From: Thermoplasmata archaeon
Lineage (GTDB): Archaea; Thermoplasmatota; E2; DHVEG-1
DNA: 64,000 bases
Assembly (NCBI GenBank): GCA_020054475.1
Contig: JAHWGJ010000003.1
Span: 30,141 to 94,140 of the forward strand
Direction: 5' to 3'
Shown here: one piece after another, positions 1 to 64,000 of the stretch
How the letters are laid out: each line of letters opens with the position of its first letter
How positions within the stretch are numbered: position 1 is the stretch's first letter
The notes under the pieces: generated by a model
Told to the model about the DNA's origin: nothing
What the model saw: the letters and a program-made list of their open reading frames with translations, nothing else
Database searches by the model: none
Made by a program: the position numbers and the translations under genes

Positions 1-68
1 TTTCCTTCTTCACTTTCAATAAATCCATAGCCTTTTCGGTAGTTATACCATTTTATTTTTCCTTTCAT
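1..68 (-). CDS. Cold-shock domain protein (CspA family), N-terminal part; the gene runs off the window start
   Basis: Reverse-strand translation from the ATG at 68..66 gives MKGKIKWYNYRKGYGFIESEEG, which contains the CSD RNP-1 motif KGYGFI. It is absent from the ORF track because the window edge truncates it. Confidence 0.7.
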   Translation of the reverse strand, partial: MKGKIKWYNYRKGYGFIESEEG

Positions 69-249
69 TTATTATTTTCAACTCCTCAGACACTTTAATC
101 TGGGTATACTATAAAAAACAAAAATAAAAAAATTCATAATTCGTTTAACGAAAACATGTTTTTATCTTTATTTAATGTTTTTTTAATGTTTTTAGTATAT
201 GTCCATACTATTAAATATTTTTCTAGTAATCAAATAATGAATTTTTTTG

Positions 250-801
250 TTATTTTCTTAGAAGTTTTAATAAAGTTAATTCTTTGAGTACCTTTTCAAC
301 AGCTGAATCAACATCTTCTATCTTTTTTGCACCAGCACATACTATTTTCCCAGATCCAAATAATAGCAAGGCTACTTTTGGAACACTTAATCTGTAGACT
401 AATCCTGGAAATTGTTCAGGTTCATATTCAACATTTTCTAAACCCAGTGCTACTGCAACTTCACTAAGATTAAGTTCTCCTCCTAAATCTGAAGTAGCCA
501 CTATATTCTGAATTACAATCTCATGATCTTTAAATACTTCTATACCTATTGTTTCTAGCTTACCTGCAATTATCTTTATATTTAATTTTACATCATCTAT
601 TGATTTTGCACCAGTACAATTTGCCGCACCACTAGTAAACAATAAAGTAGCTGTTTTTGGTTCTTTTAATCTATATATTAAACCGGGGAATTGTTCTGGT
701 TCATATTCAGCTTCTTTTATTGATTGTGCTATCACATCTAAATCAAGTTTATCTGCAAATTTGGTTGATGCTACAATATTTTGAATATTTATTTCCGTCA
801 T
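250..801 (-). CDS. tbp: TATA-box binding protein
   Basis: 183 aa with the two imperfect TBP repeats: NIVAS...EQFPGLIYRL...LLFTSGAANCTGAKS and NIVATSDL...EQFPGLVYRL...LLFGSGKIVCAGAK. Confidence 0.95.
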   Translation of the reverse strand: MTEINIQNIVASTKFADKLDLDVIAQSIKEAEYEPEQFPGLIYRLKEPKTATLLFTSGAANCTGAKSIDDVKLNIKIIAGKLETIGIEVFKDHEIVIQNIVATSDLGGELNLSEVAVALGLENVEYEPEQFPGLVYRLSVPKVALLLFGSGKIVCAGAKKIEDVDSAVEKVLKELTLLKLLRK

Positions 802-896
802 ATATTATCACATTTCTTTTATCATTTTAATAAAATATTCTTAAGTTAACATTAACCACGAACAAGTTTCTATATAAATAATGATTTATCAATAAT

Positions 897-1121
897 TTAT
901 TTTAAAATTTGAGATGTATAAAAAAAAAATTCTCTTGTGTAATTAAGTGCATATTTACCTGCGAAAAAAGTACTTAAAAGGATAATGAATATTTGGCGAT
1001 GGTAGTAATAAAAAAGTCTGGGCTGGTATTTTATAAGGAGTGCATCACCATCCCATCTCAACCGTGATGAGAAGTTCTCCCAGACTTTCTTCTCATTTAC
1101 CCTCATGGGATAAGAACTCAT
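897..1121 (-). CDS. Hypothetical small protein (doubtful)
   Basis: 74-aa ORF between tbp and the sirtuin gene. I recognised no motif. It overlaps an inverted repeat (1015-1022 / 1079-1086). Confidence 0.2.
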   Translation of the reverse strand: MSSYPMRVNEKKVWENFSSRLRWDGDALLIKYQPRLFYYYHRQIFIILLSTFFAGKYALNYTREFFFYTSQILK

Positions 1122-1138
1122 AATGGTTCATGATATTC

Positions 1139-1870
1139 TTATATTGATTTTGATAAAATATTTGATGCAATATCATTTATTACTAAATCTGCAATTTCAT
1201 CAAGAGGAGTTGCATCAAAATTTATTATTACTAAAAAAGAATCATTATTTTTTGCAATAACAGGCAGATTAGCTGCTGGATAGACTACTAATGAACTACC
1301 TAGAACTATAAATAGATCACAATTTTTTGATGCTTTTTCTGCTTCTAGGAGAGCTTTTGATGGTAAAGGTTCTCCAAATAATACCGTATTAGTTTTTAGT
1401 TGTCCCCCACATGAACAATATGGGGGAATTTCCTTTTGCAATAATGGAAATATTTCATCTATTGAAAATTTTTTATTACATTTTAGACAAGTTATGATTC
1501 TTGTATTACCATGAAGTTCAATAACGTTAGAACTACCAGCCATTTGATGTAAACCATCAATATTTTGGGTAATTACACAATTCAACTTACCCTTTTTTTC
1601 TAATTTAACTATTGAATAGTGGTTAATATTTGGTTTTGCTTTTTTAATAATTGGATATCTTTCATCTTTAAAATAATGCCAATAATAAGTTGGGTCTTGT
1701 AGGAATACATTTATGTTGGCATAAATATTTGGATCATATTTTGACCATAAGCCATTTGTTCCTCTATAAGTTGGAATGCCACTTTCAGATGAAATTCCCG
1801 CTCCAGTAAATACTACGATTCTATTTGATTCCTTAATTATTTCTTTTAGTTTCTGAATTTTATCATCCAT
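1139..1870 (-). CDS. cobB: NAD-dependent protein deacylase (Sir2/CobB sirtuin)
   Basis: GAGISSESGIPTYRG Rossmann motif, QNIDGLH, and a zinc-ribbon pair (CLKCNKKF ... CSCGG). The 243-aa length is typical of class-U/III sirtuins. Confidence 0.9.
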   Translation of the reverse strand: MDDKIQKLKEIIKESNRIVVFTGAGISSESGIPTYRGTNGLWSKYDPNIYANINVFLQDPTYYWHYFKDERYPIIKKAKPNINHYSIVKLEKKGKLNCVITQNIDGLHQMAGSSNVIELHGNTRIITCLKCNKKFSIDEIFPLLQKEIPPYCSCGGQLKTNTVLFGEPLPSKALLEAEKASKNCDLFIVLGSSLVVYPAANLPVIAKNNDSFLVIINFDATPLDEIADLVINDIASNILSKSI

Positions 1871-2340
1871 ACTTTAACCAATTAATCCAATATTTTTTAT
1901 AAAGCAATTATAAGTTCAATATTATGTTAATATAAAAGATATTTCAGAAATGCAAATATAGAAATAATAATTATTTCTAATAAATCATTCATTGTCTAAT
2001 TAGCCTCAATATCATATTAAACATTGTTTATTTAATTTCAACTAATAATAATACAAACGTATAGTTCAACTCTATAGACATTTGAACAATATTTAAAATA
2101 AGTAATTTTTGAAATTGTTAAAATCAACTGTTATCAAAATATTTAAAATTCAATTTTATTTGAAAAATCAAATTTTTTTAGAAAAATTTAGATTATCAAT
2201 ATTTTTAAAATAAATATAGTATTTATATAACATTTCTCCTTGTAAATTATTATAAAATATTCTAGAGAGAGAATTTCATTTTAATTGGAGAGAGAGGGAG
2301 AGATCGATAATTAAAAAATATTTCTCTCTCAAAAGATTTT

Positions 2341-2366
2341 TTAATATATATTGTTAATATATATTG
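2341..2366. repeat. 13-bp perfect tandem duplication (TTAATATATATTG x2)
   Basis: Read directly at 2341-2353 and 2354-2366, about 55 nt upstream of the probable M28 peptidase ATG. It is TATA-like. Confidence 0.6.
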
Positions 2367-2420
2367 TTAAGAAATTTTATAATATTGAACTTATATTTAT
2401 TATCGGAGAGTAGTTTTATT

Positions 2421-3752
2421 ATGATATTGAAAAAAAAGAGTATATCATTGTTACTATTTGTATTAATTATCTTTTCAACTTTAAATGTAAATAGTATTCA
2501 AATACCAGTAAAAATAGAAAAAAATAGTAATAATATGATTGAAAAAATAAAATTTAATATACGCCCTTCATTATCAGATTTAATATCAAAAGTGAATAGT
2601 ACCCTTATTGAAAAATATATCATGGATTTGCAATCTTTTGGACCTCACCCTACTGGATCTTCAACAATTGAAAAAGTAAAAACATACTTATATAATGAAT
2701 TATCAAGTATGCCAATTCAAGTTAAATATCATCAATGGAAATATGAAGATAAAACTGGAGAAAATATCATTGCAACCATAACTGGAAAAGCATCTTCTAA
2801 AAATATTATTATCGGATGTGCTCATTATGATACCATAGAAATATCACCAGGTGCAGATGATGATGGATCTGGAGTAGCTGCTATCCTAATGATGACATCA
2901 ATTCTGAGCCAATATGATCATAATTCCACAATAAAATTAATTTTATTTTCAGGAGAGGAACAAGGATTACTTGGAAGCAAAGAATATGTAAAAGAATTAG
3001 AAGAACAAGATGCCAATATAATTGGTATATTAGCTCTGGATAAAATCGGCTACACCGGTGAACAAGGAACAACAATTCGACATCATGCAGATCCAGCTTC
3101 ATCTTGGATGATAGATTTAACAGAGGAAATCACTAAAAAATACAAAGATGAAATTGATCTCAATATACAAAGACTACCTTTTGATGGTTCAAGTGATCAT
3201 AAAGCATTCGTTGATAAAGGATATTCTGGGAGCAATCTTGTTGAAGAAACATTAAATCCATACTATCATACTTCTGAGGATCTTCTAAAACATATGAATA
3301 TTTCTTATCTAAAAAAAGTATGTCAACTTGCAACATGTACAATAGCCACAATTGCATATGGAAATAGTAATCTAACAAATAATGATATTGAAATATTAAT
3401 AAAAGGAAAAAATAATAACCAATATCAAGCAAAATTAACTATAAAAATAAAAAACAAAAAATATAATTTTGATACAGCAAATCTAAGTATTACTATTGAA
3501 ATGAATCATTTATTAAGAGATGAACCAGTTAATATAAAAAAAGAATATTATCTAGTTCCTTGCATATGGAATTTTACTGAAGAAATTAAACAGGATTGGC
3601 AGTTTCATATAGGGCAACAAACATATTCAATTGGATTATTTATTCTCAAAATTTCTGTTCATGGATTAAATGATGATTTTTCAATTTCTAAAAAATATTC
3701 AACAATTGGTTTAATTTTCCCGGAATATAATTTGCTGATTATATCAAAATAA
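2421..3752 (+). CDS. Secreted M28-family aminopeptidase with a C-terminal beta-sandwich-like extension
   Basis: Has the M28 metal-ligand motifs HYDT...GADDDGSGVAAIL and LFSGEEQGLLGS. MILKKKSISLLLFVLIIF is signal-peptide-like. I prefer the ATG at 2421 (GGAGAG 8 nt upstream) over the track's TTG at 2364. Confidence 0.85.
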   Translation: MILKKKSISLLLFVLIIFSTLNVNSIQIPVKIEKNSNNMIEKIKFNIRPSLSDLISKVNSTLIEKYIMDLQSFGPHPTGSSTIEKVKTYLYNELSSMPIQVKYHQWKYEDKTGENIIATITGKASSKNIIIGCAHYDTIEISPGADDDGSGVAAILMMTSILSQYDHNSTIKLILFSGEEQGLLGSKEYVKELEEQDANIIGILALDKIGYTGEQGTTIRHHADPASSWMIDLTEEITKKYKDEIDLNIQRLPFDGSSDHKAFVDKGYSGSNLVEETLNPYYHTSEDLLKHMNISYLKKVCQLATCTIATIAYGNSNLTNNDIEILIKGKNNNQYQAKLTIKIKNKKYNFDTANLSITIEMNHLLRDEPVNIKKEYYLVPCIWNFTEEIKQDWQFHIGQQTYSIGLFILKISVHGLNDDFSISKKYSTIGLIFPEYNLLIISK

Positions 3753-3879
3753 AAAAAAAAGTAATTAGCCAATAATGAAAATTTGCAAATTAGTAGTACA
3801 TTTATTTGATAAAAAAATAAGTAAAAAATAAGAATATTTATTAATATTATTTTTTCATGCATATAATAATAATTCTTTT

Positions 3880-3901
3880 GGAGGAAAATAATATTTCCTC
3901 C
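3880..3901. terminator. Perfect 8-bp stem hairpin GGAGGAAA-ATAATA-TTTCCTCC
   Basis: Read directly. It lies 128 nt downstream of the M28 stop and 17 nt before the left copy of the 29-bp repeat. Confidence 0.3.
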
Positions 3902-3918
3902 ATATAAATAAGAATTAT

Positions 3919-3947
3919 GTTCAGGATATAATTTATATATGAAAAGC
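3919..3947. repeat. Left copy of the perfect 29-bp direct repeat GTTCAGGATATAATTTATATATGAAAAGC (putative attL)
   Basis: Identical to 11899-11927. The flanking bases differ on both sides. Confidence 0.85.
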
Positions 3948-3982
3948 GGTCCTGAAGAAAGCTTTTAATTTTAAGATTATCC

Positions 3983-4010
3983 ATTCAAAACAAAAAACTT
4001 TGTTTTGAAT
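3983..4010. terminator. 12-bp perfect-stem hairpin ATTCAAAACAAA-AAAC-TTTGTTTTGAAT
   Basis: Read directly. It lies 30 nt downstream of the stop of the minus-strand gene 4040..4297. Confidence 0.35.
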
Positions 4011-4039
4011 CCTCCTGAGAGACAAAAGAAAAAATATAT

Positions 4040-4297
4040 TTATTTTATTTCTAAAATAAATGGAGAAAAAAATATTACAAGTCCAAATAAACCCAAAGTT
4101 ATACCTATTATACTATAGAGGGCAAGAAAGTATACAACAAGAAGATATATTCCAACTATCATAGAAATGAGTCCAATACTATGAACCATTAGTTTAACAT
4201 AGATACTCTTTCTACAAATATCTCTTATCCACATATAGATTATGCCAAAAAACCAAGCTCTCTGCCCCTTTGAACCATATATTGCCATTATTTTCAA
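4040..4297 (-). CDS. Small integral membrane protein (2-3 TM), hypothetical
   Basis: 85 aa with hydrophobic stretches (IGLISMIVGIYLLVVYFLALYSIIGITLGLFGLVIFF). It lies 8 nt downstream of the beta-propeller gene. Confidence 0.45.
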   Translation of the reverse strand: MKIMAIYGSKGQRAWFFGIIYMWIRDICRKSIYVKLMVHSIGLISMIVGIYLLVVYFLALYSIIGITLGLFGLVIFFSPFILEIK

Positions 4298-4305
4298 CCT
4301 ATCCT

Positions 4306-5826
4306 TTATTTTAATATTACAAATGGTCCAAAAATAAAACCATTTCTTGTTTCACTAATATCAAGAATATTAACTGTTACTTCAAATGGTCCAAGACCAA
4401 AAAAGAATCCTGTTGTAACAATTATTTCACTTTGTGGTAATAATTCTGAAATTGTTGTGGTTGTTTCTCCACCTGCTATCATCCAAAAAGAATCTAAAAT
4501 AATGCTGATCTCTAAATCATGAATTGATGAATCTCCATTGTTTTTAATAATAATTTCAACTCCAATCCCTCCATTGATTTCTATTGTAATATTATTATTC
4601 ACTTCGCCATGTCCAAATGCAAAAAGATCACCATAAAGATAACCAGAATCTACATATTTTGATCCAATATAGACAGTTCCATGTAAATCTATTGCAGGTG
4701 ATGAATACTGGTAATCATTAGTTGCAATATTTTTTCTCCATCTAAGAGTTCCATCGTGATTTAAAGCGATGAGATTTCCACCCCAACCACCATGTTTTGT
4801 AGCTACGAAATAAATGTTTCCGTCAGAGGATATTGCATATGTTCTTGATGTGCATTCATATTCATATGGTTCCCAACCTTGATAAATCCATTTTATACTA
4901 CCATCGGGGTTAACTGCATAAAAATAAAAACCTCCAATATAGATAGTTCCATCTGAACCGATTGCTGGTGTATCAGAACTACCTGTATCGATTTCAGTTC
5001 GCCATTTCATTGTACCGTTGGGATAGATAGCATATAAATAATCATCGTGTGAAGAAAAATAAATAATGCCATCATCATCTATAGAAGGGTTACTTAATGA
5101 ATCTCCTGCTCTAAAACGCCATAATAATGAGCCATCATTTGAACTAAGTGCATATAAATACTTATTATTAGAAGTAATATAAATTGTATTATTATTTGCT
5201 ATAGCTGGTGTTGAATATATCCAATCTCCTGTATCATAATGCCATTTCTCAGTTCCATTGGGATATAAAGCATATACTCGCCCATATGAATCAGGACCAA
5301 TTGATCCAAAATAAATAATTCCATCATCACTAATGGTTGGTGAACCCCAAATACTTCCTTCAGCATCATATTTCCATCTTAAAGTACCATCTAGATTAAT
5401 AGCATAAAGTGAATCATCTAAAGATCCAACATAGATACATTCATTCTCATAAAGTGAAGGAGAAGATAAAATCCAACCATTACAATCAAATTTCCATTTT
5501 TCTGTTCCATCTGGATTTATTGCATATAGATAATGATCCATACAACCTATGTATATAATTCCATTATTGTCAATAACAGGTGATGAATGAAAACCTGAAT
5601 CAGCAAGTAATTTCCATTTGATAAGACCAGAATTGTCAGCAGTACTATATAGGCTTTGACTCGTATGACGGTTATCATGCCCATATGTAGACCATGGTGA
5701 ATCCATCGGGCCATCAATAATACCATTTGATGGTTTTATAGATTCATTATCTAATCCAATAACAATTGGATGGAGTGATAATAGAATAAAAAGAAGAATA
5801 ATTAAAAATGAGGTTATTTTATTCAA
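4306..5826 (-). CDS. Secreted PQQ-like (BamB-like) beta-propeller repeat protein with a C-terminal CARDB-like domain ending GPFVILK
   Basis: Signal peptide, then about 8 repeats of the pattern DG(T/S)xKW(K/R)(F/Y)...SSPxIxxDGxIYxGSxDxxLYA(I/L). The C-terminal 100 aa is homologous to the 40084..40512 product. Confidence 0.8.
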   Translation of the reverse strand: MNKITSFLIILLFILLSLHPIVIGLDNESIKPSNGIIDGPMDSPWSTYGHDNRHTSQSLYSTADNSGLIKWKLLADSGFHSSPVIDNNGIIYIGCMDHYLYAINPDGTEKWKFDCNGWILSSPSLYENECIYVGSLDDSLYAINLDGTLRWKYDAEGSIWGSPTISDDGIIYFGSIGPDSYGRVYALYPNGTEKWHYDTGDWIYSTPAIANNNTIYITSNNKYLYALSSNDGSLLWRFRAGDSLSNPSIDDDGIIYFSSHDDYLYAIYPNGTMKWRTEIDTGSSDTPAIGSDGTIYIGGFYFYAVNPDGSIKWIYQGWEPYEYECTSRTYAISSDGNIYFVATKHGGWGGNLIALNHDGTLRWRKNIATNDYQYSSPAIDLHGTVYIGSKYVDSGYLYGDLFAFGHGEVNNNITIEINGGIGVEIIIKNNGDSSIHDLEISIILDSFWMIAGGETTTTISELLPQSEIIVTTGFFFGLGPFEVTVNILDISETRNGFIFGPFVILK

Positions 5827-7408
5827 AAAAAACCTCCTTTAAACAATTATAATGAAACCAATATAGTTGATGAAAATATTGATTAAATCTTGGCATTCGC
5901 ACTTCTAATGATGCCCATTCTCCCTCAACGTCATGCATATCTTTAGCCTTTGCACTAATAGTATACGATCCCCTTATATTCCATGTATGTGGTAATATTA
6001 TTTCTTCACTTGAGTTATATGGTCCGATCCAGCTAGTATTAGTGTTATCGCCCCAGTCTACCCAGAGGTAAACCTCATCATAATTAATATCAAATACAAT
6101 AAATGTATATTTTTGTTCTTCCCCAATCTTACCTACTGAAGATCCATTTATTCCTGGTTTCTCAGGAGGCGAATTATTTTCAACACTACCAAATGCAAAA
6201 AGATTGCCATATATAGACCCAAATTCTCCAAATTGAGAGCCAACATATACTGTACCATCTTTATCAATTATAGGAGATGAAAATTGATCATCAATAGCAG
6301 ATATTGTTTTTCGCCATCTAAGAATTCCATCTTCATTCAAGGCTATAAGATCTCCACCCCAACCACCATGTTTTGTAGTTACAAAATATACAATATTATC
6401 AGCAGAAATTGCATATGTTCTGGATGTACACTCATATTCATAAGGTTCCCAACCTTGATAAATCCATTTAATACTACCATCTGGATTAACTGCATAAAAA
6501 TAAAAACCACCTATGTATATTGTACCATCTATAGCAATTGCGGGTGTATCAGAACTACCCGTGTCAATTTCAACTCGCCACTTCATAGTTCCATTTGGAA
6601 AAACTGCATATAAATAATCATCCAGCGATGCAACATAGATTATTCCGTCGTCTCCCACAGTTGGACTACCTAACCCATCTCCAGTACGAAAACGCCAAAA
6701 CAATGATCCATTTAAAGGAGAAAGAGCATATAAATACTTATCATTTGAAGTAATATAAATAGTTCCATCCTCGCCTATTGCAGGTGTTTCATAAATAGAG
6801 TTGTCAGTATTAAACTGCCATTTTTCAGATCCATTAGGATATAATGCATAAATTTTTCCATTACTCTCTGAACCAAGAGAACCAAAATAAATAATACCTT
6901 CCTCATCAATAGTTGGTGAACCCCATATACTCCCTTCAGCATGAAATTTCCATTTTAAAGATCCATTTGGATAAATAGCATATAGATTATTATCAAAAGA
7001 TCCAACATAGATTGTTCCATCTTCTGCAAGAGCTGGTGAAGATAATATCCAACCACGGCAATTATAATGCCATTGTTCAGTTCCATCCTGATTAATAGCA
7101 TATAGAAAACCATCTTTACAACCAATATAGAGTACTCCATCATTATCAATAACTGGTGATGAATGAAAACCTGAATTTGCAAGAAATTTCCATTTTATTA
7201 ATCCAGGATTATCAGCTGTATTGTATGGACTTTGACATGTATGGCGGTTATCATGGCCAAAAGTTGGCCATGCTGAGTCCATCATACCATCATTAGTATA
7301 ATTTGATGGTTTTATCAACTTATTATCTAACCCTATAACCATTGGATGAATTGATAATAATACAAACAGAAGAATAATCCCCCAGATGATGGATTTGTTT
7401 TTCATCAT
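5819..7408 (-). CDS. Secreted PQQ-like beta-propeller repeat protein with a C-terminal PKD-like domain (paralog of 4306..5826)
   Basis: Same repeat pattern. It shares a 42-aa identical run with the neighbouring gene. The C-terminal segment PPEKPGINGSSVGKIGEEQKYTF...WGDN...HTW...GSYTISAKAKD is PKD-like. It overlaps the downstream paralog by 8 nt. Confidence 0.8.
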   Translation of the reverse strand: MMKNKSIIWGIILLFVLLSIHPMVIGLDNKLIKPSNYTNDGMMDSAWPTFGHDNRHTCQSPYNTADNPGLIKWKFLANSGFHSSPVIDNDGVLYIGCKDGFLYAINQDGTEQWHYNCRGWILSSPALAEDGTIYVGSFDNNLYAIYPNGSLKWKFHAEGSIWGSPTIDEEGIIYFGSLGSESNGKIYALYPNGSEKWQFNTDNSIYETPAIGEDGTIYITSNDKYLYALSPLNGSLFWRFRTGDGLGSPTVGDDGIIYVASLDDYLYAVFPNGTMKWRVEIDTGSSDTPAIAIDGTIYIGGFYFYAVNPDGSIKWIYQGWEPYEYECTSRTYAISADNIVYFVTTKHGGWGGDLIALNEDGILRWRKTISAIDDQFSSPIIDKDGTVYVGSQFGEFGSIYGNLFAFGSVENNSPPEKPGINGSSVGKIGEEQKYTFIVFDINYDEVYLWVDWGDNTNTSWIGPYNSSEEIILPHTWNIRGSYTISAKAKDMHDVEGEWASLEVRMPRFNQYFHQLYWFHYNCLKEVFFE

Positions 7409-7446
7409 TACCTCCCAATATAATATTAGATGTTCTGATATAAAAT

Positions 7447-7467
7447 CATTTGTAGCATTATTACTTG
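7447..7467 (-). promoter_or_regulatory. Shared island motif, copy 1 (plus strand CATTTGTAGCATTATTACTTG)
   Basis: Identical 21-mer to 8218-8238. It lies 39 nt upstream of the 7408 start. On the sense strand it is followed by a TATA-like TTTTATAT. Confidence 0.5.
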
Positions 7468-7549
7468 CTTTAATCCAACGCCTTCTGATAAGCTCCAGTA
7501 TTTAGCTAATATTACCCCGTATTCTTTATTTGATATAATCAGACTAAAT

Positions 7550-7598
7550 CTGAGGGTTTCTGATAAATTAGAATAATCAGGCTTAGAATAGCCCTCAG
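7550..7598 (-). terminator. Nested hairpin (CTGAGGG...CCCTCAG enclosing CTGAT...ATCAG)
   Basis: Read directly. It lies about 90-140 nt downstream of the stop of gene 7689..8129. Confidence 0.3.
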
Positions 7599-7688
7599 CT
7601 TATATTTGATTTAGATCTTAATATCTATGAATATATACTTTCAAATGATTTTTTTATCTATTTTGGATGCAGATAATGAATAATTGAT

Positions 7689-8129
7689 TTATAGGCCATC
7701 GTCATTGTTTTCAATAATATCAAATGCTTCCCCAAAGGCTATTAGCGTTTCATAAGTATAAAGACCATAATTGATAACCCCTAATGCAAAATTTAACAAA
7801 TTCAATGAATTTCTAAGCATACCTTGCTTTAGAAATAACAAGAGACAACTTGCAGATATAATACCAACCATAAGTGAAACATAATCAGCCATATCATCCA
7901 ATCCGCCTTCGAGAGGCCCATCAGGGTCAGTCCAATTTAGTTTGAGAATATTAAAATCAACCTGTTTCTCTTGCAGTTCCTCTATTCTATCAAGAATAGA
8001 ATTTTTCAATTCATCCTCATCAAAATCACAGATGTAAAGATATTTTTCACCTTCTATCGCAGAAACGTTTGGAATCATCACAATTAAAAATACTATGATT
8101 AAGCAAATTATTGATTTTATTTTCTTCAT
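7689..8129 (-). CDS. Hypothetical secreted/membrane protein
   Basis: MKKIKSIICLIIVFLIVMIPNVSA signal peptide plus C-terminal TM segments. The ATG at 8129 is preceded by GGGAGGT. The track's start at 8159 is a TTG. Confidence 0.5.
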   Translation of the reverse strand: MKKIKSIICLIIVFLIVMIPNVSAIEGEKYLYICDFDEDELKNSILDRIEELQEKQVDFNILKLNWTDPDGPLEGGLDDMADYVSLMVGIISASCLLLFLKQGMLRNSLNLLNFALGVINYGLYTYETLIAFGEAFDIIENNDDGL

Positions 8130-8212
8130 TTTATTTACCTCCCTTACGTAGACTCCCAAATATTATAATGTAATTCCAATTTAAAAGATTAACGCAGGTT
8201 AACCAGTATATT

Positions 8213-8238
8213 TGCAACATTTGTAGCATTATTACTTG
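8213..8238 (-). promoter_or_regulatory. Shared island motif, copy 2, including the dyad TGCAACATTTGTAGCA
   Basis: 21-mer identical to copy 1, plus a 5-nt extension that completes the imperfect palindrome TGCnACA-N2-TGTnGCA. It lies 84 nt upstream of the ATG at 8129. Confidence 0.5.
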
Positions 8239-8395
8239 GTGAATATTATGCTTAATGTTAGTTTTTATTTAGGCATAATTTAGTTATAGTTTAGGTGAAT
8301 ATAATGTTAATGTTTAACATGATTTTTTGATTGTATTAGTGATTTTATTAAACGAATTTTAATAGAAAAAATAGTGATTGTTGATGAAATTTTCC

Positions 8396-10294
8396 TTATC
8401 CAATAATACCCCAATCATCACAAATACCGAAACAGAAGGGCAATGATAGTAAAAACAATCCTCTTGCATTAATAAGTCGGATAAATTCTCCTGGATTTCT
8501 TGTCTGTATTTCATTTTCCCATATATAAAAGGGTTTACTTAATACCTCTAAATCAACATAATTCTCACCAGGTTCTAACTGTATAAGTTTCACATCAACA
8601 TCAAATCCAAAAACAAAAATGAACCCAAATGGCATATTTGATTTGCTTTTCGGCATAGTAATGCTTAATGGATCTGACCATGGACTCTCATCGCCATAGT
8701 TATCCTTAGATTTCACCTTTATAGAATAAGTACCATTTGCAGACCAGATATGTGATGAACTGACAGATAAACCTGAATCATATGGGCCAAGCCATCCTGA
8801 ATTTGTGCTGTCATCCCATTCAATCCAGTAGAAAACCTGATCTTCATCAGAATCTTCTGTTGATACAATATATGTATATGAATCGCCTGTTTTTCCTGAT
8901 GTAGGTCCATTAATTATAGGTTTATTAGGTGGGTTATTACTAGAAGTTATAACAACTGTTTTTGATATTGAAAATGCACTTTGACCGCTATTTGAATCTT
9001 CTGCTATTACTTGTACATCATATGTTCCAACTGATGACCATGAATGAGACCTAGTATCTACACTTCCACTACTTAAGAAACTACTCCATTCATCAATAGT
9101 ATCATCACCATTCCAATCCCATCCATATTTAACAGAATCATCATCCGGATCAGTTGTGCTAGTGGAAAACGATAATGATGACCCCATATTGCCTGAGCTG
9201 GGTCCTGAAGGTTTGCTAGGAGTATTTGGTGGATTATTAGCACCAGCAATTATTATCACTAATGTCGAAGAAAAACCACTTTGAGCTCCATGTTCATCTT
9301 CTGCTTTGGCTCTAAGATATCTAGTTCCAGTTCCGTAAAATGTAATTTTCACAGTACATGTACTAGAAGATGGATAAAAAGTTGTCCAATGACTTGGATC
9401 AATAATTCCATCATTATTAAAATCAAAACCATATTTTACATTATCACCATCTGGATCTATAGTACTTGTTATATACGTATATTGGGTTCCTTCTGTTACT
9501 ATTGTTGGACCATTTGGTTTACTTGGAGTATTAGGGGGTGTATTACTAGTTTCTTCTCCTTGTTGTAAACGTGTTGTACCAGTTGTCGTTCCAGAGAAAC
9601 CCTCAAGAATTGATCCAGGGCACCCTTCAAACTCGATTTGATATGTAATATCAAAGAAACTATCAACATTAAAATCACCAGAAATAAATTCAGTTAAAAT
9701 GAATTGGCCTGGACTCGGGAGACCATAATCCGAACCTGCTATTACTCTAAACGTACAAAAATCAGGATCACCAAATATTTCCCCATATAACTGAAAAATG
9801 TTACTTGGGAACATCTGAATTGGATCGCCCGGAGTTCGAGGTCCAGTATGAACTTCTAATGATACAGGTACTGCAAGATTTCGATTGAATCCAGCTAGAC
9901 TATCAGTACCTGAAACAGCCAGCTGAAGAGTAGCATCAAAAGTATGAACTTCGCCACCCAGTAGACCACCAGGATAGCTTAATATGTTATAAAAATTATC
10001 AAGTGTTGGATCCAGTTCCATTGTTGTTCCAGGAGATAGACCGTCAATGATATACATTGGATCATCAGGTGCAATATAAGGACACATTGCAGGTAAATCA
10101 ATTGTCCCTAATCCATTATCTGGCATGATGCATGAGTCAGTAAGTGATATAATTCCAACCACATTATCAAATAAGATATCCTGAGTCATTATATTGATCC
10201 CAAGAATTTCAGGTTTCTCATTGAATGCAGAAATAGTTACATTTGTCAATACGAGCGTAATACAAACTAAAATAATTATCAATTTCTTTTTCAT
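8396..10294 (-). CDS. Secreted protein with an unknown N-terminal domain, three PKD-like domains and a C-terminal extension
   Basis: Signal peptide MKKKLIIILVCITLVLTNV. Three repeats each open with (N)NPPN(T/K)PSKP(N/S)GP and contain WGD/WDW...G(T)Y motifs typical of PKD folds. Confidence 0.75.
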   Translation of the reverse strand: MKKKLIIILVCITLVLTNVTISAFNEKPEILGINIMTQDILFDNVVGIISLTDSCIMPDNGLGTIDLPAMCPYIAPDDPMYIIDGLSPGTTMELDPTLDNFYNILSYPGGLLGGEVHTFDATLQLAVSGTDSLAGFNRNLAVPVSLEVHTGPRTPGDPIQMFPSNIFQLYGEIFGDPDFCTFRVIAGSDYGLPSPGQFILTEFISGDFNVDSFFDITYQIEFEGCPGSILEGFSGTTTGTTRLQQGEETSNTPPNTPSKPNGPTIVTEGTQYTYITSTIDPDGDNVKYGFDFNNDGIIDPSHWTTFYPSSSTCTVKITFYGTGTRYLRAKAEDEHGAQSGFSSTLVIIIAGANNPPNTPSKPSGPSSGNMGSSLSFSTSTTDPDDDSVKYGWDWNGDDTIDEWSSFLSSGSVDTRSHSWSSVGTYDVQVIAEDSNSGQSAFSISKTVVITSSNNPPNKPIINGPTSGKTGDSYTYIVSTEDSDEDQVFYWIEWDDSTNSGWLGPYDSGLSVSSSHIWSANGTYSIKVKSKDNYGDESPWSDPLSITMPKSKSNMPFGFIFVFGFDVDVKLIQLEPGENYVDLEVLSKPFYIWENEIQTRNPGEFIRLINARGLFLLSLPFCFGICDDWGIIG

Positions 10295-10385
10295 ATTTTT
10301 ACCTCCATTACCCTTTATTCCTCTGATTATTATAATGCATATCTTATTATAAAAATGTGACGTTTGTTAACAAAATATTCTTTAA

Positions 10386-10411
10386 TGCAACTTTTGTAGC
10401 ATTTTAACTTG
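10386..10411 (-). promoter_or_regulatory. Shared island motif, copy 3 (TGCAACTTTTGTAGCATTTTAACTTG)
   Basis: 18/21 identity to copies 1 and 2, with the same dyad TGCAAC-N4-GTAGCA. It lies 91 nt upstream of the ATG at 10294 and 31 nt downstream of the flavodoxin-fragment stop. Confidence 0.45.
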
Positions 10412-10441
10412 CTGATTATGAATGAGATGGATAGGATTATA

Positions 10442-10729
10442 TTAGTTTTGCTTCAGTTTTTGAGCAAATTCTTTTGCATCGTTGATGTCCTCATCATTAG
10501 GTCTTCCTCTATTAGCAAACAAAAACTTACCCTTGCAAAAGAATTTTCCCTTGATGGAAGCATCCTTGGTAATAAGTAAATTTTCCATTTTTCTACATTC
10601 AAATCCTTCCCCTGAACCTGAAGTACCAAACAAAGCAACATTTCTTGATTTGAAATTATTATCTTTAATAAATTTCATCATAATTTTTGCAGGTTTACCA
10701 CCATAGCATCCAGAACCTAAATAAACCAA
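10442..10729 (-). pseudogene. Flavodoxin-family fragment (C-terminal two-thirds only)
   Basis: VYLGSGCYGGKP...VALFGTSGSGEG...RPNDEDINDAKEFAQKL matches the middle and C-terminal parts of short flavodoxin-like proteins. The N-terminal beta1/phosphate-binding loop is missing. The ORF opens with TTG and starts 8 nt from the integrase stop. Confidence 0.5.
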
Positions 10730-10736
10730 ACATTCA

Positions 10737-11768
10737 TTATTCAGTTTTGCATCTTGGACACTCGTTTGGTATTAATGGATTTTTAACAATCTCAGGTTTC
10801 ACATAACCTTGTTTTTCAACCTGAAGCAGAGTATTAGCTGCATCACGTCCACTAAGATGTATATACACCTCAGGCATACTTGAACTGCCAGTCCATCCTG
10901 CTAGAATCTTAAGAGTTGATTCATTCAAACCCTTCTTAGCTAAATCTGTAAGACGAGCATGGCGAAGTTTATGAGGACTAACTTTCTTTTTAATATCCGC
11001 ATCTTCAGCAGTGAATCGTACAATTCCATACACGCCACTAATCGTTAATCTCTTACCCCAAGTTGGAGTTGATTCAGAAACCCATAGAGGATATTTCTTA
11101 CTTAAACCAGAATTATTAAGTTTGTCTTTATATGGATGTATATCAAGCCACATTGAAAGATAATTTTGAGAGTTAATGAATCTAATAATTCTCTTACCAG
11201 TCTTGCCATCTACAACAATAAATGAGCCATTTTCATCAAACTCGATATCGTTAATATTCATCCCAACAAGTTCACCAACTCTCACGGCACTATCATATAA
11301 AACTGAGATTATTGCTTTTCTTTGCACAGATTCTGCTTTGTTTATCATTAATTTTACTTCTTCTGGATTCAGGACTCCATTAGGAAAATCATTACCAGAA
11401 TTTGCATAACCTGTTTTAATCCACCTAACACACTCAGGATAATCATCAGTGTTATACAGCCATTTGAAAAAATTCTTCAAAATTGATTTACATATAGAAA
11501 GTGAGCTTGGTTTTAATTCGTTTTGTCGTTGAATTAAATATTCTTTAATGTCTTGTTTAGTAATTTCAATAAATGGTTTGTTAAAATATTTTGCAAATTT
11601 AATTAATTGCAATAATTTATTTTCACAAGTCTGATATGCTGAATTATTAAGAGAATTATCCTCATAATATTCTTTTAAAACATCTCTATGTTTAGCGGGT
11701 AAACTATCTAGCCTACTCAATAGAGCTTCCGCTGATTTGTACATGATTTCACCAACAAAATTCATCAA
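10737..11768 (-). CDS. Tyrosine recombinase / phage-type integrase (XerC/D-like)
   Basis: Catalytic signature: ...DSAVRVGEL (Arg I), HKLRHARLT (His-x-x-Arg II), LAGW (Trp/His III) and EVYIHLSG (Tyr nucleophile). It also has an N-terminal SAM-like DNA-binding domain. Confidence 0.85.
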   Translation of the reverse strand: MMNFVGEIMYKSAEALLSRLDSLPAKHRDVLKEYYEDNSLNNSAYQTCENKLLQLIKFAKYFNKPFIEITKQDIKEYLIQRQNELKPSSLSICKSILKNFFKWLYNTDDYPECVRWIKTGYANSGNDFPNGVLNPEEVKLMINKAESVQRKAIISVLYDSAVRVGELVGMNINDIEFDENGSFIVVDGKTGKRIIRFINSQNYLSMWLDIHPYKDKLNNSGLSKKYPLWVSESTPTWGKRLTISGVYGIVRFTAEDADIKKKVSPHKLRHARLTDLAKKGLNESTLKILAGWTGSSSMPEVYIHLSGRDAANTLLQVEKQGYVKPEIVKNPLIPNECPRCKTE

Positions 11769-11898
11769 ATAATTCTACTCGAAAAAAGGAGTAGAAAACC
11801 TTTAAACGTAATAGTATTAGTAGGTTATATTCCTTTCGGTAGATAAAAATATTCTATGGGAGAGAAACCAATATTCCCTTATTAAAATTAAAAGTTGG

Positions 11899-11927
11899 GT
11901 TCAGGATATAATTTATATATGAAAAGC
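11899..11927. repeat. Right copy of the perfect 29-bp direct repeat (putative attR)
   Basis: Identical to 3919-3947. It ends 35 nt before the rps12 ATG. Confidence 0.85.
11912..11919 (+). promoter_or_regulatory. TATA box (TTTATATA) of the S12-S7-EF2 operon
   Basis: Archaeal TATA consensus, 44 nt upstream of the rps12 ATG and preceded by an A-rich BRE-like GGATATAA. GGGTGA lies 5 nt before the ATG. Confidence 0.55.
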
Positions 11928-11962
11928 TGTATACTGCCTTACTCTTCTCTAAAGGGTGAACT

Positions 11963-12394
11963 ATGGGTAAAGGTATAAATTCAGCAAGGAAGCTTAAAAA
12001 AAGCAAAAGAAAGCAAAACTGGAATGACAGATATTACAAAAAAAGGGTTTTGCACTTAAAAGAAAAAGCAGATCCGCTTGAAGGTACAGCTCAGGCTAGA
12101 GGCATTGTACTTGAAAAAGTTGGAATTGAAGCAAAACAACCTAATTCTGCTATTCGAAAGTGTGTAAAAGTACAACTAATTAAAAATGGAAGACAAATTA
12201 CAGCTTTTGCCCCAGGCAATAATGCTATTGGATTTATTGATGAGCACGATGAAGTAATGGTCGAAGGTATTGGCGGTAGAATGGGAAGAAGTTTTGGAGA
12301 TATTCCCGGTGTAAGATTTAAAGTAATTAAAGTGAATGATGTATCTCTAAATCAAATGGTAAAAGGTAAAATTGAGAAGGCAATGAGAAGATAG
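11963..12394 (+). CDS. rps12: 30S ribosomal protein uS12
   Basis: 143 aa with [19 protein letters not shown]...ITAFAPG..., the typical archaeal S12 core. Confidence 0.95.
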
Positions 12395-12396
12395 AT

Positions 12397-12990
12397 ATGG
12401 CAGTAAAAAAAAGTGAAGGAAAAAATATTCATTTTTTCCCAATTTTAGCAAAATACGATAAGGATAAAATCAAGATAGAAGATAAAGGATTAGAGCGATA
12501 TATAAATCTTGATAGCGAGAATATATATCTTGGTGCAATTTTTGCAAATAAAATGTTTTCTAAACAAAAGGTGCCAGTTGTTGAACGTTTAATTAACAAT
12601 TTAATGAGAACTGAAAAATATAATGGTAAGAAAGTATCCTCTTATAAAGTTGTTAAATCAGCTTTTGAAGTAATTGAAAAACGTACAAAATCTAATCCAA
12701 TTCAGGTTCTTATTAATGCTATTGAACACGCTGCACCAAAAGAGGAAACAACTAGACTACGTTTTGGTGGAATATCCGTCCCAAAAGCAGTTGATACAGC
12801 ACCCCAAAGACGTTTAGATATTGCATTACGAAATATTTGTAAAGGTGTAGTAAATAGCTCACATAAGAATAAAAAAAGTGTAACTCTTTGCCTTGCAGAT
12901 GAGCTAATAAAAGCATCAAAAAATGATCCTTCATCTTTCGCTGTTGCAAAGAAAAATGATTTGGAAAGAGTCGCAAAATCTGCTAGATAA
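12397..12990 (+). CDS. rps7: 30S ribosomal protein uS7
   Basis: 197 aa following S12 by 2 nt. Contains ...NLMRTEKYNGKK...AIEHAAPKEETTRLRFGGISVPKAVDTAPQRR. Confidence 0.93.
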   Translation: MAVKKSEGKNIHFFPILAKYDKDKIKIEDKGLERYINLDSENIYLGAIFANKMFSKQKVPVVERLINNLMRTEKYNGKKVSSYKVVKSAFEVIEKRTKSNPIQVLINAIEHAAPKEETTRLRFGGISVPKAVDTAPQRRLDIALRNICKGVVNSSHKNKKSVTLCLADELIKASKNDPSSFAVAKKNDLERVAKSAR

Positions 12991-13041
12991 GTATACTATA
13001 TTTATTTGAAGAAATTATTAGAATTATAAGAGATGATTAAA

Positions 13042-15240
13042 ATGGGTAAGAAAGAAGATAATATCAAGAAAGCTAAAAATTTAATGAATAAATTAGAATA
13101 TATTCGTAATATTGGTATTGCTGCACATATTGATCACGGTAAAACTACTCTATCTGATAATCTATTAGCAGGTTGTGGAATGATGAGTGAAGATCTTGCG
13201 GGTAAACAATTAGTACTGGATTTTGATGAACAGGAACAGGACAGAGGAATAACAATAAACACAGCTTCTGCTTCAATGGTACATGATTTTAGAGGAAAAG
13301 AATATCTTATAAATCTTCTTGATACTCCAGGACATGTTGATTTTGGTGGTGATGTAACTCGTGCAATGCGTGCTGTTGATGGATGTGTTGTAGTTGTATG
13401 TGCAGTTGAAGGTGCTATGCCACAAACAGAAACTGTAGTTAGGCAAGCATTGAAAGAAAAAGTTAAACCTATTTTATTTATAAATAAAGTTGATAGATTA
13501 ATTAATGAATTAAAAGTAACTCCTGAAGAAATGCAACAACGTTTTGTAAAAATAATTGCGAAATTCAATGATCTTGTAAATAAGATGGTTCCTGAAGAAT
13601 TTAAAAATAAATGGAACGTAAAAGTCGAAGATGGCAGTGTTGCATTTGGATCAGCATATTATAATTGGGCAATATCTGCACCATATATGAAAACCTCCGG
13701 ATTAAGTTTTAAAGATATTTATGACTATTGTGATAAAAATGATCAAAAAACCCTTTCGAAAAAAACGCCAATTCACGGAGTTTTACTGGATATGGTTGTT
13801 GATCATTGTCCTTCACCAAGAGAAGCCCAAAAATATAGAATACCCCACATTTGGCGTGGTGATCAAGAAAGCGAACTTGGTAAAAGTATGATTCAAACAA
13901 AAGAAATTGGACCTCTTGCACTTATGGTTACAAAAATAGTTATGGACCCTCATGCTGGTGAAGTTGCTGTTGGTAGAATGTATAGTGGAAAAATAGCTAG
14001 AGGACAAGAAGTATACGTTGTTGGAATGCCAAGATTAAATCGAATACAACAAGTAAATTTAATGGTTGGTGCTGATAGAATTCCTGTAGAATACGTAAGT
14101 GCTGGTAACATTGTAGCTTTAACGGGGATTAAAGATGCTTTTGCAGGAAGCACAGTAACAGATGATCCAGATTCCGAACCATTTGAGCGTATAGTACATG
14201 TATCTGAACCAGTAGTTACAGTTGCTGTTGAAGCAAAACATACAAAAGATTTACCAAAATTAATTGAAGTTCTCCGGATGGTATCAAAAGCTGATCCAAG
14301 TATTCAGGTAAATATTAACCAAGAAACTGGAGAAAATTTAATGTCAGGAATGGGTGAACTTCACCTTGAAATTACTGAATATAGAATAAAAAATGAATAT
14401 GGTGTTGAAATAGTTTGTTCAGAACCAATAGTCGTTTATCGTGAATCCATAGCTAAAAAAACACCCCATAAATTCGAAGGTAAATCCCCAAATAAACACA
14501 ATAGATTCTATATCCAAGCAGAACCACTTCCCGAAAATATTGTAAAATCATTATATAATAATGAAATACCAAATAATGTTAAAAAACATAAAAAAGATGT
14601 TATAAAAATTTTACAAGAATTAGGTATGGATAAAGAAACCGCTAAAGGAACATTTGCAATTCAAGGATTGAATTTATTAACTGATGTTACAAAAGGAATT
14701 CAATATCTATCCGAAACTCATGAACTAATAGCACAATCCTTTGAAGAAGTAATGAAAAGTGGACCAATTGCCTCTGAACCTTGCCAAGGAATGCTAATAA
14801 GACTAGTAGATGCAAAGCTTCACGAGGATGCTATACACAGAGGTCCAGCACAGGTTATACCCGCAGTTCGTAATGCAGTTTACGGAGCTATAGTAAGTTC
14901 AGATCCAATTCTTCTTGAACCTATGCAAAAAGTATTTATTAGTACTCCTCAAGATCTAATGGGGGATGCTTCAAAAGAACTTAACCAAAGAAGATCTGTT
15001 GTAAAAGATATGCTATCTGAAAGAGATATGGTAAATATAGATGCGAAAGCCCCTGTTGCTGAGATGTTTGGATTCGCATCATCGATTCGATCAGCAACTG
15101 GTGGTAGAGTACTATGGAATACTGAAAATCTTGGGTTTGAACCTTTACCTAGAAATTTACAAAATCAAATAGTTACACAAATTAGAGAGAGAAAAGGATT
15201 AAAACCAGATCCCTTCCCTCCAGAATATTATATGGATTAA
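13042..15240 (+). CDS. fusA: Translation elongation factor aEF-2
   Basis: G-domain motifs [17 protein letters not shown] and NKVDR. The diphthamide-loop His sits in [12 protein letters not shown] prefer the [10 protein letters not shown] start at 13042 over the track's 13033. Confidence 0.95.
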
Positions 15241-15317
15241 AATCCATATTTTTTCTCTATTTTAAATAAATCATAAATTATTAGATAGGCAAATATATTG
15301 TATAATATGGTGAAAAG

Positions 15318-15674
15318 ATGGAGCGAGGAACTATTAATATTAACAAAAATTTTGAACTAGAATATCGATATTATGATAGGGATAAGAGTTTTAAATATTT
15401 CAATAGAAAATTTGAAATTTATCTTGTAGAAAAAAAAAGTTTAAAGAAAAATTATGTTTTGCATATGGATAATTGCGATTTATCTGAAGGAAGATGGTCG
15501 CCTCATATTCATAAATTACCTAACGTAAATAAAAAATATTATTTTGCGGTATCAACGCTTAATTGGAATGATGTAAAAAATAATCTTGCAGATTGCATTA
15601 TTAATGAAATTGGAGATAAAAATCAGATTAATGTAAAAAAGGCTATTGGAAAATTATCATCTCCCAAATTATAG
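15318..15674 (+). CDS. Hypothetical protein
   Basis: 118-aa ORF between EF-2 and MCM. I recognised no motif. Confidence 0.35.
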   Translation: MERGTININKNFELEYRYYDRDKSFKYFNRKFEIYLVEKKSLKKNYVLHMDNCDLSEGRWSPHIHKLPNVNKKYYFAVSTLNWNDVKNNLADCIINEIGDKNQINVKKAIGKLSSPKL

Positions 15675-15698
15675 ATCATTTCATTAAAGAATTATATT

Positions 15699-17807
15699 TT
15701 AATATTCTGTAATTTTATATTTGTCATGGATAGGTTCATAAATTTGACCGTTTCTTTTTAATCTATCCAATACCTCTCTAACTTTATCTGCAGCTATACC
15801 ATTTGTTTCCGCTTCAATGATTATATCATTTCTAGAAGCATTTCCCTCTTTTGATTCATCGCAGAGTCTATGAATAATATCAATAATATTTCGCATTCTA
15901 TCATGTTGACTATGACTGATTCCTGTTGCTATAATATCAATATCAAATTTCCCTGTCTCTTTATCAATTCCCACTCTTCTAAGATATTGATCAATAATAT
16001 TTATTGCTCTTTTTGCGTCCTCAACATTAGCTTCTTCTGATAATCTAATACGGGCACTTGCTTCAGAAAGACGTACAAAAGCTTCTAATTGTCTAGGTGT
16101 AAAAGGAACCGTTTCCTCTGATGAATTTCTAAAATTTACATAATAAGTTTTTAACATTTCTAACGCATCATCATTCATTACCGGGAAAATATTTCTTTTT
16201 GCATATGCAACATATTTTCTTAAAAATTCTGGAGAAAATTTCGGCATAACCATTTCCATTAATTTTTCCTCGTCCTTGGAAGAAAATTTTGATTTTAAAG
16301 ATTTACTAATATTCTCTTTCACTTCTCCTGCTTTATGTGTATGTAAAATATGAGTTGCAAGTTCTGTATCTCGATCTCTATTTGGTTTATCTAAAATTGA
16401 AAATATTAAATCGAATCTTGACAACAACGCAGGGGGCATATTTATCTGCTCATGAATTGGCATAAATTCATCAAAACGTCCGAGTTTTGGATTTGCTGCT
16501 GCTAAAACTGCACAACGGGATTTTAATGTAGCATTAATTCCAGCTTTGGCAACAGAAATCTCCTGTTGTTCCATTGCTTGATGAAGTGAACTTCTATCCT
16601 GATCACTCATTTTATCTATCTCATCAATACAAGCAATACCCATATCTGCTAAAACTAACGCCCCAGCTTCTAAAGTCCATTGACCCTCTCCAAATTCATC
16701 TCTTACGGCAGCAGCAGTTAGACCCGCAGCAGATGATGCCTTTCCAGAAGCATATATACTTCTAGGTGCTAATTTAGATAAATAATTTAACATTTGAGAT
16801 TTTGCTGTACCCGGATCACCAACAAATAATGTATGAATGTCTCCTCTAATGTAAGTTCCATCGGGCATTCTTTTTGATAATCCCCCAAATAATTGTAAAA
16901 CCAGTGCATCTTTTTCGACATCCATGCCATATATTGTTGGAGCCATACTTTGTTGCATCAATTGATAGACTTTTGGATCTCTACTTACTTTTAAAATTTC
17001 TTTTTCATCCTCTTCAGATACTTCTACTTCCTCAAATGCAAGTTGTTCATTTTCAATACTTACTGCATCCATAGTTTTATCAAAAGAAGTTAATTTAAAG
17101 GTACCTCGTCTTCTCTGCATTGAATGTAAAATACCATTAATAATGACTCTATCGCCAGGAGCAATTTCCCCCACCATATCATCTTCGAGATAAATACTTA
17201 ATCTTTCAGGTTGCGCCCCCCCTCTTAATCCTTCTGGATTTTCTTGAATTTCTATTTTTTGAGAATCAATAAAACTAGATAAACTTGTAACCAATTTAAA
17301 GGATGAAATTCTTTCACATCCGCCTTGATCAGCATAACACTCCGTTGGTTCTTTTAATATATCTTCATCTTGTTCAACTTTTATAATCGCACCACATTTT
17401 TGACAGAGAAAAGCAGCCACCTGGAGTTTAGGTCGAACCTCAGTTCTTTTTTTAACTAATCCATCAACCGCTTTTAATGTTCCAAGATGATTAGCTCGAA
17501 TATTTCTAATGATAAGTCTATTAATTTCAGGAAGATTTTTGATTCTAAAATGTAGATTTAATTTTTCACCAGAAGCAACATCAATATTTTTTAAAGCTTC
17601 TTCAGCATTAAAAATTGATTTATAAGGTTGATTCAAAACACCTTCAGCTAATGAGGGATTTATCCTATCAATATCCCAATAATCAATAAAGATACTTCTT
17701 TTGTCAGGATATTCAAGGGCAATATTTTCAATATCTGATTTGAAGTTTTCTTCAAAGAAATTCTGCCAAGTTGATGATAAACTCTTATCTTTTAACAATT
17801 TTAACAT
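15699..17807 (-). CDS. mcm: MCM replicative helicase
   Basis: 702 aa with a Zn finger (CQKCG...C...GGC), Walker A GDPGTAKS, Walker B CIDEIDKM, arginine finger SRFDL and a C-terminal wHTH. No intein. Confidence 0.95.
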   Translation of the reverse strand: MLKLLKDKSLSSTWQNFFEENFKSDIENIALEYPDKRSIFIDYWDIDRINPSLAEGVLNQPYKSIFNAEEALKNIDVASGEKLNLHFRIKNLPEINRLIIRNIRANHLGTLKAVDGLVKKRTEVRPKLQVAAFLCQKCGAIIKVEQDEDILKEPTECYADQGGCERISSFKLVTSLSSFIDSQKIEIQENPEGLRGGAQPERLSIYLEDDMVGEIAPGDRVIINGILHSMQRRRGTFKLTSFDKTMDAVSIENEQLAFEEVEVSEEDEKEILKVSRDPKVYQLMQQSMAPTIYGMDVEKDALVLQLFGGLSKRMPDGTYIRGDIHTLFVGDPGTAKSQMLNYLSKLAPRSIYASGKASSAAGLTAAAVRDEFGEGQWTLEAGALVLADMGIACIDEIDKMSDQDRSSLHQAMEQQEISVAKAGINATLKSRCAVLAAANPKLGRFDEFMPIHEQINMPPALLSRFDLIFSILDKPNRDRDTELATHILHTHKAGEVKENISKSLKSKFSSKDEEKLMEMVMPKFSPEFLRKYVAYAKRNIFPVMNDDALEMLKTYYVNFRNSSEETVPFTPRQLEAFVRLSEASARIRLSEEANVEDAKRAINIIDQYLRRVGIDKETGKFDIDIIATGISHSQHDRMRNIIDIIHRLCDESKEGNASRNDIIIEAETNGIAADKVREVLDRLKRNGQIYEPIHDKYKITEY

Positions 17808-17861
17808 TGTCTTCCACCAAGAAATTTTTTATGTTTTTTTTAGCAATTTATTTGAATTTTA

Positions 17862-18187
17862 GCGGGTGTAGAAATACTTTGAGTGGTTGCACGTTTCATC
17901 TATTGACTACCCATTTGCATTCTCAACCCCGTTAACCCTTCGAGCATCGGCAGTTTACAGTAAGGCTGCTCACTTCCGTGCCTCACCCGATTTCTGCAAT
18001 AAAGATGCATATATGACCCTCCGATCATATATAATCATCACCTCCAATCCCAAAGGACAGGGTCTCATTGTCAACAAATGGATCAACAAATGCTCGTTAC
18101 ATCGCCTCTTAGTTTCAACTCCAGCATAAAGGCGTTTTCTGGTAACAGGGAACGCCTACCTCCCCAGTCTATTCTACACCTTTCGCC
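17862..18187 (-). ncRNA. Signal recognition particle RNA (archaeal 7S/SRP RNA)
   Basis: A GC-rich block in an AT-rich context. The minus strand reads GGCGAAAGGUGUAGAA...GGGGAGGUAGGCGUUCCCUGUUACCAGAAAACGCCUUUAUGCUGGAG (archaeal Alu-domain helices 2-4 pattern). It also carries the helix-8 motif GUGAGGCACGGAAGUGAGCAGCC (GGAA tetraloop plus AGCAGC symmetric loop). The 5' and 3' ends pair (GGUGUAGAA / UUCUACACC). End coordinates are approximate to within a few nt. Confidence 0.85.
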
Positions 18188-18197
18188 ATTTATTATT

Positions 18198-18461
18198 TTA
18201 TAGTGATCTTTGCATTATTTTTAACAGATTTCTGAAGAATTGAAAGAATATTAAAGCTAAAGCTACTGATAGAAAACCAATATCTCGAGCAATATATAAC
18301 CAATCATATGATATTCTATTATAATTTAGACAATCAATCACAAGTAAATAAATAAACAATCCAACAATGAAAAATAAAACTATATTTATGTAAAAAGACC
18401 ATTTATACCAGGTTTTTTTACTAATCTGATTAATTCTTTTTCCATCTATCATAAGAAACAA
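18198..18461 (-). CDS. Hypothetical 2-TM membrane protein
   Basis: 87 aa with two clear hydrophobic helices. Confidence 0.35.
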   Translation of the reverse strand: MFLMIDGKRINQISKKTWYKWSFYINIVLFFIVGLFIYLLVIDCLNYNRISYDWLYIARDIGFLSVALALIFFQFFRNLLKIMQRSL

Positions 18462-18518
18462 CCTCTTTAATTAACAATGCATGCATAAGCAATATATCAA
18501 AGTTATGATTAAAATTAA

Positions 18519-21500
18519 CTATAAGAAATCATCTATTTTTGTTTTTTTTATTTTATCACTCATAAACAATGAGTTAATTGATTTCTCCACCAACTTAATT
18601 CTTTGATTAGCATACGAGGGAATATTATATTTTTCCGCAATTTCTTTTGAGATTTCTAAATATTTTTTTACTGATTTTTCGTGAACTGTAAGTATTAATT
18701 TACCATTACATTTAGCACATTTACCCACTAAGGGCATCCGCCTATAAGTAATATTACATATTGGACATCTAACAGATTGCTTACTAAAAGCTCGCAGATT
18801 ACCTAATATATCTGGAAGGAAATGTCTTTCAATGACTTTATATGCAACATCAGCTTCATCAACTGCACGAATTTTTGCAGCTAGATTCAATTGAGCATTC
18901 ATCTTATCCATCATAGTTTTTAATGTTTTATAAGAAGACATTTTTGGCCCTTGTGATATATCTACAGTATCATGAGTGAAAAAAAATTTTTCATATTGAA
19001 GAGGTGTTCCCAATCTTGAAGAAACCATATCCATTATTTTTTCTAATTCCTTTGGATGTTTATGTTTCAAAGTAGCATTATAAAATTCTAAAGGATATCT
19101 TGCCAAAGTATCTATATTATGTGCTTCTTTATCAACTTCTGAAGGATCTATACGAGTTGTCAAAATTAGAGGTAAATCCATTTTACCACCTCTTTTATCT
19201 GGAATATAAGCCTTCGAAAAATTTAATAGCGCATCTAAAAGAAGCATCAGCCCATCTTCATCACCATCAGCATTTCTTCTTTTCGCTGCATGATAGAAAG
19301 GATGAGCAAAACAAACTTGAGAATCCGTAAAACCAATAATCCTTGCTAATGAACCAGCTGAAGTATGAGGGGCTAACCCAACAACAAGATGACCTGTTAA
19401 ATCTTCGAGTTTTTTTATATTATAAAATCTATTAAGTTTATAAAATTTTACAAGAAGATCATCAATAAATTTAGTAATATTAACAAAATATTCTGCACAG
19501 GCTTTTGAAATAATTACATCCTGTACTTTTAACTCACATATCTGATTATTATGATCTAAATTTTTATCTAAATAATCTTTATTATAACCTAATTTTCTTA
19601 ATGTTTCTATAGAAACATGTATTTCATTAGGTTTGAAATGAGTTAATGGAGCATCAGTCATATCAAAACGGATTGTTCCATCTTTAAAAACTGATAATTT
19701 ATATTTTGCCCTTAACATTCCTTTCTCTAAAGGTTCTGGAGTTTTATGTTTTGAAATTGTACCTTGAACACCTTTAATATTCTCTGGAATATGCCGAATT
19801 TTAAGGTTATTTTTTGCTATATTTAGCTCCGCTGATACGTCGATTTTATGAATTTCAATTCTATCATTAACCTGTCTTGTGTGATTTTTACATATACATG
19901 TTATCCGAAAATTTTTTTTACCACAATTGGGGCATATTCTTTTACCAGCTTCAACTTCAATTAAACCTTTTTCAGCAGCCTTACTAAACAATCTCTGATT
20001 ACTACCATAATTTCCTAATGGAAATAGTACATGTGGAGGTGGCTTCATTTTTCTAACATCAGCTTTTTCAGGTCGACCCATTCTAGATCCTATTCTAAAA
20101 GGAGATTTTTCCCTTATTTCAAAACCTGATAATTTTGAAACTAGAGATATAGGTGTTTCATCTTTTTTTAAAGATATTATTTCTTCAAATCTCTTAGTTT
20201 CACAGATTTTCTTGTCAATAACATCTAAACCAAGACTCTTAATTAATGAATAAGAATATCTTTCGAAGAGAATCATTTCTTGATTTTTTTTATGGGTGGC
20301 GCCTAATTCAATTAAGATTTTTTTTACAATATCGTTAGTTGGAATTTGTAGATTATTATCTTCATTAATAATTCCATTTTCCTTTATATAATAAGCAAGA
20401 ATCTTAATATCATCAATTTTTAAATCATGCCAAAAGAGATTATAATAGGGGTGTAAAGGAATTTTGTATTTTTTTGATAGTTCAAATGCATCATAAGCTT
20501 TAGGTGTTTCAAGGTTTATTTCTCTTTTAAAATCATTATTTATTTTAATCTGACTTTCTTTATCCTTCTCTAGTATGCTATTTAAATCATTTTTCTTTGG
20601 TAATAAGTTAAGAGATTTTTGAAGATCTTGAATCCACCATTCATAAACATAGGGGGAGTTTGGAAGTAGTTCATTATTTTCAATAAATTCTCCAAAAGGT
20701 ATTAAAATTTCTCCTAAATCAATTATTTTTTTAATATCATCTTTTTTAATCTTTTTATCTCCATTGCATTGAATTAAATTCCCATTTTTTAAAAGAACTA
20801 ATGGGCCATCTATATTATTACATGGAGTGCCTATAGTACCTTTACCTGGTCTTTCAATTTTTAGTTGTGTACCTACAGCAATAAAATTATCAAGAATTAC
20901 CATCGAATTAGGGTTAATCGCAGTCGCCGCAAGACCTGCGGTTCTAGCTCTACCATATCTGAGTCTAAAGCCACCTTTTCTTGAAGGGTGTGAAAATACG
21001 GGTCTCCCTGCAATTACTTCACCAATGTATTTATTTGATGGTAAAATTTCAGGAATTTTTCCTAAAGTAAGTTTATCTGCACCATTGCTCTTATTTAAAA
21101 AAATCTCTAAAAAATCCCAATCTTTCAGTTTCAGTTTTTTTACATGTTTTAATATTTTTGGAGCTTTTAAACAAAGACCTTCAGCAATAACAAGACATGC
21201 TCCACCTCTTAATCTATTTGTATTTACCCTCGAAAGATCCCTGTGTCCTGCAACCTCAACTTCTTCTGTTCCTTCACCGTTAATACAAATTGGACAGTTT
21301 TTTGTTATTTTTTCAATTTCATCAACTGACGGAGTATATTGTAAATGTTGTGTTCTTTTATATAAAGGAATTTCCTCTTTATAACGCTCAATTTCTTCTA
21401 AGGTTGGTTTATATCTACCAATATCTAATTCTCGTCTAACAATATCGGCAAGTAACACACTCATTGCCTGACCTGTTCCACCAGCACTTCTTATAGGACC

Positions 21501-21956
21501 TGAAAAATAAAGATCAACATAATTTGACCCATCTTTATTAGTACCAATTCTAACCTCAGCAATTCCTTCAAGAGGGGCTACTAATACTCCTTCTGTAAGT
21601 ATTGCAAGTCCCGTTCTAATTGCTTGATCTAATGCTTCTTCAGTTTTTTTAAAATTATAACTCTTATCTTTAACAATTCGTTTTGCAATTTCAATTGAAA
21701 CCATTTCTCTATTTTTTAATTTTTTTGTAATTTCTCGGATTATTGGTGCGATGTTTTTTGGTCCAACCAGTTTTTCCACCCTTGAAGCAATATCTAATGC
21801 TTGTGGAATTTCAACCTCAAATTCTGGATCTAGGCCAATGCTTCTTGCCTTATTTGCTAATATATAACAGCCGTCAACCTTTTTTTGTAAATTTTTAAAA
21901 TACGAATGCATTTCTCCGCTGACTGCAATATCATCTGTTATATCCCCACCCATCAT
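18519..21956 (-). CDS. polC: DNA polymerase II (PolD) large subunit DP2
   Basis: 1145 aa. Conserved DP2 blocks include GPIRSAGGTGQA, RLRGGACLVIAEG, GRPVFSHPSRKGGFRLRYGR, GRPEKA, NADGDEDG and the C-terminal Zn modules (CPICN...CAKCNG). No intein. Confidence 0.95.
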   Translation of the reverse strand: MMGGDITDDIAVSGEMHSYFKNLQKKVDGCYILANKARSIGLDPEFEVEIPQALDIASRVEKLVGPKNIAPIIREITKKLKNREMVSIEIAKRIVKDKSYNFKKTEEALDQAIRTGLAILTEGVLVAPLEGIAEVRIGTNKDGSNYVDLYFSGPIRSAGGTGQAMSVLLADIVRRELDIGRYKPTLEEIERYKEEIPLYKRTQHLQYTPSVDEIEKITKNCPICINGEGTEEVEVAGHRDLSRVNTNRLRGGACLVIAEGLCLKAPKILKHVKKLKLKDWDFLEIFLNKSNGADKLTLGKIPEILPSNKYIGEVIAGRPVFSHPSRKGGFRLRYGRARTAGLAATAINPNSMVILDNFIAVGTQLKIERPGKGTIGTPCNNIDGPLVLLKNGNLIQCNGDKKIKKDDIKKIIDLGEILIPFGEFIENNELLPNSPYVYEWWIQDLQKSLNLLPKKNDLNSILEKDKESQIKINNDFKREINLETPKAYDAFELSKKYKIPLHPYYNLFWHDLKIDDIKILAYYIKENGIINEDNNLQIPTNDIVKKILIELGATHKKNQEMILFERYSYSLIKSLGLDVIDKKICETKRFEEIISLKKDETPISLVSKLSGFEIREKSPFRIGSRMGRPEKADVRKMKPPPHVLFPLGNYGSNQRLFSKAAEKGLIEVEAGKRICPNCGKKNFRITCICKNHTRQVNDRIEIHKIDVSAELNIAKNNLKIRHIPENIKGVQGTISKHKTPEPLEKGMLRAKYKLSVFKDGTIRFDMTDAPLTHFKPNEIHVSIETLRKLGYNKDYLDKNLDHNNQICELKVQDVIISKACAEYFVNITKFIDDLLVKFYKLNRFYNIKKLEDLTGHLVVGLAPHTSAGSLARIIGFTDSQVCFAHPFYHAAKRRNADGDEDGLMLLLDALLNFSKAYIPDKRGGKMDLPLILTTRIDPSEVDKEAHNIDTLARYPLEFYNATLKHKHPKELEKIMDMVSSRLGTPLQYEKFFFTHDTVDISQGPKMSSYKTLKTMMDKMNAQLNLAAKIRAVDEADVAYKVIERHFLPDILGNLRAFSKQSVRCPICNITYRRMPLVGKCAKCNGKLILTVHEKSVKKYLEISKEIAEKYNIPSYANQRIKLVEKSINSLFMSDKIKKTKIDDFL

Positions 21957-22036
21957 TTGACCTCTAAAAACAAATCATACTACTATACAAAATTGATGTT
22001 TAAATCTTTTCATTATTAAATTGATTAAAGATTATT

Positions 22037-23722
22037 TTAAAATGAATTTTTATTGAAATCCATCATTGTAACATTACTAGTTTTTAAATTAATGATTGGA
22101 ATTTTTGCAGGATCTGGAATGAAATTTAACATTTTTTGATAAGATGTTTGAGATTGCCAGCTTGACGCGTTTATCAGTTTAACCCCTCTATACTCGCCAA
22201 CATCCGCTAAATGAACATGACCTGTAACAAATATATCAGGGATTTTATCAATAATCATATAATCAATATGTTCGGGAGCTAAAGGTGTATAACCTCCATA
22301 ACTTGGTGCTAAATGATGTTTTTTAAGCATAAGTTTCATAATTTCAACAGGGTCATTATATTTTAAATATTGAATATTTGTAGCAAAATCAAGTAAACTT
22401 TGACCATGATATGATAAAACTTCAACCCCATGTATTGAAAAATAACATGGATTTCCAACAAAAGTAATATCATTTCCTGAAAATAGATTTTGAATTTCTT
22501 TTTCAAAGGTAGGTTGAGGCTCTGCGGGTCTTACGGCATCATGATTACCAGGTTGAATAATAACCGAAATGTAATCTGGAATTTTACTAATATACTCTGC
22601 TAATACCTCGTATTGTTTGTAAAGATTTGTAATTGAAAGCTCTTTTTCCTGATTAGGATAAATTCCAATTCCATCAACAACATCACCCGGAATTACAATA
22701 TATTTAATTCTTCCAGCAACATCTCTTTGTCTCGAATTACCAATTTGGCCATTAATCCATTTAATAAAAGATTGCCATTGTTTTTCTAAAAATTCTCTAC
22801 TTCCAATGTGAATATCTGAAAGAAATGCTGCACAAATTGATTCCTCTGATTTATGTCTACTATTTTGAATGCTAATATCCGGATAGATAATATTTTGTAT
22901 GACCAATAAATCTCCATTTTTACTTAATTGACCAGTTATTCCCACAATTTCATCCAATACAATTTCTCTTGCAATTTGAAATACTTCATGATTATTTTTT
23001 AACGCAATTGCAACAGTTGATCCTGAATCATCTTCTATCTCAATCAATTTATGACCATTTTGAGTATTTCTTACTTCCTTAATTATTCCTATAATTTGAA
23101 TATTTTTTATACCAATTTTATTAATTTTATTAATTGGTATAATATTTGCAATTTCTCTCCTTTGATTTTTTAATATTTTTCTTAAATTTTCAAATCTATC
23201 AGTAAATAATTTAATAAAATCTTGTGTAGTTCCCTCACATGTACTTTTTCCAGTTACATCTTTAATTATTTTTATATCCGAATCAAAATTTTTTGAAAAA
23301 GCACTCCATCTATCAATCTTATTGAATTCAAAATTTTTTGATTTTATATCATTTTTTAGTACGATTTTATTATTTAATTTAAAGTTTTCTTGATCGGTTA
23401 ATATCTGTTTATCTTCTTCAATAATATTTTTTTTCGGTTTTAATTCCGGATTATATAAATCAAATAATATTTTTGATTGAATCTCTTTATTTTTTATAAA
23501 AAAATCAGAAGGATTTGAAATTTCATTATTTTCACTTGTTTCTTCAATTTTCTTAACTTGTTCAAGAGTTAATACCAGAGGATATTCTTTTAATTCCTTA
23601 GTTAGATAAGCAGTAAACTCTTTAGGATTTTCTTTTGACAGTATATAATCTAAAGTTTCTGGTTGTACGAAAGTACCATGTTCTGAGAAAATTTGAATTA
23701 TTGCTTTCATCCCTTTACCCAA
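22037..23722 (-). CDS. polB: DNA polymerase II (PolD) small subunit DP1 (Mre11-like 3'-5' exonuclease)
   Basis: 561 aa with an OB-fold region and calcineurin-like phosphoesterase motifs: LSDIHIGS, IPGDVVDG, GNHD and VTGHVH. Confidence 0.93.
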   Translation of the reverse strand: MGKGMKAIIQIFSEHGTFVQPETLDYILSKENPKEFTAYLTKELKEYPLVLTLEQVKKIEETSENNEISNPSDFFIKNKEIQSKILFDLYNPELKPKKNIIEEDKQILTDQENFKLNNKIVLKNDIKSKNFEFNKIDRWSAFSKNFDSDIKIIKDVTGKSTCEGTTQDFIKLFTDRFENLRKILKNQRREIANIIPINKINKIGIKNIQIIGIIKEVRNTQNGHKLIEIEDDSGSTVAIALKNNHEVFQIAREIVLDEIVGITGQLSKNGDLLVIQNIIYPDISIQNSRHKSEESICAAFLSDIHIGSREFLEKQWQSFIKWINGQIGNSRQRDVAGRIKYIVIPGDVVDGIGIYPNQEKELSITNLYKQYEVLAEYISKIPDYISVIIQPGNHDAVRPAEPQPTFEKEIQNLFSGNDITFVGNPCYFSIHGVEVLSYHGQSLLDFATNIQYLKYNDPVEIMKLMLKKHHLAPSYGGYTPLAPEHIDYMIIDKIPDIFVTGHVHLADVGEYRGVKLINASSWQSQTSYQKMLNFIPDPAKIPIINLKTSNVTMMDFNKNSF

Positions 23723-23996
23723 AAAAAATACTTTTCAGTATTTTAGAAAAAGTATATGCAAAATAAGGTTTTTAGCATTATGGTTATAATAAAAAATCGG
23801 TGATTACTTTTTTTGAAGTTAGGTAATATATATAATTTTCTGAAAATAGGTTATTTTAAATAAAAATATTTATCAGATTAATTATTCATCATTTTAGGCG
23901 TATGATGAGTAACAAATATATCTTTATTTTTAGAAAGAAATATAAATAAGCTAAACTTAATTTAGATATGGTAACTCGCAATATATAGGATTTAAA

Positions 23997-24293
23997 ATGA
24001 TAAGCATTAAAATCTACAAACAGGGCAACGAAATATTAATAGGTGCTTGCGATGAAGAATTAGTAGGTAGAAAATTTGAAGAAGGAAAATTACAAATTGA
24101 TGTTTCAAAAGCTTTCTATGGTGGGAGAATAATTTCAATTGAGACATTTATACAATATCTCAAAGAAGCAACAATTGCGAATCTTGTTGGTAAAAATGCT
24201 GTTGAATGTGCAATTAAAATTGGTTTAATTGATCCTGAATGCGTTCTTAAAATTAAGGGTGTACCTCATGCTCAAATGGTGAGGATGAGGTAA
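23997..24293 (+). CDS. DUF424-family protein (conserved archaeal)
   Basis: 98 aa with ...ILIGACDEELVGRKFEEGKLQIDVSKAFYGG...ANLVGKNAV...GVPHAQM, the DUF424/COG2412 pattern. Confidence 0.7.
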   Translation: MISIKIYKQGNEILIGACDEELVGRKFEEGKLQIDVSKAFYGGRIISIETFIQYLKEATIANLVGKNAVECAIKIGLIDPECVLKIKGVPHAQMVRMR

Positions 24294-24297
24294 TAAA

Positions 24298-24798
24298 TTA
24301 ATCTCCATTTTTAATTGTAAAAATTTTCTTTATTATTTTATCATAATGAGATCCTTTCCAATATATCTTATCACAGAAATTACAAAAATAAAAATCATTC
24401 ATATTATTATAAATTTTTATTGGAATTTTATCTTTAAAATCTTGTTTATTAATTTTAATAAGTTTAGAATTACAAATTGAACATTTTGATAATATTTCAT
24501 TTTCATCTATCTTAATGTCCTTCAGTACATGTTTTAATTGGTCATCTAAATTTAAAGATTTTATACTAATAATTTTTAAATTTCTTTTTTTAGCCCTAAT
24601 TATTAAATCTTTATCTCTAGTAATTAGTATATAGTTCTCTTTTTCTGCGATTTTTAATAATTCATCATCATTAATGTCTCTTTTAACATAGTAGGCATCA
24701 AAACCAAAAAACCTAAGCCATCTTGATAGATTACCCAACATTTGGTCGCATAAAAATTTCATTGTATTAAATGGTAATAAAATCCTAAATATTTGCAT
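24298..24798 (-). CDS. Mut7-C (DUF82) PIN-like RNase domain protein with a C-terminal Zn ribbon
   Basis: FLCDQMLGNLSRWLRFFGFDAYY..., ILITRDKDL, and CSICNSKL...CNFCDKIYWKGSHY. Confidence 0.8.
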   Translation of the reverse strand: MQIFRILLPFNTMKFLCDQMLGNLSRWLRFFGFDAYYVKRDINDDELLKIAEKENYILITRDKDLIIRAKKRNLKIISIKSLNLDDQLKHVLKDIKIDENEILSKCSICNSKLIKINKQDFKDKIPIKIYNNMNDFYFCNFCDKIYWKGSHYDKIIKKIFTIKNGD

Positions 24799-24862
24799 TT
24801 TTTGTTTTGGTTAGAGTTTTAAGCTGAAAGTTATTATATGATGCTCAAGGTGATAATAACAA

Positions 24863-25354
24863 ATGAAAGAAGGATATTTGCAAATTAAAATTGCAGAACT
24901 TTATGAAAAATGTAAAAAAATTGATCAAATGATTAACATGGAAAAATCCAAACTCATTTTACTTCAAGAACAAGTCGGAGGATTCAAAGACTTATTGAAA
25001 AAATTAAAAGATCTAGATGAGCTGAAAAAACACACTATAAATACAATCAAGGATGAGAACGAAAAAATATTGGCAAATCAAATTAAAAATTTGTCAAAAA
25101 AATTATCTGAAACTTATAAAACTTCAATAGAACATAAAAATAATAAAATTGATCAATTTTTAAAAAATATTGAAAATATTGAAAATGAAAAAAAAACAAG
25201 AGATGGAATTATTGATAAAAGAATAAACGAAATTGAATATCTTTTAGAACATAATAATTTACTTATGATGAAATTAGCTAATAAAGGAATTATATCAGAA
25301 AGAGAAATCAATGAGATGGATACTAGATCATATAAAAAAATTAGTAATAAGTAA
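24863..25354 (+). CDS. Coiled-coil protein, hypothetical
   Basis: 163 aa, K/E/L/N-rich with heptad-like periodicity throughout. Confidence 0.4.
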   Translation: MKEGYLQIKIAELYEKCKKIDQMINMEKSKLILLQEQVGGFKDLLKKLKDLDELKKHTINTIKDENEKILANQIKNLSKKLSETYKTSIEHKNNKIDQFLKNIENIENEKKTRDGIIDKRINEIEYLLEHNNLLMMKLANKGIISEREINEMDTRSYKKISNK

Positions 25355-25363
25355 ATATCGTCA

Positions 25364-26014
25364 TTATTTTTTCCTATAATGAATTAAAAAACCTTCACCA
25401 AGTTGTTTAATTTTAATGATTTTTAACAATATTTTTGATTTTTCATCCTCTATTCCAGAGCCATCTGCCATGGTCGGTGTATTTCTACCTCCAATTACAA
25501 AAGGAGCTGTATAAACAAATAAGTCATCAAAAAAACCATTTTTTATAAAATTCCATATTACAGTACTTCCGCCCTCCACCATCAATTTATTAATACCTCT
25601 ACTCTTTAATTGAAATAAAAGATCCTTAAGATCAATATATCCATCCTTATTTTTATTACATTTTATTATTTCATTATTTATTCCCAAATTTTTAGAACAT
25701 TTTTGAGAAGTGATTATATATGTCATTGATGAATTATCTAAAACATAAGAATCTAAAGGCGTCCTAAAATTTGAATCAAGAATTATCCTTATAGGATTTT
25801 TAGAATTTTTTACATATTTATTTTTAACAGTTAACTTTGGATTATCTGATAGAACAGTACCTATACCAACAAGAACCCCGTCACAGCTATTCCGTAATTC
25901 ATACATTCTTTTTATATCATCGTTACTAGATATCTTAATCTGTTCTCTATTGGGAAGAGAAAATTTACCATCAGCAGATATTGCACAATTAATTATAACA
26001 TAAGGTCTTTTCAT
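25364..26014 (-). CDS. 2,5-diamino-6-ribosylamino-4(3H)-pyrimidinone 5'-phosphate reductase (RibD C-terminal/ArfC type)
   Basis: MKRPYVIINCAISADGKF..., MVEGGSTV, and a DHFR-like reductase fold of 216 aa. Confidence 0.8.
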   Translation of the reverse strand: MKRPYVIINCAISADGKFSLPNREQIKISSNDDIKRMYELRNSCDGVLVGIGTVLSDNPKLTVKNKYVKNSKNPIRIILDSNFRTPLDSYVLDNSSMTYIITSQKCSKNLGINNEIIKCNKNKDGYIDLKDLLFQLKSRGINKLMVEGGSTVIWNFIKNGFFDDLFVYTAPFVIGGRNTPTMADGSGIEDEKSKILLKIIKIKQLGEGFLIHYRKK

Positions 26015-26027
26015 AAATATCTTATTC

Positions 26028-26690
26028 TTATTTTGGATATAATGGACATTCTTTATTATTTTCAGTACAAATCCCTTTACTTTTACATGAGGGGCCGGCG
26101 TCTTTAAAAATTATAGGAGCTTTTTTTTGTAATTCTTTTAACATCAGATTTGCAAGTATTCTTATTTCCCATTGAGCATGAAGACAACAACGTAATTCAA
26201 AAAAATTTAGCAAAGATCTGGCATTCATCGTTACAATTATATTAGTACATGCTGCGTTAGGAAGAACATATCTTGAATCTTCAGCAGGTATATTCATTTC
26301 AATGAGCGTATTATACTGCTTCCAAATAATATCCATCGTCTCTTGATATGCTTTTTTCATAATTTTATTAGCATTAATTTTTGGAGGTATCACATAATTT
26401 GGTTTTTTTAAATTTACATACCTTTGACTTTGCTGAGCATAACTTGCAATACGATGTCTTACTAATTGATGTGTTAAAGATCTGCTAACATCACTTATTG
26501 CAAAGGTAAAACTAGTATGTTCAATTATGCTTGTATGGCCAAGATTTAAAACATGTTTTAATATAGAGTTTAATTCATCATCTGGATTATTTTCTAAATC
26601 TTCAGGTTTAGCAATACTATGTGTTAATTTAGCTGCCATTGCTGGAATTTTCTCAGGATTTGAAGAATAACCTATAAGTTTAACATTCAT
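26028..26690 (-). CDS. thyX: FAD-dependent thymidylate synthase ThyX
   Basis: ThyX signature RHRIASYAQQSQRY (RHRxxSxxxxSxR); 220 aa. Confidence 0.92.
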   Translation of the reverse strand: MNVKLIGYSSNPEKIPAMAAKLTHSIAKPEDLENNPDDELNSILKHVLNLGHTSIIEHTSFTFAISDVSRSLTHQLVRHRIASYAQQSQRYVNLKKPNYVIPPKINANKIMKKAYQETMDIIWKQYNTLIEMNIPAEDSRYVLPNAACTNIIVTMNARSLLNFFELRCCLHAQWEIRILANLMLKELQKKAPIIFKDAGPSCKSKGICTENNKECPLYPK

Positions 26691-26870
26691 TTTTAATCTC
26701 CCCTCAAAATGTCTATATCAAAATTCCTTTTATTAGTTCTAAATTATTGTCTAATAGATAGATTATCAAACATAAATAATTTACTTATTTTTAATAATCA
26801 AACAATAAGCTTTTAAAAAGCAACAAGATTACCCTGAATCAGAGTTAGATATATTGGAAGGGAAATTATA

Positions 26871-27389
26871 ATGATAGCATTTATTGTTACATCTATACTT
26901 TGTTTCGTAATCTATTTACTTTTAACTACTGGTAGTGGAACCTTTGGATTATGGAGCTTGGAAGAAATTCTATTAGGCATTATCCTCTCATTAATAACTG
27001 GTTTTATAACAAGAAAAATATTCATAAAAAAAGATTTCAGAATGTTAAATCCTATTAGATGGCTTATTTTTCTTGTTTATATTATTGGTCCTTTTTTTAT
27101 TGGTATGGCAAAATCAAATATTGATGTTGCTTATAGAGTAATTACGGGAAAAATAAATCCAGGTATTGTAAAAATAACTCCAGACTTAAAAACAGATTTA
27201 GGGATAACATTATTAGCAAATTCTATAACTTTAACTCCTGGAACCTTAAGCGTTGATATCGATGAAGAAAAAAATAATCTATATATTCACTGGATTAATG
27301 TTGATGAGAAAAAATTAAAAGGAGATACTGTTGAAACAAAATATGTTTGTGGAAATTTTGAAAAATGGGTAAGGAGGATAACTGAATGA
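26871..27389 (+). CDS. mnhE: Mrp/Mbh membrane module subunit E (MnhE/MbhA-like)
   Basis: 172 aa with LLANSITLTPGTLSVDID, an MnhE-type motif. First gene of the coupled operon. Confidence 0.8.
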   Translation: MIAFIVTSILCFVIYLLLTTGSGTFGLWSLEEILLGIILSLITGFITRKIFIKKDFRMLNPIRWLIFLVYIIGPFFIGMAKSNIDVAYRVITGKINPGIVKITPDLKTDLGITLLANSITLTPGTLSVDIDEEKNNLYIHWINVDEKKLKGDTVETKYVCGNFEKWVRRITE

Positions 27390-27655
27390 TTGATTATTTT
27401 AATGTGTATATAATTGTCTTAATTGCTCTTTTAATCTGTGTTATATTAGCAATTATCAGAGTTGTTCTAGGACCTACAGCACCCGATCGGATAGTAGGAT
27501 TAGATACAATAAATACAATTGTAATCTCTAGCATGGTTATTTTTGGTGCTGCTTTTAGGGAGATTATCTATATTGATGTAGCAATTGTATATGCGCTACT
27601 TTCATTTATTTCAACATTATTTATAGCTAAATATCTAGAAGGAGGAGATTTCTAA
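27386..27655 (+). CDS. mnhF: Mrp/Mbh subunit F (MnhF/MbhB-like)
   Basis: 89 aa, 3 TM, with LGPTAPDRIVGLDT. ATGA overlap with the upstream gene. Confidence 0.8.
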   Translation: MIDYFNVYIIVLIALLICVILAIIRVVLGPTAPDRIVGLDTINTIVISSMVIFGAAFREIIYIDVAIVYALLSFISTLFIAKYLEGGDF

Positions 27656-28059
27656 TGTTAGGATTAATTATTGATATTATTGTTTATATATTCCTAATCA
27701 TAGGAGTTTTCTTTAGTTTCCTTGCAGGTTTTGGATTACTAAGATTTCCTGATGTTTATACCAGATTACATGCTGGAACAAAATGTACTACTTTTGGTTC
27801 AATCTTTATTACAGGATCAGTCATAATTCTTGGTTTAAAAATGTGGTATTTAGGTAGTGCCGATGGATCTGTTTTGGCTATTCATACGGCAGGAGCTTTA
27901 ATTGCAATTCTTCTTACAAATCCAACAGGAGCTCATGCAATTGCTCGAGCTGCTCATAAAAGTGGAGTCAAACCTGTTGGTGCAGTTGTTGATGGATTGG
28001 ATAAAGTTAACGGAAAAACTATAAAATATCAAAAAGAAAAAATGGAGGAGAAAAAATGA
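27655..28059 (+). CDS. mnhG: Mrp/Mbh subunit G (MnhG/MbhC-like)
   Basis: LRFPDVYTRLHAGTK motif. TAATG overlap with the upstream gene. Confidence 0.85.
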   Translation: MLGLIIDIIVYIFLIIGVFFSFLAGFGLLRFPDVYTRLHAGTKCTTFGSIFITGSVIILGLKMWYLGSADGSVLAIHTAGALIAILLTNPTGAHAIARAAHKSGVKPVGAVVDGLDKVNGKTIKYQKEKMEEKK

Positions 28060-28307
28060 TTTTAGATGCGATTCATATTTTATTACCTATATTGATTATT
28101 GCATCATCATTATTCGCTGTTCTTCTTAAAGATTTGATAGCAGCTGCTATTGCTGTTGCAGCAATGAGCTTATTACTTTCTCTAGAATTTTTCATTCTCC
28201 AAGCACCTGATGTTGCTATAGCTGAAGCTGGGGTAGGAGCGTGCCTAACTACTGCAATTTTAGTAATTGCAATAAAATCTACCAAAAGAATGGAGGATGA
28301 AAAATAA
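28056..28307 (+). CDS. MbhD-like subunit (DUF4040; derived from the MrpA C-terminal region)
   Basis: 83 aa, 3 TM, with [18 protein letters not shown]. Confidence 0.7.
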
Positions 28308-28579
28308 TGTCCAAAAGAAATTTATTTGCATTAATATTTTTCGTAATAATGGCTGTATTTTTATTTATTAGTTCTCTTATGATGCATCCTTTTGGTAATC
28401 CTGAAAAAACAAATATGGATGATGAAATAATCGAAAATGCTCAAATTGAAACTGGTACTAATAATGGTGTCACATCTGTTGTTTTTGATTATAGAGGTTT
28501 TGATACTCTTGGTGAAGCTACAATTTTATTCACTGCAGTTGCTGGTGTTATTATGATTTTCAGGAGGATGAACAAATGA
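28307..28579 (+). CDS. MbhE-like small subunit (MnhB-related)
   Basis: 90 aa with [28 protein letters not shown]. Confidence 0.7.
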
Positions 28580-29049
28580 ATGGGATGTCTAGAATTGTAA
28601 AAACAATTGCAAGTATTACTTTTCCTTTAGTCATGATATATGGTTTATATATTATTGCTCATGGACATTTAACACCAGGTGGAGGCTTTCAAGGTGGTGC
28701 AGTTGTTGCATCGGGATGTGCAATGATTTTAATTGCATATGGTTCAGTTTGGACATTAGGAAAAATAAAGGAAAAAAATCTTTCAATCCTTGAAAGCGTT
28801 GGAGCGATTTGTTTTATTACATTAGCTATACTTGGACTTGGATTTGGGACAGTATTTTTTAAGAATTTTTTAATTGGTTCAGAAATCATATTCGGCATTA
28901 TACCTTCTTTTGGATCAACAATTTCAAATATTAATACTGCTGGAGTTATTCCTTTGATGAATTTTGCTGTTGGTTTAAAAGTTATTGCAGGTTTATTTGG
29001 TATTGTTCTCATAATGGCTTATGCCAGTACTAGGAGGGATAAATATTGA
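28576..29049 (+). CDS. mnhB: MnhB/MbhF-like subunit
   Basis: [14 protein letters not shown] motif; 157 aa, 4 TM. Confidence 0.8.
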
Positions 29050-29402
29050 TATTTAATTTCCCTTTTATCGCAGTCATCGCATTAATTATTATTGGACTAT
29101 ATGCAATGGTTTTTAGAAAAAATTTAATTAAAATGGTTATTGGAATTACTATTATTCAAAGTGGTGTTAATCTATTTTTAATTACATTAGGATATAGAGA
29201 AGGTTCAGTTGCCCCTATTTTTACTAGTTTGCCTTCAGGTACAGAAATTCCTCAAGGCATGGCTTTTCCTGTTCCTCAAGCTTTAACACTTACAAGTATA
29301 GTCATTGGTGTAGCTGTTCTTGCTTTGATGCTTTCTTTAATCATCCATATTTATCGACATTATGGTACTTTAGATGTTAGAAAAATTGGAGGGGAAAAAT
29401 GA
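29046..29402 (+). CDS. mnhC: MnhC/MbhG-like subunit (NuoK-like)
   Basis: 118 aa, 3 TM, with the pattern NLIKMVIGITIIQSGVNLFLI...PQALTLTSIVIG. Confidence 0.8.
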   Translation: MIFNFPFIAVIALIIIGLYAMVFRKNLIKMVIGITIIQSGVNLFLITLGYREGSVAPIFTSLPSGTEIPQGMAFPVPQALTLTSIVIGVAVLALMLSLIIHIYRHYGTLDVRKIGGEK

Positions 29403-30970
29403 GTTTTATTGATTTTTTATTACAACATTCTCCCGCATTAATTGTTGCTATACCGCTACTTGGTGCTTTTTTAACACCTCTAATAAGTAAGATAAATAAT
29501 AGAGTTAGAAATGTTTTTGTAATTCTTATTATTTTAATTACAACAATTTTAGTTATGTTACTAGCGTCAGATGTTTTTTCTGGAAATATTCACACTTATG
29601 TATTTGGATCACAAGATTTAACCGTACCTTTAGTGAGAATATTATTTGAAGTTGATGCAATGAGTGCTTTTATGGCCATCATTGGATCAATATTACTCCT
29701 TGTTTCTGTAATTTATTCTTGGTCATTCATTGATGAAAATTCTGGACTTGATAAATATTACACTTTAGTATTGTTATTAGCTGCTGGTATGTTTGGAATG
29801 ATGCTTACTGGAGATATGTTTAATTTCTTTGTATTTCTTGAAATTACATCAATTGCTTCTTGTGCATTAATTGCATTCTGGACAAATAAAGGTAAAGCAG
29901 TTGAGGCAGCTTTTAAATATATCGTTATAAGTTCTTTAGCTGCTCTTTTTATTTTATTTTCAATTGCATTACTATATGGACAATATAATGCATTAAATAT
30001 TGCGGTTCTTGGGAGTGTTATTCAATTTTCATATCTTGATAAAATTGCCTTAGTCTTACTTATTGCTGCTTTAGCTATGAAAGCTGGTATCGTACCAATG
30101 CACATGTGGCTTCCAGATGCTTATGGTAGAGCACCGGCTTCAGTTACAATTATACTCATCGGAGCAACTCAAGCAAGTTTATACGGTGTTTTTAGAGTTT
30201 GTTTTACTTTATATGGAAATACAATAAATCTTTCATCCGCGTCAATTGGCTGGATTATTGTGTTATTAGGTTTAATAACTATGTTGATTGGTGTTGCTAT
30301 GGCATTAATACAATCTGATTTTAAGCGATTAATAGCATTTAGTGCCGTTGCGGAAATTGGATTTATATTTTTAGGTATTGGAACAGGTTTGACATTATTC
30401 GCGAATAATCAGATGTTTGGTTTAATCGGTACAACTGCAATGAGTGGAGGTATTTTTCATATTATAAATGATTCATTGGATGTTGGATTATTATTCCTTG
30501 TCGCAGGTGCAGTATATTATGCCACAAAAGAAACATCATTAGATAAGATGGGTGGTCTTGCTAGACATATGAAATATACTACGATTTTCTTTATAATAGG
30601 ATTACTTGCAATATCAGGTATTCCTCCTATGAATGGTTTTGCTTCAAAATTATTAATTTATGAGTCAACTTTTCAACTAAACCCAATTTTATCTATTGTT
30701 GCTATACTTTCAAGTATAATGTTACTGGCAGTATTTGTAAAAGTATTTCACTCCGCATTTCTTGGACCTGCCCTACCGAAATTTAATGGAGTAAAAGAAG
30801 TTCCAAAAACAATGTTATTTGCTATGGGAATAATCGCATCAATTATAATCATATTTGGTTTATTTCCAGATTTAGTAATTAATAATATTGTTGATCCTGC
30901 TGTTAATGCATTAATCAATTATAGCGATTATATTAGAGAAGTAATTCCAACGTTTACTGGAGGTTTTTAA
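29399..30970 (+). CDS. mnhD: MnhD/MbhH-like antiporter subunit (NuoL/M/N family)
   Basis: 523 aa, about 14 TM, with KAGIVPMHMWLPDAY and SGIPPMNGFASK, both hallmarks of complex-I antiporter-like subunits. Confidence 0.88.
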   Translation: MSFIDFLLQHSPALIVAIPLLGAFLTPLISKINNRVRNVFVILIILITTILVMLLASDVFSGNIHTYVFGSQDLTVPLVRILFEVDAMSAFMAIIGSILLLVSVIYSWSFIDENSGLDKYYTLVLLLAAGMFGMMLTGDMFNFFVFLEITSIASCALIAFWTNKGKAVEAAFKYIVISSLAALFILFSIALLYGQYNALNIAVLGSVIQFSYLDKIALVLLIAALAMKAGIVPMHMWLPDAYGRAPASVTIILIGATQASLYGVFRVCFTLYGNTINLSSASIGWIIVLLGLITMLIGVAMALIQSDFKRLIAFSAVAEIGFIFLGIGTGLTLFANNQMFGLIGTTAMSGGIFHIINDSLDVGLLFLVAGAVYYATKETSLDKMGGLARHMKYTTIFFIIGLLAISGIPPMNGFASKLLIYESTFQLNPILSIVAILSSIMLLAVFVKVFHSAFLGPALPKFNGVKEVPKTMLFAMGIIASIIIIFGLFPDLVINNIVDPAVNALINYSDYIREVIPTFTGGF

Positions 30971-31327
30971 ATGGCAATATTTGAATCTTTGTTAAATACA
31001 TTTGAAACTGGTAGTGGTTTTTGGAATCCAATTGTTTGGTTGGTAACAATATTAATTATATTCCTAATAATATATATTTTGAGAGGTTTTGGTAATAAGA
31101 ATTATAAAATTAATACAGAGCAAGTAAAACCATTTCTATCAGGTAATCCAGAATATGATAAAGAAAAAATGCATATCAAAGGTAGCAATATCTATTGGGG
31201 TTTTACTGAATCATTAAAATGGATATTTGATAATCTTAATAAAATGCATACTGGAAATACTAGTGATTATATCCTATGGTTTGTGGTTATTATTTCCATT
31301 TTATTTTTAGTGGTGGGGTTGATTTAA
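30971..31327 (+). CDS. MbhI-like subunit (TM - amphipathic lateral segment - TM)
   Basis: 118 aa. Its position (between the H-like and M-like genes), size and topology match MbhI. No sequence motif was verified. Confidence 0.5.
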   Translation: MAIFESLLNTFETGSGFWNPIVWLVTILIIFLIIYILRGFGNKNYKINTEQVKPFLSGNPEYDKEKMHIKGSNIYWGFTESLKWIFDNLNKMHTGNTSDYILWFVVIISILFLVVGLI

Positions 31328-32383
31328 ATGGATTTGGCTGTTGTTTCGCAAGCTGCATTAATTACAATAATTGGGGCAATAGGAGTTACAATATTTGGAT
31401 TAATTTTTGGTTTATTTTATAAGGGTGTTGATCGTAAATTATCTGCACATATGCAAGGAAGGATAGGGCCACCATTAAAACAGCCTTTTTTAGATGTGAT
31501 TAAGTTATTTACTAAAGAGAATATAGTGCCTGAAAATGCCATTTCATGGGTTTTTAACTTTGTACCATTGATAGGACTAGTTGCAACTATCTCAATCATT
31601 CTATATTTACCTATTGCAGGATTTGATCCCCTATTGTATAATAAAGGTGACCTAATTCTAATTTTATACTTATTAATAATACCCTCCCTTTCAATGGTTA
31701 TAGGAGGTTTTTCATCGGGATCACCATATGCAACTATTGGTGCACAAAGGGAAATGGCTACAATGATAGCATATGAATTCCCACTTGCTATAATAATAAT
31801 CAGTATTGCTTGGAAATTAAGTATTGATGGTGTCTCAAATGTTTTCTCTTTATCCTCAATTATCGCAGCCCCTATTTGGAGTACTGTAGGACCCTTAGGT
31901 TTTATCGGATTTATTATTCTTCTACTTTCGTTAATTATAGTGACTCCTGCTGAACTATCAAAAATTCCATTTGATTCACCTGAAGCTGAAACAGAGATTG
32001 CGGGGGGTTTATTGGTAGAATATTCAGGAAGGAATTTAGCAATGTTTTATTTAACCGATGGTGTAAAAACAATTGTTATGGCCTCACTTATTGTTGCTTT
32101 ATTCTTCCCATATAATTTATCGCCATTACTAGGATTAGAAAGTTATTTAGCCTTTAGCGTTGACATTATATTTTATTTAATAAAAATACTTCTCGTTATA
32201 CTATTCTCAGTTACATTAATCAGAGTTGCAATTGCTCGTTTAAAGATAGATCAAATTGTTTATACATATTGGGTTCCAATAACATTGTTAAGTTTGGTTG
32301 GATTAATCTGCATAATGTGGGATCAAACTATAATGACAAATTTTGGATTAGAACCATTATTTAAGATGATAGGTTTAATTTAA
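31328..32383 (+). CDS. NuoH/MbhM/HycD-like membrane subunit (complex I subunit 1 family)
   Basis: 351 aa, about 8 TM, with RKLSAHMQGRIGPPLKQPFLDVIKLFTKE and PFDSPEAETEIAGG, both canonical NuoH-family motifs. Confidence 0.85.
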   Translation: MDLAVVSQAALITIIGAIGVTIFGLIFGLFYKGVDRKLSAHMQGRIGPPLKQPFLDVIKLFTKENIVPENAISWVFNFVPLIGLVATISIILYLPIAGFDPLLYNKGDLILILYLLIIPSLSMVIGGFSSGSPYATIGAQREMATMIAYEFPLAIIIISIAWKLSIDGVSNVFSLSSIIAAPIWSTVGPLGFIGFIILLLSLIIVTPAELSKIPFDSPEAETEIAGGLLVEYSGRNLAMFYLTDGVKTIVMASLIVALFFPYNLSPLLGLESYLAFSVDIIFYLIKILLVILFSVTLIRVAIARLKIDQIVYTYWVPITLLSLVGLICIMWDQTIMTNFGLEPLFKMIGLI

Positions 32384-32470
32384 TAATATAAATTATTTTT
32401 TCTTTCTTTTTTATTTTATTTATATCATAACAGTATTAAATTGTTCCATAATAAGGTGTTTTGAAATAAA

Positions 32471-33400
32471 ATGGGAAAAATAAATTATTTAAGCAATAAT
32501 TTTTCTTGGATATTTGTAATTCTTCCAACAATTTTTATAATAATTGGTTTAATATTTTTCACATACCCAATTCCAAAACTCATTGAAAATCTTATTACTA
32601 TTCCATTATTTATTGGACTGGGATTACTTTTTATTGGTTTCTTTATTAAAAAAGAATTTTTTGGAAATAAAATAAAAATTATTGGTTGGATTTTATTTGC
32701 CTTTTATTGGGCAACAAGAATTAATACATTATATTTTGCTGAACAGCAAGATTTTGTAAATGCAATTTTATGTATAATTGGAATATATGTTTTATTTTAT
32801 TTTGCATATCATGAATGGTATTCTATTAAAATTAAGAAAAATATAAAAAGTTTAAATTGGATTGCTGGAGCATCCTCATTTTCTGGTCTAATATATTTTA
32901 TTATAGAACTAACCCCCCTTGCAATAATTTTAATTGAAATCGTAGCAGCTCAAAGTGGATTTCTTTTAGATATATTCATAAACGGCGTTAACGTAGAAGG
33001 CAGATATATATTATATGAACTTGCTTATATAAGAATAATTTTTGCCTGTACAGCTATACAATCAATGGTAATTTTTATTGGAATGATACTCCCACTTAAA
33101 AATGTTGAAATTAAAAGAAAGATTTATGGTTTGCTTATAACAGTATTACCCGTATATTTCTTAAATCTTATCAGAAATGCTGGCATCACTTATTTAATAG
33201 GATCTAACATCACAGATTTCTATACAGCACATAATATTATAGGAAAGGGTGGAAGTCTCATAGCATTAATTATCTTATTAGTTATTGTAGTCAAAATTGT
33301 ACCTGAGGTATTTGATGAGATAATTTCTTTGACAGATCTTCCAAAAAGAGAAGGCCCAATTGAAAAACAATTTAAAAAATTATTAGGAGTAAAAAAATAA
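32471..33400 (+). CDS. Archaeosortase-family transpeptidase
   Basis: 309 aa, polytopic. The candidate catalytic triad sits in IFACTAIQSM (Cys), NLIRNAGITYL (Arg) and TAHNIIGKGGS (His). The subfamily (ArtA-G) cannot be assigned by eye. Confidence 0.75.
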   Translation: MGKINYLSNNFSWIFVILPTIFIIIGLIFFTYPIPKLIENLITIPLFIGLGLLFIGFFIKKEFFGNKIKIIGWILFAFYWATRINTLYFAEQQDFVNAILCIIGIYVLFYFAYHEWYSIKIKKNIKSLNWIAGASSFSGLIYFIIELTPLAIILIEIVAAQSGFLLDIFINGVNVEGRYILYELAYIRIIFACTAIQSMVIFIGMILPLKNVEIKRKIYGLLITVLPVYFLNLIRNAGITYLIGSNITDFYTAHNIIGKGGSLIALIILLVIVVKIVPEVFDEIISLTDLPKREGPIEKQFKKLLGVKK

Positions 33401-34045
33401 ATGAAATTTGCAAAAGGTACATATTCATGGATTATATCTCCTTTTATTTTATTTATTTTATTTATTTTTCTATTAGTTTTTTATCCCACATATCAAAATC
33501 AATTTTTAATTATTTCAATAATGTTTCTCCTTATAACAGTATTATTTATAATATTCTTTAGAGACCCCGAAAGAAAAATTGGTAAAGATATTGTTGCACC
33601 TGCCGATGGATATATAAGAGATATATATGAAATTGATGATGTCGATATTGGAAAATGTATAATTCTATCAATTTTTATGAATATTCAAAATGTTCATGTC
33701 AATCGAATGCCGATTGATGGTATAATCAAGGAAGCAATTCATTTACCGGGATCTCATTTACCAGCCTTTAAAAAAGAATCAGAAAAAAATGAAAGATTCA
33801 TAATTAAAATAAAAACTTCTATTGGTATGATAAAAATTACTCAAATTGCTGGTACTCTAGCAAGAAGAATTGTGCCATATATTAAAAAAGATGATATTAT
33901 AAATAAAGGTGAAAAGATTGGGATAATAAGATTAGGATCTCGTGTAGATCTTTATCTACCTAATAGTAAAAATTTGAAAATTAAAGTTAAAAAAGGAGAC
34001 AAGTTAAAGGCGGGGGAAAGTAGTGTTGCAAAAATATATGATTAA
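33401..34045 (+). CDS. psd: Archaetidylserine/phosphatidylserine decarboxylase proenzyme (short type)
   Basis: 214 aa with an N-terminal TM. Contains VHVNRMP and the self-cleavage site region GIIRLGSRVDLYLP (G-S). Confidence 0.85.
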   Translation: MKFAKGTYSWIISPFILFILFIFLLVFYPTYQNQFLIISIMFLLITVLFIIFFRDPERKIGKDIVAPADGYIRDIYEIDDVDIGKCIILSIFMNIQNVHVNRMPIDGIIKEAIHLPGSHLPAFKKESEKNERFIIKIKTSIGMIKITQIAGTLARRIVPYIKKDDIINKGEKIGIIRLGSRVDLYLPNSKNLKIKVKKGDKLKAGESSVAKIYD

Positions 34046-34712
34046 ATTATTATCTATCGCGGATTTTATTTCAATATCCAATGCTATTCTTGGTTTCCTT
34101 GCAATCATTATGCTTTTCTTAAATGAAATACATTATTCATTTTCACTGATTTTATTAGCCATGATAACAGACGGAATTGATGGTTTAGTCGCAAGAAGGA
34201 CAAAACATAGCAATTTAGGAGAGTATATGGAAGCAATGGGCGATATGATATCTCTTGTAATTGCACCAGCTTTATTCGTATATCAAACATATAGTAAAGA
34301 TATAATTATATCAAATAATAATATTCAACATTTATTATTAATACTAGTTTTAACTATTTTTTTATTTTTTAATATTATTCGACTTAGTTCATTTCATATA
34401 ATGAAAGAGAAAAAAATTTTTATTGGACTCCCCGCTTCAGCAAGTACAATAATAATATTAATAATTTCATATTTAAAAATTGAATATATTTATCTTACTA
34501 TAATATTATTAATTATATCATTTATGCTTATATCAAACATTCGTTTTCCAAAACCAAATCATATAATAAATTTAATAGCAACAGCATTAATAATTATTTC
34601 AATATTAATTGGAAAACAATTTAATGGAATCGCACTGTTACTATTATTAGTTGCAATTATGATTTATTCAATTTTAGGGCCAGTATATATCTACAAAATT
34701 AAAAAGCAATAA
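34038..34712 (+). CDS. pssA: CDP-alcohol phosphatidyltransferase (archaetidylserine synthase-like)
   Basis: DGIDGLVARR...G...D motif (D-x2-DG-x2-AR...), polytopic. The ATG at 34038 overlaps the psd stop by 8 nt. The track's start at 34023 is a GTG. Confidence 0.8.
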   Translation: MIKLLSIADFISISNAILGFLAIIMLFLNEIHYSFSLILLAMITDGIDGLVARRTKHSNLGEYMEAMGDMISLVIAPALFVYQTYSKDIIISNNNIQHLLLILVLTIFLFFNIIRLSSFHIMKEKKIFIGLPASASTIIILIISYLKIEYIYLTIILLIISFMLISNIRFPKPNHIINLIATALIIISILIGKQFNGIALLLLLVAIMIYSILGPVYIYKIKKQ

Positions 34713-34799
34713 TAACGATTATATTAATTTCTGATAAATATTTAATGAAAAAATCAATAACAACATTTCTAAACAAAAAATGCATTACATCTACTCAAT

Positions 34800-35360
34800 A
34801 TGGATGATATTCCAAAAATTGGTATAACTGGAATGCCAAATGTAGGAAAAACTCGTACTCTATTAAAAATCATAGAGTTTCTAGAAGAAGCCGGTTATAA
34901 ATTAGAAGGAATGATAACAAAACCAATATTGAAAAAAGATGAAAGAATTGGATTCATCGTTGAAGATTTCCAAACTTGCGAAAATGAGGTTTTCGCACAC
35001 ATAGATTTTGATGTCAAGGATAAAGTTGGAGAGTACGGCGTAGACCTTAGCGCTCTTGAAAAAATAGGGATTCCTGCAATTGAAAAAGCAATCTCCGATG
35101 ACCAAGTCCATATAATTATCATTGACGAAATTGGCAAAATGGAAATGTTATCAGAAAAATTTTGCGATACTGTTATTGATGCCTTAGACTCTGATAAACC
35201 AATAATGGTAACATTACATAAAAAATCTAGAACTCCTCTTCTACAAGATGTAAGAAGACGCGACGATATAAGAATTTTAGAAGTAACACCAGTTAATAGA
35301 AACCTTTTACCATATAAAATTGAAAAAATTATGAAAGAAAAATTACCGCCAATTTTTTAA
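34800..35360 (+). CDS. Nucleoside-triphosphatase THEP1 family (MJ1559-like)
   Basis: P-loop GITGMPNVGKTR and Walker B IIIDEIGKME; 186 aa. Confidence 0.8.
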   Translation: MDDIPKIGITGMPNVGKTRTLLKIIEFLEEAGYKLEGMITKPILKKDERIGFIVEDFQTCENEVFAHIDFDVKDKVGEYGVDLSALEKIGIPAIEKAISDDQVHIIIIDEIGKMEMLSEKFCDTVIDALDSDKPIMVTLHKKSRTPLLQDVRRRDDIRILEVTPVNRNLLPYKIEKIMKEKLPPIF

Positions 35361-35362
35361 AT

Positions 35363-36469
35363 ATGAATAATAACTCTCATATTGAAAAGATAAATGAAGG
35401 AATTACAGAGATTTTAACATATATTAAAAAAAAAACAAAAAAAGGACCATCAAAAAAAGGTAATTATCCCTTTTATAATCCATCCATGGAATTAAACAGA
35501 GATATATCTATTGCATTAAATCAATGGTTTATTGATAACACGAATAAGTCATCAATAAGTATTTTAGATGGTCTTGCTGCTTCAGGGATTAGAGGTATCA
35601 GATTTGCAAATGAACTCAAAGGAAATTTTACTGTATATATTAATGATTGGTCAGAAATTGCATATAACCTTATATTAAAAAATATTAAAAATAATGAATT
35701 TAACAACATTATTTCATCAAAAAAAAATTTAAATGTTTTACTTAATGAAAAAAAATATGACTATATCGATATTGATCCTTTTGGATCTCCAATTTATTTC
35801 ATAGATTCTGCAATTAGAAGTATCAACAAAAATGGAATTATTGCCTGCACGGCAACTGATACTGCAACACTTTGTGGAGTTTACCCAAAAGTATGCATCC
35901 GAAGATATGGTGCATATCCATTTCATTCAAAAAATATGCACGAAATTGGATTACGAATATTGATAGGGTATTTAGGAAGAGAAGCTGCAAAATATGACAA
36001 AGGTATAAAATCTATTATTAGCTATTCAACAGATCACTATTTTAGAATTTATATTAAAATAATAAAAGGTATACAATATGCAAATGAATCTTTAAAAAAA
36101 ATATATTCAATAAATTCAAAAGATTATTTTTATAACATAAAAAATAACCAGAAAATTGGTCCTTTATGGATGGGAGAAATTGGAAATAAAAATATAATAA
36201 AAAAAATTACCCCATATATCTTTAAAAAACAATTCAACACAAAATACGAATTATTAAAATTATTAGATCTATTAGAAAAAGAATCAGATGCTAATCCCTT
36301 TTTTTACTCAACAGATAAAATTGCTTCATATTTAAAAAAATCAACTCCAAATATGGATTACTTATTTAAAAAATTAAATGAAAAAGACTATTATGCAATA
36401 AAAACCCATTTTTCAGATATCGGTTTTAAAACAGACGCTCCTCTAAATGAAATTGAAAATATTTTTTAA
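35363..36469 (+). CDS. trm1: tRNA (guanine26-N2)-dimethyltransferase Trm1
   Basis: FYNPSMELNRDISI, DGLAASGIRGIRFA and IDIDPFGSP motifs. Confidence 0.9.
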   Translation: MNNNSHIEKINEGITEILTYIKKKTKKGPSKKGNYPFYNPSMELNRDISIALNQWFIDNTNKSSISILDGLAASGIRGIRFANELKGNFTVYINDWSEIAYNLILKNIKNNEFNNIISSKKNLNVLLNEKKYDYIDIDPFGSPIYFIDSAIRSINKNGIIACTATDTATLCGVYPKVCIRRYGAYPFHSKNMHEIGLRILIGYLGREAAKYDKGIKSIISYSTDHYFRIYIKIIKGIQYANESLKKIYSINSKDYFYNIKNNQKIGPLWMGEIGNKNIIKKITPYIFKKQFNTKYELLKLLDLLEKESDANPFFYSTDKIASYLKKSTPNMDYLFKKLNEKDYYAIKTHFSDIGFKTDAPLNEIENIF

Positions 36470-36571
36470 TTGAAAAAATGGGGAAAAAACTAAAACAATT
36501 TTCTATATTCAAATTTATAAATTATATACAAGCAATTGGAAAAATTATGGAATAAAATGGAAAGAGATTTT

Positions 36572-37243
36572 ATGAGAGAAAAGATAAAAGTTGGGGTTTT
36601 AGTATCCGGAAATGGTACTGATTTACATAGTATAATAGATGCATCAGAAAAAGATGTTATTGATGCGCAAGTCGAAATAGTGATCAGTGACAAGAAAAAT
36701 GCTTTTGCTCTTAAAAGAGCTGAGAAGCATAAGATAAGTAATTATTTTATTAATCCTAAAGAGATAAAACAAGAGGAACATGAAAAGAAAATAGATAAAT
36801 TATTTGAAGAATCAAAAATTGATCTTATAGTAGGGGCAGGATACATGAAAATTCTATCAGATTCTTTTGTTAACAAATGGTATGGGAAATTAATCAATAT
36901 CCATCCTGCATTACTACCCTCATTTAAAGGGACTAGTGGCCAGGAAGATGCTATAAATTATGGAGTAAAAATTTCAGGTTGTACCACCCATTTTATGGAT
37001 AATAAAATGGATCATGGTCCAATAATATTACAGGCAGCAGTTAAAATATATCAAAATGATAATAGAGATGAACTTGCAAATCGTATTTTAAAAATTGAAC
37101 ATCAAATTCTACCAAGAACTATTCAATTATTTGCAGAAAAAAGATTAAAAATTATTGGTAGAAAAGTAAAAATCTTACCCGGTGAATCTTGGATAGACAA
37201 ATATGAATATTATCCTGATGTTTTATATTCAGAAGGATATTAA
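36572..37243 (+). CDS. purN: Phosphoribosylglycinamide formyltransferase PurN (folate-dependent)
   Basis: IKVGVLVSGNGTDLHSIID, NIHPALLPSFKG and GCTTHFMD motifs. I prefer the start at 36572 (MREKIKVG) over the track's 36536. Confidence 0.88.
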   Translation: MREKIKVGVLVSGNGTDLHSIIDASEKDVIDAQVEIVISDKKNAFALKRAEKHKISNYFINPKEIKQEEHEKKIDKLFEESKIDLIVGAGYMKILSDSFVNKWYGKLINIHPALLPSFKGTSGQEDAINYGVKISGCTTHFMDNKMDHGPIILQAAVKIYQNDNRDELANRILKIEHQILPRTIQLFAEKRLKIIGRKVKILPGESWIDKYEYYPDVLYSEGY

Positions 37244-37254
37244 TAAAAGTTAAC

Positions 37255-38541
37255 ATGAATTTCAATAGTGCCTTAAAATGGATTAATGGTTTTCAAAAAT
37301 TTGGTATTAAATTAGGGTTAGATAGAATTAAATATATAATGGATGAACTAGAAAATCCTCAAGGAAATTATAAAATAATTCATGTTGCCGGTTCTAATGG
37401 TAAAGGCAGTGTATGTAATTATATCTCGTCAGTATTAAATGAATCAGGCTATAGGGTTGGAAAATATACCTCACCTCATCTACATAATATAAAAGAACGT
37501 ATAACCATAAATAATCAAAAAATTTCCAATATTGATTTTGCAAATATAACAACAAAAATAAAACATATTGAAGAAAAAATGATCGGAAAATATGATAAAC
37601 CCACATATTTTGAAATATTGACAGCGATTTCTTTTCAATATTTTAAAGAAAAAAAAGTTGATTATGCAATAGTAGAAGTAGGACTTGGAGGAAAATATGA
37701 TGCAACAAATATTGTTTCTCCTTTGATTTCAATTATCACAAACATATCATTAGAACATCAAAACATTTTAGGAAAAAAAATAACTCAAATTGCTGATCAA
37801 AAAGCAGGTATAATAAAAGAAAAAACACCGATATTTACCGCTGCAAAAGATAAATCTTTACAAATAATTAAAAAAATTGCTGATGAAAAAAAATCTCCTA
37901 TTTATGTAATAAAAAATAAAAATTATATTCGATTAAAAAATAACTTAAAATTTCAAGAATTTCAAATTAAAGGCTTATTAAAAGAGTATAGAGTTAAAAC
38001 TAAGTTATTAGGAAAATATCAAGGAGAAAACATAACTTTAGCAATTATATCATTAGAATATTTACAAAATTATGGTGCCAATATAGATGAAGATTGGATT
38101 GAATCGGGTATTGAAAAAACAAATAATCCTGGTAGAATGGAAATTATTCAAAAAGAACCTATAGTTATATTAGACGGAGCTCACAATCCAAAAGGAATTA
38201 AACTATTAATTGAAACATTAAAAAATGATTTTGAATATAATAAATTAATATTTATTTTAGGTGTTTTAAAAGATAAAAACATAAAATCCATGATTCCCTC
38301 AATAATTAAAAATTCTGATTTAATAATAACTACCCAATCAAATAATAATCGCGCATTAGAAGCAATACATCTAAAAAAAATAATAAAAAAATATGACAAT
38401 CAGAAAAAAGTAATTAATAAAAATAAAATAAAAGATGCAATAAAATATGGCTTATCAATAACAAAAAATAAAGATCTAATTTGCATTACAGGATCTCTTT
38501 ATACAGTCGCAGAAGCCAGAGATTATTTTAAAAAATTATAA
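37255..38541 (+). CDS. folC: Folylpolyglutamate synthase / dihydrofolate synthase FolC
   Basis: Mur-ligase P-loop HVAGSNGKGS, plus TSPHL and VEVGLGGKYDATN. Confidence 0.88.
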   Translation: MNFNSALKWINGFQKFGIKLGLDRIKYIMDELENPQGNYKIIHVAGSNGKGSVCNYISSVLNESGYRVGKYTSPHLHNIKERITINNQKISNIDFANITTKIKHIEEKMIGKYDKPTYFEILTAISFQYFKEKKVDYAIVEVGLGGKYDATNIVSPLISIITNISLEHQNILGKKITQIADQKAGIIKEKTPIFTAAKDKSLQIIKKIADEKKSPIYVIKNKNYIRLKNNLKFQEFQIKGLLKEYRVKTKLLGKYQGENITLAIISLEYLQNYGANIDEDWIESGIEKTNNPGRMEIIQKEPIVILDGAHNPKGIKLLIETLKNDFEYNKLIFILGVLKDKNIKSMIPSIIKNSDLIITTQSNNNRALEAIHLKKIIKKYDNQKKVINKNKIKDAIKYGLSITKNKDLICITGSLYTVAEARDYFKKL

Positions 38542-38575
38542 AAGCAACTAGTATTTATCAATAATACAATAAAAT

Positions 38576-38779
38576 ATGTTTGAAAATAGAAGTGAAAAAC
38601 AATTAATAATAATATATGCAATAATTGCAGTTTTAATCTCAATAGTTTTATCAATTGTACATTATTTTCAAAATTTCCACCCATATTATATAATAATTGC
38701 AGCAAATATTGAATTTTTCTGTATATTCTATATTCTATATCTACCCTTGAAAATAAAGAAATCCAGAGAAAAAAAATAA
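38576..38779 (+). CDS. Small 2-TM membrane protein, hypothetical
   Basis: 67 aa and hydrophobic, sitting between folC and the folP-coupled gene. Confidence 0.3.
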   Translation: MFENRSEKQLIIIYAIIAVLISIVLSIVHYFQNFHPYYIIIAANIEFFCIFYILYLPLKIKKSREKK

Positions 38780-38843
38780 AAATTTAAGATACAAATAATT
38801 GAAATATAAAAACAATATACATTTTTTAGTGGTAAATAATAAT

Positions 38844-39194
38844 ATGCAAATAATTGAAATAAAAACACTTGAAGAAGCAAAAAAAGAAATAAAAGAAATT
38901 GGCAGTGATCCGAAAAGTATTGAAATAATGGCACCAAAAATAATATCAAAAGTAATCAAAGTCAATAATGTAGTACTTCAAGATGCAATAATAATAAAAC
39001 AAGATATGCTATCTATAGGTGGTGAAGTTGCAGTACCGAAAAATACTTTCAAATTACATGAAAAAACAGGTGATATTTTAATCATAGGAAATTTAAAACA
39101 AATTAAAGATTTAATAATAAAATTAAATAGACATTACCCGAGATTAAAAAAAATTTCAGAGGAACTCTCAATTTTAATTAAAGATGTTAAATGA
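38844..39194 (+). CDS. Uncharacterised protein translationally coupled to folP
   Basis: About 116 aa from the ATG at 38844. Its stop overlaps the folP ATG (ATGA at 39191). The segment AIIIKQDMLSIGGEVAVPKN resembles N-terminal extensions I recall on some long dihydropteroate synthases. That resemblance is from memory and unverified. Confidence 0.45.
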   Translation: MQIIEIKTLEEAKKEIKEIGSDPKSIEIMAPKIISKVIKVNNVVLQDAIIIKQDMLSIGGEVAVPKNTFKLHEKTGDILIIGNLKQIKDLIIKLNRHYPRLKKISEELSILIKDVK

Positions 39195-40078
39195 ATAATA
39201 TAAATATTGGTGAAAAAACATTTAATATAAAACAAAAAACAATTTTAATAGGAATATTAAATGTAACGCCAGATTCTTTCTCAGATGGTGAAAAATTTTT
39301 TTCAAAAGAAAAAGCTATCAAACAAGCTATATTAATGGAAAAACAAGGTGCAGATATAATTGATATAGGCGGAGAATCAACTAGACCAGGTGCAAACAAA
39401 ATATCAGAAAAAGAAGAAATTAATAGAATTATACCTATAATAGATGAAATAAATAAAAAAACAAATATTCCAATTTCTGTCGATACCTACAAATCAAAAG
39501 TCGCTAAAAAAGCAATTGATGCAGGAGCCTCAATGATTAATGATATAACAGCATTAAGAGGCGATAAATCTCTAGTAAAAATAATCAGTGAATATGAAAC
39601 TACAATCTGCTTAATGCATATGAAAGGACATCCAAAAAACATGCAAAAAAATCCAGTATATTCAAATATAATAAAAGAAATTTATACATTTCTAAAAGAA
39701 AGAACTGAATTTGCAATAAAAAATAAAATAAAAAAAGAAAAAATGATAATTGACCCCGGAATAGGTTTTGGTAAAAGAACAGGTCAAGGCATAGAAGATA
39801 ATTGTGAAATTTTAAGGAATCTTAAAAAACTTAAAGAATTAAATTTTCCAATAATGATCGGAGCTTCAAGAAAAACTTTTATTGGAAATATAAGTGGATA
39901 TAATGAAAATCTTAAGATAAATCAAAGATTAGAGGGGAGTTTAGCAGCAGCATGTATCGCAGTTTTAAATGGAGCAGATATAATTAGAGCACATGATATA
40001 AAGGAAACTCGTAGATGTTTAAATCTCATAGATTACGTAATTAGAAATAAAAAAAAAAGAAATATTTTGGAAAAATGA
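39191..40078 (+). CDS. folP: Dihydropteroate synthase FolP
   Basis: GILNVTPDSFSDG, DIGGESTRPG, SVDTYK, INDI and GASRK motifs. Confidence 0.92.
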   Translation: MNNINIGEKTFNIKQKTILIGILNVTPDSFSDGEKFFSKEKAIKQAILMEKQGADIIDIGGESTRPGANKISEKEEINRIIPIIDEINKKTNIPISVDTYKSKVAKKAIDAGASMINDITALRGDKSLVKIISEYETTICLMHMKGHPKNMQKNPVYSNIIKEIYTFLKERTEFAIKNKIKKEKMIIDPGIGFGKRTGQGIEDNCEILRNLKKLKELNFPIMIGASRKTFIGNISGYNENLKINQRLEGSLAAACIAVLNGADIIRAHDIKETRRCLNLIDYVIRNKKKRNILEK

Positions 40079-40083
40079 TGTAC

Positions 40084-40512
40084 TTAATTTAACAAAATAA
40101 ATGGACCAATAACCAATCCATTAACTGTTCTTGAAACTTCATTTGCATTTGACGCTGATGCTGTAACAGTAATTTCTATATTTCCAAAACCAATTATGAA
40201 ACCTGCCTCTAAAGAATTTTCAGTTTTAATTCCACCAGATGCAAGAGTTGTTCCACATTGACTACATCCGCCACAATCATGCTGAACATCAATATTATTA
40301 AAAATTCCACCAGTTACATAAATTGATATACTTATTTCTTCAGCTATTGAACCACCAATATTTTTAACATCAGTTTCAATTCCACCTAATAAGGTTCTAA
40401 TATCATTAATTTCAAGCTCAGTATCCACCATATTCCCACTTAAAGAAGAAGGCATAAAACTAATTATTAAAATAAAGCCGATACATAATCCACTAATCAT
40501 TGTAATTTTCAT
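40084..40512 (-). CDS. Small secreted protein consisting of a CARDB-like domain ending GPFILLN
   Basis: Signal peptide MKITMISGLCIGFILIISF. The ATG at 40512 is preceded by AGGAGA. The mature part aligns with the C-terminal 100 aa of the 4306..5826 product. Confidence 0.6.
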   Translation of the reverse strand: MKITMISGLCIGFILIISFMPSSLSGNMVDTELEINDIRTLLGGIETDVKNIGGSIAEEISISIYVTGGIFNNIDVQHDCGGCSQCGTTLASGGIKTENSLEAGFIIGFGNIEITVTASASNANEVSRTVNGLVIGPFILLN

Positions 40513-40671
40513 ATTATTTCTCCTTTTTCCACTTTTTAACAATTGTTAAGATTATATTAGTAAAGATATATTTATATATTTCCTAAAATAATTTAATTCA
40601 AATTAATACAATTCACAATATAAAAAATAACAAAAATAATATTTTATCAAAAAATAATAAAAATTTTAGAA

Positions 40672-41439
40672 TTAACCATACATTTGACTTGGAGATGAAC
40701 TTGAAACAGGTGCAGTAGGTTTAGATTGTTCCATAAACTTTTTAATATTCTCCTCAATATTCTCTGCCTCCTCATATAATGGAGTAGGATCAATTTTTAT
40801 TAATGGAAGCATTATATCCAATTTTTCCAATAAAGCAGCAGCAGCTCTAGAATCTGGATAAGATGAATGTGCTTCAGCTAATAAACAAATAACATCCTGT
40901 TTTAATAACACCCCCTCATAAAGAAGAACGCCAGTTACACCAGTAATCATGCCTTCTTTTGTTACTTTTATTTTATGTTTTTTTAATATTTGAGTCATTT
41001 TACTATTACTACCAACCCCAAATATATTAACATTTTTTTCTTTCCTATCACCAATCGCATGGGTACCTTCTATAGTAGTAATCATTTTACATTTTTTTTC
41101 TTTTGACCATTGAAATATTTTATCTGTTAAAGGTTTAATGATTTCTAATGGTGGCATAAATTCTGAAATAATAACAGTTAATTGTTCACATGATCCATCT
41201 GGACCACAAATTTTTTTCCCTGCATAAATTCTAACTGGGGGCGATGGCTTGGATTTATGAATGATGGCTGTTGGCGAAAAAAATCTTGATACTATTGATC
41301 CAACTTCTTCAAGTTTTAAAGTATCAATAATATAATGTCCAACTATTGAACTGATTAAACCAACAGTCGGGAAAGCAACTATAAGCATAGAATTTGATAA
41401 ATCAAGATCTTTATTCTCAAAAAATTCAATATCATCCAT
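40672..41439 (-). CDS. PAC2-family proteasome assembly chaperone (PbaA/B-like)
   Basis: LIVAFPTVGLISSIVGHYIIDTL... N-terminal pattern and a C-terminal tail ending in a hydrophobic-Tyr-X motif (QMYG), typical of proteasome-activating HbYX tails. Confidence 0.7.
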   Translation of the reverse strand: MDDIEFFENKDLDLSNSMLIVAFPTVGLISSIVGHYIIDTLKLEEVGSIVSRFFSPTAIIHKSKPSPPVRIYAGKKICGPDGSCEQLTVIISEFMPPLEIIKPLTDKIFQWSKEKKCKMITTIEGTHAIGDRKEKNVNIFGVGSNSKMTQILKKHKIKVTKEGMITGVTGVLLYEGVLLKQDVICLLAEAHSSYPDSRAAAALLEKLDIMLPLIKIDPTPLYEEAENIEENIKKFMEQSKPTAPVSSSSPSQMYG

Positions 41440-41652
41440 TTAAATCAAAAACATATATACTTTAACTATTAAAAAAAATTTTTGACAAATCTTTTAATAA
41501 TTTAAAAAAAAAATTAAGAGTTTGATATTGTTAATAAAAGGAAATCATCATTTATTAGTAATTAATAATGAAAAAATATTAAATTTATCTTATATGAGAA
41601 TAATCTTTTATATGGAAGATATATTATATTAATCATAAGAGGGGGGAAAAAA

Positions 41653-42936
41653 TTGAAAAAAATAATTGGAATTTTTATATGTATTATACTAGTTTGCACT
41701 ATAATACCTGTTAAAATAAATGCTACTGATAATTATAATTTAGTAGAAAAACAGGCGTATAATATTATTGATATGATTAATGAAGTAAACAAATCAGTAA
41801 TATCAAAATATCTTAATGAATTAGTTGAATTTGGACCAAGATATACAGGAACAGAACGCTGTAATGATGCTGCACAATACATATTTGATGAATTTAATAA
41901 ACTAGATTTAGACGTTTACTTTGACGAATGGGAATATATTCAATATAAAAGTAAAAATATTGTAGCAACCCTAAATGGTACTGATTCGAATAGTGATGCG
42001 GAATTCATTATTTGCGCCCACTATGATACAACAAAAACAAGCCCTGGAGCAAATGATGATGGATCTGGAATTGCAGCAATGCTTTCAATTGCAAATATAT
42101 GTAGCAAATATTCATTTAATTATACACTTCGATTTATTGCATTTTCAGGAGAAGAAATTGGAACATATGGAAGTTATGCTTATGCAAAAAAAGCATACTA
42201 TAAAGGAGAAAATATAATTGCTGTTTTAAATCTTGAAACATTTGGATATACTAGTGGAGAAGGAAAAGAATTATTTATATTAAAAACAAAAAGAACCGAA
42301 TGGCTATCTCAATTTTCTATTGAAATTTCTGAAAAATATTATCAATACCATAATTTAAATTTAATACCAATAGGTAATAGACCATGTGATCATCAACCGT
42401 TTCTTGATTTCGGATATGACGCATTGCAATATGTACAATTAAATAGAGATGATTATCCGCTACATACACCTGAAGATTCAATTGATAAAATAAATTTTAA
42501 TTATCTTACAAATGTAACAAAATTAATACTAACAATTGTAGTTGAGCTTATTGAAAAAAAGTTAGATGTTCAAATTAGAATAACGACTCCATATGAAGGA
42601 TATTTCTATTTTATGGATAAACCAATACTTAAATTACCTGGAATTAATAAATTGTCTAAATTAGGACTTAGAGGAATGACATATATTCTTGGAAAAACAA
42701 TAGTAAGAGTCAATGTTACTTCTCAATCAGAAATTGAAAGTGTATTTTTTGGAATCGATGGGGTATCATTTTTTTATGCTGAGGTTAAAGAACCAACATA
42801 TGAATGGAAAATAGAAAAATCAGTATGGCAAAAATTACCTTTATTAGGAAAACATACTATTAATGTTCATGTATGGACTAAGGATAAAAAAGTAGCATAT
42901 GATGAGATGGATATATTAGTTCTACAGTTTTTATAA
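41653..42936 (+). CDS. Secreted M28-family aminopeptidase, paralog 2, with a C-terminal beta-sandwich-like extension
   Basis: HYDTTKTSPGANDDGSGIAAML and FSGEEIGTYGS motifs plus a signal peptide. It starts at a TTG preceded by GAGGGGGG. Confidence 0.85.
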   Translation: MKKIIGIFICIILVCTIIPVKINATDNYNLVEKQAYNIIDMINEVNKSVISKYLNELVEFGPRYTGTERCNDAAQYIFDEFNKLDLDVYFDEWEYIQYKSKNIVATLNGTDSNSDAEFIICAHYDTTKTSPGANDDGSGIAAMLSIANICSKYSFNYTLRFIAFSGEEIGTYGSYAYAKKAYYKGENIIAVLNLETFGYTSGEGKELFILKTKRTEWLSQFSIEISEKYYQYHNLNLIPIGNRPCDHQPFLDFGYDALQYVQLNRDDYPLHTPEDSIDKINFNYLTNVTKLILTIVVELIEKKLDVQIRITTPYEGYFYFMDKPILKLPGINKLSKLGLRGMTYILGKTIVRVNVTSQSEIESVFFGIDGVSFFYAEVKEPTYEWKIEKSVWQKLPLLGKHTINVHVWTKDKKVAYDEMDILVLQFL

Positions 42937-42999
42937 AATTAAATTATCATTTTCATATACATTATTAAAATGGAATAAAAATATGAGGATATTTGAAAA

Positions 43000-43482
43000 C
43001 TAATTTTTATTCAAATTTTTTTTTAAAAATGATATAATTTCATTAATGTCAGGTAATTGAGAAATTTCATAGATTTTTGCATAAATTATTTTCTGATTTT
43101 CATCAATTATAATATTTGCTCTTTCAGAAAAACCTTCTTTTTCTCTAAAGATATGATATAATTTTGCAACTTCCCCATGAGGCCAAAAATCAGATAATAA
43201 ACTTGTATTTTTGATATTGAGAGATTTTGCCCATGCATTTTTAGAAGGTATGGAATCAATATTTATTCCAACAGCAATAGTGTTTAATTCTTTAAAGGTT
43301 TCATAATTTTTTTCTAATGATTTCATCTGTTCAGCACAGATACCTGTCCATGCAAGAGGATGAAATGATAATAAGATTTTTTTACCTTTAAAATCTGATA
43401 ATTTAAACTCTTCTTTATTATGATCCTTTAAAATAAAATTAAAGGCTTTCTTATCTACTAGATTTTTTTCTTCATTAGTCAT
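43000..43482 (-). CDS. Peroxiredoxin (AhpC/TSA-redoxin family)
   Basis: 160 aa with FHPLAWTGICAEQ, the peroxidatic Cys context. Confidence 0.75.
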   Translation of the reverse strand: MTNEEKNLVDKKAFNFILKDHNKEEFKLSDFKGKKILLSFHPLAWTGICAEQMKSLEKNYETFKELNTIAVGINIDSIPSKNAWAKSLNIKNTSLLSDFWPHGEVAKLYHIFREKEGFSERANIIIDENQKIIYAKIYEISQLPDINEIISFLKKNLNKN

Positions 43483-43494
43483 ATTAAAACCACA

Positions 43495-43932
43495 TCAGTT
43501 TATTTCATTTAGTCTATCAATAATCAATTTTTTATCTGAATCAGATAATGACTGATCTAATTTTGGATATACCTCATTTTCTTCGAAAATTTTGTGATTA
43601 ATTAAAACTTTTTTAAACTTGAAAAATCCATCGATTTTATTCTTATTAACTAAATCTTTTCTCCAGTTAGATAATTGATTTAAGATAAAATTATGCTGTT
43701 TTGTAAGCTCAGGAAGCATTCGATATCCTTCTGTAACATCCTCAGGATTATAGTTTGTAAATATTACCTTTTCTTCAGAAAAAATATGTTTTTCTAACTT
43801 CCATTCAAATTTTGTAAATGATTTTTTCATCACTTCATAATCTTTATCAATATCTCTTTCAAAATCATCCATTAATTTTTCAATTATATTATGATCGTTA
43901 ACCATTCGTGGCATAATATTATTATCACTCAT
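43495..43932 (-). CDS. Hemerythrin-like (HHE cation-binding) domain protein
   Basis: 145 aa with spaced H/E ligand motifs (DHNIIEKLMDDF, EKHIFSEEKV, QHNFI, NHKIFEENEVYP). Confidence 0.65.
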   Translation of the reverse strand: MSDNNIMPRMVNDHNIIEKLMDDFERDIDKDYEVMKKSFTKFEWKLEKHIFSEEKVIFTNYNPEDVTEGYRMLPELTKQHNFILNQLSNWRKDLVNKNKIDGFFKFKKVLINHKIFEENEVYPKLDQSLSDSDKKLIIDRLNEIN

Positions 43933-43950
43933 TTTTTCACCATCTAAAAA

Positions 43951-44796
43951 TTAAATCCATTCTTCTTTGAGAATATCTCCTTTAATACTTACAATTATTG
44001 ATTTAATTGGTATTTTCCTATTTGCCTTCCTAGATGCTTCTCTTGCAAGATTTAATAATCCGCTGCAACAAGGCACTTCCATTGTCATAACTGTAAGAGT
44101 ATTAATTTTTGCGTTATCAATTAAAGATATTAATTTTGATAAATAGATTTCAATATTTGAATCAAGTTTAGGACAAGCTATCGAAATACTTCTATTTTTT
44201 AGATATTTTTCATGAAAATTCGCCATTGAATAAGCAACACAATCAGCAACTAATATAACATCTTTTGATTGAAAATATGGTGCATTAGGAGGGACTAAGT
44301 GTAATTGAATAGGCCATTGTCTCAATTGAGATTTTGTATCAATTGAATCTACATCTTCATTCTGTTTTTCATTTGAAAAATCCATTACTTTTGATCCGGG
44401 GCATGCAGAAAAATTACATTCTTTATTAACATCTTTCTCTTCTAACTCAATTTCAATTTCTTTTTCTTTCAATACTTCCATTGCTTCATTATAGTAATCT
44501 ACTTCCCCGTGCTCTTTTAAATGTTTTAAGTGGGCAATTATTGTATTTTTGCCCGCTTTAACAATATTTCCCATCGTTTTTCTCTCACTATACTCTTCAG
44601 CCTCTCTTTCCTCAGTTGTAATTGCATCTTGAGGACAATGTCCAATACAAGCCCCAAGACCATCACAAAAAATATCGCTAATTAATCTTGCTTTTCCATC
44701 GATAATTTGAATAGCTCCTTCAGGACAATTTGGAATACAAACTCCACATCCATTACATTTATCTTCATCAATTTTTATTATTTTTCTTTTCAGCAT
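43951..44796 (-). CDS. 4Fe-4S dicluster protein with a Cys-rich C-terminal domain (Hcp-associated)
   Basis: CNGCGVCIPNCP and CDGLGACIGHCP ferredoxin motifs. The C-terminal part has ADCVAYS...CPKLD...VPCCSG. Confidence 0.75.
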   Translation of the reverse strand: MLKRKIIKIDEDKCNGCGVCIPNCPEGAIQIIDGKARLISDIFCDGLGACIGHCPQDAITTEEREAEEYSERKTMGNIVKAGKNTIIAHLKHLKEHGEVDYYNEAMEVLKEKEIEIELEEKDVNKECNFSACPGSKVMDFSNEKQNEDVDSIDTKSQLRQWPIQLHLVPPNAPYFQSKDVILVADCVAYSMANFHEKYLKNRSISIACPKLDSNIEIYLSKLISLIDNAKINTLTVMTMEVPCCSGLLNLAREASRKANRKIPIKSIIVSIKGDILKEEWI

Positions 44797-44805
44797 AAAA
44801 TTTAC

Positions 44806-46428
44806 CTATGCAACTAGTTTTAAATTTTTGAGATCATTTTCAATAGTAGTATTTGGTTTAATGTTAAAGTTTTCTACTAAAACATTCAAAACATTCTTTG
44901 ATACAAAAGCAGGTATTTTTGGACCAAGAATAATATTTTTTACACCAAGAGACAATAAAGCCAATAAAACTAAAAACGCCTTTTGTTCATACCATGCTAT
45001 ATTGTAAATAATTGGTAGGTCATTAATATCAACTTTTAATATCTCTGACAATTTCTTTGCTATAACGACCAACGAATACGAATCATTACATTGACCCGCA
45101 TCAATTACTCTTGGTATTCCACCAATATCCCCCAATTTCAATTTATTATACCGATATTTTGCACAACCTGCAGTAAGAATTACTGAATCACTTGGTAATC
45201 TCTTTGCAAATTCAGTATAATAATCTCTTTCCTTATGACGTCCATCACATCCTGCCATAACAACAAATTGTTTGATGTCACCAGATTTTATTGCATTTAA
45301 AATTTTATCTGCAGAGTTTATCAAAGTGTTATGAGCAAAACCAATTGTAATATTCCCCTCCTCAAGTTTTTCGGGGGATTTACATTTTTTTGCATGATTA
45401 ATAATTGAAGAAAAATCTTTCTGTTTACCCTTTGTTCGTTCAGGAATATATTTTAAATCTTCAAAACCAACAACGCCTGTTAAATACACTCTATCCTTAT
45501 AAGATTCTTTTGGAGGAACTAAACAATTTGATGTCAAAAGAATTGGCCCATTAAATTTATCAAATTCATCCTTTTGTTTCCACCATGAATTACCATAATT
45601 TCCAATAAAATGTTTATATTTTTTAAAATATGGATAAGCATTTGAAGGTAACATTTCACCATGAGTATAAACATCTACACCAGTTCCTTCAGTTTGATAA
45701 AGTAATTCTTCAAGATCCTTTAGATCATGACCACTAATTAATATACCCGGATTATTTCCTACCCCAATATTAACATTAGTTGGTTCAGGATGACCATATG
45801 ACGAGGTATTAGCATCATCTAATAATGCCATTGTTTTTATACCATATTCTCCACATTTAAGCACAAGACTCGTTAATTCATCTGCCGATAAATTTTTAAT
45901 TGTAGCTGATAAACCTTCCTGCATAAAATCAAAAATTTCTTGATCTTTTTTACCCAGTTCATATGCATGATGTATATAAGCCGCCATTCCTTTTAAACCA
46001 TATGTTAAAAGTTGTCGAAGTGATCTAATATCCTCATTATCTGTTGATAAAACTCCAACTTCTCTTGCTTTTTTTAATATATCTTCATCATCTTTTGGAG
46101 TCCATGTAACTGCATCATAATCATGATTTATTGATATTTCATTATTAATTTCATCTCTTAATTTTATTGCTTCTTTAATTTTATTTAAAAAATATGTTTT
46201 ATTAAAATTAGTATTAGTTATTGTTGAAAATAATTCATTTGCAATAAATATATCCGCTTTTTCATTTTTTATGCCAAGTTTTTTTGCCTCAATATTACTG
46301 ATTGATATTCCTTTTAATACATATATTAGCATATCTTGTAAGATTGCAACTTCATCTTTTTTTCCACATACTCCTGCAACTGTACATCCTTCACCTTTAT
46401 TTGTTTCTTCACATTGATAACAAAACAT
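44806..46428 (-). CDS. hcp: Hybrid cluster protein / hydroxylamine reductase
   Basis: N-terminal MFCYQCEET...GCT..GVCGK cubane motif; about 540 aa. I prefer the start at 46428 over the track's 46443. Confidence 0.92.
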
Positions 46429-46532
46429 AATTTTACACCTCAAATTAATATATTTAACTTAAGTATCTTTTTTATACCAAATATGTAATATGTAGTTAAG
46501 TATTTATAGTTATTAGTTTCTATATAGATACC

Positions 46533-46892
46533 ATGGATGAAGATTGTACAGTATATAAAACAATGGAGTATCTCTCAAAAAAATGGTCACTAATAATCTT
46601 ATTAGAGATATATAGAGGAAAATATAACCAAAAAAGATATTCAGAAATAAAAAATAAAATTCCAAACATATCACCAAAAATATTATCATCAAGATTAAAA
46701 GAATTAGAAAAGGAGGGGATTATTAATAAAAAAATCGATACATCCACTTTTCCAGTCAAATGTGAATATTCACTAACAGGGAGTGGAGAGGATATTATCA
46801 ATATTATAAAAAATATAAAAAATTGGTCATTAAAGTGGAAAATAAAGAATCAGATATGTGAAGAAAAAAATTGTAAAGATTGTGATTTATAA
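46533..46892 (+). CDS. HxlR-family winged-helix transcriptional regulator
   Basis: CTVYKTMEYLSKKWSLIILLEI...YSEIKNKIPNISPKILSSRLKELEKEGII. It is divergent from hcp. Confidence 0.85.
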   Translation: MDEDCTVYKTMEYLSKKWSLIILLEIYRGKYNQKRYSEIKNKIPNISPKILSSRLKELEKEGIINKKIDTSTFPVKCEYSLTGSGEDIINIIKNIKNWSLKWKIKNQICEEKNCKDCDL

Positions 46893-46893
46893 T

Positions 46894-47271
46894 CTAAGAT
46901 TTCCACAATCCATGCATATTACAATATTCTCTTGCACTAACATTATCTGCTTCAATTAAAAATTCTGCCTCAGGTTTATCTCCGGGTTTTAAAAATTTTC
47001 TATATGCAACACCATCAGCTATTACTTGAATCCATTCTATATAATGCTCATCAGTCATTGGATGATCCTGATTTTGTCCAATTTTTACTAAAATTCCACT
47101 CATAGTTTTTTCAATATATGGAACATGTTTTTCAACAGATGAATCATCATTTTTTTCTTCAAGAAGTTTCATTTCTTCATTACAACACACTAGAGATCCA
47201 CCTCCAGTATGAAGAACCTCAACTATATTCCCACAAATTTCACATTTGTATATTTCTCTTAATTTAGTCAT
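46894..47271 (-). CDS. dfx: Desulfoferrodoxin (2Fe superoxide reductase)
   Basis: N-terminal desulforedoxin centre ([12 protein letters not shown]...LVCC) and a centre II region (KHVPYI...[11 protein letters not shown]...CNMHGLW). Confidence 0.9.
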
Positions 47272-47283
47272 ATTATCATCCCT

Positions 47284-47664
47284 CTATTTCTTTTTATTTT
47301 TATAATCTTTAATTGCCTCTTGTAGGGCATCTGCAGCAAGATTTGAACAATGCATTTTTTGTGGAGGTAAACCATCTAATTCATTTGCAACATCATTTCT
47401 TGTAATTTTAAATGCTTCATCAACGTGTTTTCCTTTTGCTAACTCAGTAATCATACTGCTTGTAGCAATTGCAGATCCACACCCAAATGTTTTAAATTTA
47501 ATATCTGTAATTATATCATCTTTTATTTTGATATAAATCTCCATTAAATCCCCACAAACAGGATTTCCTACTTTTCCATATCCATCTGGATTCTCTATTA
47601 CACCAACATTTCTTGGATTTGTAAAATGCTCCATTACTTTCTTACTATAACCAACATTTGCCAT
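47284..47664 (-). CDS. iscU: Fe-S cluster scaffold IscU/NifU-like
   Basis: Three ligand cysteines in NPVCGD, FGCGSAIA and MHCS. Confidence 0.9.
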   Translation of the reverse strand: MANVGYSKKVMEHFTNPRNVGVIENPDGYGKVGNPVCGDLMEIYIKIKDDIITDIKFKTFGCGSAIATSSMITELAKGKHVDEAFKITRNDVANELDGLPPQKMHCSNLAADALQEAIKDYKNKKK

Positions 47665-47687
47665 TTTCTATAACCTCATTAATTATC

Positions 47688-48845
47688 TTAAAGTGGTGAA
47701 AGTTTTCTTAATCTTTCAACAGTATCATTAACAGCTTTTACTATTAAAGGAATTTGATCAATATTATTTGATTTTCCTAACGTCATAACCATTGATCCAT
47801 GTGCTTCTTCATGTTTTAATCCAATTTCTAAAAGGACGTGTGATGGTTCAAGTGTTTTATGAGAACATGCTGAACCTGTTGCAATTTGAATATTATACAT
47901 ATCCATATTTAGTAAAATGCTTTCTCCTTCAATATTATTAAAAATAAAACTAACATGTCCCGGTAAACGTTTTTTAGGATGACCTGTTAAAAATGCACGA
48001 TCTATCTTTGAAATTTCTTTTATTAATTTATTTCTAATAATAGTTAATCTCTCTGATTCGCTTTTTATTTCATTTTTTATAATTTTTGATGCTTCACCCA
48101 TTCCAGCAATTGAAAATATATTCTCTGTTCCTGATTTTATACCTCTCTCTTGTCCGCCGCCAGGCATAATTGATTGTAATTTAACTCCAGGTTTTATATA
48201 AAGAATTCCAGCTCCTCTTGGCCCATAGATATCGTTTGATGAAAAGGTTAGTAAATCAATATCATCTCTTTGAACATCAACTGGTAAATAACCTATTGCT
48301 GCAGAAGCATCAACATGTAAATATTTTCCTTTATCATGTACAATTTCACTTATCTTTTTGATTGGTTGAATTGTACCAATTTCATTATTTGCATACATTA
48401 TTGAGGTAACTATTGTCTTTTTAGATAATAATTCATTTAGTTTATCATAATTAATAAAACCAAAATTATCTACTGGAATTTGATTATATGTCCATCCATT
48501 TTTTTGTAAATCTTTCATTGGATTTATTACAGACATGTGTTCAATCGAACTTGAAATAATTTCTTTACCATCATTTAAATTTCTAATTGCAGTTCCTCTT
48601 ATAGCAATATTATTTGATTCTGTTGCATTGTCTGTAAATATTATATTTTTTGAATTTTCAGCATTAATGAAAAATCTAATTTTTTCACGTGCTTCCTCCA
48701 AAGCTTTTTGCGACTCAAGACCTAAATTATAGAGAGATGAGGGATTACCATATTTTTTCATAAGATATGGTTTCGCAAAATTAAAAACCTCTTTAAGAAC
48801 TGGTCTTGAAGAAGCATGATCAAGATATATCCTCTTATTTTTCAT
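47688..48845 (-). CDS. iscS: IscS/NifS-like cysteine desulfurase homolog lacking the PLP-binding lysine
   Basis: Class-V aminotransferase fold (HVDASAA.G, NNEIGTIQP) with the catalytic-loop Cys present (ATGSACS). The canonical S-x-H-K position reads FSSNDIYGP, with Asp in place of Lys. Confidence 0.85.
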   Translation of the reverse strand: MKNKRIYLDHASSRPVLKEVFNFAKPYLMKKYGNPSSLYNLGLESQKALEEAREKIRFFINAENSKNIIFTDNATESNNIAIRGTAIRNLNDGKEIISSSIEHMSVINPMKDLQKNGWTYNQIPVDNFGFINYDKLNELLSKKTIVTSIMYANNEIGTIQPIKKISEIVHDKGKYLHVDASAAIGYLPVDVQRDDIDLLTFSSNDIYGPRGAGILYIKPGVKLQSIMPGGGQERGIKSGTENIFSIAGMGEASKIIKNEIKSESERLTIIRNKLIKEISKIDRAFLTGHPKKRLPGHVSFIFNNIEGESILLNMDMYNIQIATGSACSHKTLEPSHVLLEIGLKHEEAHGSMVMTLGKSNNIDQIPLIVKAVNDTVERLRKLSPL

Positions 48846-49208
48846 TTAAAACCACATTGTTGCTCCCGCATCTAATGCAAGATCATTTAATGTACCAGCA
48901 CCAACAATCTTCAAACCAGGTATTAAATCAACTTTATCCCACCCAAGCATTTGCTTTGATGCCTCACAAACATAAATTACAATACCCATATCAAGAGTTT
49001 TATCAATCATTTCTTTCAAATTTGGGAAATTTCCTAACTTAATTTTTTTAGCCTCTCCCATTCTTAGGAGTTTTAGCGAAGTTCCAAGATAATATACAAT
49101 TGGTTTTATATCCATCATTTTTGCAGTTTGAGCCAATATCAATGGAGAATATTGTTTCTCAACATCATCTGTAGTCTGAACATATAAAATTGAATTTTCA
49201 TCTTTCAT
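48846..49208 (-). CDS. DsrE/DsrF-like sulfur-relay family protein
   Basis: 120 aa. Size and pattern fit (ILAQTAKMMD..., VCEASKQMLGW with a conserved Cys). It abuts iscS with no intergenic gap. Confidence 0.55.
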   Translation of the reverse strand: MKDENSILYVQTTDDVEKQYSPLILAQTAKMMDIKPIVYYLGTSLKLLRMGEAKKIKLGNFPNLKEMIDKTLDMGIVIYVCEASKQMLGWDKVDLIPGLKIVGAGTLNDLALDAGATMWF

Positions 49209-49223
49209 TTTACAACCTCATTA

Positions 49224-49454
49224 TCATTTATTTTTTTTAATGATGAATGTAAGAATATTTCCTTTTTTTTCAAATTTTAATAGATTATGTCCCGTTCTTT
49301 TTGCCCATCTTTTAATATCTTCCTCAGCAGCGGGATCATCAGCTTCAATTTTTAAAATTTGACCAATTTCAATATCATCAATACCTTCTTTTGTCATTGC
49401 AATTGGCATTGGACAAAAATACCCAACACAGTCAATTTCTTTATTAATTTTCAA
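49224..49454 (-). CDS. tusA: TusA/SirA-like sulfurtransferase
   Basis: 76 aa with the CPMP active-site motif (DCVGYFCPMPI). Confidence 0.8.
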   Translation of the reverse strand: MKINKEIDCVGYFCPMPIAMTKEGIDDIEIGQILKIEADDPAAEEDIKRWAKRTGHNLLKFEKKGNILTFIIKKNK

Positions 49455-49485
49455 TTCTTTATTCAGATTAACCCCTCTTTTGCTT

Positions 49486-49992
49486 TTACCCGCCTAAAAA
49501 ATCCAATTCATACCAATAACCTGTTTTACTTAAATGATCGAATTCTTCTTGAAGAATTGAATAATGATTTTTTTCCTGCTCAATTATTTCATTTATAATT
49601 TGACGAATGTCTTCTTCTTTCGTTTTTTCTTTTATCTTCCCATAATATTCTATAGCATCTTTTTCGCTATCCATTGCTATTTTAATTGCATCTAATTCAT
49701 TTGTATCAGGATTTACGCCTTCGATTTGTTTTAAATCTTTTGGAAATATATCAATATCAGCATATTTTTTACTTGAATTTACTAGGTTTTCCCATTCTGA
49801 TTTCTCAATTTTATCTTCAAATAATTTTTGAAAAACTTTAAGATGTAATTGCTCATCATTTGCTAGACTTTCAAATATCTCCTTTCCCATGTCGCTGGAT
49901 GTTTGTACTGATGCTTTTTTATAGAATGCATATCCATCTTTTTCCATTTGAATTGCTGTTTTTATTGAATTTTTTACTTCATCTTCTATCAT
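49486..49992 (-). CDS. Ferritin-like diiron protein (rubrerythrin family, no rubredoxin domain)
   Basis: Two E-x(n)-E-x2-H half-sites: MEKDGYAFY...NDEQLH and SEKDAIEYY...IEQEKNH. Confidence 0.7.
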   Translation of the reverse strand: MIEDEVKNSIKTAIQMEKDGYAFYKKASVQTSSDMGKEIFESLANDEQLHLKVFQKLFEDKIEKSEWENLVNSSKKYADIDIFPKDLKQIEGVNPDTNELDAIKIAMDSEKDAIEYYGKIKEKTKEEDIRQIINEIIEQEKNHYSILQEEFDHLSKTGYWYELDFLGG

Positions 49993-50013
49993 TTTAACTC
50001 CTCAAACTAGTTC

Positions 50014-50550
50014 TTAATAATTTTCGGTCCATATTTCAAAATAAGCTCTTGGATGTTTACATACAGGACAACAATCAATTGCTTCTATTCCCTCATGAAT
50101 ATATCCACAATTTATACATTTCCAATATATTTTTCCATCTCTTTTGAAAACCTTTCCTTCTTCAATATTTTTTAATAGTTTTTTATATCGATTTTCATGT
50201 TTTTCTTCTACTTTTGCTATGCCTTCAAACATTTCAGCAATTTCATTAAATCCTTCTTCGTATGCCTCTTTTGCCATTGTAGGATACATATCTGTCCATT
50301 CATAGTTTTCACCCTTTGCAGCTTCTTTTAGATTTTTAATAGTATTCCCAATACCATTTAGTTTTCTAAAATGTAATTTTGCATGTTCTTTCTCATTTTC
50401 AGCTGTTTCAAGAAAAAATGCTGAAATTTGTTCATATCCTTCCTTTTTTGCAATTTTTGCAAAATATGTATATTTATTTCTTGCTTGGGATTCTCCTGCA
50501 AAAGCATCCCATAAATTTTTCTCTGTTTTTGTTCCTTTTAAATCTTTCAT
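50014..50550 (-). CDS. rbr: Rubrerythrin
   Basis: Diiron four-helix bundle ([25 protein letters not shown]) plus a C-terminal rubredoxin (CINCGY...CPVCKHP). Confidence 0.9.
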
Positions 50551-50584
50551 TTTTTAACACCTCGATTATAAATTGAAATTTTAT

Positions 50585-51079
50585 TTATGGGCCAATATGC
50601 ATCATTGGCCAATATACATCTGCTTCTTCAAATCTCTCCATACTTTCTTTTTCAATTTCAATTAATTTGTAATGTCCAAGTTCCATATCTGAAAAATATT
50701 TCAAAGTATGATTAATTTTTGTTCCATCTTCAAATCTATCGGCAAAAGATTTATAGAAATCTTGTGCAGCTTTCTCTGCTTGCATTGCACTCATAAAAAT
50801 TTTACTAAGAGGTATATTTTCATCATCTATTATTATCTCAGGTAAAGGAACTGGAGTTTCTTTTGGAAGATTAATTTTTTTATCTGGAAAATGATTTCGA
50901 TATTCATCTTCAATAAAATTCTTATGTTTTTCTTCTTCTTTTGCTAAAAATTCTAGTTTATCTTGTAACAAACCATTCTGAATCTTTTTTGCTAAATTCG
51001 AATATAATTTGTTGCTTTCAATCTCACTTTTTATGGCAGTTAGAAATAAATCTTCGAGATTGTATTCACTTAAATTCAT
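50585..51079 (-). CDS. Ferritin-like diiron protein (rubrerythrin family)
   Basis: SEIESNKLY...KEEEKH and QAEKAAQDFY...MELGH half-sites. Confidence 0.65.
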   Translation of the reverse strand: MNLSEYNLEDLFLTAIKSEIESNKLYSNLAKKIQNGLLQDKLEFLAKEEEKHKNFIEDEYRNHFPDKKINLPKETPVPLPEIIIDDENIPLSKIFMSAMQAEKAAQDFYKSFADRFEDGTKINHTLKYFSDMELGHYKLIEIEKESMERFEEADVYWPMMHIGP

Positions 51080-51091
51080 TATTTTCTCCCC

Positions 51092-51607
51092 TTAATTTTT
51101 TTCTTTAACAGGTGGATTATATACTCTTATTGATAATTCTTTATCAATCATAAATAATCCATTTCCTTTTGATCCGGCAAGTTCAAGTTTTGATATTATA
51201 TCGTTATCATTTCCTTCTTCTTCTATTTGTTCTGTTACAAACCATTGTAAAAATATTTGTGTAGCATGATCTTTTTCATTTATAGAAAGGTCAACAAGTT
51301 CATTGATACATTTTGTTATGAATTGTTCATGTTTTAATGTTTTTTGAAACATATCCATTGGATTTTTAAAATCTGATAAAGGTTCATCTATCGCCATTAA
51401 TTTTACCTTTCCACCCTGACTATTTACATAATCATATATTTTCATTGCATGTTCCATTTCCTCATTATATTGTACCATGAACCAATTCGCAAATCCTGTA
51501 AGTCCAATCGAATTACTATGTGATGACATTGACATATAGAGATAAGCAGAATACATTTCTCTATTTATCTGTTCATTTAATTCTTTTTCCATTTTTTTAC
51601 TTAACAT
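51092..51607 (-). CDS. Ferritin (Ftn-type)
   Basis: 171 aa with LNEQINREMYSAYLYMSM...EEMEHAMK...EQIEEE, the typical ferroxidase-centre residues. Confidence 0.85.
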   Translation of the reverse strand: MLSKKMEKELNEQINREMYSAYLYMSMSSHSNSIGLTGFANWFMVQYNEEMEHAMKIYDYVNSQGGKVKLMAIDEPLSDFKNPMDMFQKTLKHEQFITKCINELVDLSINEKDHATQIFLQWFVTEQIEEEGNDNDIISKLELAGSKGNGLFMIDKELSIRVYNPPVKEKN

Positions 51608-51622
51608 TTTTTTTTACCTCTT

Positions 51623-51778
51623 TTATTTTATTCTTTTCATAGGTTTACCACAACAGTATGGTATTGAACTTGGTTCTTCATCAAACTCAATTATACCGCA
51701 GGAACATTCATCTCCTGAACATTCACATTCATATTGAACAGGCTTACCTAGATTATCACAACCACAACTTTCACACAT
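51623..51778 (-). CDS. Unlisted 51-aa cysteine-rich (9 Cys) putative metal-binding mini-protein
   Basis: My own translation gives MCESCGCDNLGKPVQYECECSGDECSCGIIEFDEEPSSIPYCCGKPMKRIK. The ATG at 51778 is preceded by GAGGTGA. The ORF fills the gap between fprA and ferritin and falls below the ORF-track length cutoff. Confidence 0.55.
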   Translation of the reverse strand: MCESCGCDNLGKPVQYECECSGDECSCGIIEFDEEPSSIPYCCGKPMKRIK

Positions 51779-51793
51779 ATAATTTTTCACCTC

Positions 51794-52972
51794 TTATTTT
51801 TTCAAATAATTTCCTAATGTATTTCCAATATTTTTTATTTCCTTCAAATCATTTTCATCTGGAATATAGTTAATATTTACACTTTTAACTGGAATTTCCC
51901 ATGAAAGATCATTAATTATTTTTTCAATTTCACCAACAGCTTGACCGCCCCAACCATATGATCCAAAAACAAATCCAATTTTATTCCTTGGTCTTAAACC
52001 CTTCATATATGATAAAAAACCACCCATTGTAGGTAATAAACCATTATTTAAAGTTGGAGAGCCAAATAATATTAATTTGGAAGTCATAATTTCTGACATA
52101 ATATCAGAAAAATGAGAGGTTTTTAAATTTCTTAATGAGACATTCAAGCCAGTTTCATTTATCCCTTCTCTCAAAGAATAAGCAATTTTTTCAGTTGAAC
52201 CCCACATTGTATCGTATATGATTAGTGCTCTATTTTCTGATTCATGTTTTGACCATTTTTTATATTCTTTAATAATATTATTAATATTATTCTTCCAGAT
52301 TATACCATGGCTTGGCGCAATCATTTTTATATCCAAATTTTCAATTGTAGAAAGAGCTTTTTCAACCTGAGACCCATAAGGCATCACAATATTTGCATAA
52401 TATTTCGCAGCTTCCTCTTTTAAAATACCCCATTCAACTTCATTATCAAATCTTTCTGAACTTGCAATATGTTGTCCAAAAGAATCATTCGATAATAATA
52501 ATTTATCCTCTTTAATATAAGTGACCATTGAATCTGGCCAATGAACCATAGGGATATGTACAAAAGTAAGATTTCTTTTTCCAATATTTAATGTATCACC
52601 TGATTCAACCACTTTCAAATTTAGATTTTTTTTGTAATGTTTTTTTAATCCTTTCTCACCTCGTGTAGAAGTAATAATTGTAGCATTTGGACATAATTCT
52701 GTCATTTCAGTTAAAGATCCAGAGTGATCCATTTCAACATGATTTGATACTATATATTCAATTTTTTTAGGATTTATTATTTCTTTTATTCTTGAGAGCA
52801 TTTCACCCTTAAATTTTGGTTTTACAGTATCGATTAAGGTTATTTTTTCATCTATAATTAGATAAGCATTATATGTTGTTCCTCTATTTGTTGAATATCC
52901 ATGAAAATTTCGAATATCCCAGTCAATCCCGCCAACCCAAAATATATTTGGTTTTAGCTCAATTTTTTCCAT
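51794..52972 (-). CDS. fprA: Flavodiiron protein (FprA / rubredoxin:oxygen-NO oxidoreductase)
   Basis: Metallo-beta-lactamase-like diiron motif SNHVEMDHSGS plus a C-terminal flavodoxin domain (IIYDTMWGSTEK). Confidence 0.9.
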   Translation of the reverse strand: MEKIELKPNIFWVGGIDWDIRNFHGYSTNRGTTYNAYLIIDEKITLIDTVKPKFKGEMLSRIKEIINPKKIEYIVSNHVEMDHSGSLTEMTELCPNATIITSTRGEKGLKKHYKKNLNLKVVESGDTLNIGKRNLTFVHIPMVHWPDSMVTYIKEDKLLLSNDSFGQHIASSERFDNEVEWGILKEEAAKYYANIVMPYGSQVEKALSTIENLDIKMIAPSHGIIWKNNINNIIKEYKKWSKHESENRALIIYDTMWGSTEKIAYSLREGINETGLNVSLRNLKTSHFSDIMSEIMTSKLILFGSPTLNNGLLPTMGGFLSYMKGLRPRNKIGFVFGSYGWGGQAVGEIEKIINDLSWEIPVKSVNINYIPDENDLKEIKNIGNTLGNYLKK

Positions 52973-52980
52973 TTAATTTT

Positions 52981-53688
52981 TTACTCCTTTTCAAATTGGT
53001 CTTTTGATGCACCGCATATTGGACATACCCAATCTTTAGGTAGATCTTCAAATTTTGTTTCGGGTTTTATTCCACTTTCTGGATCTCCTTTAGCGGGATC
53101 ATAAACATATCCGCATACATTACAAACATATTTTTCCATTTTCTTTTCCTCCATATTATTTATTTTTTTATCTAAAATTTTATTATAAGTGGGAGCATTT
53201 TTTGGAGATTTTCCGCCTTTACATTCATGATAATATTCATATGTCATTACTGGCTTATCAGACAATATATCGGCATCTTTTACTTCTCCAATAAAAATTG
53301 TATGTGTTGACATATCAATACTATTCAATACTTTAACTTCAATAAAAGCAGTTGAATTATCTAATATTATTGGTATTTTATTTTTAGATAATTTATAGTC
53401 AACTTCATTAAATTTATTAATATCTTTACCAGATTTAAAGCCAAAATTTCCAATAAAACTCATTGGTGTTTCTTCTGATAATACTGATATTGTAAAAAAT
53501 TTACTTTTAGAAATATATTTATGTGTTAAATTATTTTTATTTATACTTATTGCAATAGTTGGTGGCTGCGATGTAACTTGAAATATTGCGTTTGCAATCT
53601 GCCCATTAATTTTCTCATTTTCTTTGGAACAGATTATATATAGACCATATGAAATTTTATGTAATGATTTAAGATTCATGTTTATCAA
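52981..53688 (-). CDS. Flavin reductase-like domain fused to rubredoxin (high-molecular-weight rubredoxin, Hrb-like)
   Basis: N-terminal FMN-binding split-barrel domain. The C-terminal segment [12 protein letters not shown]...[13 protein letters not shown] is a canonical rubredoxin. Confidence 0.85.
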
Positions 53689-54100
53689 TTTCCTTTTCTA
53701 AACATTCTTTACATTTACCTTTGAAATAGCCATGAACTTCCTCAATTTTATGTCCAATTTCTAATGTTTTTTTAATATTTGGACAAGTGATTTCAATATC
53801 TATTATCCTCCCACATTTTTTACACATGAAATGATGATGCATTTCATTGATAATATCATATCTTGACTCTAATCCAGTGATAGAAATCGAGTTAATAATA
53901 TTATGTTTATTAAGTATTTCTAATGAATTATAAACCGTCGTTTTTGATAAAGAGGGATTATTTTTTTTTAAATCTGTATAAATTTGATATGCTGTTGGAT
54001 GGTTCCTATGCTTATCTAAATATCTTAAAATTTCAAGTCTTTGAGGTGTTATTTGTATGGATTTATTTTTTAGTAAATTGACATATTTTTCAAACATCAT
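53669..54100 (-). CDS. Fur-family metalloregulator (PerR-like by context)
   Basis: [12 protein letters not shown]...HPTAYQIY wHTH, HHHFMC..CG and C..C structural Zn site. It overlaps the downstream gene by 20 nt and heads the oxidative-stress gene string. Confidence 0.8.
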
Positions 54101-54127
54101 ATCACAATATCTAAAATGATAACTAAT

Positions 54128-54159
54128 TTGTAATGATTATAATTTTATAATGAATACAA
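54128..54159. promoter_or_regulatory. 32-bp near-palindrome containing two Fur/Per-box-like 7-1-7 sites
   Basis: TTGTAATGATTATAATTTTATAATGAATACAA. The first 15 nt match the Bacillus Per box TTATAATNATTATAA at 14/15 positions. It lies 28 nt upstream of the Fur-family gene start. Confidence 0.45.
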
Positions 54160-54275
54160 ATTAAGGTATAAATATTTTTCCATCATAATTAACGAATTTG
54201 TAAACAATTAATTATCAGATAATACGAATAGCTAAAAATATTAATGATAAATCGATACACGAATTGTGAATAAAA

Positions 54276-55625
54276 ATGGATAACTCTACATGTCCTCTTG
54301 ATTATCGCTATGGAAGAAAAGAATTAAAAGAAATTTTTGGTGAAACTAAAAGACTTCAATACTTATTAGATGTTGAATCTGCTCTAGCAAGAGCACATGC
54401 AAAAGTTGGGAATATTCCAAAAAAAGCAGCGGATGAGATTACAAAAAAAGCTACAATAGATTATGTTAAAATAAATAGAGTAAACGAAATAGAATTAGAA
54501 ACAAAACACGACATAATGGCTGTAACAAAGGCTCTATCGGAAGTTTGTGAAGGAGAGGCAGGAAAATATATACATTTAGGAGCAACAAGTTATGATATTG
54601 TCGATACTGCAAATGCATTACAATTTTCAGAATCAACAACATACATCCAAAAAGGTTTGAAAGAACTAAGATCAAACTTAGTAAAACTCTCAAAGCAACA
54701 TAAAAAAACTGTAATGCTTGGAAGAACACACGGCCAACATACAATACCAATTACTTTTGGTTTGAAGATGGCGGGATATGCAATGGAAATTGAAAGACAC
54801 TTAGAACGTCTATTTGAATGTAAAAGCAGATTACTAATTGGAAAACTATCCGGCGCAGTAGGAACAGGAGCAGCATTAGGTGAAAATGCATTAATAATCC
54901 AACAAGAAATGCTAAATGAACTAAAACTTGGAATAGAAGATGTTTCAACACAAATAGTATGCAGAGATAGATATAATGAATTATTATGTATTTTAGCTAA
55001 TATATCAACAAGCATGGAAAAATTTGCCACTGAAATTAGAAATCTTCAAAGAGATGAAATATCAGAAGTGGCTGAAGCATTTGAAGCAAAAAAACAAGTA
55101 GGTTCATCAACTATGCCTCATAAAAGAAATCCAATTACGTCAGAACAAATTTGTGGATTATCCCGTATAGTTAGAAGTTTAATAATACCTGCTTTTGAAA
55201 ATTCTATTCAATGGCATGAAAGAGATTTATGTAATTCATCAAGTGAGAGATTTATCATACCTCATTCAATTATATTAACAGATTGGATAGTGTATCAAAC
55301 AAATTCAGTATTTAAAAACCTTAAAATATTTCCAGAGAAAATGAAAAAAAACATGGCAATATCAAAAGGGTTACCAATGGCAGAATCAATGATGACTACC
55401 CTTATAAAAAAAGGAATGGGACGTGGAGATGCTCATGAATTGATGAGAAAAATATCATTAAAAGCAGTTAAATTAGAAAAAACATTAAAAGAAGTATTTA
55501 TAAATGAGAATAAAAAATTAAAACTCCTTAACAATAATGAAATAGAATACGCATTAAATCCAGAAAATTATCTTGGAGTGACTGAAAAAATAATTGATAG
55601 AGTAATAAAAAAACTTGATAGATGA
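54276..55625 (+). CDS. purB: Adenylosuccinate lyase
   Basis: 449 aa with the fumarate-lyase signature GSSTMPHKRNP. Confidence 0.92.
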   Translation: MDNSTCPLDYRYGRKELKEIFGETKRLQYLLDVESALARAHAKVGNIPKKAADEITKKATIDYVKINRVNEIELETKHDIMAVTKALSEVCEGEAGKYIHLGATSYDIVDTANALQFSESTTYIQKGLKELRSNLVKLSKQHKKTVMLGRTHGQHTIPITFGLKMAGYAMEIERHLERLFECKSRLLIGKLSGAVGTGAALGENALIIQQEMLNELKLGIEDVSTQIVCRDRYNELLCILANISTSMEKFATEIRNLQRDEISEVAEAFEAKKQVGSSTMPHKRNPITSEQICGLSRIVRSLIIPAFENSIQWHERDLCNSSSERFIIPHSIILTDWIVYQTNSVFKNLKIFPEKMKKNMAISKGLPMAESMMTTLIKKGMGRGDAHELMRKISLKAVKLEKTLKEVFINENKKLKLLNNNEIEYALNPENYLGVTEKIIDRVIKKLDR

Positions 55626-55629
55626 TAAA

Positions 55630-56667
55630 ATGAATTTTATTGAAAAAATAACGTCAAATACAGAAGAAACTATAACTATTGAAGAATTGAAAAATGTTTT
55701 AAATAAACCAAAACCTAAAGCATACATAGGATTTGAACCATCAGGTTCAGTTCATCTTGGTTGGAAAATATGTACAAATAAAATAAAGGATTTTCTAGAA
55801 TGTGGATTCGATTTTATAATATTACTTGCTGATTGGCATGCCTATATAAATGATAAACTAAACGGCGACATCGATAAAATTCAACTCTGTGGTAAATATA
55901 TGGAAGACTGTTTCGCTGCAATGGGTATAAATAAAAATGAAGTGAAATTTGTCTACGCTAGTGATTATATTGGAGATCCAAATTATTGGGAATTAGTATT
56001 AAAAACTTCAAAAGCAACTTCTGTAGCAAGAGTAAAACGTGCAATGGATATTATGGGAAGAGATGCCGAAGAAGCTGAGAAAGATCTTTCAAAACTATTT
56101 TATCCAGCAATGCAAGTTTCCGACATATTCTATTTAAAATTAGATGTTGCATATGGCGGAACGGATCAAAGGCATGCTCATATGCTTGCAAGAGATGTCT
56201 CAAAAAAACTTGGAATCACCCCACCTGTTGCAATCCATACCCCATTACTAACAAGCCTTCAAGCAGGTGGGAGAATGGATCCAATAGAATCAAAAATGAG
56301 TAAAAGCAAGCCAGATTCAATGATATCAATTCATGATTCATCTGAAGAAGTAAAAAATAAAATAAAAAAGGCGTTTTGTCCGGAAAAACAAAACATAGGA
56401 AACCCAATTCTTGAAATATGTAAATATATAATATTTCCAGAATTAAAAAAAGAATCATTTATAATTGAGAGACCAGAAAAATATGGAGGTAATCTTGAAT
56501 TTAAATCATTTGAAGAATTAGAAAATAAATATTTACAAGGATTACATCCTCTTGATTTAAAAAATTCTACAATAAATTATATAAATAATATTTTAGAGCC
56601 CGTTAGAAAATATTTTGATGATAATCCTCATAACTATAATAAAATTAAAGAAGTTGGAATCATATAA
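55630..56667 (+). CDS. tyrS: Tyrosyl-tRNA synthetase (archaeal type)
   Basis: Class-I motifs: GFEPSGSVHLGW (HIGH-like) and KMSKSKP. I prefer the start at 55630 (MNFIEK) over the track's 55615. Confidence 0.88.
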   Translation: MNFIEKITSNTEETITIEELKNVLNKPKPKAYIGFEPSGSVHLGWKICTNKIKDFLECGFDFIILLADWHAYINDKLNGDIDKIQLCGKYMEDCFAAMGINKNEVKFVYASDYIGDPNYWELVLKTSKATSVARVKRAMDIMGRDAEEAEKDLSKLFYPAMQVSDIFYLKLDVAYGGTDQRHAHMLARDVSKKLGITPPVAIHTPLLTSLQAGGRMDPIESKMSKSKPDSMISIHDSSEEVKNKIKKAFCPEKQNIGNPILEICKYIIFPELKKESFIIERPEKYGGNLEFKSFEELENKYLQGLHPLDLKNSTINYINNILEPVRKYFDDNPHNYNKIKEVGII

Positions 56668-56686
56668 TAAAGAAAAAAGATCGGTT

Positions 56687-57271
56687 TTAATTAAAGAGAG
56701 AGTATACATCAATTGTTTCACAATCATACTTTCGACTTGTAACTATCTGACTTTTCAATTCACTTTTTTTTAAATAATCATTTAATTTAGTCCTATTTGA
56801 AAGTGAACTAAATACAAAGTATGCTCGACCTTTTTTTCTAAGATATCTATTTACTTCAATAATGAATCTTATAATAAATTTTAAACCATCAATTCCACCA
56901 TTCGTTGCAATATCTATCCAATCATGTTTTTCAATAATATCCTTTTTATCTATTGGTAAATAAGGTGGATTAAAGATAATTACATCAAATTTTTCATTCT
57001 TCTTTAAAACAGAAAAAAGATCCCCTAATCTAACATCTATTGATCCTTTCAAATTTGATTTATTTACATTAAAATTTTCTTTTACAAGATCAACTGCATA
57101 AGGATTAATATCACTACAAATCACATTTGCCCCTAATCTTGCACATTCTAAAGCAATTAATCCACATCCTGTTCCAATTTCAAAAACATTTTCTTTATTA
57201 TTAACTCTAATTGATTCTATTAACTGAAATGAATCCTCTGCAGGATCATAGACTTCATTATGAAGTTTTAT
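56687..57271 (-). CDS. HemK/PrmC-like SAM-dependent methyltransferase (N5-glutamine MTase family); start codon unresolved
   Basis: NPPY motif (IIFNPPYLP). SAM motif I (EIGTGCGLIALECARLG) and the family N-terminus (VYDPAEDSF) lie in frame upstream of the track's GTG start at 57124. No ATG, GTG or TTG occurs in frame between 57125 and the stop at 57329. The ATA at 57271 would give MKLHNEVYDPAEDSF. Confidence 0.7.
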   Translation of the reverse strand: MKLHNEVYDPAEDSFQLIESIRVNNKENVFEIGTGCGLIALECARLGANVICSDINPYAVDLVKENFNVNKSNLKGSIDVRLGDLFSVLKKNEKFDVIIFNPPYLPIDKKDIIEKHDWIDIATNGGIDGLKFIIRFIIEVNRYLRKKGRAYFVFSSLSNRTKLNDYLKKSELKSQIVTSRKYDCETIDVYSLFN

Positions 57272-57373
57272 TTTGATATCATTGAAAGAAAAGAACTTTC
57301 GATTAATGAATAAATCACCTAATTTAAATTATTGATTAATGAGTAAAGATTAAGAAGAAAAATATTTAATAAT

Positions 57374-57577
57374 TTATCTCTCAATTTCAAATGCGATATT
57401 TAATTCTGCTCTATATTGAACTACTTCATCATCAACAATTTTCATATCAAATTTTCTTACTTCCGCTCTTCGAATATTTTTAACAGTCTTCGCTACTTCA
57501 ATTACACCATTTTTTGATGCGTCACTAAAAGATTTTGTAGATGTTCCAACTATATCTATTATCTTGTATATTCCCAT
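57374..57577 (-). CDS. Dodecin (flavin-storage protein)
   Basis: 67 aa with YKIIDIVGTSTKSFSDA...AELNIAFEI, the dodecin family pattern. Confidence 0.8.
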   Translation of the reverse strand: MGIYKIIDIVGTSTKSFSDASKNGVIEVAKTVKNIRRAEVRKFDMKIVDDEVVQYRAELNIAFEIER

Positions 57578-57685
57578 TTTTTAAAACACCTCTATATGTT
57601 AAATGTAATTTATCATACTTATTTTTTATTATTATAAATTTATTATTACAAAAAATTCTAAAATGTAATTGCATTCTCTATTTAT

Positions 57686-58315
57686 ATGATTCAAGAATTT
57701 CTATCAGTTTTTATTCCATTAATAATAATCGTGAATCCTTCATCAACATTAGCACTATTTTCTGCTATAACCCACAAATACTCTAAAAAAGAAAGAAAAA
57801 TTACAGCAAAAAATGCAGTTTTTTATGCATCAATATTATTAATTATTTTTGCATTTGCAGGAGCTAGTATACTTGATTATCTAAATATTGAAATTTATTC
57901 ACTCAGAATCGCGGGTGGAATTTTACTATCTTTTGTAGGTCTTGACATGGTAAGACGAGGAGAACAATTTGGTGAAAGTCAACCTGGAAAAGAACAAAAA
58001 GTAGATTATGCTCTTGTGCCTCTTGCAATGCCCTCACTTTCAGGACCAGGCGCAATAACTATAACAATTGTAAGCATGAAATCCCTTACAATAAATATTC
58101 CTTGGTTTTATGCAATAATAATTGCTATTATATCAATTTTAATTACTATGATAATAACCTATTTAATTTTCATGAGTTCTGGATTAATAATAAAAATCCT
58201 AGGTAAAAAAGGAATGGATGCTTTTACAAGGGTTATGGGATTATTAACAGTTGCAATTGCAGTTCAATTTGCACTTACCGGAATTGCTGATTGGGTCACT
58301 AGTATTAACATATAG
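57686..58315 (+). CDS. MarC-family (UPF0056) integral membrane protein
   Basis: 209 aa, 6 TM, with NP...ALF and LSGPGAIT motifs. Confidence 0.8.
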   Translation: MIQEFLSVFIPLIIIVNPSSTLALFSAITHKYSKKERKITAKNAVFYASILLIIFAFAGASILDYLNIEIYSLRIAGGILLSFVGLDMVRRGEQFGESQPGKEQKVDYALVPLAMPSLSGPGAITITIVSMKSLTINIPWFYAIIIAIISILITMIITYLIFMSSGLIIKILGKKGMDAFTRVMGLLTVAIAVQFALTGIADWVTSINI

Positions 58316-58343
58316 TAAAAAATATATCTTATTTGAGTTTTTT

Positions 58344-59135
58344 TTAAATTATTGATTTATTATATCCCCCATCAACCTGAGTAATATTACCAGTTATATA
58401 ACTCGCTTTTTCTGAAGCATAAAACAACACTAAATTAGCAATTTCATCTGGATTAGCAAGTCTACCAATTGGAATCTTTTCTTCCCATTGTCGTATGATC
58501 TCTTTATATTTATTTCCTGATTTTAATGCAATTGCTTTAGCTAATTCAATAACTCTATCCGTTAATGTATATCCTGGACAAACAGCATTCACAGTTATAC
58601 CATATTCTGCAAGTTCATTTGAAAGAGTTTTAGTAAATCCATGAATACCCGATCTTAATGAATTTGATAAAATCAGGTTATCTATTGGTTGTTTAGCTGC
58701 AATTGAAGTCATATTAATTATTCTACCCCAACCTTGTTGTTTCATTATTGGTATTACCTCATAACTACAATTTATTGTACTCATTAAAAGTTGATTAATA
58801 GCATTTTGCCAATGTTTTTCAGTAGTATCAATAAATTTAATTGGAGGAGGACCTCCTGTGTTATTAACTAAAATATCAATTTTACCAAATTTTTTTATTG
58901 TTTTATTAACCATTTTTTTAATATCATCACGTTTTTCAAGATTAGTTTGAATTGGAAAGACTATTGACCCGGTTTTTTCTTCAATTTTTTCTGCAACAAT
59001 TTTTAAATTATTTATATCCCTTGAACAAATAGTAACATAAGCATTCTCTTCTGAAAAAATTGTTGCTATAGCTTTCCCAATTCCTTTACTAGCCCCCGTT
59101 ATTAATGCAACTTTATTTTTTAAACCTAAATCCAT
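58344..59135 (-). CDS. SDR-family oxidoreductase (FabG/BKR-like, atypical active site)
   Basis: TGASKGIGKAIA, NNTGG and VNAVCPG motifs. By manual alignment the canonical YxxxK position reads S-N-S-L-R (ILSNSLRSG). The BKR-like SDR subgroup is known for this imperfect tetrad. Confidence 0.8.
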   Translation of the reverse strand: MDLGLKNKVALITGASKGIGKAIATIFSEENAYVTICSRDINNLKIVAEKIEEKTGSIVFPIQTNLEKRDDIKKMVNKTIKKFGKIDILVNNTGGPPPIKFIDTTEKHWQNAINQLLMSTINCSYEVIPIMKQQGWGRIINMTSIAAKQPIDNLILSNSLRSGIHGFTKTLSNELAEYGITVNAVCPGYTLTDRVIELAKAIALKSGNKYKEIIRQWEEKIPIGRLANPDEIANLVLFYASEKASYITGNITQVDGGYNKSII

Positions 59136-59206
59136 CTTTAATTCTCCAAATAAAAAATTTATATTAAATTAGATTTTTTATTTAAATAGTTTTTATTTAA
59201 TTGATA

Positions 59207-59398
59207 TTATTTTGATGGATTTTTCATTTTTTTCATTAATGATTTGAAAAGATGTATACCCAAAATAAATGAAAAGATCCCATCAAATAATGCAATATAT
59301 AACAGATTTATTTTAATTAAATATGCCTCTAGAAATACGAGGAGAATAAAGAGAAATAGTACTATTACCTCTTTAAAAAGTAATTTAAATCCAATCAT
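59207..59398 (-). CDS. Small 2-TM membrane protein, hypothetical
   Basis: 63 aa and hydrophobic. An overlapping plus-strand ORF (59244..59429) looks less protein-like. Confidence 0.3.
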   Translation of the reverse strand: MIGFKLLFKEVIVLFLFILLVFLEAYLIKINLLYIALFDGIFSFILGIHLFKSLMKKMKNPSK

Positions 59399-59977
59399 TA
59401 ACTACAATATTAATTATATTATATTATAGTTTATTAATTAAATATTAATTTTTTTTTATTAATGATTTGAAACATGGGAAAAATTCTTCAAGTTTTTCCA
59501 ATTTAGATATAATTAAACCTAAATCATTTTTTTCCATACAGTATAGATCCTCCATTTAAGTTGAATATAATATTATTTATTATTTTTCCACCTGCTTAAT
59601 ATAATATATTTGTAAAAACTAATATTTATAATTATTTATAATTTAAATTTTTAATTATATTAATTATCGGCAATAAATTATAATATAATGATAAATATAA
59701 TAAAGGTTTAATTCTATTTTGTGGAATTCGAATCTTTAAAAAATGGGGGAGCCAAGATTATGGAGAAATGGAAAAAAATTGGTACTTATTTTGATATGAC
59801 TGTTGAAGAAAAAGGAAAAAATAGAAGACTCATAGATTGTACTGGTAAAATTATTACAGAATTTAACTTTGATTGAAAAATAAATATTCTCCAAACAAGT
59901 TTTTTTTAATGATAATATATTTTATTTTCATACCAAAAAATTATTATTTAAGGTATTTATTGAAAATAATGGTGTGA

Positions 59978-60265
59978 ATGGCTAAATTAATTTGGAATAG
60001 ATGTCCAAAACATAGAATGGATATGATAAGAGAGCATGATGCAGAATTACGGCCTTTTTATTATTGTCCAATATGTGGTTTCTACAGGTATTATGAAGGA
60101 AATGAGGGATATGATAATAGTTTAATATCAAAAGAAAAAAACGAATTCAATTCATTTATAAAAATAAATGGAAATGGCCCACTATGCCCTCAGTGTAAGG
60201 GCAATTATTTAGCTCCCTTCGAACAGGATGGATGGTATTGTTCCAGATGTAAATATAGAAGTTAA
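59978..60265 (+). CDS. Double zinc-ribbon protein, hypothetical
   Basis: Two zinc-ligand pairs: CPKH...CPIC and CPQC...CSRC, in 95 aa. Confidence 0.5.
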   Translation: MAKLIWNRCPKHRMDMIREHDAELRPFYYCPICGFYRYYEGNEGYDNSLISKEKNEFNSFIKINGNGPLCPQCKGNYLAPFEQDGWYCSRCKYRS

Positions 60266-60498
60266 TAAACAAACGTATGAGATAAACCTCATTTTTCATA
60301 TCTATATTTAATTAACATAAAGAATTATCAAAATTAATTGAAATAAATCAAAATGATGTTTGCAAATTTCTAATAAAAAAAAATAATCATATTATAGAAT
60401 TTAATTATAAAGAAAAAATTCAAAACATTCTAATTTTAAAAAATAGAATTATAAATGATTAATTCATCCTAGTAAGTAGATTAGGGAGAAAAGATATT

Positions 60499-60738
60499 TT
60501 GAAAAAGGATTCTATAATAATTCTATTTTTATCATTACTGATAATATGTTATCTAAGAAAGAAACCTAAAGAGAAATTTAGAAAAACAATAGAGTTAATC
60601 GATGAGAAAACAAATGAAACAATTAGAATAATTCGTTTTAAAAATCCAAAAGATTTTGATTCATTTTTAGAAGATTTCAGATTAATGAGATACCCTGGTT
60701 ATAGTTGGAGATATGGAGATAAAACTAAAAAACAGTGA
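60499..60738 (+). CDS. Hypothetical protein with an N-terminal TM anchor
   Basis: 79 aa. Starts at a TTG preceded by GGGAGA. Confidence 0.35.
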   Translation: MKKDSIIILFLSLLIICYLRKKPKEKFRKTIELIDEKTNETIRIIRFKNPKDFDSFLEDFRLMRYPGYSWRYGDKTKKQ

Positions 60739-60756
60739 TTTAATGGAGATTTTTCT

Positions 60757-61422
60757 ATGAAAATTGGGGAATTTACAGAAAAACAGGTACTTGATCTGGC
60801 AGAAGAAGCATATGAAAAAGGAGATGTAGAATTTGAGATCATTCCAGATAAATGTGCTTTAATTGTCATTGATATGCAAAATGAGTTTGTAAAACCACTT
60901 TGGACGCCTTATTGGGTTCCAGAAGCAACAAGACAAGTTCCCCGAATTAAAAAATTAATAAATCACTCTCGAGAAAAAAATATACCTGTTATATATACTG
61001 TTTATTCCAAAACTCATAATTTTCTTGATCGCCCAAAAACACTACCGCTAATGCCATGTAGATTCCCAGACATTGATATCGATCTATCATCCTTTTTTAT
61101 TAAAGGTGAAGTATGGCATGAAATTAAACCAATAAATAATGAAATCATAATTCATAAACCATCATATGGTGCATTTTATGATACCCCTTTAGAAACCATA
61201 CTAAAAAATATGGGTAAGGATACTGTTATTATTTGTGGAACATTAACTAATTATTGCTGCTCCACAACAGCTCGACAAGCATTTGAAAGAAGTTTTAAGG
61301 TAATTTTTGGAGGAGATGTAACCTCATCACATTTTATAGATCTACATGAAGCAGAATTAAAAATTTTAAGAAGGGGTTTTGCTAAGATTTTATCTTTTGA
61401 AGAGATTATTAATAAATTATGA
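60757..61422 (+). CDS. Isochorismatase-family cysteine hydrolase
   Basis: ALIVIDMQNEF (catalytic Asp), a K in the middle region, and TLTNYCCSTTARQA (catalytic Cys). Confidence 0.85.
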   Translation: MKIGEFTEKQVLDLAEEAYEKGDVEFEIIPDKCALIVIDMQNEFVKPLWTPYWVPEATRQVPRIKKLINHSREKNIPVIYTVYSKTHNFLDRPKTLPLMPCRFPDIDIDLSSFFIKGEVWHEIKPINNEIIIHKPSYGAFYDTPLETILKNMGKDTVIICGTLTNYCCSTTARQAFERSFKVIFGGDVTSSHFIDLHEAELKILRRGFAKILSFEEIINKL

Positions 61423-61479
61423 TTTAGGATAATAACTTGATTTCGTAAATAAAAAAAAATATCAATGTGAGGCTAAAAA

Positions 61480-61563
61480 ATGATTTGTTTAAAATGTGGT
61501 AGTGATACCTTTATTAAAATTGATGAAGGTTTAAAATGTGAAAATTGCGGATATGTTATTTAA
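61480..61563 (+). CDS. 27-aa zinc-ribbon mini-ORF (speculative)
   Basis: My own translation gives MICLKCGSDTFIKIDEGLKCENCGYVI (CxxC-x14-CxxC). GTGAGG lies 8 nt upstream. It falls below the ORF-track cutoff. Confidence 0.3.
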   Translation: MICLKCGSDTFIKIDEGLKCENCGYVI

Positions 61564-61594
61564 AAAAGAATAATTCAGAGTAAGTATATGTCGA

Positions 61595-61846
61595 ATGAAA
61601 GAAAAATTAATATTTTTGGCCCCTGTTCCGTCAAGACGATTAGGACAAAGTTTAGGCATCAATAATATTCCGCCAAAAAACTGTACATATTCTTGTATAT
61701 ATTGTCAAATTGGAAGAACATATAATACTACATTTCGAAGAAAGTCATTCTACAAACCAGAAGAAATAAAGGATGTTGTTGAAAAAAAAATAATATGTTT
61801 AAATAGTAATTTAAAAACTTATCAGAAGCGCTCAGACGATTTCTGA
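61595..61846 (+). pseudogene. Radical SAM enzyme remnant (N-terminal about 65 aa only)
   Basis: GQSLGINNIPPKNCTYSCIYCQIG carries the CxxxCxxC cluster motif. The ORF stops after 83 aa with a non-homologous tail, and no continuation exists in any frame before 62007. Confidence 0.6.
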
Positions 61847-62006
61847 TTAAATAGAATATTTATTAATAAAAAAAGAAAGATAGTTTTAATGATTTATATC
61901 TTTTAACATATGTTAAGCATAGATTTATTATATGAATTTTTGTTATCGGAATTTAGATTAGTTTCAATATTTACTAAATAATTTTTGAAATTTTAAGTGA
62001 TAATGA

Positions 62007-63650
62007 ATGATAAAAAAAACTATTGGTGAAATTTTAGAAGAAACTGTAACTTTATTTCCCGATAATGATGCTTTAGTATATAAAAATCGTAATTTAAAAT
62101 TATCTTATTTTGAATTTAATGAATATTGTAATAATTTAGCGAAGAGTTTAATGGATTTTGGAGTTAAACGTGGAGATCATATAGCTGTATGGGCTAACAA
62201 CATTCCAGAATGGATCTTTTTACAATTTGCATCTGCTAAAATTGGAGCTGTGCTTGTTACTGTTAATACTTATTATAAATCTTTTGAATTTGAGTATTTA
62301 CTTAAACAATCCGATGCTAAAATGCTTTTTCTTACAAATGGATTTAAGGATGTAAATTATATTAAAATGGTAAATAAAATTATTCCAAAATTAAATGATT
62401 TTATAAATTGTTATATTAACTCGGATAAATTTCCTTTTTTAAGAAATATTGTGTTTTTAGGTGATGAAAAACATGATGGTATGATTAATTTTCAAGATCT
62501 TTTATCATTAGGAAAAAATGTCTCTGATGAAGAATTTGAAAAAAGAACAACATCTTTACATTATAATGACACAATTAATATACAATATACATCAGGTACT
62601 ACTGGATTTCCGAAAGGGGTAATGCTTAGTCATTATAATATTATAAATAATGCTTATTTTGTTGGAAAAACAATGGGGTTGACATATCTTGATAAGATGT
62701 GTATACCTGTACCATTTTTTCATTGTTTTGGGTGTGTTTTATCAACTCTTAATTGCGTTATTCATGGGTCTACTATGGTACCGATAGAAGTTTTCGATGC
62801 TGAAAAAGTATTAATAACTGTTGAAAAAGAGAAATGTACAGTCTTACAGGGAGTTCCTACAATGTTTATCTCTGAGTTAAACCATCCTAATTTTAATAAG
62901 TATAATCTAAAATCTTTAAGAACTGGTATAATGGCAGGGTCCTCCTGTCCAATTGAGGTAATGGTCAATACTATGAGTAAAATGAATTTAAAGGAGATAA
63001 CTATATGTTATGGTCTTACAGAGACATCACCTGTTCTTACACAAACAAACCGTTATGATCCTATTGCAAAAAGAGTTGAAACTGTTGGTAAATCTCTTCC
63101 AAATATGGATATTAAAATTGTTGATCCAAAAACAGGTGTTGAATTGCCGTATGATACGCCTGGGGAATTGATTGCTAAAGGATATAGTATTATGATTGGT
63201 TATTATAAAATGCCAAATGAGACAAATGAGGTTATTAGAAATGGTTGGATTTATACTAAGGATTTAGCAAAAGTGGATGAGGCGGGTTATTTTACAATTC
63301 TTGGTAGAATTGATGATATGATTATCAGGGGAGGCGAGAATGTTTACCCACGTGAAATTGAGGAATTTCTTTTTACCAATGAAAAAATTGAGGATGTATC
63401 AATTGTAGGTGTTCCAAGTGAAAAATATGGTGAAGAAATTTGTGCTTTTATTAAACCAACAAAAGAGACTATATTAACAGAAGATGAAATTCATGATTAT
63501 TGTAAAGACGGTATTTCTCGTTTTAAAATACCTAAATATATTATATTTAAGGATTATTTTCCTATGACTGCAAGTGGAAAAATTAAGAAGATTGAATTAA
63601 GAAAAATTGCAAAAAAAGAATTTGAAGATAAAGAAAAACATTTAATATGA
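62007..63650 (+). CDS. AMP-dependent acyl-CoA synthetase/ligase (ANL superfamily)
   Basis: AMP-binding motif IQYTSGTTGFPKGV, plus YGLTETSP, TKDL and a C-terminal SGKIKK. Confidence 0.9.
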   Translation: MIKKTIGEILEETVTLFPDNDALVYKNRNLKLSYFEFNEYCNNLAKSLMDFGVKRGDHIAVWANNIPEWIFLQFASAKIGAVLVTVNTYYKSFEFEYLLKQSDAKMLFLTNGFKDVNYIKMVNKIIPKLNDFINCYINSDKFPFLRNIVFLGDEKHDGMINFQDLLSLGKNVSDEEFEKRTTSLHYNDTINIQYTSGTTGFPKGVMLSHYNIINNAYFVGKTMGLTYLDKMCIPVPFFHCFGCVLSTLNCVIHGSTMVPIEVFDAEKVLITVEKEKCTVLQGVPTMFISELNHPNFNKYNLKSLRTGIMAGSSCPIEVMVNTMSKMNLKEITICYGLTETSPVLTQTNRYDPIAKRVETVGKSLPNMDIKIVDPKTGVELPYDTPGELIAKGYSIMIGYYKMPNETNEVIRNGWIYTKDLAKVDEAGYFTILGRIDDMIIRGGENVYPREIEEFLFTNEKIEDVSIVGVPSEKYGEEICAFIKPTKETILTEDEIHDYCKDGISRFKIPKYIIFKDYFPMTASGKIKKIELRKIAKKEFEDKEKHLI

Positions 63651-63867
63651 TTTTTTAAAGAAAAAAGAAGGATTTATACTATATAACTAATAAATGATAA
63701 TATCGGAAGATATTATTAATAAAAAAATTTTTGCTATTCTAATTTTTTTAATATTTATTATATTAATATCTTTAAATCAACAACCTGTAGAAAAATTGAA
63801 TATAAAAAAGAAAATTATCATAGCCATAATTATGCAAAATTGGCGTTTTTTATGAAAAATATATTTG

Positions 63868-64000
63868 TTATTTAAGATTAATTACTCCTAATTTCTTCAA
63901 TTCAAAAAAACATTTAGCACATGCCTTAACATCATATAATGCATTATGTGCATTTTCAAAAGTTGTATTAAATAAAAAGTTATGAAGTTCTGGTAAATTA
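63868..64000 (-). CDS. DEDDh 3'-5' exonuclease (DnaQ/epsilon-like), C-terminal part; the gene runs off the window end
   Basis: Reverse translation gives ...LPELHNFLFNTTFENAHNALYDVKACAKCFFELKKLGVINLK*. HNALYD is the Exo III H-x4-D motif. Confidence 0.5.
   Translation of the reverse strand, partial: NLPELHNFLFNTTFENAHNALYDVKACAKCFFELKKLGVINLK

Follow-up and report, generated by a model that had tools for sequence, protein, structure and literature searches.

Evidence for a decayed lambda-type integrative element in the predicted rps12–rps7–EF2 core promoter of a Thermoplasmatota archaeon

We analyzed 64 kb of DNA (the window, 64,000 nucleotides in full) from an uncultured sediment archaeon of the Thermoplasmatota, related to SG8-52 sediment genomes, a host group presumably the same as the one labeled marine benthic group D. 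The window contains an 8-kb island bounded by an exact 29-bp direct repeat, and this island is very probably a site-specific integrative element of the lambda (pNOB8) kind that was inserted in the predicted core promoter of the rps12–rps7–EF2 operon and has since decayed. The preliminary description of this DNA had proposed an integrated or remnant element that targeted a ribosomal-protein promoter; the present analysis supports that proposal, and none of the refutation tests that were run succeeded.

The direct repeat, its target operon, and the same locus in relatives

2364..3752, + strand: M28 peptidase, host gene flanking the insertion on the side away from rps12 (Pfam, 4.5e-36); in the relative L047, the single 29-mer directly follows its 3′ end
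3919..3947, + strand: putative int-distal att site (host arm, 29-nt core, element P′ arm), a displaced "orphan" copy of the rps12 core promoter; exact repeat, left flank continuous with the rps12 flank in L047
3948..11927, no strand: inserted segment of 7,980 bp, comprising the element and one core copy; alignment with L047 is gap-free once it is removed
11899..11927, + strand: putative int-proximal att site (element P arm, 29-nt core, host arm); exact repeat ending 35 nt before the rps12 ATG
11963..15240, + strand: target operon rps12–rps7–EF2, host DNA; the same operon follows a single 29-mer in L047 and L054–L057

The sequence GTTCAGGATATAATTTATATATGAAAAGC occurs as exact plus-strand copies at 3919–3947 and 11899–11927, 7,980 nt apart, and no third match is present in the 64 kb when up to three mismatches are allowed (0 expected from shuffles); an inner 20-nt version likewise occurs only twice in the window. 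The bases flanking the copies are unlike (t/g preceding, g/t following), and the perfect repeat with differing outer bases given in the preliminary description was recovered exactly. That description held for the exact core but not for the full extent of the repeat, since ~70 nt upstream of each copy is also homologous, with 3848–3916 matching 11828–11896 at ~67% (local score 23 vs 9.4 ± 1.8, 0/2000 shuffles).

The right copy ends 35 nt upstream of the rps12 ATG (11963) and contains the TATA-like TTTATATA at 11912–11919, both as first described; TTTATATA starts 51 nt before the ATG, and a GGGTGA lies 4 to 9 nt before it. Archaeal core promoters carry an AT-rich TATA element ~25 to 27 nt upstream of the transcription start, and the 29-bp core is predicted to cover the BRE/TATA region, from approximately −43 to −15 relative to the inferred start. 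The central 24 nt of the 29-mer are invariant before rps12 in six loci (L001, L047, L054, L055, L056, and L057), as is the downstream leader, and sequence farther upstream is variable; these 24 nt are single-copy in the five empty or remnant loci (L047 and L054–L057). Geometry and conservation together suggest that the int-proximal copy serves as the working rps12 promoter. A further locus (L002), from a species only 74% identical in DNA, has TTTAAATA at the position of TTTATATA, and its orthologous promoter differs from the 29-mer at 8/29 positions.

An empty site with the order M28 peptidase, one 29-mer, and rps12–rps7–EF2, as anticipated in the preliminary description, is present in L047, a metagenome contig from a 97.7%-identical relative. 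This contig aligns end to end and gap-free with the window minus 3948–11927 (2,911 nt, 97.66%). Three more distant relatives (L055, L056, and L057) have one variant copy of the 29-mer before rps12 and neither island nor integrase, and L054 is a remnant locus with a P-type arm, a single 29-mer, no integrase, and deletion-type decay. The occupied int–29-mer–rps12 junction is found again, at 99.98%, in a public run (L001), and L002 carries a full-length, 70%-identical integrase homolog, interrupted by an in-frame stop at a conserved Trp, adjoining rps12 at the same position. The integrase gene is absent at the rps12 locus of four relatives (L047, L054, L055, and L056) and is part of a presence/absence polymorphism. 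The 29-mer occurs twice in the window and once per relative locus, there always before rps12, which disposes of the earlier concern that it might be a promoter found before many unrelated genes; one contig of the JGI metagenome collection carries it, and it has no match in GTDB representative genomes or in IMG/VR.

All of these sequences come from assembled metagenomes, and a repeat of 29 nt, though shorter than many read lengths, exceeds small k-mers, features that would favor an assembly misjoin at such a short, AT-rich sequence, either in L047 or in the window, as the source of the repeat or the indel. We find such an artifact exceedingly improbable, given that the occupied junction is reproduced in L001, the uninterrupted site is found in four separate assemblies (L047, L055, L056, and L057), and L054 and L002 independently have an element-type arm at the same place. 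The strain-level empty site comes from one short metagenome contig (L047) that might in principle represent a chimeric collapse at the repeat, against which the more distant empty sites (L055–L057) argue.

A truncated tyrosine integrase and its family

10737..11768, − strand: tyrosine integrase, C-terminally truncated, 343 codons (Pfam PF00589, 1.6e-20, plus an N-terminal SAM-like domain)
10442..10729, − strand: 5′-truncated flavodoxin-like ORF abutting the integrase stop codon (Flavodoxin_3 positions 44–113 of 160, E 0.0016; NCBIfam BilS positions 43–119 of 160)

The integrase begins 130 to 154 nt from the right copy of the repeat depending on the start, in agreement with the 130 nt stated before; the true start is likely the ATG at 11744, which matches an invariant Met of the homologs. 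R163, K189, H266, R269, W292, and Y302 fall in invariant or nearly invariant alignment columns, in keeping with PF00589 membership, and the catalytic R-K-HxxR-W-Y set is intact in a protein that aligns to XerA structures through the catalytic Tyr. In full-length homologs, which are mostly 370 to 480 aa, a zinc ribbon (CPRC...C..C) and a tail are present, but the window protein ends at CPRCKTE. Loss of this nearly invariant zinc ribbon suggests that the window integrase may be inactive, and the element may or may not be capable of excision at present; a search of IMG/VR and the JGI metagenomes found no contig with an excised circle or a P–core–P′ attP junction. Homology of the window with L002 stops at 10736, and on this comparison the integrase/flavodoxin boundary is an internal deletion junction. 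The flavodoxin truncation noted in the preliminary description is therefore real but not the only one, as the integrase 3′ end is also truncated.

An SSV-type ("suicidal") integrase was considered and rejected. Integrases of that type have the att site inside their own ORF, and the gene is split on integration; here the gene is unsplit, with its N-terminal and catalytic parts adjoining, and the core is outside it, upstream of the start. A sequence search of the PDB returned only Xer-type and integron integrases.

Because the best curated match is the archaeal XerA model and the best solved-structure matches are XerA of P. abyssi and T. acidophilum, with the same catalytic residues, we weighed whether the host chromosome resolves its dimers with this very recombinase as its XerA, the 29-mer being a duplicated dif-like site and the island host DNA or a Xer-exploiting element. 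The 29-mer has an AT-rich, palindromic center (ATATAA-T-TTATAT) that is superficially dif-like. The scores, however, make this identity hardly credible: the integrase reaches 116.3 bits against the 220-bit cut-off of the XerA equivalog model (NCBIfam NF040815) and ~48 bits against solved XerA structures, that of Thermoplasma included despite the shared phylum, whereas an archaeal virus integrase is much closer at 160 bits. These values also remove the reservation, voiced in the preliminary description, that the recombinase might prove to be the sole chromosomal XerA ortholog. Unlike XerA and dif, the window integrase is sub-threshold, variably present (as at the four relative loci that lack it), and adjoins its own site, which is duplicated around an 8-kb insert and lacks the 11-6-11 dif architecture of paired 11-bp arms around a 6-bp spacer; Thermococcales dif sites, moreover, are reported as not beside xerA (PMC2958812).

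Homologs of the integrase are spread across numerous archaeal phyla, some genomes having two on a single contig, and by sequence the protein is a member of a patchily distributed mobile-element integrase family. Members of the wider family are flanked by tRNA-derived direct repeats (tRNA-Met, 30 nt, in L006; tRNA-Leu, 54 nt, in L023; tRNA-Arg, 24 nt, in L027), and in L023 and L027 the integrase gene is at most ~150 nt from one repeat. One homolog shares its element with genes for a DUF5906 primase-helicase, DndB, and a methylase; others lie terminally on viral contigs of IMG/VR or belong to named archaeal viruses.

Element arms, reconstructed attP, and cargo

3848..3918, + strand: host B arm, native sequence that originally preceded the rps12 promoter and is now parted from rps12; arrangement as in the empty site L047
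3950..3974, + strand: P′ arm, an inverted copy of 11882–11906 (repeat search: 25 nt, 84% complementary)
3983..4010, no strand: hairpin, 12-bp stem with T runs, separating the orphan promoter copy from the last cargo gene (RNA fold −15.4 kcal/mol, z = −2.8)
11828..11898, + strand: element P arm, a diverged, element-borne copy of what precedes the rps12 promoter in the host; homologous to 3848–3916
11882..11906, + strand: P-arm half of the inverted repeat, overlapping the first 8 nt of the core; pairs with 3950..3974

The P-type arm is common to the window, L054, and L002, and the window B arm is 82 to 84% identical to L055 and L056. As ~70 nt on the int-proximal element side is homologous to the host region upstream of rps12, the element brings a replacement for the upstream region that it displaces. 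The P/P′ inverted repeat scores 17 vs 8.0 ± 1.4 (0/5000 shuffles; DNA fold z = −3.5), and the reconstructed attP is a dyad centered on the TATA box, a symmetry that would be expected of a recombination site.

These features also bear on whether the region is an old resident and the "empty" relatives arose by chance homologous deletion between segmentally duplicated promoters, with no site-specific integration. The integrases of both the window and L002 are damaged, L054 shows deletion-type decay at the rps12 locus, and the related integrase beside rps12 in the 74%-identical species could be an old inheritance. We nonetheless regard this history as very improbable. The two window copies are identical at 29/29 positions, yet the L002 ortholog differs at 8/29, and the window duplication must thus be much more recent than the divergence of the two species; one edge of the repeat is sharp, and the repeat abuts the inverted-repeat arm that makes attP a dyad; the spacing of integrase and core is comparable to that in the two tRNA-targeting relatives; and the B-type arms of L047, L055, and L056 mark the uninterrupted arrangement as ancestral.

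In the favored reading of a site-specific insertion, the integrase would have recombined attP with a chromosomal attB inside the shared 29-bp core, yielding two core copies. At the copy adjoining rps12, the element DNA upstream would be the diverged copy of the host's own upstream region, and the operon would for this reason keep a complete promoter context; at the other copy, the host's original upstream region would have been kept and would now point into the far end of the element, where the hairpin and T-run probably halt transcription from the orphan promoter. The hairpin is likely a cargo-gene terminator and an insulator against that promoter. A later deletion would have taken the integrase zinc ribbon and tail together with the flavodoxin 5′ end, and what is left after decay is secreted or surface-protein cargo that shares an island-specific upstream motif.

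4040..4297, − strand: membrane protein, 85 aa, last gene before the int-distal end; no family match
4306..5826, − strand: PQQ/BamB-type beta-propeller protein, paralog 2 (Pfam Beta-prop_ACSF4, 1e-46; PQQ_2, 7e-28)
5819..7408, − strand: PQQ/BamB-type beta-propeller protein, paralog 1 (Pfam PQQ_2, 2.2e-37)
7447..7466, − strand: island-specific 20-nt motif AAGTAATAATGCTACAAATG upstream of a cargo gene; also at 8218–8237 and, with 3 mismatches, at 10391–10410
7689..8159, − strand: small signal-peptide/membrane protein, 156 aa; no family match
8396..10294, − strand: secreted protein with PKD repeats, 632 aa (Pfam PKD, 6.8e-13); no virus-family match

Every ORF between the 29-mer copies is on the minus strand, as reported initially, and the two beta-propeller paralogs share a 300-nt stretch at 79% identity. 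A virus-family search of the ORFs indicates that no replication, transfer, or virion genes remain in the island. This type of cargo (secreted PKD and beta-propeller proteins) is common in such archaea, which counts against integration. The motif AAGTAATAATGCTACAAATG has only three matches in the 64 kb, each upstream of a cargo gene, and this cargo-specific motif marks the island as one unit. The k-mer comparison suggested in the preliminary description identifies the island as the compositional outlier of the window, though one only mildly unlike its flanks: its tetranucleotide distance of 0.24 is the largest of any 8-kb segment, with 0.08 to 0.22 for segments overlapping it by half or less, and its GC content is 0.325 vs ~0.28.

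Comparison with known integrative elements

Of the archaeal integrative elements described, nearly all insert at tRNA genes, and a few use intergenic or coding sites; we know of no test of how these latter insertions affect neighboring genes. The window element resembles the lambda-type (class II, pNOB8-type) archaeal elements and proviruses in its integrase, with a SAM-like N-terminal and a catalytic domain, in an integrase gene that stays intact on integration and adjoins one att site, and in repeats that correspond to the shared core. Like the tRNA-targeting elements of this type, it carries a replacement copy of the displaced host sequence, there the 3′ end of the tRNA, as more distant members of the window integrase family do at tRNA-Met, tRNA-Leu, and tRNA-Arg. 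Unlike them, its target is the predicted BRE/TATA core promoter of a protein-coding operon and the replacement an upstream promoter context, and the proteins of its integrase family end in an additional zinc ribbon and tail that the window copy has lost. An integrase that uses an AT-rich intergenic attB is also found in non-tRNA archaeal elements such as prophage PsiM100 of Methanothermobacter wolfeii (PMC8371274), but the window core is the predicted promoter of an essential operon, for which the element supplies homologous upstream sequence. Non-tRNA archaeal att sites, intergenic or intragenic, have been reviewed, and none was described as a promoter target (PMC8371274). Since archaea were already known to have att sites between genes (PMC8371274), "unusual" fits the target and not the mechanism: this is a lambda-type element whose unusual feature is an archaeal core promoter as its target. 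Among bacteria, streptococcal integrative mobilizable and conjugative elements target rpsI, rpmG, rplL, and rpmE, likewise through tyrosine integrases specialized on a highly conserved ribosomal-protein locus, and decayed elements and accretions are common at these sites, matching the L054 remnant; these elements differ in lying at gene 3′ ends rather than a promoter and in having mobilization genes (PMC5357655).

The natural relatives of this host offer empty, occupied, and decayed states of one essential, highly expressed operon, and the logic of targeting something conserved and repairing what is broken would extend from tRNA 3′ ends to promoters. The locus provides a testable system for asking how one DNA site is shared between a tyrosine recombinase and the transcription machinery (TBP/TFB), and a full-length family integrase paired with the 29-bp site could become an integration tool for related archaea. 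A literature search for "Thermoprofundales" and "integrase" found no paper on such mobile elements, which the present locus documents in little-known Thermoplasmatota related to SG8-52 sediment genomes.

More tentatively, and with considerable doubt, this integrase lineage may have switched its target from tRNA genes to core promoters in essential housekeeping operons, its elements carrying a replacement upstream region. If so, each insertion would be a "promoter swap" in which the element controls the upstream region of a ribosomal-protein operon and the host's native strong promoter is parked at the element's far end. The second element at the rps12 site of another species (L002) lends this idea some support. 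In three assemblies (L003, L048, and L050), integrases of a sister clade (54 to 55% identical) always adjoin, in divergent orientation, a G1PDH-like Fe-ADH gene at its start, and this gene start could be a second promoter target, used by that clade.

The repeat-bounded island and its empty site

The preliminary description had placed identical direct repeats on either side of an integrase island, the right one next to rps12, and a search of the window confirmed this arrangement. The 29-mer, GTTCAGGATATAATTTATATATGAAAAGC, occurs in two direct-orientation copies at 3919–3947 and 11899–11927, with different bases flanking the copies on both sides; the right copy includes TTTATATA (11912–11919) and ends 35 nt before the rps12 ATG. 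No further match is found in the 64 kb even when three mismatches are allowed (chance expectation, zero), and the inner 20-nt version of the repeat likewise occurs just twice. Searches of IMG/VR and of the GTDB representative genomes, which do not include the source species, returned no match to the 29-mer. No tRNA gene was found in the whole 64 kb, and an Rfam scan of positions 1–16000 matched no family, including at either repeat. All genes between the copies lie on the minus strand.

Genes between the two copies of the 29-mer
Minus strand, cargo: 85-aa membrane protein
4306–7408, minus strand, cargo: two PQQ/BamB-type beta-propeller paralogs
Minus strand, cargo: 156-aa protein
Minus strand, cargo: PKD-repeat protein
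Minus strand: flavodoxin fragment
Minus strand: tyrosine recombinase

When public metagenome contigs were searched for the 29-mer, a single match came back, a contig from a close relative (L047; Ga0114922_10075284, 2,911 nt). It harbors the 3′ portion of the M28 peptidase gene, the intergenic sequence known from the window, a single 29-mer and then rps12, rps7, and EF-2, and is thus the empty site that had been predicted. It aligns over its whole length with the window from which 3948–11927 has been removed (97.66% identity, zero gaps). The occupied junction is seen again in a public run (L001) at 99.98% identity.

We sampled the locus in other assemblies through EF-2 relatives. Three of these loci, L055 (84% DNA identity), L056 and L057 (both 88%), carry neither integrase nor island; each has one variant of the 29-mer (3–4 changes at its ends) 35–36 nt before rps12, with an upstream arm of the host type. 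The central 24 nt of the core, AGGATATAATTTATATATGAAAAG, are invariant and single-copy before rps12 in L001, L047, L054, L055, L056, and L057, and farther upstream the sequence is variable among relatives. Because these 24 nt are single-copy and invariant and island-free relatives exist, the core is native to the rps12 upstream region, where it forms the conserved predicted promoter, and the locus was ancestrally uninterrupted. The interval between the TBP gene and rps12 (897–3752 in the window) also differs among relatives: it holds Sir2 and M28 peptidase genes in the window and L047, is reduced to a short remnant of the Sir2 end in L055 (7910–8359) and L056 (8406–8655), and in L054 is accompanied by a different TBP gene (75% DNA identity) in reversed orientation and by a PAC2 gene.

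Predicted promoter overlap and anatomy of the attachment site

In archaeal promoters, the position of the TATA element sets that of the transcription start. From the predicted TATA element at 11912–11919, we infer a start near 11941 and an rps12 leader of ≈22 nt, in which GGGTGA precedes the ATG by 4–9 nt. On this geometry the 29-mer would reach from about −43 to −15, and its conservation across relatives argues for promoter function. The orphan copy at 3919–3947, which keeps the host upstream arm, would fire toward the 3′ end of the cargo genes, and a 12-bp hairpin with T runs (3983–4010) lies in its path. Strict matches to TATA-like motifs upstream of 55 window genes numbered eight, too few for positional statistics.

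On the element side, the ≈70 nt that precede the right copy (the P arm) share homology with the host DNA preceding the left copy (the B arm), with a local score of 23 compared with 9.4 ± 1.8 for shuffled sequences (0/2000); no similarity was found on the other side of the core. The element thus carries a diverged copy of the sequence that lies upstream of the rps12 promoter, and integration places this copy in front of rps12. Such an element-borne upstream region would be, by analogy, the promoter counterpart of the spare tRNA 3′ end in tRNA-targeting elements. The reconstructed attP reads ...TTAAAATTAAAAGTTGG + 29-mer + GGTCCTGAAGAAAGC..., and a 25-nt segment on the inner edge of the left copy (3950–3974) is the inverted complement of 11882–11906. 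When the element ends are joined across the core, they form a dyad whose arms measure 14 bp and 7 bp, both centered on the TATATAT of the TATA element (score of 17; shuffles 8.0 ± 1.4, 0/5000; DNA fold, z = −3.5). Tyrosine recombinase sites need dyad symmetry (PMC8371274).

The mechanism is the ordinary one of lambda-type elements; what is distinct is the target, the predicted core promoter of an essential operon, together with the element-borne replacement of its upstream promoter context. Few archaeal att sites are known outside tRNA genes; a 2021 review of tyrosine recombinases in archaea gives examples that are intergenic (PsiM100) or lie in coding regions, for which recombination is untested, and does not describe these sites as promoters (PMC8371274). 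Bacterial elements specialized on ribosomal protein genes, in contrast, use the 3′ ends of those genes (PMC5357655).

The integrase family and decay of the element

In the integrase, a SAM-like domain at the N terminus is combined with a complete catalytic domain. The protein reaches 116 bits against the archaeal XerA model, well under the cut-off of 220, and ≈48 bits against solved XerA proteins, including that of Thermoplasma from the same phylum, which disposes of the concern that it might be the XerA ortholog. Homologs are spread over Thermoplasmatota, Aenigmatarchaeota, Iainarchaeota, Woesearchaeota, Methanosarcinales, Methanocellales, Methanoperedens, and Asgard archaea, with two copies on some contigs. 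Direct repeats overlapping tRNA genes flank three distant members (tRNA-Met in L006, tRNA-Leu in L023, and tRNA-Arg in L027), and in two of the three the integrase lies within ≈150 nt of a repeat. A 51%-identical homolog stands at the head of an element that also encodes a DUF5906 primase-helicase, DndB, and a DNA methylase; three homologs sit at the ends of IMG/VR viral contigs, and among named viruses the closest integrases are those of a Methanomicrobiales tailed virus and of Archaeoglobales pleomorphic viruses. Collectively, these similarities place the window integrase in a family of mobile-element integrases rather than among chromosomal resolvases. A dif-like site had been suggested by the ATAA-TTTATA-TATG resemblance and by the XerA matches; we rejected it because the scores fall below threshold, the family is scattered across archaea, the gene is present in some relatives and absent from others, and no 11-6-11 architecture is seen.

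A second species (L002), with housekeeping genes just 74% identical to those of the window at the DNA level, has an integrase of 70% identity that likewise lies divergently beside rps12-rps7-EF2-MCM. Its promoter region is homologous to the 29-mer, with TTTAAATA at the TATA-equivalent position. Since eight of 29 positions differ there and the two window copies agree at 29/29, the window duplication is far younger than the divergence of the two species. At ≈461 codons, the integrase gene of L002 is full length and encodes both zinc ribbon and tail, with one in-frame stop at a conserved Trp (LAG*SGSS, about 10850–10855) that could reflect recent pseudogenization, a sequencing error, or recoding; the contig stops 0.85 kb past the gene.

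Sister-clade integrases are 54–55% identical and located at about 10001 in L003, L048, and L050. In L003, L048, L049, and L050, from several samples, they are always divergent beside the start of an Fe-ADH/G1PDH-like gene and UPF0179, and secreted NosD/PKD proteins come next. The 5′ end of the G1PDH-like gene may be a second housekeeping-gene target, and the constant placement hints that 5′-end targeting may be a trait of this integrase clade. Neither a repeat nor an empty site was found for the sister clade, nor a second att copy within the 10 kb available for close homologs at L002, L003, L048, L050, L051–L053, and L058–L060. In one sample, a 57%-identical homolog occurs on two contigs (L059, 9692–10822; L060, 955–2085) as separate ORFs for the SAM-like part (94 aa) and the catalytic part (273 aa), which suggests a decayed or duplicated copy.

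Among full-length homologs, which mostly measure 370–480 aa, the CPRC...C..C zinc ribbon is nearly invariant and a ≈100-aa tail is also present. The window integrase ends at CPRCKTE, abutting a flavodoxin ORF that lacks the first ≈43 profile positions, and homology to L002 stops exactly at this junction (10736); tblastn found no copy of the missing C terminus elsewhere in the window. In a scan with virus-family PHROGs, the only matches were to the integrase and to generic beta-propellers; hallmark virus genes were absent, and the island showed no replication, transfer, or virion genes. The earlier interpretation as an element integrated at the rps12 promoter is supported by the empty site, the relatives' loci, and the integrase family, and is to be extended on three points: what remains of the element is a decayed remnant, the repeat continues one-sidedly as diverged homology, and attP is a dyad centered on the TATA box.

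On its rps12 side, L054 matches the window at 97% identity. It keeps an element-type P arm and the exact 29-mer and lacks the integrase; homology ends 17 nt before the integrase ATG and gives way to a truncated, unrelated small gene. The rps12 site collects remnants, as ribosomal protein sites do in the case of streptococcal elements (PMC5357655). Joined to the element-type arm in L054 is a 5′-truncated homolog (2654–2795, 84% DNA identity) of a 79-aa window ORF (60499–60738, matching segment 60590–60731), with a conserved ...MRYPGYSWR... tail. Small zinc-ribbon ORFs adjoin in both (window 59978–60265, L054 2377–2529), and the segment may be another small mobile or variable module.

Host, island composition, and cargo

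Because the host EF-2 is 83–85% identical to those of Thermoplasmatales archaeon SG8-52-1 and SG8-52-4, and 99% identical to that of a Thermoplasmatota genome, the host is a sediment Thermoplasmatota of the marine benthic group D kind, the group of the SG8-52 genomes. The tetranucleotide distance of the island (0.24) is the largest of any 8-kb window, compared with 0.08–0.22 for windows overlapping it by half or less, and its GC content is slightly higher (0.325 versus about 0.28); this composition fits a donor of similar base composition and is not strong evidence alone.

A 20-nt motif, AAGTAATAATGCTACAAATG, occurs only three times in the 64 kb, on the minus strand at 7447–7466, 8218–8237, and 10391–10410, 40–115 nt upstream of the starts of beta-propeller 1, the 156-aa protein, and the PKD protein. 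It is probably a shared, island-specific regulator-binding site, and its restriction to positions upstream of cargo genes ties the cargo together. Exact-protein look-up of the window beta-propeller and M28 peptidase returned no record, probably as a result of differing start codons in gene calls. The beta-propeller genes are tandem paralogs with an 8-nt overlap, a 300-nt block at 79% identity, and a 120-nt blade periodicity, a pair that represents a recent tandem duplication inside the island.

Follow-up and report, generated by a model that had tools for sequence, protein, structure and literature searches.

A repeated intergenic element that may mark cassette junctions in genomic islands of sediment archaea

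Three copies of one motif in a small island

What is a short motif doing that precedes, each time in the same orientation, three genes of one small archaeal island? The window, that is, the whole 64-kb stretch of archaeal, probably Thermoplasmatota DNA from marine sediment analysed here, contains CATTTGTAGCATTATTACTTG as exact 21-mers at 7447-7467 and 8218-8238 and as a third copy with 3 mismatches at 10391-10411, as the preliminary description had reported. Chance expectation is zero copies, and dinucleotide shuffles of the sequence gave no 21-mer match (0/100). That no further copy exists in the 64 kb also holds: the core AATGCTACAAA has no other exact copy, and a profile of the element family recovered only these three (hereafter copies A, B and C) and one match at E=0.16. 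The profile extends the motif beyond the 21-26 nt first proposed, to a conserved block of about 50 nt in copies B (8210-8259) and C (10382-10434).

All copies are read on the minus strand, and they differ in completeness. Copy B (8210..8259; exact 21-mer, profile positions 5-54, E=4e-12) is a full element with a left part, the core CAAGTAATAATG and the right part GCTACAAATGTTGCAA, lying between the stop codon of gene C and the promoter of gene B. Copy C (10382..10434; 3 mismatches, profile positions 3-55, E=8e-11) is full-length with a mutated core (CAAGTTAAAATG) and sits upstream of gene C, 8 nt past the stop codon of a flavodoxin fragment; its downstream promoter region is also found on contig L132, there behind a canonical copy. 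Copy A (7439..7469; exact 21-mer, profile positions 24-54) consists of core and right part only and was classed as right-half-only (left score 4/13). Its left side is replaced by a module of about 105 nt, termed class b (7468..7573, minus strand), which in the alignment joins the core where the left part is expected. The same fusion point is seen in L046, L061, L076, L087, L096, L115 and L134, and in L046 and L096 the module lies between the core and an intact left part; across family alignments, this module of 105-125 nt is inserted exactly at the core. No conserved fold was found in it.

The genes that follow the copies start at 7408, 8129 and 10294 on the minus strand and have signal-peptide-like N-termini, in line with the earlier view that each copy stands upstream of a secreted-protein ORF. 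Gene A (5819..7408) encodes a secreted PQQ-like beta-propeller (Pfam PF13360 and PF13570) and overlaps the next gene, its paralogue A' (4306-5826); gene B (7689..8129) encodes a small protein with no family match, and gene C (8396..10294) a secreted protein with PKD repeats (PF00801 and PF18911). Exact-protein look-ups for genes B and C gave no match, and that for S12 matched the source contig alone. A TATA-like box follows each copy on the sense strand, again as first described: TTTTATATC (7437..7445) in the gene A promoter, 3 nt past the CAAATG of the motif, CTTTTAAATTGG (8176..8187) in the gene B promoter, 30 nt after the motif, and TTTTTATAATAAG (10343..10355) in the gene C promoter, 38 nt after it. 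The CAAA-N3-TTTTATAT arrangement of the gene A promoter recurs in L076, L160, L141, L068 and L093, and the gene B box sits in a promoter module, TAATCTTTTAAAT..ATTACATTATAAT..GGGAG, that is common to many other contigs.

The island itself is bounded by a perfect 29-nt direct repeat, GTTCAGGATATAATTTATATATGAAAAGC, whose left copy (3919..3947, plus strand) is a putative attL and whose right copy (11899..11927, plus strand), in the promoter region of rps12 (ATG at 11963), is a putative attR. A XerA-like tyrosine integrase (10737..11768, minus strand), which lacks about 130 C-terminal residues of its 463-aa homologues, is abutted by a truncated flavodoxin ORF (10442-10729). From this arrangement we regard the island as putatively a decayed one of about 8 kb with three surviving junctions, integrated through a separate 29-nt att site next to rps12. 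At its left end, a module designated e (GTCTCTCAGGAGGATTCAAAAC, 4002..4023, minus strand) comes after an 85-aa ORF (4040-4297); on other contigs it leads directly into ATCATAATCAG and the motif, and in the window it is followed by a hairpin (3983-4010) and no motif. Read depth spikes at 3801-4101, and contig joints run from motif flanks to about 4003; these joints, taken from Logan unitigs, are too ambiguous to count toward excision.

A family of co-oriented repeats and its possible junctions

Among the matches listed, the profile counts 153 copies, spread over 93 contigs from metagenomes or MAGs, and the metagenome scan gave at least 120 loci, on contigs chosen for carrying the motif and from assemblies that may break or mis-join at repeats. 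The consensus, ..CATCATAATCAG-CAAGTAATAATGCTACAAA-TGTTGCAATAA, covers about 45-57 nt, the 21-mer being its core and right half; the fuller form, (TCATGCTAACCATTAA)CATCATAATCAG-CAAGTAATAATG-CTACAAATGTTGCAATAA, is non-palindromic and intergenic. The edges are fuzzy, with conservation fading gradually on both sides, and an apparent sharp edge at +19 is an artefact of the scan pattern. In a GTDB scan, shared flanks were limited to 6 archaeal MAG loci, five labelled Thermoplasmatota or Thermoplasmatales and one Bathyarchaeota, and the remaining matches were chance hits in bacteria. The family is restricted to one lineage, uncultured marine-sediment Thermoplasmatota-type archaea. A viral origin was rejected, the 9 IMG/VR matches being unrelated coding sequences, and a literature search on Thermoprofundales islands found nothing relevant.

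Copies of the element form arrays. All copies share one orientation in 43 of the 44 multi-copy contigs, at spacings of 157-6169 nt (median about 680 nt), and the ORFs between them lie on either strand (L002, L005, L013, L072). The arrays are clustered in islands near tRNA genes or integrases and begin beside tRNA genes in L113, L160 and L002; housekeeping DNA, both the 56 kb of it in the window and that of L113, L124 and L134, contained no copy. Between copies, the cargo is of accessory type and includes GNAT proteins, methyltransferases, MatE, nitroreductase and secreted proteins. As a family of co-oriented repeats of about 45 bases that separate gene-sized modules, the copies therefore look like junctions at which cassettes are swapped, not like a regulatory switch peculiar to this island. 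We favour this reading, a recombination hot-spot repeat beside cassette promoters, and give it a little under an even chance; the preliminary description had offered a cassette boundary or recombination sequence as a speculative alternative, which turns out to be the best fit to the co-oriented arrays, breakpoints, shared cassettes and mosaic half-sites.

Contigs cease to be homologous at the element: the internal ends of blastn homology blocks accumulate at its borders, where 64 of the 176 blocks sharing the upstream side and 50 of the 182 sharing the downstream side come to an end. One methyltransferase cassette, shared by L065, L068 and L072, keeps its homology from copy to copy, beyond which the flanks are unrelated, and L149 has the upstream context of L065 and lacks the downstream copy. 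The gene B cassette has a homologue in L092 (85% DNA identity) that lies between copies of the element and has another upstream neighbour. Four contigs have in common a tRNA-Thr flank and the motif and diverge completely right after CAAA. The motif stays unchanged where the surrounding cassette DNA is only 86% identical. The pair L090/L098 was rejected as a clean cassette insertion or deletion, the difference beginning at the motif and ending at no motif.

Half-copies point the same way: 21 copies have only the left half and about 12 are clean right-half copies, each perfect on one side and random on the other, with only the 12-nt core CAAGTAATAATG in common, joined to unrelated DNA. Such copies form a mosaic pattern, not one of mutational decay. 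DNA would thus have been broken and rejoined at or beside the core, most likely by a site-specific recombinase, or else by homologous exchange between copies or by targeted insertion into the core. Cassettes with their own TATA promoter and Shine-Dalgarno leader would be shuffled within genomic islands, and the TATA boxes downstream of the copies would be the cassette promoters' own. The repeat may influence expression from these promoters, an effect that is not needed to explain its conservation.

Against the junction reading, the integrase of the window has its own 29-nt att site, and islands of its homologues are without the motif: five loci with integrases 54-70% identical, among them islands with secreted-protein genes, hold zero copies, and a link of the element to this integrase family was rejected. 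No other tyrosine or serine recombinase was found on the family contigs besides those of the window and L013, most of these contigs being shorter than 3 kb. A serine recombinase site (dyad with central AA) was also dismissed; the edge at +19 is the artefact noted above, the dyad is not significant, and a Hin-like query found no resolvase-like ORF.

Competing readings

The first interpretation of the locus was an operator or UAS for a dimeric regulator co-controlling the island, and archaeal operators and UAS include, for example, Lrp/Ptr2-type or TrmB-type regulator sites beside BRE/TATA. In its present form, this explanation takes the block as a candidate transcription-factor site for downstream promoters, whose regulon is enriched in secreted proteins and whose spread reflects a re-used promoter module. 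We retain it because genes downstream of the element are enriched for secreted proteins: across the family, signal-peptide-like N-termini occur in 35 of 66 downstream genes compared with 53 of 210 other ORFs (p=6e-5), which bears out the proposed association. Each of the three copies in the window is followed by a TATA box and a secreted-protein gene, and a co-directional start lies within 300 nt of 65 of the 123 assessable copies, most frequently at 40-50 and 73-98 nt. Non-homologous genes (for example window gene A, L076 and L160) have motif, TATA box and leader in common, and conservation of the motif exceeds the neutral level. A promoter-linked function would likewise explain the downstream signal-peptide enrichment and the clustered start-codon distances. 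The region was found in no RNA run.

The arrangement of the copies nevertheless weakens the operator reading. Spacing to the TATA box is not fixed (2, 11, 14-16, 30-32 or 38 nt; in the window 3, 30 and 38 nt), 45 of the 123 copies (about 37%) run first into the 3' end of an ORF on the opposite strand, in many cases 0-40 nt away, and 13 are not close to any ORF; these counts are approximate, since ORF calling was naive and part of the opposite-strand ORFs could be spurious. In L013, L085 and L124, copies are placed between convergent genes that leave no space for a promoter. The left half, the most recurrent part among non-exact profile matches, hugs the stop codon of the upstream gene, and the degenerate pattern of factor sites differs from what is seen here, 19-45 nt of near-perfect identity and mosaic half-copies. 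The motif is not specific to this island, and related integrase islands with secreted-protein genes carry none.

As for a dimeric site, the dyad does not rise above chance. The dyad first described, TGCAAC-(A/T)TTT-GTAGCA, is indeed present in copies B and C, but it is a weak palindrome (6/7 in that version), and the TGTTGCA arm occurs in only about 40-60% of family copies. The best dyad of the family consensus reaches 8/11 (ATAATGCTACA-AA-TGTTGCAATAA), a level equalled by 22-33% of composition-matched shuffles, so that calling the motif palindromic is unsupported. On balance, we consider an operator or UAS unlikely, though still a serious contender.

A selfish repeat of REP, MITE or Correia type would copy itself into intergenic DNA, the shuffling of flanks being secondary, through homologous recombination between copies. 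This fits a high copy number, a strictly intergenic location and confinement to one lineage, as well as read depth: in four metagenomes, motif bins are covered 10-40x as deeply as their flanks. The class b module, itself short, inserts into the element, and strand-specific insertion would fit the single orientation per contig. Yet the element has no terminal inverted repeats, hairpin or target-site duplication, its ends are fuzzy, not sharp, and copies are clustered in islands, not dispersed, with none among the core genes of the window. No pair of filled and empty sites was found among the contigs, all of them selected for the motif. We judge a selfish repeat to be rather improbable.

We think it very unlikely that the copies are scars of tandem integration, leftover att sites of successive integrations by the XerA-like integrase of the island. 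An integrase adjoins the array in the window, and one lies within about 3 kb of it in L013, and some arrays, as noted, start beside tRNA genes; against this, the island is bounded by another, perfect repeat, the loci of related integrases have no motif, the window integrase is truncated, and typical units of 0.3-1.2 kb contain no integrase. An att site derived from a tRNA was rejected as well, the window having no tRNA and the tRNAs near some arrays not overlapping the motif.

Least credible of all is that the left half is a translated mini-ORF (consensus MLTINIIISK, with TAA TAA inside the motif) that couples or insulates the translation of its neighbours: variation has a wobble-like period of three at -18, -15, -12, -9 and -6, several copies have an ATG, sometimes with a Shine-Dalgarno-like GGTGG, and left-half-only copies often match the consensus exactly as far as the double stop, but the start codon is missing in many copies, including all three in the window, copy C has no stop codon, copy A lacks the left half altogether, and the reverse frame, FVALLLADYDVNG, is equally protein-like. 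Plain coding sequence was rejected, the forward (..INIIISK and stop) and reverse (FVALLLADYDVNG, FG-GAP-like) frames spanning only 4-114 codons, often without a start. Known RNA families were also rejected: Rfam at the gathering threshold finds only SRP RNA in the window, a permissive search of 7350-10500 gave only sub-threshold snoRNA noise with none on the motif, and C/D-box features, checked by eye, were rejected. A structured RNA or DNA was dismissed in turn, no stable or conserved fold being found in the element or in class b. When 93 copies (104 nt each) were folded on either strand, no stable or conserved hairpin appeared: mean fold energies were -5.5 and -5.9 kcal/mol, shuffles gave -4.7 and -4.8, and the sole recurrent pairing in DNA folds of the copies is a 4-bp AGCA/TGCT stem.

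Relation to known systems and meaning

Returning to cassette junctions, among the closest parallels are integron arrays and their attC sites, including the sequence-uniform attC families of chromosomal super-integrons, CALINs (attC clusters that lack an integrase) and the archaeal integrons reported in 2022 (PMC9668308). Both systems consist of tandem, mostly single-gene units with ORFs generally in one orientation, and both have a recurring site between units, right after the stop codon of the preceding ORF. They also share diverse accessory cargo, the occurrence of one cassette in different arrays, here the methyltransferase cassette in three contexts, and the frequent lack of an adjacent integrase. 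Whereas attC is a hairpin in which R''-L'' pairs with L'-R', the element is defined by its sequence; the core sites RYYYAAC/GTTRRRY are absent, the best candidates by eye in the consensus, TGCTAAC and GTTGCAA, matching at 5/7 each and being 4/7 complementary to each other. Lacking a hairpin and a significant dyad, the element is therefore unlike attC and unlike a classical recombinase core with 11-13-bp arms.

The enzymes differ too. In place of IntI with its extra domain, the neighbours of the element are XerA-like and far under integron-integrase cut-offs: the window integrase scores 45.9 bits against TIGR02249 (cut-off 265) and has archaeal XerA as its best match, also below cut-off (116 vs 220), and the L013 integrase gives the same result. 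The window integrase is co-directional with the array, unlike those of integrons, and many cassettes carry their own TATA promoter where integron cassettes share Pc. The preliminary description was thus right that these are not classical attC sites, with neither hairpin nor integron integrase.

Archaeal dif sites consist of 11-bp inverted arms and a 6-bp spacer (PMC2958812). Xer/dif modules resemble the present arrays in having short specific sites that flank gene modules and, at two loci, a XerA-like recombinase gene nearby, but the element has no 11-6-11 architecture, its copies are direct, not alternating, and islands of the integrase homologues are without it. The best dif-like arrangement, with an 8-bp spacer (ATCATAATCAGCA-AGTAATAA-TGCTACAAATGTT), has 8/13 matches, not above shuffles. 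REP/BIME and Correia elements and "mobile promoters" are, like the element, short, high-copy, lineage-specific and intergenic; they too can be located between a gene end and a promoter, can contain or adjoin promoter signals, and act as recombination hot spots. In contrast to REP/BIME and Correia elements, the element has no palindrome or terminal inverted repeats, occurs in island arrays running in one direction and not dispersed, and has mosaic half-copies that point to breakage at a fixed core. Like an archaeal UAS, the element is found upstream of TATA boxes, by 2-38 nt in about half of the copies, with secreted-protein genes enriched downstream, but it keeps no fixed TATA register and has no significant dyad, many copies are promoterless downstream, and its conservation is much longer and stricter than that of usual factor sites.

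Taken as a whole, the arrays could represent an undescribed archaeal cassette system without integron hairpins, with promoter-bearing cassettes, a sequence-defined site of about 45 nt (core CAAGTAATAATG), a putative non-integron recombinase and islands rich in secreted proteins; on sequence comparison we rate this fuller proposal as possible rather than probable.

In the metagenomes of this lineage, the motif can serve as a simple tag for locating flexible-genome islands and cassette boundaries, and it accounts for the assembly breaks there. Should it prove to be a regulator site instead, few promoter-linked motifs known from uncultured archaeal groups would be as large. If recombination does take place at the element, archaea would have a second route to modular gene capture, mechanistically unlike integrons, in which the site is plain sequence in place of a folded hairpin and every module comes with a promoter of its own. 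Such a route would go some way towards explaining how the secreted enzymes and surface proteins of abundant, uncultured sediment archaea become diverse.

Motif copies in the window and the repeat family

The 21-mer CATTTGTAGCATTATTACTTG occurs exactly at 7447-7467 and 8218-8238 of the window (copies A and B) and with three mismatches at 10391-10411 (copy C), all three copies being carried by one strand. Matches were absent from all dinucleotide-preserving shuffles (0/100), and no further exact copy of the 11-nt core was found anywhere in the 64 kb window. Minus-strand ORFs downstream of the copies start at 7408, 8129 and 10294 and encode, respectively, a PQQ-like beta-propeller protein (gene A), a small protein with no family match (gene B) and a PKD-repeat protein (gene C), all three with signal-peptide-like N-termini. 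On the sense strand, each copy is followed by a TATA-like box (7437-7445, 8176-8187 and 10343-10355). These results agree with the preliminary description of two exact copies and an imperfect third on the same strand, located upstream of minus-strand genes for secreted proteins and each followed by a TATA-like element. Its description of the motif as palindromic was not upheld: the best dyad in the family consensus scores 8/11, a value reached by 22-33% of shuffles.

The window (GC content ~28%) contains an archaeal SRP RNA, also encodes TBP, MCM, the PolD large subunit, EF-2 and ribosomal proteins S12 and S7, and its DNA occurs in marine-sediment metagenomes. Reads from four runs (sediment or seawater) cover its motif-containing bins 10-40 times as deeply as the flanks. 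A species-level scan using one genome per species matched 43 places, mostly isolated chance matches in bacteria. Additional common 5' sequence (sense orientation) defines six archaeal MAG loci (L002, L005, L013, L016, L017 and L026), one of which holds two copies; MAGs with the repeat, as well as the closest integrase homologues, are labelled Thermoplasmatota or Thermoplasmatales, and on the strength of this the window is probably from the same phylum. Scanning metagenomes yielded at least 120 loci, and most among the matches listed have the same extended flanks, revealing a repeat family of which IMG/VR contains no member. The profile built from 107 copies after removal of near-duplicates reads c.AT.aacATCATAATCAg-CAAGTAATAATGCTACAAA-TGtTgcAAta, with a longer 5' version beginning at TCATGCTAACC, and a search with this profile of 93 family contigs (268 kb, from the matches listed) returned 153 copies. 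An apparent sharp right edge of the element at +19 was rejected as an artefact, since the scan pattern required identity up to +18; the exact 19-mer is found in only ~17 of 60 secondary copies (copies other than those through which a contig was retrieved).

The left half of the element (consensus -33 to +9 relative to CAAG) appears codon-like, with third-position variation, and in many copies can be read as a mini-ORF of 9-11 codons (MLTINIIISK or similar) terminated by two TAA codons within the motif. Read on the opposite strand it gives FVALLLADYDVNG, which resembles an FG-GAP calcium loop. Neither frame stays open for long, and the element as part of a long ORF was rejected in both directions.

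Same-direction arrays and breakpoints at the element

In our best-supported reading, which we hold tentatively, the 21-mer comprises the core plus the right half of a repeat that is specific to this lineage and located at the junctions of cassettes, that is, gene-sized modules between two element copies. Copies are co-oriented in 43 of the 44 contigs with two or more, at spacings of 157 to 6169 nt (median ~680 nt), and the element usually starts 0-60 nt past the stop codon of the co-directional gene before it, with which it at times overlaps. They cluster in contig parts also holding tRNA genes or an integrase, and housekeeping stretches of the contigs contain none. A co-directional start lies within 300 nt downstream of 65 of the 123 assessable copies, the distances having maxima at 40-50 and 73-98 nt. 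For another 45, the first feature downstream is the 3' end of an ORF on the opposite strand, often 0-40 nt away (ORF calling was naive and some of these ORFs may be spurious), and 13 have no ORF downstream. Clear reversed or convergent genes between copies are seen in six loci (L002, L005, L013, L072, L085 and L124). Genes found between copies (L065, L068, L072, L149 and others) include those for a SAM methyltransferase, GNAT acetyltransferases, ABC and MatE transporters, nitroreductase, redoxin, S9 peptidase and a heliorhodopsin, an accessory set similar to what integron cassettes carry.

When the family contigs were compared all against all, internal homology-block ends were found to accumulate at the element borders: 64 of 176 upstream-sharing blocks end at +15 to +29, and 50 of 182 downstream-sharing blocks start at -15 to -1. 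Four contigs (L113 660-870, L160 1219-1431, L162 and L060) have in common a tRNA-Thr 3' flank of ~110 nt followed by the motif and diverge completely after CAAA. This segment joins two different tRNA-Thr 3' ends (anticodons GGT and CGT) to the motif, L060 carrying a tRNA 3' fragment, and together with the motif it resembles the constant end of a variable island located at tRNA-Thr. The same cassette is also found in different contexts. The methyltransferase cassette (MKKWYESLFENY...) is homologous from copy to copy in L065, L068 and L072 with unrelated DNA beyond both copies, and in L149 its downstream copy is missing. A copy-bounded cassette in L092 is 85% identical to window gene B and has a different upstream neighbour, and a contig from run X3 parts from the window sequence just past copy B.

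Copies can themselves be mosaic. In 21 copies the left half and core are perfect and the sequence beyond them is unrelated, and 29 are right-half-only by score, about a dozen of which, including window copy A, have a left side unlike the family; the piece common to both kinds is CAAGTAATAATG. A 'class b' module of 105-125 nt, present before copy A (7468-7573, minus strand) and in L046 (4820-4946) and L096 (1761-1886), joins the motif core at ..TAAAG|CAAG in every case, and in L046 and L096 a 125-nt version sits precisely where an intact left half would meet the core. Class b, which has no conserved fold, is in that position similar to a small insertion targeting the element.

A folded element was rejected: folding energies of -5.5 and -5.9 kcal/mol are near those of shuffles (-4.7 and -4.8 kcal/mol), and no arm and spacer combination gave a significant inverted repeat. 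No Rfam family matches the element. The integrases near the element resemble XerA, with scores well under the integron-integrase thresholds, and beyond these the family contigs, mostly short, yielded neither a tyrosine recombinase nor a Hin-like serine recombinase. Under the cassette-junction reading, exchange at the core would be catalysed by a putative recombinase and would not stem from homologous recombination or targeted insertion.

The island and its separate integration site

The island in the window is bracketed over its whole ~8 kb by a perfect 29-nt direct repeat, GTTCAGGATATAATTTATATATGAAAAGC, at 3919-3947 and 11899-11927. Between the repeats lie an 85-aa ORF, two propeller genes, gene B (7689-8129), gene C (8396-10294), a truncated flavodoxin ORF (10442-10729, minus strand) and a XerA-like integrase (10737-11768, minus strand). 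Given this bracketing and the location of the right copy within the rps12 promoter region, the 29-mers probably represent the attL and attR sites of an integrated element. A 13-nt inverted pair is found just inside them (CTTTTAATTTTAA at 3962-3974 and TTAAAATTAAAAG at 11882-11894). The integrase terminates at CPRCKTE, lacking ~130 C-terminal residues of its 463-468-aa homologues, and the adjoining flavodoxin ORF lacks its first ~43 profile positions. Both genes seem to have been cut short by one deletion or rearrangement, and the island has therefore probably lost its mobility. With its bracketing repeat and truncated integrase, the island is a decayed integrated element whose integration site is the 29-mer, not the 21-nt motif. 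On L174, a 12.2 kb ENA scaffold of a related genome with the PolD-MCM-EF2-S7-S12 order of the window, a shorter, 70% identical integrase occupies the same place next to rps12 with different cargo, which suggests that this position upstream of rps12 is used repeatedly for integration. L174 has no motif copy. Overall, five loci with 54-70% identical integrases lack the motif, several of them carrying secreted NosD, PKD or peptidase genes.

The propeller genes (4306-5826 and 5819-7408, minus strand) are paralogues overlapping by 8 nt, with stretches ~79% identical in DNA and many internal 120-nt blade repeats. Since the motif and promoter are found only at the upstream gene (gene A, 5819-7408), the two genes probably form a single operon carried by one cassette. 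At 3983-4023 (minus strand), after the 85-aa membrane ORF, the module GTCTCTCAGGAGGATTCAAAAC is followed by a perfect hairpin, ATTCAAAACAAAG-TT-TTTGTTTTGAAT. This module is high-copy in metagenomes (read-depth spike of 80-220) and elsewhere runs directly into the motif element, which is missing here.

Promoter association and relation to integron arrays

The foremost alternative, that the motif is an operator or UAS controlling the downstream promoters, draws on an enrichment of signal-peptide-like N-termini among downstream co-directional genes (35/66 versus 53/210 other ORFs of the same contigs; odds ratio 3.3, p=6e-5). It is also favoured by two promoter modules that recur behind the motif, CAAA-N3-TTTTATAT...GGAGGTAAT-ATG as at window copy A and TGTTGCAA...TAATCTTTTAAAT...ATTACATTATAAT...GGGAG as at copy B, both also preceding non-homologous genes. 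Moreover, the motif is identical where cassette DNA is only 86% identical, which shows that selection acts on it. Against this alternative stand the variable motif-to-TATA distance, with at least five values from 2 to 38 nt, and the many copies that lack a downstream promoter. We consider this alternative unlikely; under the cassette-junction reading, the TATA boxes beside the motif would belong to the cassettes. A selfish repeat with secondary recombination is less probable still, and the remaining explanations are very improbable.

Among known systems, integron cassette arrays, including archaeal ones (PMC9668308), come closest. The arrangement described here works like these arrays, but the element fails their defining tests, namely a folded attC, the core-site consensus and IntI.

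Follow-up and report, generated by a model that had tools for sequence, protein, structure and literature searches.

Encoding a membrane arm apart from its catalytic genes raises the question of what the arm works with, or whether it works with anything at all. We studied such a case in a 64-kb stretch of DNA (hereafter, the window), which comes from a very low-GC (28%) member of Thermoprofundales (MBG-D, Thermoplasmatota). The original prediction recognized a ten-gene Mrp-like operon ending in a NuoH-like gene and offered three readings: a peripheral arm encoded elsewhere, a different and unrecognized soluble partner, or a redox-independent complex, the last two being undescribed. Our results uphold the first and ordinary one, and neither of the others is needed. 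We are confident that this operon supplies the membrane arm of a group-4d [NiFe] membrane-bound hydrogenase (MBH), namely MbhA-I together with the NuoH-like MbhM, and that mbhJKL and mbhN have been excised to another locus.

A compact operon without catalytic genes

The ten ORFs lie on the plus strand between 26871 and 32383, in the order MbhA-B-C-D-E-F-G-H-I-M (window ORF check). They are coupled at every junction, as had been claimed: by 4-nt overlaps of the ATGA type (A/B, C/D, E/F, F/G, and G/H), by 1-nt overlaps (TAATG; B/C and D/E), or by 0-nt gaps (H/I and I/M). GGAGG-like ribosome-binding sites precede nearly all of the starts, the exception being mbhM, which has only GTGGGG. The start of MbhG was placed at the TTG at 29046 because its homologs align from there. 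A TATA-like box (TTTTAAAA) stands about 45 nt 5' of the mbhA start, within a putative promoter region. The operon likely ends at the 87-nt gap, which could act as a terminator, and the next gene encodes archaeosortase A (TIGR04125, 111 bits, cutoff 75), as anticipated. The features are as follows.

26691..26870 (+): A/T-rich upstream intergenic region, diverging from thyX; putative promoter (sequence inspection)
26871..27389 (+): MbhA, MrpE/MnhE-like, 172 aa (PF01899, 132 bits; PRK08383, 230 bits, cutoff 192)
27386..27655 (+): MbhB, MrpF-like, 89 aa (PF04066, 71.7 bits; 4-nt overlap with mbhA)
27655..28059 (+): MbhC, MrpG-like, 134 aa (PF03334, 82 bits; TIGR01300, 101 bits)
28056..28307 (+): MbhD, MrpA C-terminal-like, 83 aa (PF13244 MbhD, 62 bits)
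28307..28579 (+): MbhE, MrpA C-terminal-like, 90 aa (PF20501 MbhE, 38 bits)
28576..29049 (+): MbhF, MrpB-like, 157 aa (PF04039, 92 bits; PRK08386, 150 bits, cutoff 92)
29046..29402 (+): MbhG, MrpC/NuoK-like, 118 aa, TTG start (PF00420, 93 bits; alignment with the homolog in L006)
29399..30970 (+): MbhH, single antiporter-like (MrpD/NuoN-type) subunit, 523 aa (PF00361, 169 bits)
30971..31327 (+): MbhI, 2-TM, 118 aa (NCBIfam NF053600 MbhI equivalog, 120.7 bits, cutoff 95)
31328..32383 (+): MbhM, NuoH/ND1 family, peripheral-arm docking subunit, 351 aa (NADHdh PF00146, 226 bits, cutoff 27)
32384..32470 (+): T-rich intergenic gap, 87 nt (TTATTTTTTCTTTCTTTTTTATTTTATTT); likely operon end (sequence inspection)

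Pfam and NCBIfam profiles assign all ten genes to families (MNHE, MrpF_PhaF, and PhaG_MnhG for MbhA-C, MnhB for MbhF, Oxidored_q2 for MbhG, and Proton_antipo_M for MbhH), which confirms the Mbh-type set and order and the NuoH-family assignment of the last gene. The catalytic genes were sought across the whole window by tblastn, using E. coli HycE/G/F and NuoB/CD/I/E/F/G, P. furiosus MbhL, and MbhJ/K/L/N of one Thermoplasmatota relative as queries. In agreement with the original prediction, these searches revealed no NuoB/C/D/I homologs in the 64 kb. The NuoH-like gene was the only match (E. coli HycD/NuoH, E values of 1e-23 to 1e-25), bar a generic 2x[4Fe-4S] domain protein at 43951-44796 on the minus strand (E values of 2e-4 to 0.03), which scores below every NuoI-type cutoff. 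The gene of this protein adjoins one for a hybrid-cluster protein.

The arm is of the MBH type

Among solved structures, the chains of P. furiosus MBH score about twice as high as those of MBS, FHL, Mrp, and complex I. The best match of MbhM is 6cfw_M (207 bits, versus 105 for MBS and 97 for FHL HycD), and that of MbhH is 6cfw_H (354 bits, versus 171 for the MBS chain 6u8y_H and 155 for MrpA). The locus shares with P. furiosus MBH (mbhA-N; PDB 6CFW) the subunit families and their order, including matches to the models specific for MbhD, MbhE, and MbhI. The P. furiosus genes form one contiguous 14-gene operon, whereas here JKL and N are excised, and the host is a mesophilic, low-GC organism.

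Other members of this broad family fit less well. Canonical Mrp antiporters (MrpA-G; PDB 6Z16, 7D3U, 7QRU) share the MrpE, F, G, B, C, and D families with the window, and the homologous arm reportedly works as a Na+/H+ antiporter in E. coli KNabc. Yet they lack MbhI and a NuoH-family subunit, both present here, and the MbhD and MbhE pieces, which resemble the C-terminal part of MrpA, are separate genes. Such an antiporter is ruled out by the single PF00361-type gene, the lack of a full-length MrpA in the ten-gene set (the absence of MnhA noted originally), and the presence of the PF00146 gene. MBS/Mbx (PDB 6U8Y) combines, like MBH, an Mrp-like module, a NuoH-like subunit, and a NuoB/C/D/I-like arm. 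It is ruled out by the single MbhH, with no second antiporter-like subunit, and by the halved scores; furthermore, MbsL lacks the NiFe cysteines, all four of which are present in MbhL from relatives. Complex I and Fpo, characterized by a NuoA/J/K/L/M/N membrane set and a quinone or methanophenazine module, were also rejected, since the NuoH and FpoH models give 144 and 139 bits (cutoffs of 305 and 475) and the set has no NuoL/M/N trio.

A complete operon at the same site in relatives

Four contigs from relatives (L006-L009) carry DUF424, Mut7-C, RibD_C, and ThyX, then MbhA-I-J-K-L-M-N, a small ORF, ArtA, PssD, and PssA, with NTPase_1 and TRM further downstream. Their synteny is that of the window, and their subunits are 58-75% identical to the window's. 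In these complete operons mbhN occupies the slot after mbhM, where the window has its 87-nt gap. Hence, the locus in the window is that operon minus mbhJKL and mbhN. MbhM is 69% identical to its counterparts in the complete operons, a divergence no greater than that of the other arm subunits. The ten-gene arm followed by ArtA also occurs in L001, L002/L003, L174, and L159, and thyX and artA flank the arm in all the relatives examined.

The catalytic cassette and its whereabouts

In dozens of related genomes, an mbhJKLN cassette that keeps all the NiFe ligands lies away from the arm. About 27 of the 79 metagenome loci have the order J-K-L-N and lack an mbhM between the last two genes (all four genes are visible in 19), and among the 80 loci from GTDB species genomes, 68 consist of J-K-L-N alone. 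The latter type includes the MAGs SG8-52-3, SM1-50, M9B1D, and M11B2D, which have been named as Thermoprofundales (PMC6461988). Cassette GC ranges from 0.29 to 0.47, and genes for HypC, HypD, HypE, HypF, and a HycI-like protease lie beside it. Neither ERICGIC nor DPCMSCTNR varies across 19 sequences of this type. MbhL of the MAGs bin38 and Zod_Metabat.1159 has the NiFe cysteine ligands and the proton-donor Glu, with E21, C68, C71, H75, C374, and C377 (P. furiosus numbering) all present; E20K is a change relative to P. furiosus. In metagenome loci, cassette MbhL shares 67-77% identity with its counterpart in the syntenic complete operons (72% for bin38), and the cassette in the MAGs has diverged from that operon to a degree similar to the arm (identities of J 81, K 54, L 72, and N 67%, versus 58-75% for the arm).

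Two MAGs contain both halves, although co-occurrence within a MAG rests on binning. The closest relative found, bin38 (JAJISJ01), matches the window at 95% identity in MbhM and at 85.5% in DNA over 13.4 kb. Its arm is on contig 8 (L159; GC 0.27) and its intact JKLN cassette, beside hypE, on contig 13 (L120; GC 0.29). The other MAG, Zod_Metabat.1159 (JAFGDG01; GCA_016932245.1), carries its arm on contig 49 (L002) and JKLN on contigs 3 and 140 (L121, L155), all with a GC of about 0.41; the two JKLN copies are divergent, with no blastn similarity between them, which could reflect paralogy or contamination. Linkage independent of binning comes from four contigs in which JKLN adjoins the arm genes in a rearranged order. 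Two of them show all 14 genes on one strand, J-K-L-N-A-B-C-D-E-F-G-H-I-M (L154, L156); the other two (L018, L126) read J-K-L-N-A.. up to the contig edge. The original prediction had named a complete and co-regulated JKLN-like cluster elsewhere in the genome as the finding that would make the locus a split but ordinary enzyme, and clusters with all four genes are present in the MAGs of relatives. Judging from the congeneric MAG, the genome of the window probably carries mbhJKLN as well.

Do the two halves still work together?

The conservation of the docking subunit MbhM, whose examination had been proposed, bears on this question. Across 121 split-type MbhM sequences, conservation is 0.887 at hydrophilic loop positions and 0.733 at TM-like positions. 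The top invariant 8-mers fall in the TM1-2 and TM5-6 loops (MQGRIGPP, PAELSKIPFD, EYSGRNLAMFY), and E150, within AYEFPLAI, aligns to P. furiosus Glu141M. Because the cytoplasmic loops of MbhM are its best-conserved parts, the two halves probably still assemble. MbhH keeps the P. furiosus residues K225, H346, and K409, as well as the TM5 Glu. Its central hydrophilic axis differs from that of P. furiosus (K256T, H350D, K354V), so its ion-translocation chemistry may differ from that of the model enzyme. These substitutions are also found in the complete-operon relatives L006 and L010, which makes them a trait of the lineage and not a consequence of the split.

We propose that a 14-gene mbhA-N operon stood ancestrally between thyX and artA, and that mbhJKL (between mbhI and mbhM) and mbhN (3' of mbhM) left it in the lineage of the window. 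The departed genes would have formed the mbhJKLN cassette at another locus, beside hypE, hypF, and the gene of the HycI-like protease. Ferredoxin reduced by the fermentation of peptides or 2-oxoacids would pass electrons to MbhN, and FeS clusters in MbhN and MbhJ would relay them to MbhL, at whose NiFe site H2 would be made. The JKLN module would dock onto MbhM and MbhI at their cytoplasmic loops, coupling the redox reaction to ion translocation by MbhH and to Na+/H+ exchange by MbhA-G.

The arm could instead be an autonomous Mrp-type Na+/H+ antiporter, with MbhM as a structural subunit only, and MbhJKLN a separate soluble four-subunit ferredoxin-dependent hydrogenase (Zhang et al. 2022). We regard this as rather unlikely. 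Zhang et al. report that the arm alone improves the growth of the Na+/H+-antiporter-deficient E. coli KNabc at 0.1-0.2 M NaCl and that the metatranscriptomic levels of the two arms differ, from which they argue for independent function (PMC9585477); the modules also lie apart in most of the related genomes. However, the loops and E150 of MbhM being most conserved in the split lineage is hard to explain without a partner. MbhI is retained, and in the structure from P. furiosus (PMC8679088) the loop of this subunit reaches MbhL. The adjacent, same-strand modules in the four contigs also weigh against independence, and docking is compatible with antiporter activity of the arm. It is improbable that the source genome lost mbhJKLN entirely, leaving behind a relic or an ion translocator that works without redox chemistry. 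The lack of NuoB/C/D/I homologs in the 64 kb is consistent with such a loss, as is the report that only 71.2% of Thermoprofundales genomes have MbhL (PMC9585477), though many of those are incomplete MAGs. Against it stand the intact cassette of bin38 and ten intact, tightly coupled genes with ribosome-binding sites. Least probable is that a different, unrecognized soluble module sits on MbhM in place of the hydrogenase. The absence of catalytic genes from the window is its sole and indirect support; a cognate JKLN whose divergence is similar to that of the arm is found in the same MAGs, and comparing the flanks of the relatives revealed no candidate partner gene conserved beside the arm.

Relation to the published split

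The split arrangement in the window is real but not new, as it was already published in 2022 for these sediment archaea. Zhang et al. (Mol Biol Evol 39:msac213, PMC9585477) described a division into MbhABCDEFGHIM and MbhJKLN in Thermoprofundales Subgroup E. The window shares with that system the ten genes, their order ending with MbhM, the phylum, and the lineage; with a peripheral arm at a separate locus and its NiFe ligands kept, we see no essential difference between the two. Relative to the main text of that paper, our analysis adds the shared synteny of the window and the complete operons, the hyp genes around JKLN, the adjacent and rearranged JKLN-A..M clusters, and the conservation of the MbhM loops.

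RESULTS

A membrane arm without catalytic genes

The locus comprises ten ORFs, which correspond to the membrane half (hereafter the arm, MbhA-B-C-D-E-F-G-H-I-M) of the membrane-bound [NiFe] hydrogenase (MBH). Neighboring genes overlap by 4 nt (A/B, C/D, E/F, F/G, and G/H) or 1 nt (B/C and D/E), or abut with a 0-nt gap (H/I and I/M). Nearly all of the starts have a GGAGG-type ribosome-binding site in front of them, the exception being MbhM, which has only GTGGGG. The seventh gene starts with the TTG at 29046, the same codon at which homolog alignments begin. Searches of Pfam and NCBIfam gave the following assignments.

Genes of the arm, window 26871-32383 (+)
Genes 1-3: MnhE, MrpF, MnhG
Genes 4-6: MbhD, MbhE, MnhB
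Genes 7-8: NuoK/MnhC-like, Proton_antipo_M
Gene 9: MbhI (NF053600, 120.7 bits, cutoff 95)
Gene 10: NADHdh/NuoH (PF00146, 226 bits)

There is a single antiporter-like gene and no MrpA in this arm. All the details of anatomy and order that we checked in the original prediction were correct, and the profile search places the last gene in the NuoH family, as had been proposed.

The absence of NuoB/C/D/I-like genes from the 64 kb, claimed from reading the sequence, was borne out when the whole window was searched by tblastn with E. coli HycE/G/F and NuoB/CD/I/E/F/G, Pyrococcus furiosus MbhL (sequence reconstructed from the 6cfw_L alignment), and MbhJ/K/L/N of a Thermoplasmatota relative. No homolog of these catalytic subunits was found in the window, the matches being limited to the NuoH-like gene and a generic ferredoxin-domain protein at 43951-44796. 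The latter, a 2x[4Fe-4S] (Fer4) protein adjoining the hybrid-cluster protein Hcp, was rejected as a NuoI/MbhN ortholog. Matches to HycE at 3677-3952 (E 0.14) and to HycG at 13270-13374 (E 0.03) are at chance level.

The arm is followed by a T-rich gap of 87 nt and by genes for archaeosortase A (ArtA; TIGR04125, 111 bits), phosphatidylserine decarboxylase (PssD), and CDP-alcohol phosphatidyltransferase (PssA) at 32471-34712 (+). This trio, which resembles the ArtA/PssD/PssA set for lipid anchoring in Haloferax, is conserved beside split and complete mbh operons alike. Elsewhere in the window, we observed two PQQ/beta-propeller proteins, a PKD-domain protein, and a tyrosine recombinase of the phage-integrase family (4306-11765, -), upstream of the ribosomal S12-S7 genes, and an archaeal SRP RNA (17866-18179, -).

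Origin from a complete operon

Homologs of the NuoH-like protein fall into more than 2,400 clusters, of which the best 120 are all at least 72% identical to it; the named ones carry the label Candidatus Thermoplasmatota. Related contigs (L001, L002/L003, L174, and L159) share these ten genes, preceded by thyX and followed by artA-pssD-pssA. A search with P. furiosus MbhL, followed by the look-up of a Thermoplasmata match, led to four further contigs (L006-L009), in which this neighborhood holds the mbhA-N operon in full, with all 14 genes: DUF424, Mut7-C, RibD_C, ThyX, A-I, J, K, L, M, N, a small ORF, ArtA, PssD, and PssA, and beyond these NTPase_1 and TRM. Subunit identity between the arm of the window and theirs is 58-75%. 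Since the synteny is the same, the window locus is an ortholog of the 14-gene operon. In the lineage of the window this operon has been cleanly stripped of mbhJKL, which stood between mbhI and mbhM, and of mbhN, which followed mbhM.

The catalytic half is encoded elsewhere in relatives

The catalytic half, the JKLN cassette (MbhJ/K/L/N), was found on other contigs in two arm-carrying metagenome-assembled genomes (MAGs) of relatives. The closest relative found, bin38 (JAJISJ01), has the arm on contig 8 (L159; GC 0.27) and JKLN on contig 13 (L120; GC 0.29), adjoining hypE. It shares 95% identity with the window in MbhM, 90-97% across the ten subunits, and 85.5% at the DNA level over 13.4 kb. E21, C68, C71, H75, C374, and C377 (P. 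furiosus numbering) are all present in its MbhL. The second MAG, JAFGDG01 (GCA_016932245.1), carries the arm on contig 49 (L002) and JKLN on contigs 3 and 140 (L121 and L155), all with a GC of about 0.41. The two cassettes are divergent, with no blastn-level DNA similarity; they may be either true paralogs or bin contamination, a caveat for evidence based on shared MAGs.

Linkage independent of binning comes from contigs where the two halves are adjacent. In L154 (9058-17287) and L156 (681-8911), J-K-L-N and A-B-C-D-E-F-G-H-I-M follow each other on one strand, about 200 nt apart. The same J-K-L-N-A.. order is seen in L018 (8412-15866) and L126 (401-5359), where about 900 nt separate N from A and the contigs end at MbhH and MbhD, respectively. 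These re-ordered clusters could plausibly represent a step from the canonical A-N operon toward fully separate loci.

We also scanned metagenome contigs with a Thermoplasmatota MbhL alignment and used tblastn to class the loci. Of 79 loci, about 27 (GC 0.31-0.52) have J-K-L-N with N straight after L and no M, all four genes being visible in 19, and the membrane arm is absent from their flanks, up to 10 kb, in all except L018. The ERICGIC and DPCMSCTNR motifs are kept in the MbhL of all 19 cassette sequences examined. A single scan of GTDB species genomes, using a chimeric alignment (one pattern from the window MbhM, one from a split-type MbhL), gave 80 loci: 68 with JKLN only, three with J-K-L-N-A.. 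on one strand (two of these reaching M), six with a lone MbhL, and one each with the ten-gene arm (L159), the complete operon, and a short MbhL-MbhN fragment. An MbhL of the Subgroup E type is encoded on the closed MAG chromosomes CP070798.1, CP070724.1, CP070712.1, and CP070836.1. Two MbhL matches picked as split-type by low GC and identity (P0176 and P0217) turned out to belong to complete 14-gene operons. A possible physical linkage suggested by the equal length (34,438 bp) of the contigs of P0080 and L134 was rejected as coincidence, L174 and L134 having no blastn similarity.

Four cassette loci (L027:7883-13813, L050, L120:5730-11640, and L121:7395-18267) lie in a neighborhood of genes for hydrogenase maturation. 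On the upstream side are hypE and the gene for a HycI-like protease; hypF is immediately downstream (L027, L050, and L121), and hypD a few kb away (L050 and L121), with hypC alongside in L050. Genes for anaerobic ribonucleotide reductase and thioredoxin reductase are found further upstream in L120 and L121.

An orphan MbhL in oxidative-stress operons

A paralog of MbhL (408-417 aa) stands alone in contigs other than that of the window (L038:9983-11221; also L139, L150, L151, L157, L158, and L163), with no MbhJ/K/N beside it. Its NiFe motifs, R[IV]CGICSY and DPCMSCTNR, are intact, and the copies are 83-88% identical among themselves and 77-80% identical to cassette MbhL. The gene row is constant and operon-like: a 134-aa protein, two rubrerythrin-like genes, MbhL, and desulfoferrodoxin, ending with SufC-like and SufBD-like genes where the contig reaches that far. 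Three MAGs with the orphan also have the normal JKLN locus. This paralog does not appear to be mentioned in the main text by Zhang et al. 2022 (PMC9585477). The window has a large oxygen/ROS-defense island of the cluster type that hosts the orphan in other MAGs; MbhL is absent from it.

Oxygen/ROS-defense island, window 43000-54100 (-)
Peroxiredoxin, hemerythrin, 2x[4Fe-4S] protein with Hcp (-)
HxlR regulator (+)
Desulfoferrodoxin, IscU, cysteine desulfurase, DsrE (-)
Three rubrerythrins, ferritin (-)
Flavodiiron protein, flavin reductase-rubredoxin, Fur-family regulator (-)

DISCUSSION

Of the three readings offered in the original prediction, the split locus is the one supported by our analysis. 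Given this split, neither an unrecognised soluble partner nor a redox-independent complex is needed. The arrangement is already known: in its text, the 2022 study of Zhang et al. (PMC9585477) describes an MBH cluster split into MbhABCDEFGHIM and MbhJKLN, reported as unique to Subgroup E of Thermoprofundales (MBG-D), together with functional tests. In these, E. coli KNabc grew better at 0.1-0.2 M NaCl when it carried the ten-gene arm, and recombinant MbhL evolved H2. Our JKLN-only matches include four MAGs (SG8-52-3, SM1-50, M9B1D, and M11B2D) that appear under Thermoprofundales in Zhou et al. 2019 (PMC6461988), which places the window lineage in this order. The residual novelty lies in side observations: the re-ordered contiguous clusters, the hyp neighborhood of JKLN, the MbhH substitutions, and the orphan MbhL of related MAGs.

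Do the two halves still meet? In the P. furiosus MBH (structure 6CFW), ferredoxin reduces MbhN and electrons go on to the NiFe site in MbhL; J/K/L are seated on MbhM, the "ankle"; the connection between active site and membrane domain runs through conserved loops in MbhM, MbhI, and MbhL; and H+ and Na+ are translocated by MbhH and MbhA-G (PMC8679088). Among 121 split-type MbhM sequences, the hydrophilic loops are more conserved than the TM-like positions (0.887 versus 0.733). Among 8-mers, invariance is highest in the TM1-2 loop (MQGRIGPP) and in the TM5-6 loop (PAELSKIPFD, EYSGRNLAMFY), and AYEFPLAI, with E150 aligned to Glu141M of the P. furiosus E-channel, is near-invariant. The window MbhM is 69% identical to that of complete-operon relatives and no more divergent from them than other arm subunits. 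Given the conservation of the loops and of E150, together with this ordinary divergence, the JKLN module probably still docks on MbhM in the split lineage. Zhang et al. 2022 argue in their text (PMC9585477) that the arms function independently. Antiporter activity of the arm alone is compatible with docking. Another, rather unlikely, scenario would make MBH a modular machine: the arm alone would work as an Mrp-type Na+/H+ antiporter, a separately regulated JKLN would join it at MbhM only when there is reduced ferredoxin to dispose of, and the orphan MbhL would be swapped in under oxidative stress in some lineages. The text of the 2022 study (PMC9585477) seems to describe neither regulated reversible docking nor alternative large subunits.

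The central axis of the window MbhH (29399-30970) differs from that of P. furiosus by K256T, H350D, and K354V, giving the motif HIINDSLDV, and retains K225, H346, K409, and the TM5 Glu. We considered these substitutions as a signature of a redox-independent arm and rejected this, since the complete-operon relatives L006 and L010 have them (L013 and L014 do not). They are thus a lineage trait and not an effect of the split, and the residues hint at a different ion chemistry in the MbhH of Thermoprofundales.

The split MBH is a natural experiment on the modular build of complex-I-type machines: an Mrp-like ion translocator keeps its NuoH-type docking subunit and is encoded apart from the redox module. 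The contiguous re-ordered JKLN-A..M clusters, the altered MbhH axis, and the orphan MbhL in oxidative-stress operons provide handles on the question of assembly. The mode of assembly of the two halves, be it constitutive, conditional, or lacking altogether, bears on models of the coupling between redox chemistry and ion pumping in the MBH/complex I superfamily.
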